Source: Rhodosorus marinus CCMP1338 (lineage: Eukaryota; Plantae; Rhodophyta). Taken from it: a DNA stretch of 64,000 nucleotides. How positions within the stretch are numbered: the first letter of the stretch is position 1; each line of letters opens with the position of its first letter. The translations under genes and the position numbers were made by a program. This document shows positions 1 to 64,000 of the stretch, one piece after another. The DNA lies in contig JAMWBK010000010.1 of NCBI GenBank assembly GCA_029953675.1, positions 1,426,001 to 1,490,000 on the forward strand, given 5' to 3'. A model generated the notes under the pieces. The model saw nothing but the letters and a program-made list of their open reading frames with translations, was not told where the DNA came from and ran no database searches.

Positions 1-205
1 TGTTGAGGGGACGGTTGGAGGTATGCTGGAGGAGTAAGTATATCTTGCAAAGGGTTTAGTAGTTTTCTTAGTTTTTGTTTTCCACGGGAGAGAACGAATT
101 TCTCTGTTGATTGGATTCTAGTTGGAGGTATCTTGGACAATTTAGTTTTTACACGTTGGAGGTTTTGTCGTTTGTCGCTGCGCTTTTTTTGTTGCGGGTC
201 GAATC

Positions 206-1090
206 ATGGGGTCGTTGGTGGATAGGAGACTTTGTGAGAGGCTTGGTGAGGGTGTTAGAGCTGGAGATTTGAGGAGCGGAGAGAAAATTTTGCATTTGAT
301 ACGTCATGGCCAGGGTTCGCACAATCTTGAGGCTTTGATGCAGAATTCTGTCTGCGTGTGCGCTACTGATGGGCGACCGAATTGCTGCTATAACAACCCT
401 GAACATTTTGATCCGCGTCTTACAGAGTGCGTAGTTTCTTGCTATTCTACGTTATGCAGGTTCTTATTTTTTGGTGATTGTTTTCTGAATGCTCCGCCTT
501 CCCCTTTTCATTTTGGAGTGAAGTCTTGGACGCGAGCAAGCGTCAAGTCTTAGCAAGCGTGGTCTTACTCCGGATTTGATTGTAGTGAGCCCGCTTACCC
601 GGACGCTGCAAACTGCTTCTCTCGCATTTCCAGAAACTAAGATACCCATGCTTGTCAAGGAGGACATTCGTGAAGTGCTTGGTCTTCATGAGTGTGACAG
701 ACGCAGGAAAATCTCGGAGGTCAGGAAGGACTTTCACTATCCCACTTTTGGAGATGAGCTGGACGAGGAAGACCTCAGATTCAAATCATATTATCCAGGT
801 TCGTTGAAGGCCTCAGGCTTCGTTCAAGCCTAGCACACCTGGTAGGCGCTAATCTCCGTCGATCTATCTGCGGTAAACTAACAGAGCTGGAGCCCCACGA
901 GCACGTTTGGAAGCGCGGAACGAATATATTGGACTGGATAGCGGAGAGACCTGAGAAAGAATTGGCACTCGTTACACACAGTGGTTTTCTTCGTAGGTTC
1001 ATCGTCGGTTCCGTGGCCTGCTACGATGATGACTTGAAACGGTCGTGGACGACGGGCGAGGCTCGCTCCGTTGTAATCACGTTTGATTAA
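206..1090 (+). CDS. Histidine phosphatase / phosphoglycerate-mutase-like protein, 3 exons (206-426, 524-798, 885-1090)
   Basis: LIRHGQG catalytic RHG motif, IVVSPLTRTLQTA, and ALVTHSGFL second His. GT-AG introns 427-523 and 799-884 keep the frame to TAA at 1088-1090. Confidence 0.87.
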
Positions 1091-1818
1091 CTTAATACTT
1101 TAGCCCAAGCCCCTCCTCCTTCGAATTCTCGAATATGTTGACTGCTACTTCCGTTGACGTCACTGTGCGCGGGAATTTGGTCCCACTTTAGACCCCAATT
1201 GTCCTTGTTTTCTCTTGACTTTTCAACTTTCTGTTCGCAAGAGACTGGTACGGCCTTGAGCGACAGACTGGCAACAATGTAAAACGCTACAGAAGCTTGC
1301 CCAGCCACGAAAACCAGACATCGCCTTTACTCAAAGAGAATAGTAGAACCCGGCTGAACGATCTGTTGAGACTACTGCTTCAAACGATTACAATGTTTCT
1401 GTTCACGAGTCTTCCGAGGACAGCGCAACTATCGGAACGGCCAAGCCTTGGGTTCAAGGATGTGACAAATGTTTCCTGGAATCATTGCCCATAAAAGAGG
1501 TTGCTGCATCAACGAAGGGGTGAGCACTTCTGTTCAGCTTGGATTAGAGAACAGTCCACGTAGGGTGCGACCACTCTTGTAGACCTCGGAGAGCTGTTTG
1601 CTTGAACAAATCTCTGACGACGATCTAAAACCGTAGATACATCTCGTTTCCGAGTTCAGCACCTATACTCGAAATAATCTGTATTATCGTCTTGGCTCGT
1701 TTGTCTCACCCCGAAGGCTCAGAACATGTCCACGTGCGTGAGTTAGCATGGTGTCCTAGGGAGAGGTTCTGTGCCAACGGGGTATCCACGTGATAAAAGC
1801 GAACATGAAGCCATCACT

Positions 1819-2130
1819 TGGGGTCGCCGTGAAACAAGTTGACTTGTCCTTTGGGGAATCACATGAGCAAAATTTTTTCAACCTGGGGTTCTATTGTGCA
1901 GTTGGGTTTCAATTGGTTCGTTCAGAGCCAGCGTAATAACGCAGCCGATCTACAACTGATGGAGTCTATAGACTCAGCACGAGCTCACTTCAAGAGCTGG
2001 TCGGTCTTACCGAGAAACTCTTCGCTGCGGGCACGATGGGCGCAGAAGACGTTTGGGACTCAGCAGCATCCCAAAACTATATCAGGTCTCACCTCAAGGA
2101 ACTAGAACCACACGAACGCCTCAGGAAGGT
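1819..2130 (+). pseudogene. Possible decayed, deletion-riddled copy of the upstream histidine phosphatase gene
   Basis: Collinear exact anchors to 207-915: tggggtcg (1819/207), aaaatttt (1869/284), actgatgg (1955/365), ggtcttac (2003/561), gaagac (2045/768). Codons for ELEPHE at 2099-2116 match exon 3 with mostly synonymous differences. The anchors are short. Confidence 0.4.
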
Positions 2131-2914
2131 GGACTAGAGATCCTAGTAGCGGGGTGACGTCTCAGCTCCTCTCCGTTACATAATCCTCATGATTTGTCCT
2201 GAGAAGCTAAGCCCACGACGTGGTGGAAGATTTCCGAACAGAGCCGCTCAAAGCCCAGGCTACCAACCAATCCAAGATCGTTCAGATCCTGGGCCGAGAA
2301 GGGCACGAACCCTGACCAACACGGTCGATTCACTCGTAACGAAATCGTTACAAAAAAATAATAGCAGTCAACTATAAAAAGTCTTCCTCGAGATCCAAAC
2401 CCACCCAATACAGCCAGTCCAGCTGCTCATCCCCATCCATTCCAAACCCCATATCAACACAACACACCCCTGTTCCCAAACCGCAAGCGGACGTCAACGC
2501 CCGAGACAACTAATTAGTACATTTCCAAATCCGATTTATATCATATACAATATAATAATACGATAAAAGAATTGTGTTTGAATATATTTAAGTTTTTGTA
2601 GCGTAAATATTGGTTTATATTATTACTATGTTTGTACTAAGATATTTCTGACAGTCCCGTACGAAGGGGAAGGGAATCAAAAGGGGGGGGGGGAGTGAGG
2701 TGTGGATGGAGTGGGGAAATTCTGTTACCTGGAAAGTCGATGAAGCAGAAGGGCTCTGCTATGAGTTGTTAGGGATCGTGGGGATGGTGTAGAGGGAGAG
2801 GAGGAGGTTATAGATACATAAATATATATGTTGAAGAAGGGCTTTTTTCTTTGAAGGGTATTGCGGAGTTTGTTTGTGGGCGATCGTGAGAGTTTAGTTG
2901 GAAATTTGGGAACA

Positions 2915-5216
2915 ATGTCGATCGCATTTGATGAGGCGGGTAGGCCGTTTATTATCGTGCGTGAGCAGGATAAAAAGGAGCGGTTGAAGGGGATCGAGGC
3001 GGTTAAGGTGAGGAAACCAGGGGTTCTTCGTTGCGTTTTGTTTGCTCTAGTATATTTCGTTTGAGGGCTGAGCGTGTTCGTGTGTATTTGTGCACTGGCG
3101 ATCGTTAAGGCGAACATCGCCGCAGCGAAGGCAGTCTCTAGAACGTTGAGAAGTTCGCTTGGGCCAAAAGGCATGGACAAGATGCTGCAGAATCAAGACG
3201 GGGAGGTTACTGTTACAAATGATGGGGCTACTATTCTTCAACAAATGGATTTACAGCATCAGATAGCAAAGTTGATGGTGGAGTTATCAAAAGCGCAGGT
3301 ACAGAGCTCAGCGGTCCGAAGCACTGCTCTCACCGCCATATAGAGTGAGTCTTTCTGCATCATATCTGCGGATGGTTCTAACCACCGGTTTTTCTGCTCC
3401 GCGGTTGTGAAGGATGACGAGATTGGCGATGGTACGACGGGGGTAGTTGTTCTCTGCGGCGCTCTACTCGAACGAGCAGAACGGCTCATTGACCAAGGAA
3501 TTCACCCCAGTAGAGTTTCTGAAGGATACGAAACTGCTTGCGACTTAAGTACGGAGCTATTGGCGAGAATTTCCGACGAGATAACTCTGAACGATACCAA
3601 GTTGACGGAGATGAAGAAAGTAGCTATGACAACGTTAAACTCCAAGATCGTCAACCGTTTCAAGGACAAACTTGCGGACATATGCGTCAGCGCTGTGACA
3701 TCGGTTGCAGACTTTGAGCGGAAGGACGTCAACTTGGATTTGATTAAAGTAGAAGGGAAGGTTGGAGGCAAGCTGGAGGACACGGTGAGAATCGCTTTGC
3801 GAATTTCTCAAACGATCAAAGAGCAATAAGAGCTGGAACTGACGAGATTTGTGTCCGGCGAATATGCGTTTTAACCAGAATCTAGTCAATGGAATTCTCG
3901 CAATCGACAAGGACTTCTCTCATCCTCAAATGCCGAGGCGCGTGGAAGACGCCAAAATCTGTATCCTTACCTGTCCTTTTGAGCCCCCAAAGCCCAAAAC
4001 GAAGCACAAGCTGGAGATCGATTCAGTGGAAAAGTATAAGGACATGCAGAAAGCGGAAATGGAGTACTTTCAGGACATGGTTAAGAAGGTTAAGGACTCG
4101 GGTAAGGCCTGAAGATTACCTTTAGAAAAGCTTTTATTGCTGCAGCGGAGCTGAAGCGAATGCCACTTCATCCTTTCAGGTGCTAACCTGGTGATTTGTC
4201 AATGGGGATTCGATGATGAGGCCAACCATCTCCTTTACAAGGCGGGGCTCCCTGCTGTTCGATGGGTTGGCGGAGTTGAGATTGAATTGATCGCGCTTGC
4301 GACAGGTGGGCGAATTATTCCTAGATTTTCAGAGATTTCACCGGAAAAGTTGGGCCGTGCTGGTGTTGTAAAGGAAGTGCACTTTGGGACTACTCGAGAT
4401 AGGATGATCGTCCTCGGTAAGTTGAATCGGCTTCGGTGCTTGCCGTGCAAACGTTTTTTGAGACCTCACAGCGCTCTCTTAATGCGACGTTGTTTTAGAG
4501 GATTGCGCAAAGTCCAAAGCCGTGACAATTTTCGTGCGTGGTGGAAACCAGATGATTCTAGAGGAAGCAAAGCGCAGCATCCATGATGCTTTGTGTATAG
4601 TCAGGAACCTCGTTGTGGTATGTGGCCAACAAGGCATCCTTTGCTAGAGGAGTACTTACTTGATATGCGTTCATTGCAAGCCATTGTTGCGGTCCGCCTT
4701 GTGGAAACGTGCTGATGCTGTACTTCTAACCGTGATCCATCAACAAAAACAGGATAATCGAATTGTTTACGGAGGCGGTGCTGCAGAAATCGCCTGCTCA
4801 AATTACGTTGCCGAAAAGATGAACGAAATTCCGGGTGTAGAACAGCACGCTGTTGGTGCGTTCAGCGAGGCTTTGGACAGTGTCGTGATGGCGCTAGCGG
4901 AGAACTCGGGACTCAACCCAATCGAAAGCTTGGGTGAAATCAAAGCCCGTCAGGTACAGTTCGGTCGCTCTTCAACAGGAAGAATAGATTGTTGGCTCTG
5001 GATTTTCTAACAGATATCGCGTTCCTCACCCTCCAGGCAAATGAAAAGAACGCACATCTTGGAATTGACTGTATGGGCCTTGGCGAAAGTGACATGAAAA
5101 AGCAGAGCGTTTTCGAATCGCTGCAGAGCAAGCAGAAGCAACTTCAACATGCCACCCAAATGTGCCGAATGATTCTAAAAATCGATGATGTCATTCAGCC
5201 CTCCCGGTATGAATAG
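2915..5216 (+). CDS. CCT5: T-complex protein 1 subunit epsilon (chaperonin CCT5), 8 exons
   Basis: [14 protein letters not shown] start, [61 protein letters not shown] and [10 protein letters not shown]. Introns 3007-3109, 3299-3412, 3785-3878, 4102-4179, 4416-4498, 4618-4752, 4954-5036. Confidence 0.97.
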
Positions 5217-5435
5217 GACCACTTGTATCTCACGAAACCCTGCGTCGTCCCAGAAAGGGGGCTCTAGACCACAGCCGCTTGAAGCGCAAGCTCCAATTTT
5301 GCTTGGACTTTAAAAAGGTCTTACCGTTTGCCCTCTCCTCGGAGGAAGGGTATTTTACAGAATTAGCAATCGCACAAGTTAACTAGTTAGCCCTGAAAAA
5401 AAAAAAGCTACAACGCAACATAACGTGAAAACACT

Positions 5436-7660
5436 CTAGAGCTCTCGCAGCAGTTCTTCAACTTCCCGTTTTCCTCTCTGAATTCCGTGCTTGACGTAGC
5501 TTCGCTGGGAGAGCTGAAAAGCCCGCTTCGCCTCATTAGGCATGCCAAGTGAGACCATGGCTGTCCCAAGTTCCTGCAGGGACGAGAGATGAATTGGTTA
5601 ACAACCCTTGATCTGTTTTCAGTTGCTGCAGCTTTGGAACACCCACCTGTAGAATCTGACCTTCGAGATACTCGTAGTTCTTGTAGGGTAATGTACATTT
5701 CTGCAAATGCTCCAAAGCGCTGATCAGCGTTTTCTTTGCACCCTGAAACCTCTTCTGGTTTGTCATCATGTGTCCGAGGTGTGCCAGCGCATTTGCGTAT
5801 TCGCGCGAGTTTTCCATCCCGTTGAGTTCCAGCATCCTCAGTTGCTTCAGAAACTCCTTCTCAGCGTTTTCGTAGTCTCCAATATGCATCAAAGTCTCTG
5901 CCACTACCTGTGTTCCAATAAAAGAAAGCAGACCTGCTCAATACCAACACATTCCGCGTCGGCGCGCGCATACAAAACCCCCGAGCAAGGATTTCTACCC
6001 TGTGGATGAAGCTGATCTCCTACCCCAAGACAGAGAGCGTAAGGAACACTTCCAGCCTCTTTGTTTCCGTCTCGCACGCGGAGGCTTTTCTTTGCGTGGA
6101 CGAGTGCCTCCCCATGTTTACCGACTTCGTTGTAGACCCTCGCGAGATTTTGATCGACGACGGATATCTCGAAGATAAGTTCTCGCTTCTCCTCTGGGGA
6201 CTTTGAGTTTTCTCGAAGCCCTTGCAATACTTTTCCAGCAGCGAGAAGAGGCGCCATCGCATCGACGTAGTTCAGACCGTCAATCTGTGCTCGAGCGAAT
6301 GCAAACAAAAGTCTCGCTGAATAGAGGCTCTTTTCTCGAGTTCCGCTTTCTCCGCTGCAAGTTTTCGAGAATACTTCAATAGCTCTGGAGTAGATTTTCA
6401 GCCTACTCTCGGAGTCCAGCGTGTAGCCTGTCCAAGGTCCAAGAGAATTATTTACGGGTCAGAACGCGAACGCGAGCGCGAGCAATGTGCACACCACCAA
6501 GCCATTTTCGAGGTACGCACGCAGTAAATATGAGCCTGTCAGCCATATGTTGTTGAATTTGGGCATCTCGCGGGCCAGTTCGAAAGCATATAAAATATTG
6601 CTCCGCTCCTGTTCAAACCTGGTCGTTCCAGTGGAATAACTTCTCATGCTGTCGCTCTTCCGCGAAAGCCCTTCAATGTGAGCGAGCTCGTTGAGCATGA
6701 AAGACACAAACGCCTCAGTGGCTTCGGCCATATCAACTCCAGTCCCTTCCTGCTTTTTGATTAGAAAATTATGAACCTACGCATTGCCACTAAAATCAGT
6801 CACGACGTCTACGCGCACCCGCAACGCCAAGGTGGCCCACTCTAGCGTGTTTCTGCGCCAGCAGCCACTTACCCTCTCGTTCATTTCAAGCCTATAAGTG
6901 CTCGAGTTCAGGATCAGCATTCCGCTGTCGGTTAGATCAGACAAGAGATCATTTCTTGACCTCGGGTCTTCGGATCCCTTCAACCACTTGTAGATAGCAA
7001 CCGCGCCATCAACCGAAAGTGAATCGCGAAACAGCGTGAACCCCAACAGCGCGTGCTGCATGCTGCTGGGGAGGTTGTTCCACATTTTCTCCACCTGGTC
7101 TACAAAATGTTTAGAGGTCCTCAGCGGGGAGCCCCCCAGTCCAGCTTGTAATTGTCCCCGTTTTGGCAAGTGTGAGCTTCCTCTCCGGACAAGCACCTTG
7201 GATGACCCCGCCCATCCACCTCCTCCAGACCCCGCGGAGTCGCCAGATTCGCCGACTCTCTATTAAAATCCCGCAGAAAATACACCCCTGGTCAGCCCTG
7301 ATCGAGGAACATAAACTACAATCTGTCCTTGGACGATAAGCGTTAAACTATGTGGTGGTTTGGACCTACCGTGCTACGTCTGGAATCGGCACTGTCCTCA
7401 GCCGAGCTCGCTTTTTGCTTCTTAAATACGGTTCCACTCGTTCCAACATGCTCCTGGGAATCACTCTGCCTGCGAGTAATCTCGCTTACTAGCTCATGCG
7501 CTCGTTTTCTTCTGGCAGTGTCGGAAGGTCCGAGGATAACATGGTCGGGTTGAGGTGGACTCACCTCCTCATAGGCATCCGGATCATGATTTAACAGATT
7601 CACGATCTTGATTTGATCCTGTTTCCGGTCAGCGCCATCCATCACTTTAACCAATATCAT
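5436..7660 (-). CDS. Multi-exon protein with low-complexity N-terminus, STAND-type winged-helix/helical region and C-terminal TPR repeats
   Basis: LPSSMQHALLGFTLFRDSLSVDGAVAI, LLSDLTDSGML..YRL and RFEQERSNILYAFELA resemble the post-NTPase region of NB-ARC-TPR proteins. TPR-like helices follow (LARVYNEVGKHGEALVHAKKSL, LAHLGHMMTNQKRFQGAKKTL). Last exon ends EELLREL* at 5436. Start is ATG 7660 or 7642. Confidence 0.72.
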
Positions 7661-8376
7661 TTCCTCACAACCAAGCCCCCATTGCCCCGACCCAATGTCA
7701 ACCACGCAGCTCTTAAAACATGTCCGCAAAACCTACAATCGAGAGCGAGAGATCGTCCCTACACTACAGCACCCTTCACCGAACGTCATTCCCTTCAAAC
7801 AAAGAACATTTTCCCACTGCAACAACCTGCTCAGAACTGATCAAATCACCAAACACTTTTTCCATCTATGAAAGACAACCAAATTTGCGGTGGGCTTTGA
7901 CGTTCATCACTCTCCACAAAATCCAACATAGACTCGATAAACATCAATTTCTCAGTGATAAGAAGACCTAGTTCATCTATCCTACCCCCTCCCCTCCCCA
8001 CAAACCCTTTCCATTCTCCATTCCACCCATTTTCTCCCCCCGCGGGTACCTTTTTCCGTTCTCAACGAGTGTGTTTGTGTGTACACCCTTGTTTTCGTTG
8101 ACAGGAAACAAACAAAAATCGGATATATAGAGCGGGCCTTGATTTTTGGTAAAACAATATTCGTTTCTTATGTTCACTTTGCACCCCTCAAAAAAGAGGA
8201 TCAACGACACACAACCCCTTCGATGGATAGGAGAAATACGTAGTGTAATTACATTATGCTTTAGGGGATAAACACTGTGTTGGGAGACTTGTCAGGCGGC
8301 TCGACGCTTAGAACTTTTTGAGGCTGTTTTCGCGTCGCGGGCACACGCAGGTTTTGACTCTTTTGTCTGCAGTATT

Positions 8377-8487
8377 TAAAAAGCTCTTGCTTTGCAACGC
8401 TGCCTTGGTTTTAGAGCCCCAATCTCTCTGTTTAAGGTCGTTTTCCTTTTCTAAGGGCTGATTGTCTCTGAATAGAACGATGGGTCC
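8377..8487 (-). mobile_element. Possible decayed Ty1/copia RNase H fragment
   Basis: GPIVLFRDNQ...SKTKAALQSKSFL resembles the copia pattern PxxLFCDNQ...RTKHIDxxxHF[IL] with similar spacing. Confidence 0.35.
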
Positions 8488-8760
8488 CACTGGCTCCCCA
8501 TAATGATTGGGGCAAAAAAGACAGTATATTTCGATCGGCGGTGATACCAAAATCAAGCAAAAGGGGTAAAAATTCTTACATCCTTCCCGCAGATGATCCG
8601 GTTGTTTGCATAGTTTCATTGCCTTGGCGAATCTCGGGTGTACGAGGATCTTCTTGGCCTCGGTTCATGACGGTGGGAACAAGGAGCCCCTTTGGCGAGA
8701 TGAGGTCGACATTGATTGTAAATGTACTCGAGTTCTCTTGGATGTGGGGCGATATGTACC

Positions 8761-8937
8761 CCGATTTTTTTCGGGAATGAAAATGGACACCTTGCCTTCA
8801 AGCTGTGGAGACTGAAGGTGGAAACATATCTAGATTATAGAGGGGTAGAGGGGGAGGAAACCTTGCCTCGGGCAAGGAGGAGAGGAAATGCACGAGCAAT
8901 CCTCATATCAATTGTGGACAATGCAGCTCTTGAGGTC
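8761..8937 (+). mobile_element. Decayed Ty1/copia gag N-terminal fragment
   Basis: PIFFGNENGHLAFKLWRLKVETYLDYRG...ARAILISIVDNAALEV resembles copia gag (PxFxG..[YF]xxWxxK[MV]ExYL...AxxxIxxxVxD). No intact pol or LTR seen. Confidence 0.5.
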
Positions 8938-9886
8938 ACCAGCCCAAGATCTACCCGGGCAGAAATTGGATTCTTGAGGTGTACTGTTGAATCAGCGGCG
9001 CCCACGCCGTAGTTTCCCGCCTCATCGCACTGGAAGTTGTTCACTTAGCATTCTCACCCCACTCAGGCTCTCCGCAAGAAGTTTGGTACGCAGATCAGGC
9101 AAATCGAACGGTATGGTAAATTTGCGCCGCTCTATCAATCACTTTGTCCCAAGAGTGAATTTTAAAACCCCCAGCAGAAGCACTGTCCACACAACTGGCC
9201 CATGGAACTCTTCTCGAAGAGTGGGTGCTTCTCGAAACGCGAATATCTTCAGTCACACAATTTGCCAGGCATTCTGACTTTGGATTTTAAGGAGAGCATA
9301 ACCGCTACAATATGTGCGAGGTAGTTCGTTCATTCTGCAGCCGATACTTCGGCAAAAAAAATCCAGACTGGCTCCTGGCTTTGTTAGAACGATATACACG
9401 TACAGGACAAGCGTCCATACTTTTTGGCTTTTGAAGTAGATAGTTAGACCTGACTCTGCTCCTTTCGTCAGAGCTTCACAACCCAAAACCCACCAGGTGC
9501 AGTGTGGAAATATATATTCCAAAACAATTGCCATAGAATTTGTCATAATTCTAAAAATAGGGCGGGCGAACATGTCAGTGGCAGGGAGGGTCACTGGTTG
9601 AGCAAACAACACTTCTGCTCTATATCTGTGTGGTAAGAAAATATCAAAATAGGAAGAAAAGCTGGGCTGCGCGGAAATACGTTTGTGTGCTTGGCGGAAG
9701 GAACTTGTCGTTATGGAGGTTTGTTCCGAGCAGATCTGCAAAATCTTCAGCTTTTTCCCGTTGCGCAATTCTTGGCCAAGAGTTCCGCTTGCGAAAGAAC
9801 ATGCATGGTTTTCGGGTAAGAAGCGTAAACCATTCCTCACAACCCTCTCTATCTGGACTGCTTGTAGGTCGTCACAAACATCTGTT

Positions 9887-10616
9887 TCTGCTTTTCCTCC
9901 TCAAGATCGAGAGTGGTCAACTCTGAGCAGTCACTTGTGGCAGCCTGGGGTCTCTTGAGGGTAGGGGTGTTACTTTTCTCGAAGATGGCTTCCGTGAGCA
10001 CCAGTCCGCACTCTCCGGTATGTACACGACTTTGAGCTTCGTGTTGTAGCGAACGAACGCCGCATCAAGCGCAATCGGTAGTTAAGTGCTCTCGGAGTAG
10101 TTAGTCTCTGATACGTGTGCTTGGTTTGTCTTTTTCTGAAGCGCCCCCAGAAAGTGCAAGTAAACGCAACCGTCCCTTCGGCTTGGCTCTTTAGTTCCTA
10201 CAGTTGTAGCTCGTCGCATTCCGCCCTGAGTAGCGCTTAAGCCTAGGTTTATAAATTCAAAGGTGTGCGTGTAGCTCCGGTGGGACTGCTGACGTTGTGT
10301 GCTCTACTTCGAGACACGTATTCGAGGGATAACAGTGCCGAGATTGGTGTGGCGAAGCGAGCTTTTCAGCGCTCCTCGCGAAACTTCGCATGCACGGAAA
10401 TCAGAGGGGTGAGTAGGAGGTTGAAGAACTTTTGGGAGAGCTCTACCGCGTTTTCATGTTTCTATTGCGTTGCACCATTTTCGGGGTATCTAGGTAGAGC
10501 GAACGCTCTGCTCCCGCAACACGTTGAGAAATCACTCCAAGCCTCATTCATGGGGTGAGCCAATCACAGGATCAAGGCTTCGGGACGTCGCCCTACGTAT
10601 CGGCTAGAAAGCGCAC
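9887..10616. repeat. Mosaic of decayed fragments copied from the adjacent MCM5 gene, in both orientations
   Basis: Inverted: 9887-9928 vs 12478-12519 (38/42); 10134-10163 vs 12425-12454 (24/30); 10261-10305 vs 12378-12425 (37/45, one 3-nt gap). Direct: 10543-10605 vs 13843-13905 (48/63 ungapped); accagtccgcac near 10000 vs 13772. Confidence 0.85.
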
Positions 10617-10727
10617 AAGAATAAAGAACGTGCTTTTTATGAAAGGTCCCAATGCCGCAAAACACCAAATCGTGGTCGTGCGGGTAACTCGCTAGTTTTT
10701 CGATAACATCCCAGCTGAAAAATTAAC

Positions 10728-11206
10728 GCGGGAAGCTGATACTCTATGCGCGGGAAAATAGATTTGTATTGGTAAAAAACTATTTCTACAAAATTATGCT
10801 TTTCGGGGATCATAAATATTGAATAATTTCTTACTTCCTTTAAGGCTTTTTCGTAAAATTGGTCGGATTTTTTTTTTGGTAAACGTGTGAAACAGCAGGC
10901 ACCCTGAAACACATGTTTTAAAACGTCTGAGAAAATTCAACAACAAATAAAGATTTCGCGATCGACCGAAACCAAGGTAACCCAAGGCCGAGGTATGGAC
11001 AAATGTAATCAGCCACTCTCATGATTAACGTTCTTCCTACCCCCTGCTAAGTTTCCTCCATTTGAAAAGTTTTTAAAAAACAGAAATATTTAAGCTTACT
11101 TTTGGTCGGTAGGGGAAAACTGGTTTGATCCATTTTGGGGGGGTTCGGTATTAGACTTGTTTGAGGTTTTTGCCGTTATTTTTTTGGATATCCTCGGCGC
11201 GGGAAG
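10728..11206. promoter_or_regulatory. E2F-like sites upstream of MCM5
   Basis: GCGGGAAA at 10750-10757 (reverse complement of TTTCCCGC); GCGGGAAG at 10728-10735 and 11199-11206. Confidence 0.5.
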
Positions 11207-11498
11207 ATGACCTGGATGTGTTAGTGATGTGGGCATAAGACTTGAGGGGGAAGGGAAAGGTGGACGTAGGCAAGCTGGTGGGGTTGACCGGGTGGAGCAG
11301 CGTTGTTGTATGATTCACGGGGCTGAAGGACATGAAATGGAGTATTTGTATTTGAGGTTGAGTTTCTGATTGGGAAGGTGTATATGCGTAAGGGGAATCT
11401 CTCTATTTTCGGGGAGGGGGTGGGGGGAGACGCTTGCTAGCTTGTTTAGCTCTGTGAGGATTTTTGAGAAGGTTTCGGAGTAAAAATAACGTGGTACG

Positions 11499-13863
11499 AT
11501 GACGGATTGGGATGAAGGGAGTGTCTACTACTCCTATCAGAGTCTGGAAACACCGGGTAGTTCCGGAGCAGGTCTTGATGATGGTGAGATCACGGGAGCA
11601 AAGGCAAGAATGCGTTTTGGAAAGTTCCTGCTGGATTTTTCGGAGAGGAATAGGTACCTCTACAGGGAAAGAATGCTGAATGGGATCAACGCCGGTGAGC
11701 CTAGCTTGTCGGTATCCCTGGACCACCTTCAAGAGTACGATGAACAGCTTGCGTCCTGTGTTAGAAAGAACCCGGGTTTCTACGCTCCGATTCTCGAGCT
11801 TGCTGCGGGAGAGATTTCAGTGAGGCTTAGGAATGACACGGATGCAGACGAGCTCGTGGCTTCACACGGCGACGAGAATGAAACTGCGAGCGAAATCCGC
11901 AGAAGATCAAATGTGCAAGTTGTTTTGACCTCGACGGAAATGCCAAAATACATTCGAGAGCTCCAGGCATCAAACATATCTTCCTTTGTACGAGTGTCTG
12001 GTATCGTGACATCGGCCTCAAAGGTACAATGCAAAGCCGTGGCAATTCGCTTGGAGTGCAAGAATTGCAGATCTCGAATAACCTTGCGCGTTCCGCCCGG
12101 TATTGGCGGTGTCGTGATTCCGAGAAGCTGTCAGCGCTTGCACGCTGAAGGTGAAGCTCCGTGTCCAATTGACCCATACGTCGTACTCCCAGATGATGGA
12201 GAGTTTCGCGATCAGCAGATTATTAAGCTTCAAGAACTTCCGGAAGAAGTTCCTACTGGAGAAGTGCCACGGACCGTCATGGCTTCCCTGGATCGTGCGC
12301 TTTCCGGTCGGCTCTCTCCTGGTATGAGGGTTTCACTCTTTGGTATCTACAGTATTTTCAGTCCCCGAGAGCGGAGCAGAGCTCAAAACGTCGGCGGTCC
12401 TGGGACCGGAGCTACTCGGACGCCTTACTTGCACGTCCTTGGAATGCTTCAGAACAGCGATGCTGGGGCAGGTGGCCGCTCAGAGTTGACCACTTTCGAC
12501 CTTGAAGAGGAAGAGCAGATGCAGAGACTCGTCAGGACTCCCAATCTGTATGAGCTGATTGTTTCTTCGATTGCACCAGAGATTTATGGATTCGATGATG
12601 TGAAGAGGGCGGTGGCCGTGATGCTCTTCGGAGGATCCAGGAAACACCTTCCGGACGGGACTCGCATTAGAGGTGACATTAACGTTCTCCTACTTGGAGA
12701 CCCTTCGACTGCGAAATCCCAGCTCCTCAAGTTTGTTGAGAAGGTCGCACCGATCTCGGTCTATACGTCGGGTAAGGGCTCATCCGCGGCGGGCCTTACG
12801 GCATCCGTTATTCGTGACGGTGGTAGTTCAGGAGACTTTCGACTGGAAGGCGGGGCGATGGTACTCGCGGATGGTGGGGTTGTATGTATCGATGAGTTCG
12901 ACAAGATGCGTATCCAGGACTCTGTAGCAATTCACGAGGCTATGGAACAACAGACAATCTCCATTGCGAAGGCGGGAATCACTTCTGTTTTGAATGCTCG
13001 AACTTCGGTCCTCGCCGCAGCCAATCCAGTTTTCGGGAGGTTCGACGACACCCGCTCTGCTGATGAGAATATCGACTTCCAGACTACAATTCTTTCCCGC
13101 TTTGATCTCATCTTCATGGTTCGAGACACCCGAAATGAGGAAATGGACTACGCGAAAGCTCAGTTCGTCCTGCAGTTGCACCAGAGAGGGGGAGCTGCTA
13201 GAGCGAATTCTGGTGAAGGTGGTGATGAATCGCACCTGAGCCTGGAGACCCTGAAGCGCTTCATCGCTTACGCTAGGTCAAGGTGTGCACCTCGACTGAC
13301 CCATCAGGCTGCAGGGATCTTACGGGATACCTACGTGCGTATGCGTCAGCAAGTTCGACAGAATGACGAGGATTCGGTTGTCCCAATTACAGTTCGTCAG
13401 CTTGAGTCACTCGTGAGGTTGACAGAAGGGCTTGCGAAGATGTCGCTCTCCGCGCTCATCACTGAGGCCCACGTCAATGAAGCTATTCGCCTGTTCAAGG
13501 TGAGTCACGAAACCAATCAGCATGGGATGCACTCGCAGCTCTTGTACATGCATGGACTGAAGGTGTCCTCTGTTTTTCTTTCTCATCTTTCGCTAGTCCG
13601 CAACCATGGAGTCGGTCGCCGCTGGCGCTGTGAACTTGGATGGACGGCTGTCCGATGCTTTGAAATTGGAAGTAGAACGAGCGCAGGAGGTCATGCAGAG
13701 ACGGCTGCCCATTGGTTCATCAACAAGCAAGAGAAAAGTGATTTTTGAGCTAAAGAATCAGGGAATCTCCGACCAGTCCGCACGTCTCGCAATTGAGTTC
13801 ATGAACAAGCGTGGCGATGTCGAGTTGAGGAGTCAGCGCAAGCTCATTCATCGCGTGAGATGA
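11499..13863 (+). CDS. MCM5: DNA replication licensing factor MCM5, 2 exons (intron 13500-13596)
   Basis: Zn motif CKNC..CPIDPY, Walker A GDPSTAKSQ, Walker B IDEFDKM, arginine finger SRFD, ITVRQLESLVR, and a C-terminal winged helix. Confidence 0.98.
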
Positions 13864-14225
13864 TCACAGGATCAACGATTCGGAACGCTGTCCTATGCAT
13901 GGTCTGAATTGCTGCGATCATATCAAGCTCTCTAAAAATCAGTGTACTATGGTTACGTATTCAATTAACTCTACTTCTGAGTATTAATAAAACAATTGAA
14001 CTTCAATTTTGGACAGCAGAGGTCTTCCGACAGTATTCTCGGTCAGCCGTGAGTGGAGCAGGGCTGCGATGCCAGCACTAGGTGAGCCACCCCGTGATGC
14101 AACCCCTTCCCCTTTCCCCCTCGTTTTCCTTCTCAGTCGTTGAAGGAAATGGACTAAATTCAATGTACATGGGTACTGTTCAATGTTGGAGACATTCGGC
14201 TTCTCTACGTATCGTGAAGCCCTGC

Positions 14226-16713
14226 TCAAACATCTCGACGGAGAAGCTCGATGATATTCTGACAAAGCACAATCAGCTTCGCGGGGTTTTTGGACTTATT
14301 CACCAATCTACGGAGCTGCGAAGACTCCGACTCCTCCTCGAGACACGCGAGCGCAGCTCTCAGAGTGACCTGATTGGTACCGTGGTTTGTAACATGAGTG
14401 GAGCTCCACTATCAGAAACTTGGTCATCAGCGCATAACCTGCTAACGAATCTACAGCAGTACCTGATTAGGAGACAGCCCCCTCTCTAGCATTTGTTCCA
14501 ACACAGACGCGACACCTTCCATGTCGTTCACTTTCGCGTGGGCATCCGCAATTGCCGTGAAGGTGTAAACGTTGGGTTCGACTCTCGCTTGCTCCATCCG
14601 TTTGAGGATATTCCGCTAGCAACAGAAACAAGAGCCAACAGGTTTCGATTCAATTCATGTCTTACGCACGCGGAGAGAGACTGGGTCTGTCCTCATTGAA
14701 TGAACCCTAAACGGGGTAACCTACTGCACCGGCCACGTCCCGTCTTCTCGCATAGATGCTCGCCAATATTGAGAAGGACTTCGTGTCCGGAGAGGGACCG
14801 CTTCCCTTCATTTCCAGAACAAGTTTCTCTGCTCTCCCAGTGTCAGCAACCTTCGAGTATGCGGAGAGCAGCGTGTTGTACCTACAACGAGGGCGACCGA
14901 GGATTAGAAAATCTACGCCCTCCGAACACTGTCCAGACGCCGCTGACACTTTCACTTACGTATCAATTGTCTGGTAAACATCTTTGTCCTTCATCTCCTG
15001 GAAGAGCTTCTCTGCATCGTCAACTCGGCACGTGTTTCCTAGGCCGTTGATCAGAGAATTCCACGTAATTGTATTGGGAAGCTGCCCGTCTTCCTCCATA
15101 TCAGAACGCAGTCTTAACGCTTTGTTGATTTCACCACGCTTTGCACGTGCATCGATCAGTGAAGAGTAAGTAACGACATTCGGCTTCAGGCCCTTCGACC
15201 GCATCAACCTCAGACTTCGATCAGCGCCGTCAAAGTCACCAGCTTTTGCGTGAGCATTGATCTGTCATATCGAGAAGAAAAAGCACCTAATTAATTACGC
15301 CAGTCTTGTATAGAAGATCACGACGGCTACGCCATGTCAGTTGGCGATTTCCCCACTCACAAGCGAAGAGTACGTAAAAACGGATGGTTTGAGATTCTCG
15401 GACTGAATCAATTCCAGGACACGGTTCGCGTGCTTGACATTGCCTTTCTTCGCACACTGCTTCAGAAATATATTAAAGGTTATGACATCGGGTCCGGCAA
15501 TCCATGCAGCTTGCTTCATGTTCTCCAAGTACGCGTATGCGGTTTCGTAGTCATCCTGCTCGCAGAAACTGTTGATCAAGGTGTTGTACGTTGTTGAATC
15601 GGGCAAGACCTGATTGCAAACCGAAAAGCATTGAAAACAAAGGCTTATGAGCGAGGAAGGCCACCCCGATTCTTCTCAACAAAAGGCTTCCATACCGAAT
15701 GCATGTGCATCGCATTCAACAGGCCCTTGAGCTTTTCCAAACGCCCCGCGTTCGCGTACGCCAAAGCGAGAGTGTTGTACACCACAGCATTTTTTTCAAT
15801 ATTCTCCTTCTCCATGTGATCCATAGCCTGTTCGGCCAAATCCACTAGCCCTCTTTTCGCATAGACAGACATCAGCGCCCCAAATGTCACCACATTCGGT
15901 TTCACCTTGCGTGAGATCATTTCTATGAACATGGCTTCTGAATTGGTGGGCTTGTTGGCCTGGGTGAGGAGCCGGGAAAGCATGGTGTAAATTCAGAGGG
16001 ACGGTTCACTAGAAGAGCTCTGCTAGCTATTGAGGTATGCTTCTTTGCTCAAGGTACTCGTGAGAACGCGCTTATTAGTGCTGAATAAGTAAAGGTGTCT
16101 GGGCCGATTTTTCTGCGTTCCATTTCCTCCTTCAGTTCCAGGGCCTGATCAATATCTCCAAATCTTCCGAATGTTGATATCATGAAGTTATATATATATA
16201 TATTCGCCTTTCCTGCGCTCTAACGGCTCAAAGCGAGGCGCAAGGGTTAGCCTCGACACTGCACTCTGGCTTAGGGCGGTATAACCTTACCCGCAACTCG
16301 TCCATGTACATAGTGGCCTGCTTCATGTTCTGCCTCGACACGAGAGTACGGAGCATTTTGAGGTTGCGTCTACAATCACGAGTGGTGTTGGTTGCAGTTT
16401 CAACATGCTCCAAAAACTCAGGGTCCAAAAACTCTGTCCCATCTCCCGGAACTGGTCGTATGGGTATCGAAGGTGCCTTTAGGAAGCAAAGAAAATCCCC
16501 AGTAGCCGCAAGGGTAGCGTTAAGCCTAACAGCACTGAACATTAGGCAAAATCAGGAGACCGAGAGGTTACTCACCACAATATCCAACTTCGGCACCCTC
16601 CTTATATCCCTCTGTTTCTTATTTACATATCCATCCGGCCTCCTCAAACATACCGTCAATTCTCTTCGTACATCCTCCCGACACAAAGCAACAGCATCGA
16701 TAAAACATGCCAT
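14226..16713 (-). CDS. P-type pentatricopeptide repeat (PPR) protein, multi-exon, probably organelle-targeted
   Basis: Repeated 35-aa PPR motifs (PNVVTFGALMSVYAKRG, PDSTTYNTLINSFC, PNVVTYSSLIDARAKRG, PNTITWNSLINGLG, PNVYTFTAIADAHAK). MACF start at 16713. Last exon ends ELLRRDV* at 14226. Confidence 0.9.
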
Positions 16714-17159
16714 GGCTACTTCACCTTCTCCTGCCTCCGCCCCCAGCCCCCACCTCCCAGGAGATGCGCTATCGCAGCCTATCTCCAAGTATACGAAGGA
16801 TAGTTCTCCTTCATTTAATTAAGGGGATTCTTTACCTCATATAGACCGCTCCTTATCGTCCCCTCTCTCCACCTCAAAAGACCTTCTATTATCAACATCC
16901 CCCCTTGCTCCCACCAAAGCTGACTCCCCTGCCCCATCCAAGCCAATGGGAAATCAAATCCCCCCTTCTCCCGTGTGAACCCCAGCAATATCAAAAAGTG
17001 ATGAATTTCTTCAATGAAAAGTTAATCTTATTCAGCAAGTGAATGCCGGTGGATGTGATCGAAAAAAAGTTGAGATGCAGCAAATGAGAGCTTTTGCCGA
17101 GAGGACACCGCGCAAACGTTCTAACTGTTCCTAAGACATCGACATCTCCTGTGTGCGCT

Positions 17160-17212
17160 GTTGCAAATTTCTTAGAATGGAGTTGCAAATTTCTTAGAAT
17201 GGAGTTGCAAAT
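17160..17212. repeat. 22-bp tandem duplication, 2.4 copies
   Basis: gttgcaaatttcttagaatgga twice, followed by gttgcaaat. Confidence 0.9.
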
Positions 17213-17549
17213 ACACCCCTTCAGTTGATGAAAAAGTTTCTCTCGATGCTCAAAAACTATCTCCCAGTACGTCACAACCACATGATCACCGAAACAACGG
17301 TTGCAACAGGGAGATAGAGAGAAAGGGCGATACCCACTCTCAAGTCGGCGGGGAGGCGGAGCGGGTTGGGTTTGCTCTTTGACAATAACCCATCTTCAAT
17401 CTTTAACACACCAACTAAAACCAAAAAAAATACTTCCTATACTAGTTGGTTAGTGTGGGGCATCCGGTAACCCCATTCCGCTTCCCCCACCCAAGGCCAC
17501 ATCCTCCAGCCACCAGTCGTGCCTGGACAACCGACAAAAAAACCTCATA

Positions 17550-17747
17550 CATTCATTGGATGGACACGAATATTTTAACAAATACAAATATCACACGTGT
17601 CTACTATCTTCCTATTTATGGCTGCGAATTTGGTAATACTTCCATTCATTGGATGGGGAATTGAAACAAGCAAGTTATTATACAACACGTGTGTTTAATG
17701 AACGGATGAAGTATTGACATATGTATAACCGATTTTAGTACACGTGT
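17550..17747. promoter_or_regulatory. Duplicated CCAAT-box + G-box module
   Basis: cattcattggatgg at 17550 and 17643; ACACGTGT at 17593, 17685 and 17740. Confidence 0.55.
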
Positions 17748-17985
17748 CTTCAACTAGTGCTTCAGGGTTTCTTTGACTGCGAAATGAGGTACCCTGAAGC
17801 AGCAAGAACGTGCAAGTTGTATCTACTGGATTTCTTTGGTTGGCGTGGGTTGTTGTTGATCGTCGCTCTGATAGCTATTCCATTCAAAATTCTGACTTTT
17901 ATGCTCAGGATTGAGGGGGTTTCCTTCAGCGCGAAAGGGCCGATGACCAAGAATGCCCTCCCGCGCCCCTCTGTGGTTGGGATTT

Positions 17986-18692
17986 CTACTTGGGAGGCTT
18001 GCTGATGCTGATTTCGACCTTTAACACCGAAATGAGCCGTTTCGTTGTCATCCATTGAAGATTCTAGAGTGGTATACACACAAGCCAACATTTAGATGTC
18101 CAAATATCAACCATTTTAACCCTTCGCGGAGCTCTACGCGATGATATGGCACTTTGATTGTTGTATTTGTGTTGAATGGTCTGTCTCTGGCTTACCGGTT
18201 CCAGCGGCTCGAACTCATCGATTGCAATAGTCGTAGAGGTTTGTGGATTTAGATATGCTTCTTTTCCCCTTTGTTGCGCTCTCTTCTGAACTTCCAAAGC
18301 AACATCTGCGCATCTTTGAATAGCTGCTCCAGCAGCGTGGAGTACGACCACACATGCCTTTTTCTTCCTTTCCCTCGCCCTGAGGAGTGCCTCCACACGA
18401 CTTACCAACTCGGCATGGCCGTTTCTTCTTGTAATAAATAGATCAACTCCTCTCGTTGTACCTGGATCGTGCTCGATTGGTCTCCTCCACCTGCGATCTT
18501 AGGAACAACCCCCGCAAAGAGTGAATCAGCTCTGCAATCCATGCTCAGAAAGAAGAACCCGCGTCGCTCAACGTATAACCCACATTGTCGTTTATCAAAC
18601 AGTTTCCTAGGAATCTCAGAGTCCCCCTTCTCAGAGCCCTCTTCGCTGTCCTGCTCATCCACTGCGGCATCTGAAACTCTTGAACGCTTCAT
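17986..18692 (-). CDS. RNase P/MRP subunit Rpp20/Pop7-like (Alba fold), about 3 exons
   Basis: Spliced reading DLFITRRNGHAELVSRVEALL...VVLHAAGAAIQRCADVALEVQ...TSTTIAIDEFEP...KRLISVLKVEIS matches the recalled Rpp20 pattern (DIYV...LHGLGxAIxRAxxIAL...TSTVELVDE). The first donor is uncertain. Confidence 0.65.
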
Positions 18693-19029
18693 CTTCTCTA
18701 TAGGAAGCTATTTTGAAACTGATCGCCGCAGAGTGTGCAAGGCAAGGTCGGACAACCAAGCCATACATCCAATTCTAATCCTCAAAACTAGGTCATCGTG
18801 AACCGCCCACCACATCCGCCCCGTTGGGGACTACCTAGATATTGATTCGGTAGAGTTCGCAAAGCGGACATACTCAGATACCATGTTGACAAATCTCAAC
18901 TTTGAAATCACTAAGACGAATGGAACTATCATTTTATCCATTTTCTTCGTGCGTAGAGTACAGCAATCTTCGACAAGCTCGGCAAGGAAGCAATATACAG
19001 CACGGGGTTTTGGTAGATAGACGACAAGC

Positions 19030-20435
19030 TTAGGTTTTAAATTTTCTCGTCAATTCGGAATCCCGAGTGAACCATTCGTCCACCTTATCCAAGCCTTTCA
19101 CTCCAAGATCGACGACGTTCACTGATCGTTGCCAAGCCCCAGTCTCGTCCTGCTTGAGACATATCATGATGCTAAGGTCCTTTGCTACGGCAGCTATCAT
19201 ATACTCTGCGATGAAGCCTAAGAGGGTCTGGTCATCGAGCTCGCTCAGACCCTCCTTGGCTTTTGTGAATGATTCGTTGCTGCTCTGCTCATTGGCTTGC
19301 GCTGATGTCTCGTATGCGACGAGCTCCCACGGAAGGCTCTACAAATACATTCAGGGATATCAGAGTATGCCTACTGTCACCCACAAGCCAGTTTCTTTTT
19401 GCGTAACACTCACAGTCATGGCTTCGGGATTCATGTACATGTTCCACAGCTTTTCTTCAATTGCTCCTCTGTCTGAATTGAAACGTCGTAGGAGCTCATC
19501 GAGAATGAGCTTTGCGCCATAGGAATCTACGTATTCCTTCGTTTGAATATTTTGAATCTGATCGAGCGTACGAAAGCATACTAGTCCTGTTAACCGTGAG
19601 TCTGGCATTGGGCAGGCTTCTTGAGGTATTTCCTTACGTTGTCTGAGAGTTCCTTGTTCATCTCCATGGCTAGGATGCCTTCTTCTAGCAGGATAGCAGA
19701 AGGAATTTGAGCTTCGATATCGGCGCGCGAGGAAAACGCTTTTCCGTCCTTAAACACTTTGAGCCATTTGTGACCGTTCTCCCAAAGTTCACGAACTGCT
19801 CGTGCTATTCGAACTCTGTCACCGCTGAGAAGATCGGCTGGGTTGTAGGCCCCGACTGCGCCTCTATCGAAAAGCATTCTGAAATCGCAGAAAGAGCCAT
19901 GTGTAAGATATAGAAGCACTTGCTCAACGATTGTCGAACTGAAGAGTTTCTTCGAGAGAGGGTCAGAGGCTTACTCGAAGAATGCTGTTCTATACTTTTC
20001 AGACAATTCGGGTGGTAGCAGCCGTGAACGAGCGGTGAGATAGTACTTTGGCTTCAGCTCGAGGCACCAGGATCCCGCGCCAAAGCTAGCGGAGAAGTTT
20101 TTCTTCAGTAAGACCGATGGGCGCTCCTTGTCAATCGCATGGGCGACCTTCCCATGCTTCCGGACGGGTTCAACTCTTTTCTCGAGCGCCTCCAAAAACT
20201 CACGAGTACACGGCACTGGTGTTCCAGGGTCGGCATACTTGCCGCCGACAAGAGGCATCATGACACTGCGTATGAATTGCTCCTCGCTGTCTCCAGCCTC
20301 CGCGGAATCTTCAAGAGCAATTCTGAGCACCTTCCCCGTAAGCACCGAACTTTCCGGTCCATGATACGCAGCAATCAAGTGAGCGCTGCCTTCCGCAATG
20401 TATTCATAGTCTTCTGCACGGAGAACGACTGTCAT
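19030..20435 (-). CDS. IPK1: Inositol-pentakisphosphate 2-kinase, multi-exon
   Basis: YIAEGSAHLI..Y, KVLRI, CLELKPK, YNPADLLSGD, YMIAAVAKDLSIMI and VVDLGVKG. Stop at 19030. Confidence 0.87.
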
Positions 20436-20560
20436 CTTGACCTTATCCACTTCTGCCAACTACACTCGCAGAGCTCTCTCCGTTTTCAATTGCCCGAAAC
20501 CAATCCGGTCTCCTCAGCGTTTGCTGTTGTCTTCTCGGACGGAAACAAAAACGTTTCATG

Positions 20561-20833
20561 ATTGGCTCAAAGCGAATCTCCAACTCTTCCCAACAATAAT
20601 AATTGGCTACAATCACCTAAAATAAAGCAAATTAATTGGTTTATGATGTCTAATACCTTGCAAACTACTTATCAATTGGGGCAATATGTATTGTATTTGC
20701 TTATTATTATCAAGAATAATTTTTTAACCTTATCAATTGGGTAAAACTAATGTAAGTTGCTTATTACTCAGTCCTTCATTGGGTTTTGCTCAGCGGGAAA
20801 GATTTTAATTGGCTATATTCTATCCAATATTGG
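20561..20833. promoter_or_regulatory. CCAAT-box array with an E2F site in the divergent IPK1/RFC4 promoter
   Basis: ATTGG at 20561, 20602, 20635, 20675, 20736, 20778, 20808 and 20829; CCAAT at 20824; GCGGGAAA at 20793-20800. Confidence 0.6.
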
Positions 20834-20959
20834 TTTCCGATGGTGTTTATATAGGAAAGTGGGGGGAAGGGGATGTAGGCTAGTGGTAGCAGTGGGCTCG
20901 GGGAGGGCGTGATGACGATCTTGTGAGGGTATTGTTCGAAGGAAAAGGTGAAAGTAACA

Positions 20960-22597
20960 ATGGATATTGGAGATCGGGCATCAGTATTGAGTACGCCATG
21001 GGTGGAAAAATATCGCCCCGTGAAAATTAAAGATGTTGCGCATCAAACGGAGGTGGGTTCAGCTTTGGGCATCAGCTTTGATACTCAGCTTGGATAGTAG
21101 GCTCGTGGATTTTTTATTTCTGAATCGCCCGTAGCTTAAGCCTCATCGTGTGTCAGATGAGCCCTGTATTTTTTTACCTGTTTTGGGATTGCGCCTGCTG
21201 CCGATCGATCGTGGGACGGAACGGAATCCTCCCTTTCTCAACGGTGTTTTTCTGCCGGATGTAGGTAGTTGCAGCTCTGGAGCAAGCCGTGGAGAGAGGT
21301 GGTGGGAATCTTCCTCATTTGCTCTTTTACGGACCCCCGGGCACCGGGAAGACGTCGCTTGCTCTGGCCCTAGTGCGTGAGATTTTTCCGAAGGAGATAT
21401 TGTCACAGCGCGTGCTTGAATTGAATGCTTCCGATGAGCGAGGGATTCGCGTCGTACGGGAAAAGATCAAGGGATTTGCTCAAGGAGTAAGTTGAGTAAC
21501 CTTGCTGGCGCGTATCGCTGTCCGAAGCTTGACCTAACCACAAGCATCCTCCTTTGTTGAAATCCTTTATAGGCTGTAGGACAAGCTAAGGTCAAGGATG
21601 GCAAAACTATCCCTTCGTTCAAGGTAATCATACTCGATGAAGCTGACGCGGTTACAGGTGAAGCACAAACTGCTCTTCGTCGAACCATGGAGACGTACTC
21701 CACTGTCACTCGCTTTGTACTGATTTGCAATTACATATCGAGGTAGGAACGGTTCTGCAAAGTGAAGATCCAGGCTTTCCATGAATGGAATTTTCAAGCT
21801 GCTGAAGACGGAACCGATTTCCCGTGTCCTAATCCACAGGATCATCGCTCCACTGGCGTCGAGATGTGCAAAGTTCAGATTTCAACCGCTTCCAACTGAG
21901 GTTTCGTTTAACAGACTGTCCATGATTTGCAAATCCGAGCAAGTCACCGCTTCCGAAGATCTGCTTAAACTGATTATCACGAGGACCAACGGCGATCTAA
22001 GGAAGGCGTTAATGACTCTACAGAGTGCATCCAGAATGGTCCCGCACGGTAAGATTCATGCTCTAAGTATGCAGACGTTGCCAAGTTCACTAAACCCGAA
22101 AAGAACGTGTGTGGTAAACAGGGAGCGAAATTGGCGATAAAGAAATCGCGCTCGCGTCGGGAGAGGTGCCACAGGAGCTCCTCGAGCGATTTAGATCCGC
22201 GATGTTTGCAGATTCTAGCTTTGAGAACGTGCAGTCAGTAGTCGATGATGTTGTCCTAGGAGGGTATCCCGCCGACGGTCTTCTGCATCAACTCTGTGAT
22301 CTGTTGGTCGAAGAAGAGTATGTGTCTTGCTTGCTTCCACAAGTCTTTCTCGAGGGCTGATGACTCACATAACTTCAACCTAACCATGGGGTTTGTCCGT
22401 GCTTGTAATCTGTGTCTTTCGGTAGCTATGCAGAGCTTGATGAACTCCAAAAGTCCGCATTGATTATGAAAATGGCTCGTGCAGAGAGTTGCTTGGCGGA
22501 TGGTGCTTCAGAGAGGCTGCAGCTTCTTGATGTCGGCGCGAGGGGCATGTACATATCGAAATCTCGAGAGAACTCGAGCTCTTTGTTCAAAGTATAA
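20960..22597 (+). CDS. RFC4: Replication factor C small subunit (human RFC4 / yeast Rfc2 type), multi-exon
   Basis: [60 protein letters not shown] and [12 protein letters not shown]. The 3' end is approximate. Confidence 0.94.
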
Positions 22598-22809
22598 GGC
22601 AAGACAGAAGGACAACTTCGAAAACACAGCATCAACTTGCTTGTAAGGGGTGTTATTTCCTTATTTTCGTGTCTCAGTAGGAAGCAGACAAGTGAGCTGG
22701 CAAAGGCCTTGAACTGGATGCAAGGCCTTTGCCAGCTCTGTAATGGTGTTTAAAGGGACGGTGTCCGGTATCTTTGCACGTGTGGAAAATAATTAGCGTC
22801 CGTCGTTTT

Positions 22810-23942
22810 TCATGAACTGATCATTCCCGTTGCCCTTGCATATTCAAAGATTCCTGTGATCGCAAAAGAAAACGCAAAATGCTTAACGACAATCGCATGA
22901 CTGCAAACGAGCTTGAAGCAATGTGTGGCCCGCAAAATTACCTCCAGCATCGACAACGGGCTGAACGTCTCCCAGCGATTTCAGTTCTATCGTCTCTCCC
23001 GTCCTCTCATTGGTTATAGTTTTCTCGTTGAACCGGATAGTAGCGGTGTCACCCTAATTGAACATCAGCGTATAGCAAGCCCGTCAGATTTTCGCACTCG
23101 CATGCTCTGAGGACTAAGCGACGAGCACTCACCGTTTCGAACTTGTCTACAATAGGTTCTGCAACCTCCCACGGGTACAGTTCTCCAGTCGCTGAACAGT
23201 TTCGGAAGAAAATACGTGCGTACGATTCCGCAACAACGGCCTTACCGCCGGCAGCGCCAATTGCGATTGGTGCGTGCTCTCTTGACGATCCACAACCAAA
23301 GTTCTCTCCGGCGACAATAATTTCATATTCTGTTCTCATCTCTCCCTTTTTCACGTACCTGCAACGTCAGAACGGTTCCGGTCAGAGACGGTGCTCAAAG
23401 CCACGATTCATTTCACCTACTTGGGAGCAATCGGATCATAGGCATTGGCACATACTCACTTTGTTTCATAGAGCTCATCTGGGAGGCCGATCATCGCGTA
23501 GGACCCAAGCTTCTCATACTCATCTGGCACCGAGGGCACTAGAGTCAAATACTCCGCTGGAATGATCTGTTTTAGGGAATGTTATGTTCAGCCAACTCCG
23601 CAGAAACGCCACTCAACCAAAAACCAAATCAACGACGACTCACAAAGCCCATACCTGATCAGTATCGATATTGTCCTTGCAGACAAAGACTTTCCCCGAC
23701 AATTCATTTCCTGAACGCTTTCTCCCAACCTCACAAACCTCCTCCATGGTCTTCATCCTCCACACACCTTTCCCAGACCTAACGGATCCTCCATTCTCTC
23801 CTCGACAAACACTCACAGACCTCGACCACCAACCACAAGAAAATCGGTCAGGCTTAAAAACAAAAAAACTCGTCCCCCAAAAAATCAACTCAACTCACCT
23901 CCCAACAAAGGAAGACACTCCAAGTCCAGATACAAACGCCAT
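22810..23942 (-). CDS. leuD: 3-isopropylmalate dehydratase small subunit, plastid-targeted, multi-exon
   Basis: [14 protein letters not shown] transit-peptide start, [33 protein letters not shown], and [15 protein letters not shown] end. Confidence 0.93.
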
Positions 23943-24636
23943 AGCTCAACCAAAAAGAAAACACACCCCTGTCCCCCTACAAAAAAGAAATTAAAAACAC
24001 CTACTCTCCTATAAATCTAACCAAAAACACAATTATCTTTTTATTAACCTCTCCCTCACTCCCGCACTCCCTCACTCCCCTTCCTCTCTCCGTCCCTCCC
24101 CAAACCTCTTCACCTTCTTCCCCAAACCCCTCGTCATATAAATACACAAAAAAAAATCTCTCGTCGACTTACCATTCCAAAAATATCAAAAAAATCCCCC
24201 CTTTCATCGCACCGAATCTATTCCTCCAAAATTCAATATGATTTCAAGTAAACAAAAATTATTATCTAAACAGGAGAAAATACTTCAGTGTAAACAATTT
24301 CTATTAAATTTCATTATCGTTGGAGCTCTGGGCGTTTTCCGTCATGATGGCCGTCGCCCCCCTTTTTTGGTGTTTTTTTTCTATGACGGAAATTCTCCCG
24401 TTTTTCTCCCTGCATCGGAATTTGTTTTAATAATTTAATAATATCGACGTTGATTTTGAGGGGTTTTAACAGGTCAGGGCATTCGCTATCACTGGGAGAG
24501 GTTACTTGCAAGTGGTAGCAATAGTAAGAGCAACGTATCGTCGGTAGTCAGGCAGCTATCCGTATGTGGTGTGTCCCCAGGGCCCTCCGTGTGTCAGAGC
24601 GATCGCTTCGGGAGGGGGGCGGGGTGCCTACTGTTG

Positions 24637-24832
24637 TCTTCGCCTTTCTACAATCTTCGTACTGTGTTCGATGTCCCTTTTCCTCGACATCGACAGGGGA
24701 AACCGCCCCCATGCGTCGTTGGTTACGGCAATCCTGGAGAAGAGGCTCTGAACGTTCAAGGCAGACAAGGGATTGTCGATGTCAAGGAAAACGGACATAG
24801 AACACAGTACAAAGATTGTAGAAAGGCGAAGA
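24637..24832. repeat. Inverted repeat: 58-bp arms (54/58 matched) around an 80-nt loop
   Basis: 24637-24694 tcttcgcctttctacaatctt...cgacatcgac pairs with 24775-24832. The ORF track shows LRLSTIFVLCSMS on both strands. Confidence 0.92.
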
Positions 24833-25449
24833 GAGCAGCAGACCCCCTGAAGCAATCACTCCGACGCACAGAGAACCCGACACGAGGTTTGGGTAGTGGA
24901 ATCTGGTATTAATAATATTGGATTCTGGTTTCGACTGGTTTTTGATCTGCTACTTTGTTGTTGCATTTCTTCCAGTTTGCGCAGCGGGGTTTGGAATTGG
25001 GGTGATGAAGATGGGGGCTTGTTGTCTTGTCTGGTTTAGTATCTTGGTCTGCTTTCTTCAGTCTTGTAGTGATGATTTTAGTTATCAGAGTTCATTTTCC
25101 TCATGAGTTCCACGACTTGGTTAGTGGTTATTTGGTACTGCGCACCTGCTGGTGGACGATTAGGGCTCGTAGATGCACTCGCGCCCGGAAGCAGGACCCT
25201 TCAGAACAGCAATAATGGTATTGCGCTTCTGTAGCAGGTCGCCTGGATCAGAAAAGATTCCCACTTCCCTGGGATGGCGGGTCTTGCGCTGCGCAGTCTC
25301 ACTTCACGGTGTGTTTACCAAGGAATCAATTGGTTTTCAGCGTTGAGCGCTTAATTATAACGGATCAGTTGATTGTTTATCAAGTTAGTATTGGCATGCA
25401 ATGGGAAAAACGACGACGTGCCCTGGAGGGTCCCAGGTCCGTTCGCACC

Positions 25450-27003
25450 CTATACTTTCAGATGTCGAGCCTTCGGTTCCTGGACGAGTCCAACTGGTAC
25501 CAGCCACAGTAAAGAGTTTTTGCCCAAGATGTGCCTAAAGTTATTAATTATCCCGCGGTTGTAAGAAACGAAGTCCTGGCGAAGACCCAACCAGCCAGTG
25601 TGAGACATGTGTATCGACAGACCTGAGGAATGAACTACCTGTATGAAACAAGTGAAGGGCGGGTACATACCTTGCGTGCCGTTTCTTTCATGGATTCCAC
25701 TTGCGTCTTATTGAGCGCTGCGAGATAGAGGGTGTAGCTCATCAAGCCAAAAACTCCAACAAACGTAATGAAAGCAATCATCGACGAAAACGGTAGACTG
25801 ACGCTGAGAGCAACAATGGCATTACTGTGAAGCTGTTGACAGACAAGCAGAGCTTTCGTGTCAGTCGAGAAAGGGTGTATATATCCAATGCAACTATGTT
25901 CAATCGCTCTTGGGATTACCTTTGGTCCATGATGCATATGCGTAAAGAATCGGATGAAAATGAACGTGTAATACCCCGTTGACAACTCCACATATATTAA
26001 GAACAGGAGAAAAAACTTCATGTTCTTGTGCCCAACGCAGTTGCCTAGCCATGGGCAATGGTGGTCCATGCGAAGCACACACCTGGACAATGAGGTAGTT
26101 TTAGTGCTCTTTGTGTTCGCCACATGAAAGAGTTTGGGCTCACGGGCACGAGACAGTGCGAGCTACTCACCTATGGCAATAACTGCAATGATACACACGT
26201 GGGGGTTTGATGTCGTTACATCTTGTGCACCTCGGAACTTCCTCACTCGGTTGACTCTCTGAAATCATGGCCTGAAGAACGCTCTGGTTTTCAACGTCAT
26301 CTCCTTCATCCTCTCCCACCTCCGTATCCTCTGGATACTGCAAATCCGGTCTCATGCGCCTCTACGAAACATGTTCCACAAATCAAGAAGAGCCTCTCAG
26401 CTCCAGAGAGGTGCGCCCCGACACACAATCTGAAGTCTATTGCCTTACCCAGTCCCTCGCTCCTCCTGGGTCTGTCATGTGACCCCTGATATAACTTATG
26501 AGCGTCATCATTATGAAGAAACAGAACTGAAGACTATATTCTAAATTCGATTTTCTCACTGATCGAACCTCCGGTGAAACAGAAGACCAGCTCCCTTCTC
26601 CAATTGCGACGACTTTCCAGATTGGGCAACACAATCAAAAGAACGTGATTCTTCTCAGAAATTCGTACAAGTTTGCTCGAGAATGCCTCATGTAGTTCGT
26701 ACCTGTGACATTCCTTATCCTCACAGGCCACTTTTTTGGCTGATATGAAACCTTCCCATCTGGTCCTCTCACAGGGAGATGCTGAACTGGACGGCCTGTA
26801 CGAATTTCTACAGTTTTCGTTGGATGAGCAAGAGGATCCATGTACAACATGACGTTTGCCATCACCGCCGGAAACAGAATCAAGAACAACACAAATGCCA
26901 CATAACAAGCAGCCTCCTTCCGCAGCTCCGCCGCTGCTGTAGGAGCCGTCGTACAACACCAACAAACTCCGCACTCATCCTCGTCGAAGCATTCACAACA
27001 CAT
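25450..27003 (-). CDS. DHHC-type protein S-palmitoyltransferase, multi-exon
   Basis: MTDPG, CTRCNDIKPPRVYHCSYC, CVLRMDHHCPWLGNCVGHKNMKFF, NKTQVE and YNRG..NN...ILG, with flanking hydrophobic segments. Confidence 0.93.
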
Positions 27004-28168
27004 GCTTCCCTACGCTTACTCGCAAGTAACAACCCTCTCCAAACCATACAGAGCACCAACCGCAAAACGCACTCACACAGAAAAATCGTCGCTCACCTTA
27101 CTCACATCCTCATATCTCATGGGCCACTACGTCACAGGAATATTGCTTGCTTCTTCCACACGTCTACAGTTCCTTATCAGCATTTGTCCTCAGATGGGAT
27201 TCTCCATACCAACCCTGTCGACACCTGCTTGACTACTAGCCCCACCCTCACGTTTCGTCTTCAACTTGCGAATTCCGCCATCGACAAATACTTCCCACCC
27301 TGAACAACAGGCGAAATTCTTATTTTATAAAAGAAAATAAGATGGACAGCTGTCCGTTAACTGCTTTTTTGAAGCTGGGGATGTGGATCAGTCTATTTGG
27401 GAGGGGGGACTGGTTTGGATGGCATCGACAGGTCTCTTTTGACGATTTCGGCCATGGGACGACTGAAATTTTATAGTGAAAAAATGATCATACAGCCACA
27501 TTCTCCGGATCTAATACTGTTGAATCCATATCTTTTGTCACCTGAGTTGTTGATAAACGTGAGAGATAGTCGAACAGGCTTGACCAGCTTTCCCCCGAAC
27601 CGCCATAGTCGAAGCTAGTCCAACTCATTAGTGGACAGGATAGTTCAAAATAATTGCGAAGAATTTCTACGGGCTCAGAGTCGTAAGGGTGAACATCCCT
27701 ACAAGTGATCCGCTGAAAACAGTTTGGCTAACCTCCTCGAAGTTCCAACAATGGCTTTGCTGAATTCAAGTATTTGTATAAAATGAACGGGGATGTAAGC
27801 GTGTGTGTGGAAGGTGATTGGGCTGAAAGCTGAGTGAAGCGGAGGCCTAATTCTTCTTCTTCTCTCCCTCTTTCTTTTTCGTTCGTGTGGGGGTGATTAG
27901 TTGAGTGAAGCCTTAAATAGTAGTTTTTACATGCGTTCCTGTCCTGGCAGTGACGGATAAGAATCGTTTCCCAGTGTCCGTCACCTGGAAAAGCGGTTTC
28001 TGAGACAGTCTGCGGCGACTACACAACTGGGTTCGTGGGCAGATTGTCAACCTCCCATTTGGGCCTATCTCTTCTGGGTTTTGTTCATCTCATCGAGACG
28101 ATTTGCAATCCGCGAACGAATGCTGCCCTGTCTTCTCGGTCTGTTAGTTTTTCCGGTAGGGTTATTCC

Positions 28169-31100
28169 TCAAATCGGGCCTTCGTATCCCGGGGGGGGGT
28201 AATGGTTGTGAACTCCCTCTCTGTGCGCTTGAGCCTGAGCAAGGTTGAAACGCGGCAAAACAAAATTAGTAAAACAAATTCGGGACACTGGCTTGGGCTT
28301 GGCATAGATCCTTGCGCGCGCACCGATAATTCTTCTGTTTGCGGGATAAGCTCTGGTTTTTGCGACTAGATTTGACCTGGAGGTGTGTCGGCTATTGCCC
28401 GGTAAAAGTCGTGCTGCATCCGAAAGCTTTTGAGCGCTGTCCCTAGCAGGCCCTGGCCGATTTACTGCCGGAGCGTTTTCTAGTCGACTCATCCGCCCCG
28501 TTGCATTATGTTGGTCAAGGTGCATCCCTACAGCTGGCTTCACTGAACGACGAACTTTTGCTGGAAATTCCACCGTCCCAGCTTGTGGAAAAGCGCGGAG
28601 TAGTCGCGGATCGTCTCGACCTGGTCCTTGCACTACCGGAGAGTTGTGTGGAACATTTCCCCGAACTTCGGAATGCAGGCTGCTAACTTGCCCACGAATC
28701 TCTCCATGCGATGATGGATAAAGCTCTCCTTCGAGCTTTCTCTTCTTGGGTTTTGCAGAACCTACGGGAAAGTGTGTATTATGCGTGGTTGACCCTGCCT
28801 TGGTCACTGCCTGACCGTTGGGCGAGCGGTTCATTCGCAAACTCGGACCGGCTCGGCTCAAAGTCGTGCGAACACCAGCATGGGCTGAATGACCGCTTGC
28901 TAGGTTTTCGCCTTGTTGGCGACGCTTGGGGGGTGGACCTTGACCATCTTGGACAAGCGGACTTCTCTGCCCTACGGCTCCGTCCACCTCCAAACTCAGA
29001 TCATTCCTCGCAAAACTTGGCGCACGAGTGATATCCTCGGCCATGGGAGCCTTTTGCGTTTGCCGAGCCTGCCCTCCTCGCTCGTCAGCAAACGTCTTCG
29101 AAAGGAAAAAGCCCGAGGCATCTGGACTTTTTCCCGCCGGGATCGAATGTTGGTCCTCTCGGCGGACAGTATCGAGCTGCTTCAACCTCTCCGAGGCCGT
29201 GTCACTTTCGCTCTCCAACTCTGCTCTGTATGCTTGACTGGGATTTCCTTCAAGGCTGGAACTAGGGTTGGCTTCCAAAGTCTCGCTAGCTCCCTTGCTC
29301 TCAGCCTGCCCCCCTCGTTTCGTCCTAGTAGAGTCTCGAGGATTTCTCGAGACTCCGGCTAGTCGGGAATCCTTCGCGTGGTTGGCTTCCGAATCTCGCG
29401 TGCGAAGTACACCTCCCCCATCTTCTGTATTCTTCTCGTCACGGTTTTGAACTGGCCGCTGGTCCTCACTGTGGCGGTTACCGTGCCCCTTGGTTGCATG
29501 CACCGATCCTACATCAGACTTATCATGTGGGTTCTCCAACCTGCCTATGAGTGGTTGGCCGCCTTTCCGCTCGTTTCTAGTTCCCTGGTTCTCGTCCAGA
29601 GTCTTGTTGTAAGCTCCAGACCTGGCGTATCCGGCTCGTTGGTTTCCAGCAGTGTTCTGTGAGTTGACAACGGCTTCGGGTCTCGACTGAGAATCCTTGC
29701 GGTGTTTCCCGGGTAGCTGCAATCGATGCTCACCGGGTTCGATGTTCACAGCACCTCGAACATCTGCTCCTTCCGGGGAAATCTTCCGTAGGGCAGCGGG
29801 CTCATCTGGACACGAGTTGAAAATAGAAGCAGTTGAGATCCCCTTCTCCACAGCATACCTCGGCAGAGGCTGGAAATTATCTCTGGCACGGAAGCTGAGC
29901 AAAGTATCAACGGACCTTTCCCTGACAAATTGGGCAGGGGGGCTGCTGCTTCGTGGTAAGAATTGGTCCTTTGTTCACTTTTCCATCTACCCCTGGCGTC
30001 CACTTGTGAAAGCAGTGAGTTTTCTTCACAGAACTGAATCATCCGCGACCAAGAAGGCGAGCTGCGTTGTAACAGCTTCGCGTCCCCAATCGTGATGAGG
30101 GAATACTTTGCCCTAAAAGATGAAGCGCAGGTCGTTAATCCCTAGGTTTAGGAAACGCACCCGAGACCTGTAGAATGACGGTCGAAGCCGCGAAACTCTT
30201 ACCGCGTAATAGCTACGTTCATTCTTCGCAAATCCTTGAGAAAACCGATGGAGCTAGTGTCATTGATTGAGCCACTTCGCACAGTGGATAGCAGCACAAT
30301 ATCTTTTTCTCGCCCCTGAATCCCGTCGATTGTGTTCACCTCAATCTTCATCGTTGAGAGCAATCGGTCACGACCTATAGTTTGATGAAGTTCCCGCACT
30401 TGAACCTTGTATGGTGAAAGTATGGCTATCTTGTCGGTGAAGTCTTCGTCACGAAACTTTGTGATCAAGTCTTTCAGAATTGAAACGCAAAGCGATTGCT
30501 CAAATCTGTTCTTCACAGATCCATTGTAACTCCTCTCCTCTTTCCCACAACCCGACGTATCCACAAAGGTTAAAGGCCCGAAACGATTGTTACATTTCGT
30601 ATGAAATACTTTGGTGTATTCCTACTGGTTCAGCACGCGAAGATATTTTCACACACTGTCAATGCTTTGCCTGATCTCCATACGCTAGCGCACAAAAAGA
30701 GTTGCCTGCTGTGTCGCACCTTTTGCCGAACATTCTCAGCGTCCATTAGCTTGCCTGCGTAAAACTCCTGCGAAGGAAACTTACTGATGAGCGGATGCAT
30801 CCTGTACTGCACCGCGAGCATGAGCTCGGAAGAACCCTTCTTCAAGGCACCATCGTTGAGGCGCTCAAAAAGGCTCTTCGAAAACACCTTGCGCACGGCC
30901 GGCACGTTCGAAAATACAGTAGCTGGGAGTTGGCGAGGGTCTCCGACCATGATACAATGGGGGGGCTTTCTTGGGCCCACTAAAGTTAGCGGAATAAGAA
31001 CCTCGGGTTCAACAGCTTGTGCAGCCTCGTCCAGAACCACACAATCAAAAACGCCACTTGACCTGCGCAGGAAGTCATGACCTGCGGAATTCAGGGTTGT

Positions 31101-34100
31101 AAACACAAGGGTCGCCGACGAAACAATATTATCAATTGCATCCCGCACGTTGACAGCAGAACGTTCACGCTGGGATTGCAGCTGAGTGTTCTGTTCACGT
31201 AGCTCTTTCAGGACGGCGTTCTTTTCTGCATGGAGTCTCGTAAGCTCCCGTGTCAGTCTCTCGTCCTGAGCGAGGAACTTTTCGGTCACGTTAGCCTCCG
31301 TGATGCGCCAGGCGTCTCTCTCCGCACTGGACTCAACATCGACAACAACCTCTGAACTCTCCCGTTGCCCTTCGCCATTTACTTGCGGGCCTTGTTCGCT
31401 AGTGGATGACTGCTTCCTCGACTTCCTCCAGTCGTTCCGCTTCTTGTCTGCTTCTGAAATTTGTGACTGCATGTGATCCAGTTCGCTCCTGACTCTATCC
31501 CGCGACGCAGTCAAGTCCTTGTCCGGTCGGCTATCCATCCCGTCCTGCCTGGAAAGCAAAAACGAAACCGATACTTTTTTGACGTCCTCGGACGTTGAAC
31601 CTCCACCAACCCTTACTAGGCTGGGGACGTAGAATCCATTCTCGGCTTCTGGGTGGGTGAGTCCTTTGCGCATCACCCTAACCAAGATTTCGTCTACAGC
31701 AGCATTCGATGGAGCACATACAAGCACGCGCATTTTCTTCCGACGCTCAGAAAACATGTGGTTCGACCCACCAACACTGTCTGCTAGAAGCACTGAGAGC
31801 AGAGATAGAACAGTTGTCGTTTTCCCAGTCCCAGGCGGCCCGTGGAGCAGGGTAAATCCGTTGGACGATGAGTTGCAGACGGTAGAAATCACAGCGGTCT
31901 TGACGGCGTCCAGCTGGGACTCGTTCAAAACCCTACCCGTAGCCAGGCTTCTACACATCTGCTGCATTGATCGCGGGATGGAGAAAAACTTTGAATCGAT
32001 GTCGTGGACTCCAAGCCTCTCCCTCGGGCTGAGAATGTTAGATGTAATCCTCGACCTGGCTTCGGAGACGTGCCAGATTGCCTCGTACTGTCGTTGGTAC
32101 GTAGCGAGCCCCTGAATAATTGCGACCTCTACCTTCAAGCCCGGAAATACGATGAGACCTTCCTTCTTCATCTGAACCAGGAAGTTCGTGGCAGCCCCGC
32201 TTCTAAAGTTGCCTGTATGCAAGACTAGCGCCAAGCCCTCCCAAGTAGCCTGCTCTTTCTTAATCCTCAGCAGAACAAGATCCCCAACGGCCGGCATCTC
32301 AGCTTCCTGTCCGGAGAGCATTGACTTTGTCTCGCTCAAGCTCGACGCAGGAGTCAGAGAGAACAAAAGCGACCGATCTTTGGTTTCTGGAGGATCCACG
32401 ACGCTCATTCTGACAAACGGATCATCCGTGGGCGAAGCACTCGCGTTCTTTTTCTTCTGCAAAAGCTCCATGTAGGCTTTGCTCAGGCCCGCCCTGATCT
32501 CTCCCAGCAGAAGAGGTTCCCAAAACATGGAATATTCGGCTGCCTTCGGGAATCGCTCTGGATAGCTCTCTCTTCTCTTAACTTCTTTAGATGCCAAGCC
32601 CAGCTCTTCATTCTGCAGATCAGACACTGACCACTGTAAAATTTGTCTACGGAAATCATCCAACGTACGCGTCTTTTCCCTCTTCACCTTTTGCTCAGCA
32701 GCAATTGCTTGGGCGTCGGGTTTCACGTTGTTGTCAAAGGTTCGGCGGAAGGCGATTTTGCCTGCTTCGTAGGCATTGTTCTGGTTCTCCAAATAGCTCC
32801 CTTCCATTGCCATCTTGCTGCCACGGTTATCCCTTATCCTCTGTCGCATCTCGAGCTTCATGCGTTCTATCTTCGTTGGGGGTCGCCTAGGATCTGCTGC
32901 ACCAACTCCAGTCCCGCTTCTTCCAACGATGCTGACGTGCATAGATGCAGCGCTCGGTGCCACTCCCGCTTTCGGTCCAACCCTCTCCGCGGTCTGCGGA
33001 AGCACTCTCTGCACGGCGTAGATTTTCTCTATCAAAGCAAACTGCTGAACGCTGATTCCATCGCCAAGCTCCATCACGAGATTCTGCGCTTCAGAGAAGC
33101 ATTCAGAATCTCCTGCGCCGTGAGTTTCATATAGTTCCGCCACTGTATTAGTCCATTCTCGTTGAACGGTTGGTAAACGGCCCCATCGAAGCAGGAGCTT
33201 GAACAAGATCGCGTGGAGTTCCTCGTTTTTCACAGGATCGAAAAGCGCCAGCTCCCACATCCTTCGCAGACCAAAAATTACCTTCGGTGCCACAAGTTGG
33301 AAACTGGAGAGCTCTTTTTGCTCCACCAATTCCTCCAAGATGCGCTCAATGCACGAAAACATGTCCTCTGTTGCCAGTGATTCACGCATTGCTAGCATCC
33401 AATCAGCATCGTGCTGAGCCGTAGATGAAATAAGAGGTATCCAATGGCAAATTGCTCGAATCATCAAGTGCGAATTACTGGTCGGAAGCAAGTTTGACTT
33501 TCGAATTGCCGACCCAACACTTCCCAAGAATGCTTCCCTATTTTCATCCTCGAACAGCCATTTCAATACGTCCGTATGGTCCTCGTCATGGTCCTTCTTT
33601 CGAAAGAGTGTTTTCACTAGCAAAAAGCTTTTCTGGCGCAAAGTGTTGTGAGAACAGAACAACACAGCGCCTAGATGCGGCGCTAGCACTTTCCTCAACT
33701 GTGGTCCTAGTTCTCTCATACGCAAGGAAATAGGAAGGCTTTGGTCAACCTTTGTCATGTAGAGCGAAAGTGACTCCTGTATCGAATTCAATCGTCCACG
33801 GGCGCGAATTTCTTCCTCTGTCGAAGTCACCAGATCTTTCGCATTCAGGAAGTGGACGCATTCCATGACTAAGAGGAATAATCTCATTTCGTCCACCAAA
33901 CTACGTCCGCTGAGACTTCCACGGTGGTGCAAGTTCGCAATGGAATCCCACAAGAAGCTATCCGATAAAAGCCTCCGCTCGGCACTTTCATCTGCACTCC
34001 GAAATGTTGGATCATCATCTCCAAGAAGGTATTCGCTACTAAGACCACTGCTCGTAATAAAAACATATTTTCGGGTTTTTAGCACCGGTGGATACCACCG

Positions 34101-35950
34101 AAATCACCTCCAGGATACAAGAAGAAACTACTGGTACTACTAGTTCCCACTTGCAGAATAGGAGAACATACCCTAGACTTCGCGGAAACGTTGACATACT
34201 ATTCACTGTTTCCAGCAGAACGGCTCTGCGGAAGACTCCAAGAGCCGCATCACTTTCCCCCTCACTACGCAGGATGGAAAGCAGTGTTCGTACCCAATCC
34301 ACACGACAGGACGGAATATCGGGCTTCAGGCAGTCATAACCTGAGGCTGCAACTTTCACCAAAAGCTTGCGAGCAGATACCGACTCTTTCCCGCCCAATG
34401 ATGCTGGATGTACGGTTACGAAGAAATCGTCAACAAAAAATTACTCTACACCCCCGCGATCGTGCCTGTCAAGTGGAAAGTCTACCTTGAGATGCGTACT
34501 CCGCCATATTACCGTAGAATAGACCCCCAGGGTCCGATATCTTGGAGAGCAAAGTCATTGCTGACTGGTACACTTCTCGAACCGTCTTGGTTTCAAACGC
34601 GATCAACGACTTCAAAATTGGCAGTACCAAGCTTGACAGGATCTCAAAGCCCCAGCTCAAGGTGTGAAACTTCTCATACCAGGACACAACAGTTGACATC
34701 ATCGTCTCTGGCGTAATTCCAACGGCTTCTATTAGCCAAAACTTGTATTCGAGTGTTGTGAGCACCTGGTTCAGAAGCTTGATAATGTTGCCCACAACCG
34801 CACTTATGCAAGCCAAGAAAAGCGGAATATATTGCGAGTCAGCTGAAGTCCATTGAAAATGGTGCAGCATGAAAAACTTGTCGAGTTGTAGTCTTCAAAA
34901 AAATCTCACCCGTTAAGTGGAGCCTCAAATAGCAAGCGCTCAACAAATCTTGGCTGCATAGTTAGAATATGTCCCAACGACTCCTCCATTTTGAACTGTG
35001 AGAAAAGGAACGCTAAGCCGTCCCAGAATTCCGGAGACGAAACACTTGCGATCCTGCTTTCAACAAAAAATGAAAGCTCTTAGCTCAACGGTGGCTGTTG
35101 AGACTCGTGTCCGAAAAACTCACCGTTCAAGAGGTGGATGTTGAGACCGGTCTTTCGCTACGCGGAACTCATCTAACTGAAAGACCACTTGCGAAAGAAA
35201 ACCGTCCATACTCTCTAGTTGGACTGGAGCGCTACTGAGAACTTCTCTCGCCCAGATTCGAGCTAATTCGTAGCGGGAAGATGCAACGGCCAGCATTCCT
35301 GCGCGCTCAAACGAGAATCGAACGAAGACACTACAGTCAGTTGGGGTACTCAGGCTCGAGGACAGCGATAATGCTCGTTAATCACCAATCGGTAGTACCC
35401 CATGTTCATCCGCAAGCTCTAATTGGGCACTTGCAGCTTCTATAATCGGGCCGTTTGAAAAGGATTCCTCAAATGCTTGCAAGAACTCGTCTGAGCAGCA
35501 CAGGTTGTAGTCTAGGAGCAACTCCAAGCTCGCATTTACTGCCTTCTTGTAGTGCAGGTCTCCCTTTGATCCCCGGTACTTCCATGCCAATTTGAATCGC
35601 CTCAAGTCGGCATTGTTCAAACGGCTGATCGCTGATGCAACCTGTTCGGGTCTTCCCGCTGTTGATTTCCATATGGCTTTTTCTTCTATATAGGACCTCG
35701 TGCATCGCTTGCATAGTCCAAGCTGTCTGCTAATTTCTTCCTTAAAGCTGTTCAGACGATAGTCCTGTTGCTGAATAATCATAATCATCGACCGCATAAC
35801 CCGGGGACTCGAGCACCACCACCCTGAGCCCTCGCCAGCGTTTCCATGCCTTGGAAGTCTATAAACAAACTGTGCAGCTGCCTCATAAAAGGACTCCGGG
35901 TCAGCTGCTTCAATTCTCCAAAGGTCTTCGGGAAGAGTCTGCACGTCCAT
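28169..35950 (-). CDS. SEN1: Senataxin/Sen1 SF1B RNA-DNA helicase, multi-exon, with a long low-complexity C-terminal tail
   Basis: SEN1_N-like [67 protein letters not shown] and RRMNVAITR. Confidence 0.93.
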
Positions 35951-36360
35951 TTTAAAGGGAAGACTCTGTAGATCCTGGACCTCGCACGTTGAATAAATAC
36001 CGCTATCTTCCGAAAGCTCTTCTACTCACAAGATTACCCTGAGCAGAAAAGCGAACACTGCAATACGAGTCGAGCTCACAAAGCCGCTCATCAGCAACCC
36101 TCAGTGGCTCCATCTTCAATATATTAGTTGACAATAAGCTGGACTCAAGTCCTGTTGAAAAATCCTCTTTGTCCTCGAGCTCACTCCCAACGGCTAGCCC
36201 GTACAAATCCTCCTGGCCCTGTTCATATTCACGCTAAACGCTTAGCGTATTTGATTTCTAGAAAGTCGTTTTCTAGCGCGTAAATGTCCTGTCTGGGGTA
36301 CCAGTGGCCAAGCAATACATCCTAGTTTGGCCAGAGAAAATCTTATCGTGGATGGGCTCG

Positions 36361-36374
36361 TTTTCCCGCGAAAA
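36361..36374. promoter_or_regulatory. Overlapping E2F-like sites upstream of SEN1
   Basis: ttttcccgcgaaaa contains TTTCCCGC and CGCGAAAA, about 410 bp upstream of the SEN1 ATG. Confidence 0.45.
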
Positions 36375-36786
36375 TATCAACAACGGGGTGTAACATTGGT
36401 ACTCTTATTTGGCCAGATTAATTCTGCAGGGGCAGAACGAACCACTTTGCGAGTTGCTTAGCAGAGGGAACATTTGGACAAGCAGTTCATTTGGCCTGAA
36501 AAATATGAAAACAAAACACTTTATTCTAGAATTCACTTGTGACGTACACCACTAGCCAGAGGACGATGTAAGTCCGTTGATCATTTCTATGTGAAGCATG
36601 GAGGTTTCGGGCCGGGAGGCCTGTGAAAGAATGGACGGAGTCACGAGTTTTTCCTAGTTCGTATAGTGTTTGTTAGGGTCATGGACTGACTGAGATCCCG
36701 AGCGCCTTGAGTGTTGTATACGGGCCATCCGCCTGAAAGGGTGACCAGCAGTATGCGATGTTCTCGGTGGCCTCGGGGTCTTCAAG

Positions 36787-37108
36787 GTGCTGAGGGCTGT
36801 GATCAGTTGCGTCTTGAGCTTTGCTTGTTACGCTATGTTTGGTTATACTTGTACTGCTGATCCTTCATCCGTACGAAAGGATTGGAGAATAAAGACTTTC
36901 TTTGATTTCTTCAATGAGCTGGAAAACGGTGTTGAAGTTGCGCATCAGTTTACTTCCCCTGAGATAAGAAAGAGGTCTGCTTATTGCATTCATATGGAGC
37001 TAACTATTTCTGCAGTTGCATAGACTCTCCACGCCCTTCTTCTTGCGGATTATGGACAGCAAGAAGAAGGGCGTTGCCTGGAGATGTCCCGCGGTGTACG
37101 AGTCTTGA
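36787..37108 (+). CDS. Possible small spliced hypothetical gene; start not located
   Basis: Coding-like stretch KDWRIKTFFDFFNELENGVEVAHQFTSPEIRKR can splice to LSTPFFLRIMDSKKKGVAWRCPAVYES* (TGA 37106-37108). No family recognised. Confidence 0.25.
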
Positions 37109-37114
37109 AAGGGG

Positions 37115-37830
37115 CTATTCATCCCTTATTTGTTCAACAAACTCAAGCGCATTGCTATCTATATCTCTGCAGAACACAGCTCGACGGCCGCTCTTGCTCA
37201 TCGTATAGACTACGCCATGACTTTCCAGTCGCTCGATCAGTGGATCAATGTTACTCACCTATCCAAAGGAGCAATAAGGTAGCAAAGTTGCGCTTCAGCA
37301 TCGTCCTGTAGTATTCACCTTTGAAAAAATCAGTAGTAGCTGGAAATTGCTGCTTACACCCATGGCGAGATGCTTGTCTCTACCTCCGTGGTCTGGTCTT
37401 CCCGTTTTCGGGTCAGGATTAGGTAACTCCATCAAGTGTATCTCTTGGGCTCCAGCCTGTACAAATGCTCCGCCAAAGGCAAGATTGGGTCTTCGCTCTG
37501 ACACGTCGATCATACCAAGAACTTCAGTGTAGAACTTGAGAGCCTTCTGGGTGTCCTCAACCAGCATCCCCGCATGGCTTATTCCCCAAAACTTCATTGG
37601 AGCAGTCGGGTTCTCCGCACATGATACTGGAAGAGATCGAGATCTGTTCACAGAGCTCTTCACGTAAGATAGGGAATACGAAACGCAGCAACTCGTTAAT
37701 CCATTGAAGCAGAATTACCAGAGACAAAAAAAAAACACGGAACAAGCTGCTGATTACACAGACGAGAAAGACTTACCTTTCTCCCCTGTTTCAATCGAAG
37801 ACCAGGTACAGAGCAAAATCCAGCCTCCAT
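37115..37830 (-). CDS. Glyoxalase/VOC-family metalloprotein, probably plastid-targeted, multi-exon
   Basis: ISHAGMLVED...FYTEVLG, QEIHLMELPNPDP..GRP.HGGRDKH, and SKSGRRAVFCRDIDSNALEF metal-ligand pattern (H, H, H, E). Confidence 0.88.
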
Positions 37831-38414
37831 GAATACAGATTACAAACGATCTCTCAATCCTAAATCCAAGAGTCAGCCTCACGCATCCCCTCTTCAGGTC
37901 CCAAGTCCACAACTAGATTCGAAGCCTTTCGACGCAAATCTTTACGACAAAAGAGTAACTAAGCTTAGGAACGAGAGAGATGACGAGTTAATGATTGATT
38001 TTAATATTTCAACCATTCAAGAATTCACACGCGTTTCTATTCAGTCAATAAATTTATATTTGACTGAATAATCTCGTTGGGACTGTTTTACTGCAATGGA
38101 ATTATTATTCGCAGCGTTTATGCCGAAGAATTGGGGAGCTGGGCTTTTCGGGATCGCGCACTGGGCAGTGAAGTAACGTCGTTCATGCATCTACATGATC
38201 AGTATCTGTACATTTTCGAGGCGGCTCCTGCAAATTGTATGATTCTTGGAAATTTCTGTGCTGCCTTCGGTGCTCGGCGCCTTGTTGATGAGAAGGGTTA
38301 AAAGTCTTCGTTTTGGTGTTCTGGGCCTTTGGCCTGTCACGAGTGACCTAGTTCTACAAATATGCTTCACTTACAGAAGCAAACGCGGTCCATTCCATTG
38401 TGCTCGGATTCTAC

Positions 38415-39916
38415 TTAGCTAACTCTGCGAAACTTCAGAGAGAGGAATTGTTCTATATCAGTCACCAACTGTGGAGGCCATCTTCGGTTATCCCTGATCC
38501 AGTTGATGTCCCCATATCTGTTACGTCAAAAAAGTTTCAGTGCTGGTCAGTCAAATTAAGCAATCAGGCTATTTGCCAAAAGAGGATACGTACCTCGTAT
38601 CGAGTTGCATGGCACTGGCCCATTCAGATTCCGAGGCCCTGATGCTTCCATCCGTCCAATATGCAGCCGCTAAGGCCGCGTGCATGTCCGCAAAGCCGGG
38701 ATACTTCCGCACAAGGAACCGCATCATCGACGTCGACTGTGAAACAAAGATCTTCTGTTCAGTTCCGGCTCATCTGGACTGCCACTACTCATACGCCATC
38801 GAGTGGTCCTCGGACACAATCAAATTTTGGAGAGTTTCGTGACGGAGTCTAACCAGCAATACAAAGGCTTACCTTGTCATAGCTTCCCAACTGGTAGAGC
38901 GCTAGGGCTTCGTTCGCCCTTGCGAAGACATAGTTCTTGTTCATCTCTGCTGCTTTGTGGTAGAACTAGGATTTTCATGAATCGAAGGGAGGATTTTAGG
39001 ATTACGTTGGATCTGGGAGAATGTGCGGACTTGAGTACTACCTCAAAAGCCTTATCCCATTCACCTAGTCCGGCATGCGCATTTCCGCGATTGTTGTATG
39101 TAACTGCATCTTCAGCTCCGTATCGAGATATGCTCTTCGCGTTTGCCGTTTCATAGCATTCTAGAGCTTCTTTGAATCTCTTCTCTCCTTTCATACATTC
39201 CAATTACGTAAGAAAGGAGAATATCCAGGGAGCATATCCTTAAATCTCTTACCTTCTAGAGCCACACCCTTTCCAAGATAGGGATCTGGTTCATCTGGTG
39301 CGAGCTTGATTGCGACTTCAAAATCGCTGACCGCCGCTTCAAACTGCCCTTGAGATGTTCGGCAGTTCCCACGATTGCTGTAAGCGGCTGCATTGGTATT
39401 GTTAAGTTCAATAATTTTTGTCCAGATTTTCTCAGCCTGCCGCATCCCCAAAACCAGAAAAAAAATTCAGCCCGCAGGAGAGGGCTGATCTGGACTGCAA
39501 GACTGAATTCGTAGACATCTTACGTCAACATATCGCATTTCGTTAGTCAGACTAAACGCCTTGTCCTGAAGCTCGGTCACCTTCCTTAGTTCTGCCAGTG
39601 CTCGCTCCTTGTCTGCGGTCTGATGCTGGGCTGCTATCGCTTGGATAGGAAGGACGAGCCCTGCCAGCGCGAACACTGCCTATACGAGAAGCATCGATGA
39701 CGTAGAATTTCTTCTGAATCAGACGCACGCTGAAAGATGTGTGAAGTCGTGTTTTTTTTTTTCCAAGCTCAGAAGGAGTTCGTCGGGGGGCTATTTTGTA
39801 CGATATGGGGTACCTTCCTCGATCATACTTACCTCGCGCCTAGAAACTGCATCGCATACTCGCGCGCGTTCCCTTCTGAACCCTCCGCCATTCAATTTGA
39901 ATAGAAAGCCAGTCAT
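38415..39916 (-). CDS. Cyanobacterial-type TPR protein, probably plastid/thylakoid-targeted, multi-exon
   Basis: TPRs AAAYSNRGN, DPYLGKGVALE and VTYNNRGNAHAGLGEW; C-terminal RKYPGFADMHAALAAAYW...ESEW...D.RY.DINWIRDNRRWPP typical of a cyanobacterial/plastid TPR family. Confidence 0.83.
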
Positions 39917-40743
39917 CAATGCTAAACTTTCTGAAAAAAAAAACACACCACCTATCCTTTCCTCCTCCCAACGTGCCTTGGGCACTCCAGTCGGAACACT
40001 TATATGGATCGGGCACGTGCCGGCGGATCGCTCCAAACCATCCATCCAGTCATCGTAACGATGTTGTCTTACAGATGCAGGAACATTCAGTATGTTGCTG
40101 GAGCCGGTATCGAGCGAACGACCTGAACAGGATAATCACCCGAAAACCAGGAAATCTGAGGGAGGGTTCCCTCGTCTGCACGTTGTTTTCCAGTTCGAAA
40201 CCACGAATTTTGAGCTCTTTTATCTCTTAAGGAGCTGCTCGATTGTCCATGAGGAATATCGAATCCATCAGAAACCCTGTCAAACCTCCAGCCAGAGACT
40301 AGCTCCCATCGAATTGGACAGATGGACTTCCATTGGTTACTTGTTTTCAGTATTTGCGGGCTTAGAATCCTCCAACAATGAAATCCAAAGATTTCACGAC
40401 TTCCTGAAATATATACATTATACATAACAATAAAGATTGAATCAAGCCAATCCTCCCACGAGAAGAAAACTGCTGGACAGAATTTATCTCCCTCTACCCA
40501 TATTGACTAGATTCCGATCAAAAATAATCATTAATGATTGAATATAATTCAGTTGTTTCTATTTTTGTTTTATCGGGTGCGAGGAGAGATCCCCAAGTGT
40601 ACGATGGGGAAGTTGGTGGAATTGCTGAAGGTGGATGGATGTACAATACTCATGGATAGGGAGGGACGAAGGCGTTTCTGTTGTAAAAGGATTAGATAAG
40701 AGTTATATGGCCTATTAATTGAAACTAACAGATAATTTCAATC

Positions 40744-42395
40744 ATGGGGACAGTCGACAGAGACGTCCCGGATTTCATGGATGCGGTTGTTAATTTTGCA
40801 CCAAAGGACTATCGGTTTTCTCGTGAGACTAAGGTCCCGAAGAAGCCTGAGAATGGGATTCTTGTGAAGGTGAGTGACATAACCTGCTGATCCTATTGCA
40901 TAGGATCTGGGTCTTGTGGTGCTGATTTTACGCGTTTAACTTTTGCAGGTCACTGGGTGTGGTATTTGTGCAAGCGATGTGAAGTGCTATGAAGGAGCAG
41001 GAAGGTATTGGGGTGATTCTGTAAACGAAAAGTAGGTATCCCATCTATTTGCAAGAACAAGAGACTGGATAGTACCTCCTGGTGATTATTTCGTGTTTTG
41101 AAGAGGCATATCCGTTGGTCCGAATCTCTTGCCTTGGTCAGGTGGGTGCAAGCCCCTGTCATCCCTGGTCATGAATTCGTAGGCGAAGTTGTTGAAATTA
41201 GTGAAAAAGACTCCGACAGATGTGGGATTAGTATTGGAGATCAGGTGCGTCTTGTGCAGATTTGCTACCTGAAGAGAATGAATACGAAACTTACCGAACG
41301 CAGTCTGTGACGCCCTTCAGGTAACTTCCGAACAGATCGTCGCTTGCAACAATTGTCTATATTGCAAGAAAGGAAAGAGGTGGCTGTGCCAAGAGCATGA
41401 CATCTACGGGTTTCGAAAGGCCGTTCCGGGTGCATTTTCTCAGGTTTGGATCGTTTCTTGAGTGGTTCAATGAAGCCAGATTGTTTTTGCTGACGACACA
41501 ATTGATCGTTCTCTTTCGTTCATTTTGAACCTGTTCGCAGTACATGGTGTTTCCGGAAAATTCTCGCAACTACAAAATTGCGAAATCTGTGGAACCCAAG
41601 CATGCTGCCTACACTGAGCCCCTTGCCTGTGCTATCCACGGGGTTGACAGGGGCCGAGTGGAGATGGGAGATACCGTTGTTGTGTCAGGCTCCGGGGCCA
41701 TCGGTTTGGGCATGCTTACAGCGTTGAAGGTTGAAAATCGAGCTTCTCGGATCATCGCATTGGACTGTTCCGATGAGAGACTAGAAATTGCCAGGAACTG
41801 CGGAGCGGACATACTGCTGAACCCCCTGAAGGAAAATGTGGTTGATTCTGTTAAGGTATGTGCAGGTCCGCTCTATCCAGAGACGTCGAAAAGCAGGTCT
41901 TCTGAGATATTTTGACCAACAGAACATCTGTGGAGGATACGGTTGCGACGTGTACCTTGAAGCAGCGGGCAACCCAGCGAGCGTCATTCAAGGTATCCAG
42001 ATGACATTGAAGGGAGGGAGATTTGTGGAATTCGGCGTTTTCAAGGACGAAACTGAGTTGGATTGGTCTCTGATCGGAGATACGAAGGAACTAGGTAAGC
42101 ACGAATCGCTTTCTGCGGATGTAACTTAATCCTCTTAAGTTCAGGCCGAAGACAACTGTTTCTATAATTTCAAGATGCTTAAATTTAGTTTCGGTTTCTA
42201 GAAATTTTTGGAGGTCACTTGGGAGGGGACGACGGGTACCAGAAGGCTATTAAATGGCTGGAGAGCGGATTGATTCCTGTTGAGCAAATTGTAACCGACG
42301 AGATTGCCTTGAAGGATTTCATACAAGGTGTTGATGTTGCCAACAAGGGTTCCCACGGAGAAGCTAGCAGCATTAAAGTTGTCCTAACCCCTTGA
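40744..42395 (+). CDS. Zn-dependent NAD+ polyol dehydrogenase (MDR family), erythritol/L-threitol dehydrogenase-like, multi-exon
   Basis: GICASDVKC, PGHEFVG, structural Zn CNNCLYC...LC, EPLACAIHGV, GSGAIG, ALDCS (Asp, NAD type), DVYLEAAG and DWSLIGDTKEL. Confidence 0.9.
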
Positions 42396-42598
42396 GGTTG
42401 ATGGCATGCATTCACGAGTACCCTCCACAGGCGCCTGCCTTCGCCCCTTCATTTCTACCGGGCATGTTGTGTCATTTGATAGCTGTTCACGACCGTGAGG
42501 TCAGCGCCACTGGTCCAGGGTCTGGTGGTCGTTGTTCCAGCCAAACTTCTTAGACAGCAGCATCAGTTAAGTCACGGGTAAGTCCCGTAGGTATCAGC

Positions 42599-43447
42599 TC
42601 AAGATATAGTGCAGCAAGCGTCAGATCTATGACCCCTGCGTAAGCCCGCAAAGCGCAGTCGACCTCGGGGGAATGACCCGAAAGAGAAAGAGGACAACTC
42701 TGGCGAGTTGTTCACATTGTCCCAAAAAATGTGGGCTTGAGAAGTACAGCCACATTTTGCGTTCTCCTTGCCGCACTTGTAGCAGAATTTGGCTCCACAT
42801 CGGCACATGACCTTGTCGCAGCCATCCTTCCTCTCTATACCGTTCCCACAGTTTGAGCAGATGCGCATGCCCAAGGATACAAGCAGCTGCGCCACTGCCT
42901 GGTCTTCTTCACCCTGAGCCTCAACCATGACCAATTCGTCGCAGGATTTGCAGAACACTTCACACTTCTCCTTCGACGAGCTTCTCAAGACCTGGCTGCA
43001 TGTCTTGTTTGGACAAAGCTGCAAGCACGAGTCGTTTCCAAACTTTGAGCTCACACGAAACCTGCTAACTCGGGCAATCGTCTCTGGACCAACCAGTGCT
43101 TTCAGATCTTGAATCCCAACACGCTTTCGGCATGTTGGCTCCGGGCAGACAGGATCTGACTGGTAGCAGTCATAAGTCCGAAACAAGGATGTTGAACAAA
43201 AGCCATGACCACAGTGAAGATAATACATTGCTTCCTTGGAGTGTACCTCCAAGCATATGTCACACCACATATCGTTCAAAGTCAGTTGTCGCGCCTAACC
43301 TCCATCACCAGATCAAATTCTGAACCCAGACCGGAACGTGCATAAAGAAGACGCCCTTCCTCTACAGAACCTCGCATCCTCACGGGATCCGCTTCACGCG
43401 CTCACGACCTCCTTCGCCTCCACCACATTTCCCTGCCCGCAAAACAT
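42599..43447 (-). CDS. Small RBR (RING1-IBR-RING2) E3 ubiquitin ligase
   Basis: RING1 CDIC...CGHGFC...CPEPTC, IBR-like CPNKTC...FCKSC, RING2 CSNCGNGIERKDGCDKVMCRCGAKFCYKC. The short first exon (ATG 43447) is tentative. Confidence 0.85.
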
Positions 43448-44896
43448 TGACGCAATATCGAAATACGAACACGAACCCTTGAAACCTCATGCTCGACCTT
43501 TTTTTTTCTTTTTTATTGACTAAAAAAAACTACCAAAACAACAAAAACATCTTACCCCTGAAAACCCACTTTCTTGCTTAATCCCACAACGACAACATAA
43601 CCCCCTTTATGCTACAAACAAATCTGTCAGAACAGCACAAATGTTTTGAATTGATGTACAATTAACAAATTCTACATCCACCAATGAAGGCATACGGAAA
43701 TACAATCCTCTCAACAATCACGAAACCAGAGGGGTAGATGATTGTGCCTGCAGCTGACAAGCTCGATCCACAGTTTCCAACTCTACCCCTTTGTTTGCAA
43801 TCTATGCAAAAAAAGCCTTGGGAAAAGAACAGAAGAGAACAGAAAAGAAAAACTCCCACCCTCGTGTCCGTGGCCTATTTCTTATTGTTTTCCCTTTTTT
43901 TTACCCTGCTACCCGTCCGCCTCAGCTGCTTTGGCAGAAAACCCAAATTGTGAGCAGATTAATAAGGATTCAATATTTCTATTCAATTTTTCAATAAATC
44001 GTAATTTAGCATCGGAGGCCAGGGAACGACGCGATAGCTCAGCCGGTTTTCGGAATTTTGATTGGAAGGTAAAACCCTAAAAGCAGTCCTTTGTTCTGGT
44101 GGAGTTCAGATACAAATCTAGACAGAGAGGAGTCTAGTTTTTAAGTAAACGTATGTTTAGAACACTATCCATTCTAAATAAATCTAATTTAGGCGATTGA
44201 CGTGAATATGCTCTGCAGGAAAGTTGGATTTCTGCCCGACGTTGCCAGCGAAGTTTTCAGGATGAAGGATAATTTGTACTAAAACACAATGAAAAGGCTT
44301 GGCCCTCCTTTGGTCTTGTTGCCATTGTCATGGTTTTCCTTTCAGAATACAAATGTTTTTGATGAAATTATGTTCGAGTTTTTTGGAAGCCACAGGGAAA
44401 CATTGCACCATGTAATTGGGATTTTTTTCGTGTAATTTTCTTGCTGTTTTTTTTTTTCCTCTTTAACACAAAGGGGTTACGACCTGCAGACGCTCAATTG
44501 GTTTAATCTTTTTTTTTGGTAGTATAGTAAACAATGGCATATGAATTCCAAAAAAAGTTTATATTATTCATCAGAATGAAAATGTCGGTTATGGATAATA
44601 TTAATAACGTACGCATTATAATATAAATTAATAGCGCCAAGCCCGGGGGAAAGCGGGAAGCAGAAGCAGTAGTTTTCTATGACTATTCTGCACCCCTCTT
44701 ACGAAGAACGCGTTGGTTGCGAAATATTGGAAAATATATTCTCAATATTGAATTTTGGTGGCCTACTGCTGAAATTTGACTCCCCCGTGCGCCACAACTC
44801 GGAATTTGCATGGGCTGAAGGGGCTCACCACAGACCACGAAATCTTTTGCTTCAGGGTTGCTGTATTATCAGAGAAGGAAATGGCCGAAACTGCTC

Positions 44897-45000
44897 CCAA
44901 GGTCGTATCTATAGTTTCTGGGTTGGGCGCTCTAGGCGCGAGGTGACAGAGCACTTGTGCCTGAAGGAGGAGAATGCTACTATGGTCTAGCCCTGATCTC
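44897..45000 (+). pseudogene. Possible decayed inverted copy of the Sar1 exon1/intron1 junction
   Basis: ccaaggtc...gtttctgggttgggcgctctaggcg aligns with Sar1 sense ccaaggtcttgtttctag|gtatggcgctaggcg (about 32/39, two gaps). agccctgatct follows collinearly near 44990. Confidence 0.4.
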
Positions 45001-45233
45001 CCATCCATTGCAACATGCTATGTCGTGGTTATAATCCATTTGCTTGTATTCGGAAACAAGCAAGTTTATGTTCAACGGCACAGAATCTTTCAAGCTCCGC
45101 GAGCACCAAGCTACTTGTTTGGGGTTACGATAACAAAATCATGCTCCTTGACTTCGACAAGAACAACTCATAGCCAATTTGTTCTAGACCTCGAGACGGA
45201 CAAAATGAAGGCCGAACACCAATTGTACAACAC

Positions 45234-46200
45234 TTAGGCGATCTGACTACATACCCAATGCATTGCCTCTTCCACGCCAACATCCTTGAGCACTGAGCAG
45301 CCCATCGCCTTGACAGCAGATTTTCGCATGCCAAGCTCTTCGTCAGACTCATCAACTCTCTCACCAAGTACACCTCGTATCTGAGAAGCACAAACGAAAA
45401 ACATGATCATTCTAAGAGAGAAGGAAGTGGACACTAGCCCAGATACACTTCAGAGCAGGAGATCTCCAAATTCAATCAACCGCTTGAAATTTGAAACCCT
45501 CACCTCTAGAGTATCTATTAGACGCGGGAGAGGAGCTGCACCAGCAATATCTTGCTTGTTCCCCAAAACAAGGAAGGGTACGCTGATCAAGGATGGATCT
45601 TCCAGAAGCGCATGCAGCTCTTCCTTTGCTTCCTCGAAGCGGCCGATATCAGCACTATCCACAATGAACACAACAGCATCTACGGTCTCGTAAAAGTCAC
45701 TCCATAAGTGCCGCCACATCTCATGGCCACCGACATCGAAAGCTGTGAAAACTATTCCCCCAATACTCTGCGATGACGAAAGAAGAACGCATTGAATTCA
45801 GTCGTTTCTACTGAATCAAGAGCTAGCCTCATTACACAAAGTGCACGTTCCCTCTGGAAGAAAACCAGAACGAGAAAACACTTATATTTGTGTATGCACT
45901 TACAAACTGTTCTATGTTCACCCTCGTGGTCGGAGCGTACAAAGAGACTGCTCCTAACTTCAACCGATTCAGCAGTGACGTTTTCCCCGCATTGTCTAAT
46001 CCTGAGGGATGGCAGAAACCAAACGAAAAACAGACAAAGTCAAAAAGGAGCTGCAAGCCCATGCCGGTCCCACGCGAGTGCAGCCACGGAGCAGGTCAGG
46101 GCTTCTCGCCTAGCGCCATACCTAGAAACAAGACCTTGGCCTGCTTGTAGAACAGACCCAGCCGGAAAAGGATTCCCAGAAACCAATCCAGTAATAACAT
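45234..46200 (-). CDS. SAR1: Divergent Sar1-like small GTPase, 4 exons
   Basis: Amphipathic MLLLDWFLGILFRLGL, AKVLFLGLDNAGKT, SIGGIVFTAFDVGGH, VPFLVLGNKQD and CSVLKDVGVEEAMHWV. Confidence 0.85.
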
Positions 46201-47246
46201 CACCCAAACAGAACTCACTGCCCTAAACTAAACCAAGATACTGTGCTTTCTTTTGCAAAACCTCGTCAGTCACCCACACCTTCCCGCTCTCTTCCTACTT
46301 CACTTCGATACAACTCCTCATATCCTTCAAACCGTCAATAAGTCTGTACTCCTTATACAGCAGAATTCACTTTCACACCCAGCACTGAAAAAGAACGCTC
46401 ACACTCATAAACTAGCGATAGTCACACCAATCGACCATTCGGTGAGTTGAGCTCCCACCTGACAGCGTGTTCCCTAGGGCTGGCCTAACGTCACGAACAG
46501 GAATGAGGATGGCAGGGAACTGTTGGTAAACGAATAGCTTGAGGGGCTGCTCCCGCACCTTAACGTCACCAAGAACGTCAAGAAGTGAGCCAGCAAGGCT
46601 TTAGGAGGGGAGGACCTCTATTTGCTTTCCTCAGGCGTCCCAAACTGCCAACCAAGCTTCGGAACAAAAACGGAAGCGATGAAAAGTAGGTCAGATCTAA
46701 AGCCCACATTTAGGATTCGGACAAGAATCCTCAAAATATTCAAACTAATTTACAAAATGTTGTTCAATGGTTGAATTTTAGACTCATAGATCTCTTAATT
46801 TGGAGTATTGTGCATATTCAAAGAGCATGGGTGTTTGGGACTGTCCCATCCATGTCCCATGTTCATACGGGGCAACAGAGATATTAAGGTTGATCTGGTA
46901 TATGCTACTTCAGGTCACTAGGATGCTGCGAACTGCGTGCTGGGTGTCCTCCGTTCTGTGGGTTTTTGTTCGCGACTTCGCCGTTACTGTAGCATTTTGC
47001 CACGGTTTTTAGGGGACACGAGTTTGCCTCTTCCGCGTTTTGATCAGAAAATCTTTTCGAGGGGAGCATTCAGTGAAGATGGTGTCCGCTGCTCGAAAAG
47101 ACCAAGCAAGCTCGTGGGAATCACATGTTGATGAGCCACAAAAACTGTGTGTTCATTTACAATTTATTTACATGCTTTCTGACTTGCTAGAATGAAATTT
47201 TCTGGTTCCGGCTCTCACTGTTGGTCTCGTTCATTTTTCCATGTGA

Positions 47247-47507
47247 ATGAGCAGCAAGGTCCAAGGGTCCGATGAAATGGTACCCATACTTCCTCCGGGC
47301 ATTACGGAGGTGCTGCTAGCACTCGACTCTTGGAATCTGTGCAACAACGTTTCCTTTGAAAAGCTTTTCAGTCAGAGGAGCAAGGGCACGGACCTAGAGG
47401 GGACACTCTTCCAAGGCTTGGGCATCTCGGCGGTGGAGCTCGCCGCACTCCTCGAGAAGATCAAGATCCAGTACTTCCTATCAAGCACACCTCGTTCAAC
47501 CAAATGA
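47247..47507 (+). other. 86-codon ORF with weak TAF10-like histone-fold resemblance; may be a relic
   Basis: PILPPGITEVLL fits the TAF10 PxIPxxVTxxxL pattern and the ORF ends IQYFL (cf. KPxYF). The central helix is shortened. Confidence 0.2.
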
Positions 47508-47683
47508 GATTAAACCATGGTACGCATGTTTCTTCGGAAAACTTTTAAATAAAACCCCTTGAACCCCCCAAAAAGCAGCATCGCCCGTTGGATCTCATCA
47601 ACAGCGCAGTTGCGTCTGAAATCGCTTCGAATCGTCCATCCTTGGCTTTCTCAATGATTTGGGATGTGCGAATCTAGTGAGGA

Positions 47684-50348
47684 CTACTTTCGTCTTCGTC
47701 TCCCCTTCGACTTCTTCTTGGGTTCATCGCTGGGTCCCTCCAGAAGAATCGCGTGGTTCTCAGCCTGGACATGCTTGAACAACTTATTCCGGGAATCAAA
47801 CTCCTGGAAAGTATCCGGAAAGCAAACCCCAGAAGACAATTAGCTGGCAGTCCGGGATCGGTGCACAATAGGAAAAGCCATAACAAGTTAATCCTCAGCA
47901 CATCCTGCGTTTCCTACCCTTGCACACGTCTGGCATGTGAACGGTTGTAGAATCCCCTTCTTAGAGGAGGATTCTGACTCTGCACCTTTCTCCCCATTTT
48001 CCACTACGCATGAGCTCCAATAGCAGTAGCTATCTCAGACCGTGTAGGTTGAAACCTCATGCGCAAATTCTGTCCTTACCGGCAGCTTGACTCGGCTGAG
48101 TCTCTGGGTCACCGAGATCGAAAGATACCTCCTGCTTTCGCGGTCTGGGAGTTCGTTGCTCCCCTTCGCTGCTGGATTCTATGTAGAGCAGTGCAGTGAG
48201 TATCTCCAAAAAAATTGCTGCAAGGCACCGGTTGGCAGTCGTTACCTAGCACGGCGAAGTTGTCAACCTGTTGCATGCGTCTCTGCTTTGCCTGTGCCTT
48301 CTTTTTTTTCTTCTTCGCCGTGGCTCGTGAAATCTGCATGTACTGCAGTTCTTCCTCTTCAGATTCGAAACTGCCTTCCGCAGGATCGCTTGCTCCTGCT
48401 CGTCAAGAACGCAAACACAGTCTAGGTAAGGATAACATGGAAAATCCGAGATTCGCAGAGAATTGCTTACCGTCCTGAGTGCTCTTGCCGCCAGCCTCTC
48501 CGCTTCCTCTCTCCTGCGCGTCATCGTCATCTGTAAGGATTGATAAGATATTCCTCTGAGTGCGGACTTTTTTAAACGTCAACTTGTTAGTAAATGTATA
48601 CCCTCCTCATCTTGTGGCTCCAGGTCCGACTGCTCCTCATCTCTACCGAGAGGTTCCTCGGGCGACTGTCCGGCTGGCCCTGGAAGTTGAGAGGAACCAC
48701 AAATTACGACAATCAGGATGCAGTTCCATAGGCCGTTCTGGTACGGATTGTATTCAGTGACTACCTGCGATAACTGACTCCTGTACCATATGCACTTCCT
48801 GGAACTCGTCATCGTTCGCAAGGAGCTCCTCCTGCATGGCCTGAACCCGTTCCTTGTGCTTTTTGGATTTCTCATGGTTCACCCACTGCGCCTGCGACCT
48901 GAAAGAATACAAAACTCGCGCTTCAGGAGATTATAACTACGGGTAGGTAGTCAGCAACAGCCTTTAGCATGCCAAAGGGCTGACCTAAATCGTTTTTTAC
49001 AAGCCGAGCAGTAGTACTCATTCGAATCTTTGCTGGCATCGTCATCTGGCTGATTAAGCTCCATTTGCTCGATGAGTTCGTCCACATACTCCAGCTCCTT
49101 GTCTTTGACGGCTTCCCATTCCTTTCGCCTCTGTTCCTTTTCACGTTTGCCTGCCGCAGCCCGTGCTTCGTTTGCTGCCTGATGGTCGTGAGGCCAAAAG
49201 GTGAGACCCCAATGTATTTACTGTGCATGGGCGTTGAATCTGCAAGCATTGCGAATTTGACGGGGTAATGCGTACTCGTTTCTCCTCATTGACTCGCTCC
49301 ACATCCTCTCTGCGTTTCGCAACTCTTCGATCTCGCTTCTTAACATAGGCAACCAGATCTCGAAGCTATTGAATAGTTGAGCGACAAGGGGCAGGACAAA
49401 AACAAACACGTGGTGATGTAGGGTGAGCTTATTAACCCACCTCGTGAACATACCAGCTGTTTTAGGAGCAGTTGTGCTACCATGCATACCATTTGATTAA
49501 ATTCTTTCTTTGCTCTAGTCCGCTCTTTCTTGTTCTCCCTCTCCATTGCGCGGCGTATTTCTCTGTTTGGTGCTTCCGCGAGGTTCCACTTCTCCGCGAA
49601 GCCGAAGCTCCGCTGTGATGAAAAATTCTGAGTACAAATGGGACCACCGCTAAGAAAGAGCCCTCGTTGATAGAGACTGATGTTTGATCATATCCAATGC
49701 ATGGAATAAGGACCAGGAGATAGCGAGAGCGAAGTATACCTCCCAAAACGTATAAAACTGCCGAACCTCTTCCCACGGTGAATCGGAAGTACCAAAGTCT
49801 GGGGCTACGTCGATGTCTCCGTCCGGAGATAAACATTGCACTCTCTCCCGCTCCTCATCATGAATGTCATTGAAAAGCTGGCTGAACACTGTGTAGTAGC
49901 CATTGTCGTCATCGCCATATCCTCTGTATGCAGACCCCGAGAAGAACCTTAGAATGTTTATGTTTGACGCTTGCGTTGCGTACTATGGAACCCAACAACA
50001 AAAAATAAAGGAGTGAGTATTCCCAGCATCTTAATTGCCTTTGACGAGAGAGAGTGAGCCGAGGATCAAGTTTCGGTAGCTTACAGGTTCAGAGGACCCT
50101 TCATGGACGTCCTCTCCTCGAAGAATCTGGTCCCGATGAGCATCGTACCATGCTCTTTCATGCGAGTCTGATAGAACCTCATAAGCTTGTTGAACGAGCT
50201 GAAAATTCTTCGTCGCATCGTCATTATCTTTGTTCTTGTCAGGATGGAAGATCAAGGCCTGCTTCCGATACGCTTTCTTCAGCTCATCATCGGTAGCCTG
50301 TAACGAAACGCCGAGCACTTCATACAGGCATCTTTCCTTTTCCACCAT
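47684..50348 (-). CDS. DNAJC21: J-domain protein DNAJC21/Jjj1 (60S maturation), multi-exon
   Basis: J domain with HPD ([20 protein letters not shown]), [25 protein letters not shown], and C-terminal C2H2 finger FTCQTCAR|[17 protein letters not shown]. Confidence 0.92.
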
Positions 50349-50880
50349 CGAGTCTTCTTATGGATCTCCATCTACTCCGAAGACAACAGATATACTTAAG
50401 AAAGGTCACTAAACCCTTGCCCGGCTTCCGAGCAAGGATGCCGAGCAAGCTTGGCAGCCCGGCACGAACGGCGTTCAGCAATAATGTCCGGTGACCAGAC
50501 GCCGATGCATTGGGCCCTGGGGCAGCAGGTGTACAATTTATATTTTGGATCTCAAATCGAAGTACAAGCGCTCTGGTGTAATCCAATTGTCAAACTAGCT
50601 TCTATTAGAACGCTGTGCACAGGACGCTAAGAAAAGTGGTTCCGTTCACACCCATGTCAACATAGCAAAGTCGAGGTATCCTAGCTTCAGGGTTATCATC
50701 AGCTGAAAGGCCATAATTAGCTTCTTTGACTTGAGCTGGGTGGTGGCGCCGACGTTGTCAGGTCGCAGAGCAGACCGGGAAACACCTTTGGAGTTATAGA
50801 CTACTGTGAATCGTTGCCATCATCTCCGCAAAAATAATATTATTTTAGATGGTGACTCCCATGAAGAAGATCAAAACTTC

Positions 50881-51204
50881 TTATGCGTGACGATGAGATA
50901 GCACATGGGGTTTGGGCTTGAAGGCGTAACGCGGGATGAAGTGTGGCTTCTGCTCGATGCAAGTTGTGCATCGCCTTCTCCCGCGAATTTTCTGAGGGTT
51001 GGAAGCGCTGGGTATCAGTAAACCAGAAGTACAGCACTGCGATGAAATTCTGTACAAGCGATTTTGTAGCGCTCTGGAAGAAAGCCCATCCGCAAAAGTG
51101 GATTGATACTTCACTCCCGCCTTAGAAGCGCCAGCAATGCTTCTTCTCTTCAACTGAACCCGTGAATAGCGCGATGGTGGCATGTATTGGTTCGGGAGAG
51201 CCAT
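50881..51204 (-). CDS. Hypothetical 107-aa basic protein
   Basis: Open frame from acaATGgct (context seen at other starts here), with a CxxC (CTTC). No family recognised. Confidence 0.3.
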   Translation of the reverse strand: MALPNQYMPPSRYSRVQLKRRSIAGASKAGVKYQSTFADGLSSRALQNRLYRISSQCCTSGLLIPSASNPQKIRGRRRCTTCIEQKPHFIPRYAFKPKPHVLSHRHA

Positions 51205-51548
51205 TGTGATTCCTGACTAACAATCGCATTGCGGACGAGACTGTTAAAAGGTCAGGCCTGTAGTATTGAGCTTATTCAGTGGGTGATGCTGAGTATCATG
51301 GCTCCGATTAGACTGTTTCAGCGTCCTACTGCGAATCCGGCTAGTACCAGTGCCCTGTGTGCTATCGAGGAGTAGGCTATGAGTCGTTTCAGGTGTGTTT
51401 GGCGGATTGCGAGTATTGAGGCACGATGAAGATGTTGAGAAGTTAAAAAGGAGCGTGCCCTCCGCGTGTTTAACTTGCTTCGGCGTGAAGACGAGGATGC
51501 TGGAGATAGTCGAATGCTACTCTGTGACTAACTGAAACGTGCTTCGGT

Positions 51549-51578
51549 AGCTCTTGACCAAAGAGCTCTTGACCAAAG
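51549..51578. repeat. 15-bp perfect tandem duplication
   Basis: agctcttgaccaaag twice. Confidence 0.9.
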
Positions 51579-53805
51579 ACATCGTTGCCAACGGAGTCTC
51601 TTTTCGGGCTCCTCGCGCATGATCCAGACCGAAAAGGGAATTCTGAAACAGATCTCTGTGGGTTCGATCAATGAAGAGAAGGTTCACGCTGCGCTCGAGT
51701 TTTCCTGCACTGGCAAACCGTACTTTCGGTCTGTGCCTGAGATCTTGTGGAAACCGTCCTGCACCGGTGCAGCCCATCGGGCGAAGGTACAACCTTCACC
51801 TCATTGATTCAAGGACGTTTTAAACGATTGCGCTGGCGGAACCAGGGACGACCAGTGTAGAATACAAATAAAAATGGGAGAAGGATGAGCTCCGAGAGTC
51901 TGTTTCTGATTTTCTCATTGGAGCGCAACCGCGTTTGGAGGTAAATCCAGCTTCTCATCTGGAGGCTCTTGCGCCCTATAGATTAAGAACTGCTCCGCTT
52001 CCGCGTACATGCCCATAATAGAAGTACTACCATTAATAGACGGGAATGGGTATTTTTTTGGCTTCCATCGATTTGTGCGTCCGGGTATGTAGTTTTCATG
52101 CCTCAGGATAGTGTTGTTGGGCTCATTCCCTGTTCCGCCATAGTTTCAGGGTGGGAACAACAACGTTGCAAATGGATCTCCCGTCTTCACTCGCTTCAGG
52201 GTGAATGTTGCTTCGGCAGTGTGTGAGCCATTTCAGTCGCGTTGCCTTTCGCGCCTTGAAGGCATGTGGGAGCTGCCGGGCGATGTGATTCGTGTTCTCT
52301 TTTGGTTGGGGCGATTCCCACTACAACCCCAGACTAACGTAAACAGTTGTTCCTTTCTGCGAGCTGCAAAAGATCATGCTCGATCAGTCTGGGGCCACTA
52401 CAGACCTACCGTAGTACTGCCGACTTCGAGCGCACAGAGACTTGAAGATGGAAGCATACAATCTCTTCCTAGAGATATCTTTGGAGACTCAAGAGCCTGG
52501 CACGCTTGCGGTTTCCAGTTTTTACCTGTCATTTGCTCGTAAAAATAGGAAAACTGTACTAAATTGCTAACTAGCTCAAATCACTCAAAACACATTTGAT
52601 CCTTACCCGGTACAAAGCTGCTGCAAAAGCTGCCAATGACCACAACTGCGGATCAGAAAGACGTTCCTTCAGTCAGAAAGACCTAACCACCCAGAGTCAA
52701 GCCCAAAATGTCTGGTCACCCATTAAGCTGTGACCCAAAAAGTCTATCCACATGGTTGCAGCATCCATACGTCTCCACTACCACCGGCTCCTTCCTTCAA
52801 TCACTTTTCTTACCTTACAACCCCACATGAACTTTTTTTTTCACAAAACGATGAGGGCTGGTGATATCTTAAGCGATTTCATTGGTCAATATTGGATTCT
52901 TCGTTAATAGTAAACTCCGGTCTCATTTTGCACGAATGACAATGATTCCAGGCCAGCTACAGTTTATATCCTCAATATATATAAATAAAATGAATAACTA
53001 TTATCCAATAATATCTATCTTAAAACTGCAATTGGATAATGAACAAAGATCTTTCTGTAGATATTATCCGAAAGATATTAAAATAGGAAAATAATATAAG
53101 CTATTGATTGAAACGACAGAGTTTCGCGTCCAAGATTAAAATCAGATATTGTATTCTATTCACAAAAAGGAATATTTGCAAAGACGGAGATGTGCACCCA
53201 TTACCGCAATTCACCTTTGTACCGGAGATCTTGTTCTGGCCGTCAAGAACCCCCCCCGTTCATTGTTGCTTGCTTCACGGCAGTAAACGCTCCATAAGTT
53301 ATCAATATACGATTTCATTGGTAACACTTGATATGAAAATGGCCCACGGCGGATAAAGTCATTCTCTGAACCCTAGCTAGATGTCCGCCAAGGGAGATAG
53401 GGGTGAGATCCACGTGAGTCTCGATTTTTCAGGAAATTCAAGCTATTATCAGATGTTGATTTGATATAGAAATCGTTTATCCAGGGTTTTTGGAAGGATT
53501 TTTTTTGAGGATGTGGAAAATGGCAGTGTGATCATGAGGATGGGAAAAACGAGGGATGCAGGATAGTGACAGTCTTACCACTATTGTATTTTTCTGGTTG
53601 CTGTGGAAAAGTGTGAGTGGAACAGATTTAAGAGCTCAAGACTTTCCGAATTTCGGTGGCTAGGGACACAAGCTTTTGAGGTCTTCAAACGTGTGCATGT
53701 TGTCATTGGGGGGTGTTTTGTTGGAACTGGATAGAGAGAAAAGGGGCTTCCGGTGAGGTTAGTCTGCTGTTTTTTGGAAGGTAGTACGTTAAAGAAGATA
53801 GAAAT

Positions 53806-55289
53806 ATGTCAGCGAGTTGCTTCGTAGCGGCTCCGGAAATTGCAATGGCGTGGGGCGGGTTCTACGAGAATAAAGCAGAGCCACAGACGGGATGCACAGT
53901 AGTGAACTGTGCTGAGAACTTTTACAAAGGGAAAAGCTGTTTGACTTGCTCGTCGGCCGCAGACGAGGTCGATGGCCTGTTTGGTGAGGAGGATACGGTA
54001 ACTATTCGACACGTTGAAGAGAACGTGATCTGCTCCGATGGTGCATCGCTTAGATACCAACTTTGGGATGCCAAGTTTCCTCCCTTCTCAAAGTAAGTCG
54101 GTTCTTAAGCATTAGCTTGTCGCTGTTTATTGGCTGCACCGCAAAAATTTGGTTTCTGAAGGATTAAATCCTCCCTCACTCGCTTCAGCAGAGAGTTTCG
54201 CGGCTTAGTAGTCATTCTTCATGACTTTTCGACGGATTCTGGACGTGCTTGTAGAAATCTCGTCCCTCGTTTACTATCCGAAGGCTTTGCAGTCTCGTCT
54301 TTTGATATTCGAGGGCACGGGAGGTCATCTGATAGGACTGACGGATTTGGAAGGTCGAGCCCTCTACGCCGACTGTTCACCGGCTCGAGGAGAATCGTCG
54401 TCGACGGGGATGACTGTTGGGTTCAGATCCAGAAATGGAGAAGCGACGTTGAAACGATTGTGCGAAGGGCCATTTCAGACGTAGAACAAAGAAACCCACG
54501 TGTATTTCTTCTGGGTGATGGCTTCGGAGCGGCTATGGCGATTGACTACATGGCGTCCATGCAACAGAAAACCCGGGACGAACTGAACATAAGTGGGGTT
54601 GCGGCGTGTGGGGCAGTTCTGGGCCTGAAAGAGAATATAAGGTAGAGTGAGAAGCTAACATGCCAGTGAAGACCCTTCTTTGCTTCTAATTGTACGTCCA
54701 TTCTTTTCGTCAAAGTTTTCACGACGTTTACAAACTCCTCGACAAATATGGCACTGCCAAAGTAGCTGACGCGGAGTATTTAATTTTTCCGGATGAGTTT
54801 GAGAACCTAAGCCGGGACTTGAGAATAGGAGAGATGATAAAGAAAGATAACCTACGGCTGAGGGAGGCAAACGCCTTGCTCCTTAAGGTACGTATCAAAC
54901 TTTTGCACTGTTTATCCTTGCGCTCGCCCCTGACGCTCTAGTACTTTCTAGGCAGCCGTGCGGGTAGTTGAAAACGCGAATAGGGCGTCCTGCGAATGGG
55001 GGGAAATACCGCTTGCTTTTTTCCATGGAACAAGGGATATTTGCGCGCCAGTCGGTAGGTTTCTATTCATTTTAAGCGTTTTCTCAGTTGCATATTCTAA
55101 TAAGCATCTATATGGGTTCTGATGACAGGAGCTGTTGAGGAGTTCAAAGAATTGACTGGCAGCAGTCAAGTAACGTTGCACAAGTACACAGATGCCAAGC
55201 ATTGGCTGCATCATGAGGTGCTGCCCGAGAGGAGAAACTTTCTAGATGATTTGTTGGAGTGGCTGGTCACACATCACGCTGTGGTGTGA
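53806..55289 (+). CDS. Monoacylglycerol-lipase/Hydrolase_4-fold protein lacking the catalytic serine, multi-exon
   Basis: VVILHDFSTDSGR, FDIRGHGRS, VFLLGDGFGAAMAI, FHGTRD and YTDAKHWLHHE align with the MAGL motifs HG.GEH, D..GHG.S, GHSMGG, G..D and H.LH.E. Confidence 0.85.
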
Positions 55290-55562
55290 GACGACGGCCA
55301 GCACTCGTGGGAGCAGGAAGAGTTGTCAAATGTATGAGTAACTAATTAGAGGAGGGGGCACAATTAGCAAGTCATGTTTGTTGATAGCTTAACGAACCGC
55401 CAGCCTGTGCAGGGGCACGGCTAATTCTGGTTTTCCGTGTGTCTGCGGTATCTGAGGTAACACCTCATCATCTTGTGAAGAGCTACGCTTTTGTATGAAT
55501 ATGATCAAGAAGCGCATGACAGAAGGGTGTAATGCAGTAAGAGGTTTAAGAATGTATGACCA

Positions 55563-55731
55563 AGTACGTGGATTGCTTGAACGATCCCAGTAGCTTAAGT
55601 GGCGCTGAGGTTGGAAATAAATTCGATATTTTATGTTCAGAACACGGTGATGATGACTCAGTCTTCATTCGCTGCACATCCAAACGTGCAGAAACCGGCG
55701 TGTCTCCAAGCAACCTCATCAACAACATCAA
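55563..55731 (+). pseudogene. Possible decayed direct copy of the 5' part of the downstream TSAUCER gene
   Basis: agtacgtg-gattgcttgaac (55563) vs agtacgtgcaaagatcgctcgaac (56653); tgttcaga..agtcttc (55634/55660 vs 56829/56861); exact aacaacatcaa (55721 vs 56572). Confidence 0.45.
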
Positions 55732-56373
55732 AATGGGACTGGAGCGATAGACTTAATCACAAGGCTCACTGGCCTTTTTCCATGAGAGTTGCTCGTACAC
55801 TACATCAACAGCAAACAAACTATTCCAAGGCAATACCGTTCAATCCACCTCTAGCCTGGCGGCAGTTCCGGCAAATAAGTCTACGCAGGTGTCACATTGC
55901 GAACATCACCAGAGCTGTAGATTTCGTACAATGAAATCCAGGCCGTTTCAAAAATTATCAATTTTCTTACATAATTTTTTTGACAACGACGCGTTATTTC
56001 CTCGTTGCAAAATTTCGCGGATTTCTCCTGACTAAAAATGGGTATTTTGAGGTGATTTGTGGATTTCCATTGGAAACGGGCGTTTTTGAAGGGTTTCGAT
56101 GTGCCGGGATGGTAACAGGGAGGGTGGGATGAGAACCGTATGATGATGAATAGATCCTGACATCATATAGTGATTCGTTTGGTTTGGATTATATATTGGC
56201 TCGTTTGTGAGGCCTCTCTGGGTGGATGTAAGGGGTACTCGTGGTGGCAAGAACATAGAGATGTCAAATTTAGGCACATACTGGACTCCACCGAATGAGT
56301 TTCTGAAGAGTCAGGTACGTAAGGGTTGTTCTGATTGGGTTTTATGTAGATTTTGAAATTGGCGCTTGAGAGC

Positions 56374-59300
56374 ATGAGATCAAGGATGGTATTTGGTTGT
56401 TAGTGATCTTTGCTCATTCGCATCTGCTTTCTTCCCTCCTTTGCTTCCGGTGGATGTCTGTAGTACGCTACGCGATTGAGGAAGCCTCTACCCTCTCCAG
56501 AGGATCTGAAAGCGAAATTGAGGAAACATCTGGATGAGGAAGCGAACATTGTGACTCGATTTTTGAAGGCGAACAACATCAAGAATACGCTCAAGCTGTT
56601 GTCCATATATCCACCAGATCGATCGCTGCTTCCAGATTATTTCAACTTGCTCAGTACGTGCAAAGATCGCTCGAACCGGATTTGGCTCTGATTAAGTCGC
56701 CTTAGAAGTGGAAGCTTACCCCGCCCCCCGTCGTATCTTTCAGAGAGCGAGGATCGATCAATATGTCGGCTTGCCCATCATTTGGTACGGGAATGTACCC
56801 CCCTAGCCGACGATGAGTACAAGCAACTTGTTCAGATACTTGATTCTGAAGTGAATCAAAAGTCTTCTGTTCGTCGAGCCGTAGCCCTGAGGACGCTCGC
56901 GAGGGTCATCAAGAAAAGAGTATGTTTTCGTTTGGAACGAATATCATGATCTCGCTGCAAATCTTCCGACCTTGTGTCCAGTGTCCATTGGCAGCCGCTG
57001 ACTAGAGAGCTCCGTATACCACCTGCTGCCTCGTCAGGATACGAAGAGAGGACTGAATTCCGCTGAAATCGCTCTGCGAAGTATAGCTGGAGTCACGAAA
57101 CAGATCAGAATCTCTAAGGGACTCCCGGTGAAACCTTCTTCAGGAAAGAAGAAGAAGAAGAAAGGTGAGTGATAGTTTACACCACATAACTGGCGATGGT
57201 GGCTCGCAAGAAGTACGGGCTTTGTGTCCGATTGCCCGTAAAACATGTTACGCAGAGCAGAGGACAAACCACTCGCAGTTCGGTTGGCTCTTAGAGCAAA
57301 GAAACCAGTGGTTTTTTGGGCAAACGTCGCTCCAATTTCGTTCTATGCGGTATATCAGAACTGACGTTATTTGCTTCCAAAACACTTTTCTACATCAGGA
57401 GACGACAACGAAGAACCGTACGAGGATTCTGACGAGGAGGAGAAGATCGACGATGGAGCGGGAAATCTTGTTTACGCGAGGGATATCGCGACCAAAATCA
57501 AGGACAAGACCGGGAAAGTCATTATGGGGCATACTGTCATGGCATGTGTGAGGAGATGTAACAAGGTCAACCCACAAAACTTTGGAATTGAAGTGAGTTA
57601 CCTTGAACACCCACCCGCGCTAGTCCATTACAAAAAGTTCGGTGTGCGAGCGTTCGACATGTCTGAGTTGGACAGGGGCTGAAAAAGTCACTCTATTCTT
57701 TTTTGGGCATCGTGATTTCGTCCTGCTTCGTTCTTGTTTAGGTCTATTTCTACGACCTCGGGTTAAGAGCCAATACGCCATCGACTGTCCGCAACACGAT
57801 AGGACTACTTGAAAACAGACTCACAGCAAATATCAATGCTGTCGGTTTCTATTTGCATCCCAGACTGCCACAATTCAATCCACCGGCTGAGAAGAAACTA
57901 GTTTTCGAAGACCTCGGGGCCAAGGTGCGATTGCTAGATACATGCACGCGATCTTACGCTTCCCAATTGAACTCAGGATTTCGTACTTCTTCGCACCGAA
58001 TCGTGGCTATTCTCGACAGATTTACTACGCTCGAATACTGGCAACTCTGGCTACTGATCCTAATCTTGAGGCTTACGTTGAACGGAACGCGACTCCGGCT
58101 TCCCAAGCAAAGGCGAGGAAGGGATTGTTCGGGTTCATGTTCGGAGGTGATGGGAAGGCAAGTTCAAATGCTCCTGGGGGAGTAGCAGCAAGTCCTGTTC
58201 TACATCTAGACGCGCTTTTGGGGGGGTTTTCCTCAGGGCCCGGTCACGCAAAGAATTCATTGCAGCTTGCGGTTTATGGAGCATTACATTAGCGTGCGGT
58301 CTGATCATTTTCTCCTGTTGACGTGCGGATTCTACTTCTTATACATCTCTTTTACTCAGTCAAAGAAGAGGAAAGGAAACGCTCTACGAAACGACAAACT
58401 CGGTGTTGACTTTTTCGAAGCCCTAACCATCCTCCTTCGCAACCCTAGCGGGCGAGTTCTCCTAGAAGTGATTGTTGGCTTGTCGAGGAGGAGCTGGGCT
58501 TCGTGGATTGACGTACCAGTTCCATCTCATGCCCTTTATGATGCGCCAGACTATGACGACGCGAGGGTCAGTATTTTTGTTACGACAAAACAGGTTGATG
58601 AAGGATCGATTGCGAGCTCATCGTATGCTTCTTGCTCGTTTCGTGTTTGAGAGGGCAGCTTGCGGGTGATGTTGATATTGACTATGATGATGACAGTGAT
58701 GAAGAGTTCCTGCAAGACGACAAGTTCGCCAACAGCAATAATCAGGTAAACATACGTTCTTCACTTTTGTTCCGACAGCCCAAGGATGAATGGTTCTGAC
58801 CAGCCCTTCCGTGTTCCCCGTGGGTTTTGTATTTTGCCGCATTGTTTTCTGATCAATGTTTAGCAAGAGCTTCAGAGCGCTTTTGGCCAAGCACAAGGCC
58901 CTCAAGGTCCAAGCTACATGGCCAAGAAGGAAAAACGGAAACTAGCACGAGAGCAACAAGCACAACTGAATGCGCCCTTTTACTTGCGAAAACTTGGAGA
59001 GGGAATGATTCCCGCTCTTGAGGTAGTAGAGATGGCATAGAATGATCAACATTTGTGGCCCAGGTTGGTTCGATGTCGCTCACTCGCTGTTGGAACTTGC
59101 TACGCTTTGCGAACAGGTTGTTATGCGCCGTATTTTGGGAGGAATGGTAAAAGACGATGCTTGCCTACGCTTCGGTGCTCTTCGTGCTGCTGTCGCGATA
59201 GCTAGAGCCAAGCTTTACACCGACACTCCAGAGGTATGCTGCTTGATGGGATGAGCGAATTAGATCAGAAACCGTATTGTTTGTAGGACCTCCTATATTC

Positions 59301-61914
59301 ATATATACGTCATCCGAAAAGTGGCTAATCCTTTCTTCCTGAACTCCCGATGCTACACGCGAAAAGGAGCAAGATCTTCTGACAAAGGCCAGGTCGGAAT
59401 ATTATGGAACCAGCGCAATGCCGCCAACGCAGCAGCAGCCGGGTGCACCGCAACAAGGGGTCCCGCAGCAAATGACGAGGCCCCAGGGGCTCCTACCCGA
59501 TCAAGGAATGCCAACCTTTGAAGATGACAATCAACAGCACATACTCGAGCCACTTACAAAGCACTTACTGTACCTATTGGCGGAGGAGCCATCGCTTTAC
59601 GTTCGTTGTAAATCAGCGGAAGCCTTTCTCCTCTTCATTGCTGCTGGAGCCGGATCGTCGGTATGTTGACCAACGCAAGCAGCTTACAATCCTGAATTTG
59701 AAAAAGTCAGAGTCTCTAAACGCTACAAGTGCCTCCTATCGTCTGATTAGATTGAGGACAAGCTCGAGGAAGACGAGGACGGTGCTGTTGAACCCCAATC
59801 TGCAGGGTTTCGGGACCGTAGTATTCGACCAGGGACGTCGTTTGAAGAGGACAGGAGGAACCAAAGAGGTCCGCCACTCAATGAACAAGGCGAACTGAGA
59901 AGTATGGTTGACAACGGGGGCATCCCAAACGATGTACAAAGTGGCCCACCGGGAGGCCCACCGGGAGGCCCACTGGAAGGCCCACCGGAAGGCCGTGGGG
60001 GTCCGCCTAGAGGTCCACTTCCTATGGGACTACCTCGGACACGACCTGAAGACGCGAAACCGCCGCCTCCACCACCGCTACCCCCTCTGATAAGGTTCTT
60101 CAGACCCTTCCTATGCAATGAAGGGATGAAAGGACATATCGCTCTCGACGCGTTGCAACCGTTTCTCGAGTCGCTGATCTTCGAGGTGCGATAAACAGCA
60201 CAAGCGTTTCAAAATTTGCGCGGAGACGATCAAGTGAATTTCTACTTGCTGACAGGCCCTTCTGCTTTCCCTTGCTGTTGTGATCACCTTTCCACTTGAT
60301 GTTCTCAGGTTCCGGACGTGGCGCCGTGGCTTGCAATCCAAGTAGTAGAACTTTTGGAGGATTGCGCGTTCTATCATGGTACTAAAGGTTGGTGTGGGTA
60401 CCTTCTTGAAGCGTGGGAAAATGTACTGGCAATTGGTAAGCGCTAAAGCCGTGCTGGATGCACCGCTCGACACGGTCTCGTTGTGTAATCCTTCGCAGTT
60501 CATAGGCTAATTGAGTTCTTGTTCACCTCGTTCAGCTACGATTCCGTGTGCCCACGCCGTCGCGGACTCTGTGCGTAGATGCGCTGAAGCCCTGTACGTT
60601 CATATCCATTTGCTCTATTCTCGTGGCTTTAGGGAGTGCTCCTCGTCATACCTCTTTGCTCATGCGTTGGTCTTTATATTTGCTCCCGAGCAGGCCTGAC
60701 CGAGAGCGACTGTCCGCGACAGCTGCGCAGTTCCTGCGAAGGCGTGTCCTTGATCTGACGGTTTTGTCGGTGGGGGCGGGTGAACTTATGGTAAAAGGTG
60801 TTCCGACGCCATTGCCGCAGGTAGTGGGCTCCGAGATGGAATCACATTTCTCTCTGATTTACCACGGAATTTTGATGGGACCGTCCCCAGAAAGCCGGTA
60901 GGTGTTGGAACATGAGCTTCTGATGTCTCCATTCGCCGTCATTTTCGAGAGGGAGAGCTTAAGATGGGCTTGTTCCGCGTTTTATCGACCGCCATAGGCA
61001 ATGCTTTGTAGACGCCCTCGGTGGAGCTGCCGTTTTGGCCGGTGACCCTTTCCGTATTAATGCATATGAGAAACTATGTGAGTTGAGGCTTGCTCGAGGA
61101 CTCGGACTGCGTGCCGCGGTCGACTTCGTTCTCTGCGCCCTCGACACATTGTATTCCACTCGCGAAAGGCTCGCAGAGGCCAGACTTAAGCTTCGCGAAC
61201 AAGGTATGTTTGCCTGGACTGGTCACGATACGAGGTGAACGGTTCTGTTCAGCAGTTAACCTCACTCCTCTTCTCTCAGGCGGAATTACGAACAGAAGCC
61301 GAGAGGAGGTATGGCTACAAGGAGTATGGAAACTTGCTGCTGAAGCCAGCGCTGCGGCTGGAAGCCTACTAGCAACTCCCCCTCCTCCAGGTATGTTCTC
61401 AGAGCTGTTGACCGCATCGCGGTCAGCGCCGAATTGTTTTTTCGCGAAAACGACGCTTATTTGAGAATCCTGTGCATCGCAAATTCGTGCTTTCCAGGAT
61501 GGCAACCGTTGGGAGCTGATGCCGCCAACGACGTAAGAGCTGCTGAAGAGCTGCTGGGAGACTTCCGGAAGTTTAAGATATCAGGTGAAGACCTGGAAGC
61601 GAAGCTGGTATGAGCCATCGTCTGAAACCTAACTGCGACGGGTCATTGATGCAGCCAGGTTTGAGAGGTGTGGTTTTATTTAATTGCTTTTGTTCTGCTT
61701 ATGTCATGTCCAGGAGGATCATGGACTAATGCCACCTGAGCAACGTGACATAGAGAATGGAAACCCTGCGCATGACCCCAGGGTGGATCCTAGGAGCGAT
61801 CGGAGGATGGACCAACGTGGAGACCTCAGAAACGATCAACGGGGTGGTCCAAGGGCGCTGCCACAGGACGGAGGGGGTGGAAACGGACCACCTCCGCCAC
61901 CGGGCCGGCGATAA
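56374..61914 (+). CDS. TSET/TPLATE complex large subunit TSAUCER (plant TASH3 homologue), many exons
   Basis: Motifs match recalled Arabidopsis TASH3 in order: KLLSIYPPDRSLLP/KLAVYNSVDPSLAP, SEDRSICRL/CEDRNVLRY, RKGLFG..GGD...LQLAVYGAL/KKGVFG.KGGD...LQYAAMSAL, LRNPSGRV/LLDPSERV, PALEVVMRRI/PLIKLVMRRL, LYVRCK/VYVRAM, PDVA/PDMA, AGDPFRINAYEKL/SGEPFRLQIYEFL, GLG...LDTLY/GLG...LDEMY, QPLG/LPLG. Start codon approximate. Confidence 0.85.
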
Positions 61915-62336
61915 GCTGAGAACAGGCGGCCGTGAGGCGTATGCTGGCGGTTGATAAGCACGAATTCGCGGCTTGTCAGGTTTCAATCAATTTCGTCATT
62001 GGTTGCACTGCTCTCAAGAGGTGCTTTTTAGAGTTCTGCACTCTGTGATTGAGCAAACGGCATGGAGAAAGACTTATGGGGCTAACTGGTTTTGTGGTGG
62101 CTGTAGAACGGTATTCAGCTGGCAACTGTGCACATGATGGATCACTGCAGGCTTGAAATAAAGAATCTTATTGTATTTAATTGGTATGTTCAGAATAGTG
62201 GCTCACTAGAACAAGCAGTCTTATCTATGGAGTCATTTACAATTGTGAATGGTGCATTCTCAGCATGTCCGAATCGAATATTTCAAGTAGTTTCGTGCAC
62301 CAATTTTCCATCATAGCTGTACAAATTCCATCCACT

Positions 62337-62714
62337 TCATGGGGAAATCAGCGCTTCGATTCGCATCTTGTTAAGGGAGCGAGTCTGAATCTGAGGGCTT
62401 GCCTCATCGCAGCTTGCTGATTGTCCCTCTGCGTCGTGCGAGTGGGACAGGGCGTGGCTCTTCAGACTCGACCTCCATCGAAACTGTTTCTTGCAACCCG
62501 GACACGCAAAGGGAGTTGCCCCGGTGTGTATTCTCATGTGCACGCTCAAGTTCCACCTCTTACGGAACGCTCTATCACAGCCTTTCTGAGGGCAAAGGTA
62601 GATCTTTCCCTTGTCCTCCTTCAATTTTACCGGTTCCATCCCCTTCAAATCGTTCAAATCGCTCAAATCGCGTATATCCCTCACAACAACTTCAACGGGC
62701 TCTTCTATTCCCAT
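62337..62714 (-). CDS. Small C2H2 zinc-finger transcription factor with two fingers
   Basis: YLCPQKGCDRAFRKRWNLSVHMRIH-TGATPF-ACPGCKKQFRWRSSLKSHALSH; ATG at 62714. Confidence 0.88.
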   Translation of the reverse strand: MGIEEPVEVVVRDIRDLSDLNDLKGMEPVKLKEDKGKIYLCPQKGCDRAFRKRWNLSVHMRIHTGATPFACPGCKKQFRWRSSLKSHALSHSHDAEGQSASCDEASPQIQTRSLNKMRIEALISP

Positions 62715-64000
62715 GTCGCATGTCACCAACCGAGAAACGAGTCTAACACTTAGTAGCTAAATTGACTCTCTCGCATCAGAAAATGATTCAATTCTGCCCT
62801 CTCACCCTCAACTCGCACTCGCAGCAGATCATCAAGCTACGCTTGAGCTTTAAATAGTCCTTTCACACCTTTTTCGCTGGCAGGCACATCCCAGGTGTAG
62901 TAGACACTGATAGTAGTCCACCCAACTCCTGAACGCCTACATGACGAACTACCCGCCGACCACAACATCAATAGTCGCCTATATATATTTTGTACAAAAC
63001 AACATTCTAACATCAGGCAGGCCATCCTAACCTTTCCACAAAACGAATTGCCCGACACCTTAGCCAGCAGCCAGCCAGAAGCCAGCCGGCCCGATTCCAA
63101 TCACATAACAAAACACAAAAAAAAGTCCCCGGGGTAGGAATTTCCAAATTACACTGTACATTATTCCTCATAAATAAAACTACCCCTCCAATACCAGCCA
63201 TAAAAAAACCTTAAACAAACATATTTATTAGTTTAAAATCTATCTACCTCTTTTACATTTTTTTTTGTTACCCCTGATCAATAATATATTTGAAACCCTG
63301 GATTCGGAATGATCATCCATCTCCTACCCCTAAAATCTATATCAAACTAATTTTCCCAGAGTTTGGGTATCCACCTGTAGAAGCCGAAGATACTCAGCTT
63401 CAATGGTCCGCGGTAAATTATTTTTTTTTAGAGCTGTATGGCTTCTGACTACGTTGCCTGATTAAAAAATACTGCACAATGACACAAGGGCTATCACAAA
63501 CCCCCTCTGCTCTCGTGGAGCTTTTTTTTACTAGGGTGGGTCTCTGGGGGGGGGGAGTCGGGGGAAAAAGCTTGCTGCTGCGCCTTTAGCCAGCATAGGA
63601 AAAATAAATGGGTCTTGCAGAAATTTTGATGCCGAGGAGGATAGTAGGGGTGGGAACGGTGAGCAAAGTTTTGTCAATAGTAAAAATCAATCTAACAATA
63701 TGGGTGTGAACTTGAAATAAATTTAAAAATACATGAAGTCAGTACAACGAGAATCAAATATGTTCTATGAAAAAAGGATAAGTTTGCGAGTTGGATTGAA
63801 ACTGGTGGCAGCGAGAAACAAAAACGGAAAGGGGGGGGGGGGGTGGGCAAACGCTCTGCATGAAGAACAAATTTTATTTTCTTTTTTTTCTGTGAGGAAC
63901 TGAGTTGTACGTTTACTGGTAGTCAAAGCTTGAGTCAGCCATATGATGAAATTGTGTTTTTGTTGAAGAGGGGGATATTTGTGTTAATGGGATGCTTCTA

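Follow-up and report, generated by a model that had tools for sequence, protein, structure and literature searches.

How does a short stretch of intergenic DNA come to carry pieces of two neighboring genes, in both orientations and split by unrelated inserts? This question is raised by a 749-nt non-coding mosaic upstream of MCM5 in a red alga of the genus Rhodosorus (Stylonematophyceae). It lies at positions 9857-10605 of the window, i.e., of the whole stretch of 64,000 nt that was analyzed, and all positions given below are those of the window. The nuclear assembly of R. marinus CCMP1338 is based on long reads, comprises 31.2 Mb with 8392 genes and 15% repeats, and is reported to be unusually rich in insertions of mitochondrial DNA (NUMTs) that arose via end joining (PMC10250338). 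An earlier note on this DNA had described the mosaic as a patchwork of MCM5 pieces only, and had proposed either iterative template switching or capture by a mobile element as its origin.

Copied pieces and their donors

The model of MCM5, which is based on Pfam and on the transcript L001 of a related MMETSP strain, has 756 codons including the stop codon, and its product contains the domains MCM_N, MCM_OB, MCM, MCM_lid, and MCM5_C. The protein is 97% identical to that encoded by L001 (92.7% for the coding DNA) and 73% identical to that of Purpureofilum. An exact-protein look-up of the MCM5 open reading frame of the window yielded no match. For the TPR-like gene, which is located across the mosaic from MCM5, the end was set with the R. 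marinus protein P0123 and the transcript L004, and matches of its product were found among proteins named Rhodosorus marinus. The transcript assemblies of related strains reach either side of the mosaic, one stopping at about 7750 and the other, L001, beginning at about 11401, approximately 780 bp downstream of the mosaic. The TPR-like gene is convergent with a CCT chaperonin gene, and MCM5 is convergent with a PPR gene. The assemblies L001 and L004 cross these convergent pairs (13864-14936 for MCM5/PPR and 5034-5576 for TPR/CCT), which suggests that the 3'-ends of the partners overlap. It was also observed that the last intron of the TPR-like gene is retained in some MMETSP protein models (P0121), with a C-terminus differing from that of P0123, and that the model P0122 ends prematurely within an intron further upstream. 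Both observations indicate that introns were retained, or transcripts left unspliced, in the assemblies concerned.

Table 1. Genes, donor segments, copied pieces, and intervening stretches (positions in the window; z scores over shuffles).
Feature	Position	Strand	Identity or origin	Match	z
MCM5	exon 11499-13499, intron 13500-13596, exon 13597-13863	+	stop codon 13861-13863	related transcript L001 and Pfam	
TPR-like gene	~7750 down to its end; last intron 5574-5645, last exon from 5573, TAG 5436-5438	-		P0123 and L004	
Donor 1	12372-12549	+	MCM5 exon 1, N-terminal to AAA+ linker, RSRAQNV...RLVRTPNL		
Donor 2	13824-13905	+	MCM5 3'-end across the stop codon		
Donor 3	5402-5535	-	3'-end of the TPR-like gene, last exon		
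Piece C	9857-9944	-	reverse complement of MCM5 coding 12462-12549	65/88, E 1e-11	21.7
Insert 1	9945-10133 (189 nt)		GC 0.51; no protein match; replaces 7 nt of donor (12455-12461)		-0.2
Piece B	10134-10163	-	reverse complement of MCM5 12425-12454; collinear with A and C	24/30	7.8
Insert 2	10164-10259 (96 nt)		flanked by a 2-nt AA overlap of donor coordinates		2.0 (not significant)
Piece A	10260-10311	-	reverse complement of MCM5 12372-12426	42/55 with 3-nt deletion, E 2e-5	12.5
Spacer 3	10312-10347 (36 nt)				-0.4
Piece T	10348-10481	+	reverse complement of TPR-like 5402-5535	105/135, E 3e-24	43.9
Spacer 4	10482-10522 (41 nt)				0.2
Piece M3	10523-10605	+	direct copy of MCM5 13824-13905	62/83, E 2e-10	22.6

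Within the 749 bp, short-word BLASTN and a repeat search agree on five decayed copies of three donor segments, with identities of 74-80% and in both orientations (Table 1). All five pieces stand out from shuffled sequences (z = 8 to 44, compared with positions 1-22000 of the window), and the flanks at 9350-9856 and 10606-11000 reach chance-level scores in the Smith-Waterman comparison with the same region. Relative to MCM5, three segments are inverted and two are direct. The three inverted MCM5 pieces C, B, and A retain the order of the donor and are split by the two inserts, as had been described before. The boundaries and counts given for them earlier need revision in part: the piece said to start at 9887 (37/45) is only the core of piece C, the match of 24/30 is identical with piece B, and the count of 38/42 for the third piece was too generous, the alignment of piece A giving 42/55 with a 3-nt gap. 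The minus-strand translation of piece C reads SELTTLDLEEEKQ, compared to SELTTFDLEEEEQ in MCM5, and that of piece A reads SRAHNVSSP-TGATRTP, compared to SRAQNVGGPGTGATRTP. An interpretation of the inserts as introns of a paralogous exon was rejected, as the pieces A, B, and C are in three different reading frames. The direct piece from the 3'-end of MCM5 that had been located at 10543-10605 (48/63) is also present, but it begins 20 nt further upstream and spans the stop codon; piece M3 combines the 12 C-terminal codons and the stop codon with 42 nt of 3'-UTR, in sense orientation. A 12-mer near 10000 that had been added to the list of MCM5 pieces does exist (10000-10011 equals 13772-13783), but about 1.5 such matches are expected against the window by chance and a 13-mer shared with an unrelated place also occurs, and it was thus dismissed.

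The largest piece, piece T with 134 nt, had been missed. It covers the TPR-like gene from the last 32 codons through the stop codon and on into 34 nt of 3'-UTR, with the sense strand on the plus strand, and therefore the mosaic is not derived from MCM5 alone. All identified donors are situated at most 5 kb from the mosaic, on both sides of it, and reside in intact genes, the models of which agree with the transcripts of related strains. The intactness of the donors reveals that the pieces were copied and pasted, and the earlier view that the locus is not a simple tandem duplicate was correct. A different MCM paralogue with a better match had been named as an observation that would speak against a derivation from this gene. 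However, 42 nt of the MCM5 3'-UTR were copied as well (76% identity), which identifies this MCM5 locus, and not a paralogue, as the donor. Mis-assembly was also considered and rejected, because a collapse or a chimera is expected to yield near-identical copies, in contrast to the identities of 74-80% found here. A chance origin is excluded by the E values of 3e-24 to 2e-5, the z scores of 8-44, the collinearity, and the lack of any other dispersed repeat in the 64 kb.

The zones in which convergent genes terminate harbor two of the three donor segments, and this is only suggestive with regard to the origin of the mosaic.

Two local palindromes aside, the self-BLAST of the whole window uncovered no further dispersed repeat across the 64 kb. 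A short palindrome of 45 nt at 22694-22738 with 84% self-complementarity came from this comparison. A long, near-perfect hairpin is located at 24622-24847, the 74-nt arms of which (24622-24695 and 24774-24847) are 88% complementary and enclose a loop of 78 nt; its predicted RNA fold has -131 kcal/mol (z -11 compared to shuffles), and either a MITE-like element or a hairpin-RNA locus is conceivable. In addition, tandem repeats are present at 17160-17212 (22-nt unit, 2.4 copies) and 59943-59994 (12-nt unit, 4.3 copies).

For nearly half of the mosaic, 362 of 749 nt (48%), neither the window nor protein databases yielded a donor. Smith-Waterman comparison of the two inserts and of spacers 3 and 4 with positions 1-22000 revealed no donor, a tblastn search of the window with all open frames of 7750-11450 did not add any, and the six-frame pseudo-protein of the mosaic had no match among 5.8 billion proteins or among PDB sequences. 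Donor proximity is therefore shown for half of the mosaic only. The GC content of the unassigned stretches (0.50-0.61) is gene-like, compared to 0.38 in the AT-rich flank, and their sources may be genes or organellar DNA, possibly mitochondrial minicircles, located outside the window. At the junction of B and A the donor coordinates overlap by the 2 nt AA, and at the junction of C and B 7 nt of the donor are skipped, while at the other junctions microhomology is unreadable because of the divergence of about 22% and the unknown partners. A translation of 10615-10674, just outside the mosaic, resembles the Walker-A stretch of MCM5 (12660-12728) weakly, with a tblastn E of 0.098 and about 50% of the nucleotides identical when counted by hand, and this resemblance was judged to be due to chance.

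Decay, age, and coding capacity

The copies have decayed in a manner that looks like neutral drift as far as can be read from the sequence, with frameshifts, an in-frame stop codon, lost stop codons, and mismatches at every codon position. In piece T, 1 nt has been deleted, a TAG occurs in frame at 10414-10416, and the stop codon has changed from TAG to TAC (10444-10446). Piece M3 has gained 1 nt, and CAA stands in place of its stop codon TGA. In the coding pieces from MCM5, the mismatches at the three codon positions amount to 11/58, 8/56, and 20/56. Transcripts of related strains were used as a third sequence to assign the changes at 401 sites to branches, and 80 changes fell on the branch of the copy, compared to 15 on that of the donor and 24 on that of the related strain. 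On the copy branch transitions and transversions are balanced (40:40) and there is no RIP-like bias; the transition/transversion ratio is thus 1.0, versus about 1-2 between orthologues. A signature of RIP-like mutation or of error-prone synthesis was considered, and the transition/transversion ratios gave no clear signal of it.

The divergences of the pieces are 26, 20, 19, 21, and 24%, and within this range of 19-26%, which carries wide error bars, none of the pieces is measurably younger or older than the others. For the third codon positions of MCM5 the distance between the window and L001 is 0.19 (Jukes-Cantor). At codon positions 1 and 2 the copy differs from the donor by 0.19, whereas MCM5 differs between the strains by only about 1%. 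At sites at which the TPR donor and L004 differ, the copy shares the state of the donor in 10 cases and that of L004 in 8; for MCM5, the corresponding counts are 12:2 for the middle pieces and 3:4 for the 3'-piece. Taken together, these distances and counts place the copying, roughly 0.2 substitutions per site ago, approximately at or before the split of these Rhodosorus lineages. The mosaic thus appears to predate the divergence from the MMETSP R. marinus strains or to be of similar age. Scans of metagenomes did not reveal an orthologue of the block in other strains.

Judged from its sequence, the mosaic would have neither coding capacity nor a detectable RNA function, and nothing in it indicates a function. 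The open frames of 7980-10555 contain no Pfam domain, and there is no match to Rfam or to tRNAs. The RNA fold is no better than those of shuffled sequences on either strand (z +0.5 and +2.2), and internal inverted arms were not found. The longest perfect matches between copies and donors are 17, 13, 11, 11, and 10 nt, so that the perfect complementarity to MCM5 is at most 17 nt. Neither a stable fold nor near-perfect complementarity of at least 20 nt, which would characterize a hairpin, a MIRNA-like locus, or an antisense locus, was thus found. Selection that keeps the mosaic matched to MCM5 does not seem to operate.

An open frame of 215 codons on the minus strand (9256-9900) extends across the left border of the mosaic. 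No Pfam domain is present in it, its 215-aa product has no homologue among 1.84 billion representative proteins, and it is probably due to chance. A hidden gene in 7730-11400 was likewise rejected, based on the lack of a Pfam domain, of a homologue of the 215-aa frame, and of an Rfam or tRNA match.

Origin of the mosaic

We regard it as somewhat more probable than all other readings combined (roughly 0.55) that an old complex templated insertion, which would have been generated via serial template switching, left the mosaic behind as a fixed scar. This view is favored because five copies of three donors in both orientations are clustered in 749 bp, while no other dispersed repeat exists in the 64 kb. 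The donors are intact, and the five segments stem from three donor sites, in direct and in inverted orientation. If the donors had been placed randomly in the window, the chance that all of them lie within 5 kb would be about (10/64)^3 = 0.004. The hallmarks of transposons and of retrocopies are lacking, which was counted in favor of a templated insertion, and so was the reported unusual richness of the R. marinus genome in NUMTs acquired via end joining (PMC10250338). The similar divergence of the five pieces fits one event or a short burst; both the single event and the template-switch mechanism are what we infer from the arrangement. The earlier proposal of iterative template switching thus remains the most economical origin for clustered short copies in both orientations from donors on both sides, but the case is circumstantial, with decayed junctions and 48% of the mosaic lacking an identified donor.

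The event could have started upstream of MCM5, with a DNA break or the stalling of a fork between the genes, whereupon a nascent strand would have copied one nearby template after another, in stretches of 30-135 nt. Its first template would have been the opposite strand of MCM5 exon 1, which it would have left twice and re-entered close to where it had left; in the donor, the pieces A, B, and C resume almost exactly at the end of the preceding stretch, which fits a strand that leaves and re-engages one template. The strand would next have turned to the TPR-like gene and copied its 3'-end, 5 kb to the left, and then the 3'-end of MCM5, 3 kb to the right, after which it would have rejoined the chromosome, and the mosaic would have been subject to neutral drift from then on. 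An event of this type could have been MMBIR/FoSTeS or the formation of 'filler DNA' by polymerase theta, in the latter case in a long-range form. In yeast and humans, complex multi-fragment templated insertions have been described that include fragments of one locus in opposite orientations, with donors at fragile or R-loop sites (PMC11724301), and fillers copied from nearby molecules by polymerase theta are also documented (PMC10923293). With lengths of 30-135 nt and donors 2-5 kb away, the pieces exceed typical polymerase theta fillers, and this counts against a templated insertion of that kind.

The arrangement of the pieces C, B, and A allows a second reading, because a contiguous 178-nt copy that was later hit by two independent insertions would look identical. 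The mosaic might accordingly have grown stepwise, by an inverted duplication of MCM5 12372-12549 that was later split by two fillers, with the copies of the TPR-like gene and of the MCM5 3'-end as separate repairs at a recurrent break site. The 2-nt duplication at the junction of insert 2 and the 7-nt loss at that of insert 1 are typical of small end-joining insertions, and piece divergences of 19-26% with wide error bars also leave room for such a history. It would require, however, four or five independent events in 750 bp and none in the surrounding 63 kb, and no piece has a measurably different age; we consider it unlikely, albeit worth keeping in mind. A very unlikely alternative is that a large inverted segmental duplication of the TPR-MCM5 interval eroded by deletions that left a few islands. 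The pieces C, B, A, and T are indeed collinear with the reverse complement of 5402-12549, but the acceptor site is inside the supposed duplicated interval, piece M3 is wrong in both orientation and order, and inserts 1 and 2 are insertions and not deletions. Furthermore, 6.8 kb would have had to vanish leaving 36 nt, and no other trace of MCM5, its promoter, or the TPR-like gene was found at the nucleotide or the protein level. The capture of gene fragments by a DNA transposon (Pack-MULE, another Pack-TIR element, or a Helitron) that has since decayed, the other origin proposed earlier, could explain several gene fragments in mixed orientation, which such elements carry (PMC8277862), as well as the gene-like GC content throughout the mosaic. 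However, terminal inverted repeats, a target-site duplication, and Helitron-like ends (5'-TC...CTRR-3' with a 3' hairpin) are lacking at the mosaic; the best inverted arms are 14-18 nt long with 72-86% complementarity and are located away from its borders, and no duplication is present at 9857/10605. Neither a transposase remnant nor any other Pfam domain is present in 7980-10555, there is no second copy in the 64 kb, and the identified donors are all adjacent, whereas captured fragments are usually unlinked, so that this origin is very improbable.

RNA could also have served as the template, if fragments of local transcripts had been reverse transcribed, with template switching between mRNAs, and patched into a break. 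The pieces T and M3 are both 3'-ends of genes with the stop codon and the proximal 3'-UTR, and their sense strands are on the same strand. Against this, no poly(A) tract follows T or M3, a flanking target-site duplication is missing, piece T seems to run about 17 nt beyond a T-run instead of stopping at the end of a transcript, and the pieces of MCM5 exon 1 are antisense and interrupted. All three donor segments are intronless and thus offer no intron loss to score. An involvement of RNA templates is hence hardly to be expected. We are just as skeptical about a functional non-coding locus, i.e., an antisense or small-RNA source or a regulatory element that acts on MCM5 and the TPR-like gene, although the mosaic has not been deleted over roughly 0.2 substitutions per site and is antisense to an essential gene. 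The earlier suggestion of antisense or double-stranded RNA has no support in the sequence, given the identities of only 74-80%, the perfect complementarity of at most 17 nt, the mismatches at every codon position, and the lack of a stable fold (z +0.5 and +2.2), an Rfam match, and internal inverted arms; moreover, the related strain has an MCM5 transcript whose start, at about 11401, is well downstream of the mosaic. Some broader scenarios may be added, which are speculative and quite unlikely: the mosaic could be the scar of an ancient chromosomal rearrangement that joined CCT/TPR to MCM5/PPR and was filled from both partners, or one of many local patchworks produced by an unusually filler-prone repair that is also behind the richness in NUMTs, or, more boldly, it could be transcribed into an antisense RNA that modulates MCM5. 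On its own, the mosaic would be a neutral scar, and the biology of MCM5 would be unchanged by it.

Comparison with known systems

If the mosaic originated by a templated insertion, its closest relatives would be the MMBIR/FoSTeS-type insertions reported for yeast dna2, rad27, and RPA mutants and for the human germline and cancer (PMC11724301). Common features are several short copy-paste segments at one site with retained donors, and mixed orientations, including copies of one locus in opposite orientation. The location of the mosaic donors at gene ends or in zones of convergent transcription is comparable to the fragile or R-loop donors reported there (PMC11724301). In contrast to those cases, the mosaic is fixed, ancient, in the germline, and red-algal, and it is known only after a decay of about 22%; in addition, half of it has no known donor, one template was engaged three times, and the junction microhomology is unreadable. 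With the fillers made by polymerase theta in plants, C. elegans, and mammals, it would share iterative primer-template switching that yields patchworks of direct and inverted flanking sequence (PMC10923293, PMC4912351, PMC2943611). Typical fillers, however, have a few to a few tens of nt, mostly less than about 40, and come from tens to hundreds of bases away, whereas the pieces of the mosaic have up to 135 nt and come from 2-5 kb away.

The NUMT insertions of R. marinus, reported to be unusually frequent in this genome (PMC10250338), would have in common with the mosaic the capture of foreign DNA pieces at nuclear breaks, but the identified donors of the mosaic are nuclear and local. Captures by Pack-MULEs, Pack-TIR elements, and Helitrons also result in non-coding mosaics of fragments of several genes in mixed orientation (PMC8277862). 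Here, the mosaic differs in that it has no termini, no target-site duplication, and no copies elsewhere in the window, and in that its donors are all adjacent. According to the model of Allen et al. from 2004, young MIRNA and hairpin loci are born by inverted duplication of the target gene. The mosaic resembles young MIRNA loci in that it contains an inverted copy of part of a protein-coding gene in nearby intergenic DNA, but it lacks paired arms and a stable hairpin, and its perfect complementarity is limited to 17 nt.

Multi-segment templated insertions are mostly known from mutant yeast, cancer genomes, and experimentally induced breaks. The mosaic most likely adds a new example to this known class of mutational scars, and it would be a clean case from nature, one that has become fixed in a lineage of red algae and whose identified donors are located to either side of the site.

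Follow-up and report, generated by a model that had tools for sequence, protein, structure and literature searches.

An interval on the forward strand of Rhodosorus marinus CCMP1338, lying within a 64,000-nt window (contig JAMWBK010000010.1, positions 1,426,001 to 1,490,000), very probably (about 0.88, judged from sequence comparison) holds the orthologue in this red alga of TSAUCER, the TASH3 of plants. Within the TSET/TPLATE complex, TSAUCER is the large subunit that resembles gamma/alpha-adaptin. As a "jotnarlog", the ancient TSET coat is not known from animals or fungi, and reconstructions of membrane trafficking in the last eukaryotic common ancestor draw on where it occurs. Red algae were reportedly scored as being without it in the first TSET survey.

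As the preliminary description had proposed, the interval is filled by a multi-exon gene whose fragmented exons escape the ORF track (Table 1); no single ORF reveals it, with exons of 54-435 nt separated by 19 introns of 76-234 nt, 18 of them GT-AG and one GC-AG. Distant homologues (P0003) and a transcript ORF of a sister strain (P0001) served as tblastn queries for building the splice model, whose translation is exactly identical to GenBank KAJ8901973.1 (P0005; Rhodosorus marinus), which is labelled "hypothetical protein NDN08_004174" and carries no further annotation. The sister-strain transcript ORF P0006 (MMETSP0011) shows the same exon joins and shares 95.8% identity with the window protein across folded regions and 84.2% across disordered ones; the stretch of 12-nt tandem repeats in exon 13 is not the same in this strain. 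These data show that the product is an expressed, spliced and conserved protein of 1125 aa.

The start at ATG 56261 (MSNLGTYWTPPNEF...) is used by the GenBank model and by P0006 alike, and the sequence of exon 1, MSNLGTYWTPPNEFLKSQ, agrees with the N-terminus of P0005/P0006 as well as with the motif GTHWTRPNKYL present in P0003/P0004. Of the span 56374-61914 originally given, the 3' end is exact, being the stop codon, and the 5' end is off by 113 nt, the ATG chosen there falling within intron 1 (56315-56463). A candidate in-frame micro-exon of 18 nt (56371-56388, SMRSRM), which would fill a 6-residue gap relative to P0003/P0004, was rejected because it is absent from both the GenBank model and P0006. 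Minus-strand ORFs within the gene (60111-60503 and 61074-61505) are without support and were taken as chance ORFs.

Table 1. Coding features of the candidate TSAUCER gene (positions within the window).
Feature	Coordinates	Strand	Residues	Content
Whole coding span	56261..61914	+	1-1125	20 exons, 1125 aa; spliced translation identical to P0005
Exon 1	56261..56314	+	1-18	Start ATG 56261; donor CAG/GTACGT (boundary before GTACGT)
Exon 2	56464..56653	+	19-81	
Exon 3	56744..56919	+	82-140	ICRLAHHLV and VRRAVALRTLA motifs, aligning to TASH3
Exon 4	57038..57164	+	141-182	Lysine run at its end (AAG x5.7)
Exon 5	57399..57592	+	183-247	Acidic disordered stretch, then solenoid helix
Exon 6	57742..57924	+	248-308	
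Exon 7	58020..58157	+	309-354	Followed by the sole GC-AG intron, 58158-58359
Exon 8	58360..58566	+	355-423	Motif LLRNPSGRVLLEVIVGLS, counterpart of TASH3 LLLDPSERVCYEAILCIL
Exon 9	58659..58745	+	424-452	Acidic disordered segment
Exon 10	58864..59022	+	453-505	Conserved motif NAPFYLRKLGEGMIPALE, red-alga-specific
Exon 11	59117..59233	+	506-544	
Exon 12	59367..59660	+	545-642	Gln/Pro-rich loop, then PSLYVRCKSAEAF helix pair
Exon 13	59751..60185	+	643-787	Mostly disordered Pro/Gly-rich insert, none in TASH3 (pLDDT, hhalign)
Tandem repeat in exon 13	59943..59994	+		12-nt unit GGCCCACCGGAA x4.3, coding for (GPPG)n of the insert
Exon 14	60309..60435	+	788-829	
Exon 15	60536..60593	+	830-848	
Exon 16	60694..60897	+	849-916	AAQFLRRR and GVPTPLPQ motifs
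Exon 17	60998..61203	+	917-985	AGDPFRINAYEKL and GLGLRAAVDFVLCALDTLY, matching TASH3 SGEPFRLQIYEFL and GTGLGVLITPMLKVLDEMY, respectively
Exon 18	61280..61390	+	986-1022	
Exon 19	61498..61607	+	1023-1059	Trunk-ending WQPLG motif, matching TASH3 YLPLGP
Exon 20	61714..61914	+	1060-1125, stop	Disordered tail: D-P/Q-R repeats, proline run, no SH3 domain

Identification of the window protein as a TSAUCER/TASH3 family member is strongly supported by profile comparisons. When the red-algal family was aligned by hhalign to TSAUCER references from Arabidopsis, Physcomitrium, two dictyostelids, Thecamonas and Naegleria, the probability was 99.4% (E 2.8e-21, 681 columns), and with three bridging sequences added it was 99.8% (E 3.5e-30, ~670 collinear columns over the TASH3 trunk), whereas the controls stayed at 0.6-1.3% (COPI-gamma), 0.3% (TPLATE) and 0.1% (reversed template). 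The roughly ten TASH3 motifs previously noticed in the right order are recovered here as ~12 high-confidence, collinear hhalign blocks (E 2e-21 to 3.5e-30), a match that greatly exceeds chance. In the opposite direction, a TSAUCER profile from which red algae were left out matched P0005 at E 6e-22 (80 bits, Z = 1e5), a test in which COPI-gamma gave 1e-5 and TPLATE nothing. The family HMM scores weakly against plant TASH3 itself (14 bits), and the assignment therefore rests on profiles and intermediate sequences. A first word-indexed protein search had returned 4 relatives and no more; the family profile, a 4-sequence alignment, returned 31 matches in all from 1.84 billion representative proteins, and the three distant full-length ones (P0044, P0047 and P0048) are TSAUCERs. 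P0048, for instance, matches Dictyostelium purpureum TSAUCER at 3.7e-38, Arabidopsis TASH3 at 3.8e-23 and the Rhodella protein at 1.8e-13. TSAUCERs are thus found in both directions: the reciprocal best match is no other adaptin or HEAT protein, and the whole-library search returned none. Scores against outgroups stand in for a tree here, divergence being high and alignable columns few.

The aligned region also corresponds to a functionally defined part of the plant protein. Residues 48-1035 align collinearly with Arabidopsis TASH3 116-917, in agreement with the published trunk (residues 104-894), which is necessary and sufficient for binding the small subunit TSPOON/LOLITA and also contacts TPLATE (PMC7909872). 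AlphaFold2 predicts an all-helical solenoid in which 642 residues have pLDDT >= 70 and no beta-sandwich or platform domain occurs; residues 650-741 have pLDDT < 50 and belong to an insert that hhalign leaves unaligned. Long disordered inserts and a disordered tail are partly proline-rich (PPGGPPGG..., PPPPPPLPP, PPPPPG), and Pfam detects no C-terminal SH3 domain. Since the SH3 domain of TSAUCER is specific to Viridiplantae (PMC12167817 Figure S3), its absence rules out the plant subtype rather than TSAUCER. Hence, of the double name first proposed, TSAUCER is upheld by profile-profile and reciprocal profile-sequence comparison with TPLATE and COPI-gamma controls, and it is the proper name for a protein that matches over the trunk only and lacks SH3; TASH3 in the plant sense is not.

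The resemblance to TASH3 might instead reflect solenoid repeats only, the protein then being another adaptin-type or generic HEAT/ARM solenoid, such as AP-5 zeta, a paralogue of AP gamma, alpha, delta or epsilon, or a karyopherin-like protein. Consistent with such an origin, a Foldseek search of the PDB with the full-length model places CAND1 and karyopherins top by E-value. These are generic solenoid matches with low TM-scores, the best target-normalised value being 0.53 for AP2 alpha, and therefore Foldseek does not discriminate, adaptors not being singled out. Sequence searches of the PDB gave no match for the draft protein and, for the window protein, similarity confined to the AP-1/AP-2 beta N-terminal trunk, weak (E 0.03-0.18, ~15 bits) and in register; Pfam assigns no family to P0005 at E <= 0.01 and none to the draft protein at E <= 10. 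For the gamma, alpha, delta, epsilon and zeta subunits of AP, these Pfam and PDB sequence searches are the comparison made. Against a chance likeness of repeats stand the length and collinearity of the TSAUCER alignment, with TPLATE, COPI-gamma and the reversed template all at chance, the lack of any adaptin, COPI, karyopherin or other HEAT protein at E 1e-3 among the 1.84 billion proteins, and the negative result for Pfam Adaptin_N. We consider this origin very improbable.

If the protein is TSAUCER, its solenoid would be expected to pair with that of TPLATE and to cradle the longin-fold TSPOON, and the three could then form an adaptor-like coat core serving endocytosis or another sorting step at the plasma membrane or in the endomembrane system. 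The disordered inserts and tail stand where plants have SH3, and their proline-rich runs could recruit partners, as adaptor hinges do. A protein that is TSAUCER by descent could also now act outside TSET, as a surviving large subunit working alone or with new partners, in the way that animal TCUP/FCHo works and haptophyte TSPOON is proposed to work. Few TSET subunits, and no TCUP, are recorded in red algae (PMC12167817), which would agree with such a role, as would conserved red-alga-specific segments and inserts, e.g., WIDVPVPSHALYDAPDYDDA and the exon 10 motif, that are unseen in other TSAUCERs. Likewise, insensitive searches covering part of the genome found neither TPLATE nor TSPOON in R. 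marinus: protein searches gave no Rhodosorus TPLATE with a Rhodella TPLATE query and florideophyte matches only with a red-algal TPLATE alignment, and a back-translated motif scan of JGI metagenome contigs gave three loci, none of them from the R. marinus sample 3300016967. In the portion of the survey's raw TSPOON output consulted, the Rhodosorus candidate CAMPEP_0113966274 (MMETSP0011) was rejected, resembling by eye an AP-3-type sigma adaptin.

True TPLATE orthologues nevertheless exist in red algae, which weighs against a role outside the complex. Within part 1/5 of the survey's raw TPLATE_red file, most sequences examined, the MMETSP0011 entry included, resemble beta-COP by eye, and the lone likely TPLATE is Rhodella CAMPEP_0191513244. 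Its family, comprising Rhodella and florideophyte sequences, was then compared with TPLATE references and matched them with a probability of 98.5% (E 3e-15, 946 columns). Rhodella maculata possesses both TPLATE and TSAUCER. In addition, the TSPOON-binding trunk is conserved over its entire length. We therefore regard loss of TSET membership as improbable, though a better prospect than a chance solenoid likeness. The preliminary description predicted genes for TPLATE, TCUP, TSPOON and TTRAY elsewhere in this genome; a complete TSET hexamer is doubtful, because TCUP was found in no red alga (PMC12167817). Chances seem about even that red algae keep a divergent working core of TSAUCER and TPLATE, probably with TSPOON, which standard searches would miss through its divergence; its TSAUCER would then have conserved segments of its own lineage and disordered, proline-rich linkers where others have the appendage or SH3 module.

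The distribution of the family bears on how rare TSET is in these algae. The 2025 survey, whose data included the R. marinus transcriptome MMETSP0011, reported one red-algal TSAUCER, from Rhodella, and no TCUP, and the view that TSET is a minor player in red algae follows from that scoring (Penot-Raquin et al., 2025, PMC12167817). The present results show that the genome and transcriptome of R. marinus carry a full-length, conserved TSAUCER, which is new and takes the tally beyond that single case. Members of the family also occur in Porphyridium, Timspurckia, Porphyra and Purpureofilum, placing a divergent TSAUCER family in at least the Stylonematophyceae, Porphyridiophyceae, Rhodellophyceae and Bangiophyceae. 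Since the same family spans several classes, the reported paucity of TSET stems at least in part from failure of detection. A taxon-specific profile for searching red algae again can now be drawn from these sequences, and similar divergence may hide TSAUCER in groups where it has so far escaped detection, e.g., diatoms and haptophytes. Were the divergent core real, R. marinus would be the second red alga with at least two core subunits. The outcome is a correction of annotation and distribution rather than a new mechanism.

Among known systems, the closest is TSAUCER of Rhodella maculata CCMP736 (CAMPEP_0191525766, PMC12167817 Data S3), a full-length collinear relative that scores 1612 bits with the family HMM. 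It shares all motif blocks with the window protein, likewise lacks SH3 and has similar acidic and disordered inserts; however, it belongs to the Rhodellophyceae and R. marinus to the Stylonematophyceae, the insert sequences differ, and its sequence comes solely from a transcript fragment without a start. Arabidopsis TASH3 (AT2G07360, NP_001189515.1), of the TPLATE complex, has a collinear alpha-solenoid trunk that includes the LOLITA/TSPOON-binding region and ~12 conserved blocks, at ~20% identity between the red-algal and TSAUCER-reference profiles over the 681 aligned columns. Its C-terminal ~280 residues, SH3 domain included, are missing from the window protein, which in turn has ~380 residues without counterpart in TASH3, made up of inserts predicted to be disordered, the tail and short segments; function has been demonstrated in plants only. 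The references most directly matched by the red-algal HMM (E ~1e-7, Z = 1e5) are Dictyostelium/Heterostelium TSAUCER (Hirst et al., 2014, PMC4031984), which are trunk-only and SH3-less as well but much shorter (729-873 aa) and without the red-algal inserts; they come from amoebozoans, whose TSET has been characterised biochemically, whereas the red-algal one is a sequence-level counterpart. With the large subunits of AP-1, AP-2 and COPI (adaptins and gamma-COP), the window protein has the superfamily fold of an alpha-solenoid trunk in common, and it differs from them in having neither a Pfam Adaptin_N match nor an appendage (ear) domain.

No long ORF crosses the 56.2-61.9 kb interval in an ORF scan of the window, whose G+C content of about 47% and general appearance are those of eukaryotic nuclear DNA. 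The forward strand of this interval carries successive stop-free segments with protein-like translations, the frame changing between segments, which when joined retrieved four relatives from a 5.8-billion-protein collection. The transcript ORF P0001 (MMETSP) is about 90% identical to the window gene within exons, and the full-length homologues P0003 and P0004 (about 1400 aa) are 39% identical to its segments. The 90% cluster of P0001 includes KAJ8901973.1 (P0005), annotated "hypothetical protein NDN08_004174 [Rhodosorus marinus]", which has 1125 aa and is encoded on a contig of 1.69 Mb, and a R. marinus counterpart from EukProt/MMETSP0011 (P0006). All junctions were set by tblastn of relatives against the window together with splice-site reading, and the resulting 20-exon model (56261-56314, 56464-56653 and so on to 61714-61914) translates exactly into P0005, which identifies the window as R. 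marinus nuclear DNA. Its 19 introns measure 76-234 nt (mean 120) and are GT-AG in all cases but one, a GC-AG intron at 58158-58359. The preliminary description had placed the gene at 56374-61914; its 3' limit stands, 61914 being the stop codon, whereas 56374 is an ATG within intron 1 and the start lies at 56261. An 18-nt in-frame micro-exon at 56371-56388 (SMRSRM) was rejected, as it occurs in neither the GenBank model nor the sister-strain transcript. With AG and GT at its flanks, it would exactly close a gap of 6 residues seen against distant homologues, and it could be a micro-exon that is dead or used alternatively.

Red algae are generally regarded as poor in introns, and nearby genes such as those of the MCM and Sen1-like helicases are single ORFs (749 and 1151 codons), against which the density of short introns in this gene looks high and uneven. 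The MMETSP0011 transcript ORF shows the same exon joins, indicating that the gene is expressed in the sister strain. Identity between the two proteins is 95.8% in confidently folded parts and 84.2% in disordered parts, so that the solenoid is the more strongly constrained.

The assignment of this gene to TSAUCER is secure (probability about 0.9) and rests on profile comparisons. The single protein matched nothing in Pfam (no Adaptin_N, HEAT or SH3) or in a PDB sequence search. References were TSAUCERs from Arabidopsis (TASH3), Physcomitrium, Heterostelium, Dictyostelium purpureum, Thecamonas and Naegleria, with gamma-COP and TPLATE as paralogous controls, all taken from the supplementary data to Penot-Raquin et al. 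(2025; PMC12167817). In hhalign, the red-algal family matched the TSAUCER references over 681 collinear columns (probability 99.4%, E 2.8e-21), and a larger family with three distant bridging sequences did so at 99.8% (E 3.5e-30), against 0.6-1.3% for gamma-COP, 0.3% for TPLATE and 0.1% for the reversed TSAUCER alignment. Likewise, a TSAUCER profile built without red algae matched the window protein at E 6e-22 (80 bits, Z = 1e5), compared with about 1e-5 (26 bits) for gamma-COP and no match for TPLATE.

The alternative that the protein is another adaptin or HEAT-repeat protein finds some echo in comparisons with the PDB. Foldseek searches do not discriminate: CAND1 and karyopherins came first by E-value, at TM-scores of about 0.2, and the highest target-normalised TM-score was that of AP2 alpha (0.53, 8t1o_A). 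The family profile gave only sub-threshold matches to PDB sequences (E 0.03-0.18), 14 of 15 of them in register with the N-terminal trunk of AP-1/AP-2 beta, which fits a deep adaptin-superfamily relationship. However, a scan of 1.84 billion representative proteins with the red-algal profile returned only 31 matches at E <= 1e-3, among them neither an adaptin nor a COPI subunit nor any other HEAT protein, so the reciprocal best match is not such a protein and the TSAUCER/TASH3 identity first proposed for this gene holds. About 20 of these matches are close family and the remainder mostly short fragments; the full-length distant ones (P0044, P0047 and P0048) are all TSAUCERs. P0048, for instance, reaches E-values of 3.7e-38 against D. 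purpureum TSAUCER, 3.8e-23 against TASH3 and 1.8e-13 against the Rhodella protein. P0047 represents a 90% cluster of three Balamuthia mandrillaris "hypothetical proteins" (P0047, P0079 and P0080; KAL6048793.1, KAL6052466.1 and KAL6041065.1) and reaches about 2e-29 against TSAUCERs of dictyostelids and about 1e-16 to 1e-17 against those of plants. By these matches, Balamuthia appears to carry several copies or alleles of a TSAUCER not annotated as such.

An AlphaFold2 model of the window protein (19-sequence alignment, mean pLDDT 67, pTM 0.61) shows a purely helical solenoid in which 642 residues reach a pLDDT of at least 70; predicted-disordered segments interrupt it (see table). The tandem-repeat stretch differs in the sister-strain protein P0006, which suggests that repeat length varies between strains. 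The neighbouring genes are ordinary housekeeping genes, the C2H2 zinc-finger gene being convergent with the TSAUCER 3' end, and Pfam revealed no other trafficking-coat gene within the 64-kb window. A 577-codon ORF without a Pfam match has a low-complexity, basic, Ser/Pro/Arg-rich translation.

Features of the window and predicted-disordered segments of the TSAUCER protein (AlphaFold2 model)
Feature	Position	Strand	Remarks
TSAUCER coding span	56261-61914	+	20 exons, 19 introns
12-nt tandem repeat (GGCCCACCGGAA x4.3)	59943-59994		encodes GPPG-type run within disordered insert
CCT/TCP-1 chaperonin subunit	3407-3829	+	Pfam
MCM helicase subunit	11499-13748	+	Pfam
Inositol-pentakisphosphate 2-kinase	19971-20459	-	Pfam
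DHHC palmitoyltransferase	25635-26123	-	Pfam
577-codon ORF	28169-29902	-	within highest-G+C stretch (0.54), strong AT skew (-0.21)
Sen1/Upf1-like AAA_11/AAA_12 helicase	30630-34085	-	Pfam
RING-IBR E3 ligase	42599-43279	-	Pfam
C2H2 zinc-finger gene	62337-62729	-	Pfam
Disordered segment	residues 158-213		Lys/acidic
Disordered segment	residues 324-364
Disordered segment	residues 414-468		acidic
Disordered segment	residues 560-599		Gln/Pro
Disordered segment	residues 650-741		Pro/Gly-rich, partly encoded by 12-nt tandem repeat
Disordered segment	residues 1049-1125		D-P/Q-R repeats and proline run

According to a 2024 preprint, no TSET subunit was found in the single red alga sampled by Hirst et al. 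(2014). The later survey covered 42 red-algal libraries, MMETSP0011 among them, and reported a single red-algal TSAUCER, that of Rhodella maculata CCMP736 (Penot-Raquin et al., 2025). This relative of the window gene is full-length and collinear with it. Further members, in all cases annotated as hypothetical or uncharacterised, occur in Porphyridium purpureum (KAA8497557.1), Timspurckia oligopyrenoides, Porphyra umbilicalis (OSX68854.1, partial) and Purpureofilum apyrenoidigerum, so that, with Rhodella and the unicellular stylonematophycean R. marinus, the family is represented in at least four classes of red algae. The window gene is a new TSAUCER that carries the wrong label of hypothetical protein and escaped a dedicated survey. 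Limited sensitivity accounts at least in part for the published scarcity of red-algal TSAUCERs, as the survey authors suspected for stramenopile TSAUCER (PMC12167817). What is gained is a corrected distribution map of TSET and a useful lineage-specific profile, with no new mechanism.

Turning to the other subunits, Rhodella CAMPEP_0191513244 together with P0011-P0017 matched the TPLATE references in hhalign (probability 98.5%, E 3e-15, 946 columns). The group formed by this entry, P0011-P0017 and P0051-P0076, all encoded outside the window, is, judged by sequence, one of genuine TPLATE orthologues; its named red-algal members, from Gracilariopsis chorda (BWQ96_05080), Gracilaria domingensis (FGB62_195g020) and Agarophyton chilense, are annotated as hypothetical or unnamed. 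Red algae thus have TPLATE, and Rhodella has both large subunits. P0017, a divergent TPLATE-like protein, is encoded by a single unbroken ORF of 963 codons on a 10-kb contig (locus L001; JGI 3300016811, Ga0186080_100014), where genes are closely packed on both strands and one has an RRS1 domain. Most sequences in part 1 of 5 of the survey's raw "TPLATE_red" file look beta-COP-like by eye, and one MMETSP0011 sequence from its raw TSPOON output looks, again by eye, like an AP-3-type sigma adaptin. Shared-word and exact-motif searches, short of the full genome, found no Rhodosorus TPLATE, a result uninformative on absence. We consider it somewhat more likely than not that the window TSAUCER works within a TSET core in R. 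marinus.

Residues 48-1035 of the window protein align with TASH3 116-917 in about a dozen high-confidence collinear blocks, bearing out the preliminary description, which counted about ten motifs matching plant TASH3 in the correct order. Examples (window protein/TASH3) are ICRLAHHLV/VLRYVYYYL, LLRNPSGRVLLEVI/LLLDPSERVCYEAI, PSLYVRCKSAEAF/CVYVRAMVIKAL, AGDPFRINAYEKL/SGEPFRLQIYEFL, GLGLRAAVDFVLCALDTLY/GTGLGVLITPMLKVLDEMY and WQPLG/YLPLG. The Arabidopsis TASH3 trunk (residues 104-894) is both required and enough for LOLITA/TSPOON binding and contacts TPLATE (PMC7909872). The window protein matches this trunk and nothing past it and, unlike plant-type TASH3, has no SH3 domain. Since that domain is described in the survey as specific to Viridiplantae (PMC12167817), TSAUCER is the correct name for the red-algal protein, rather than plant-type TASH3.
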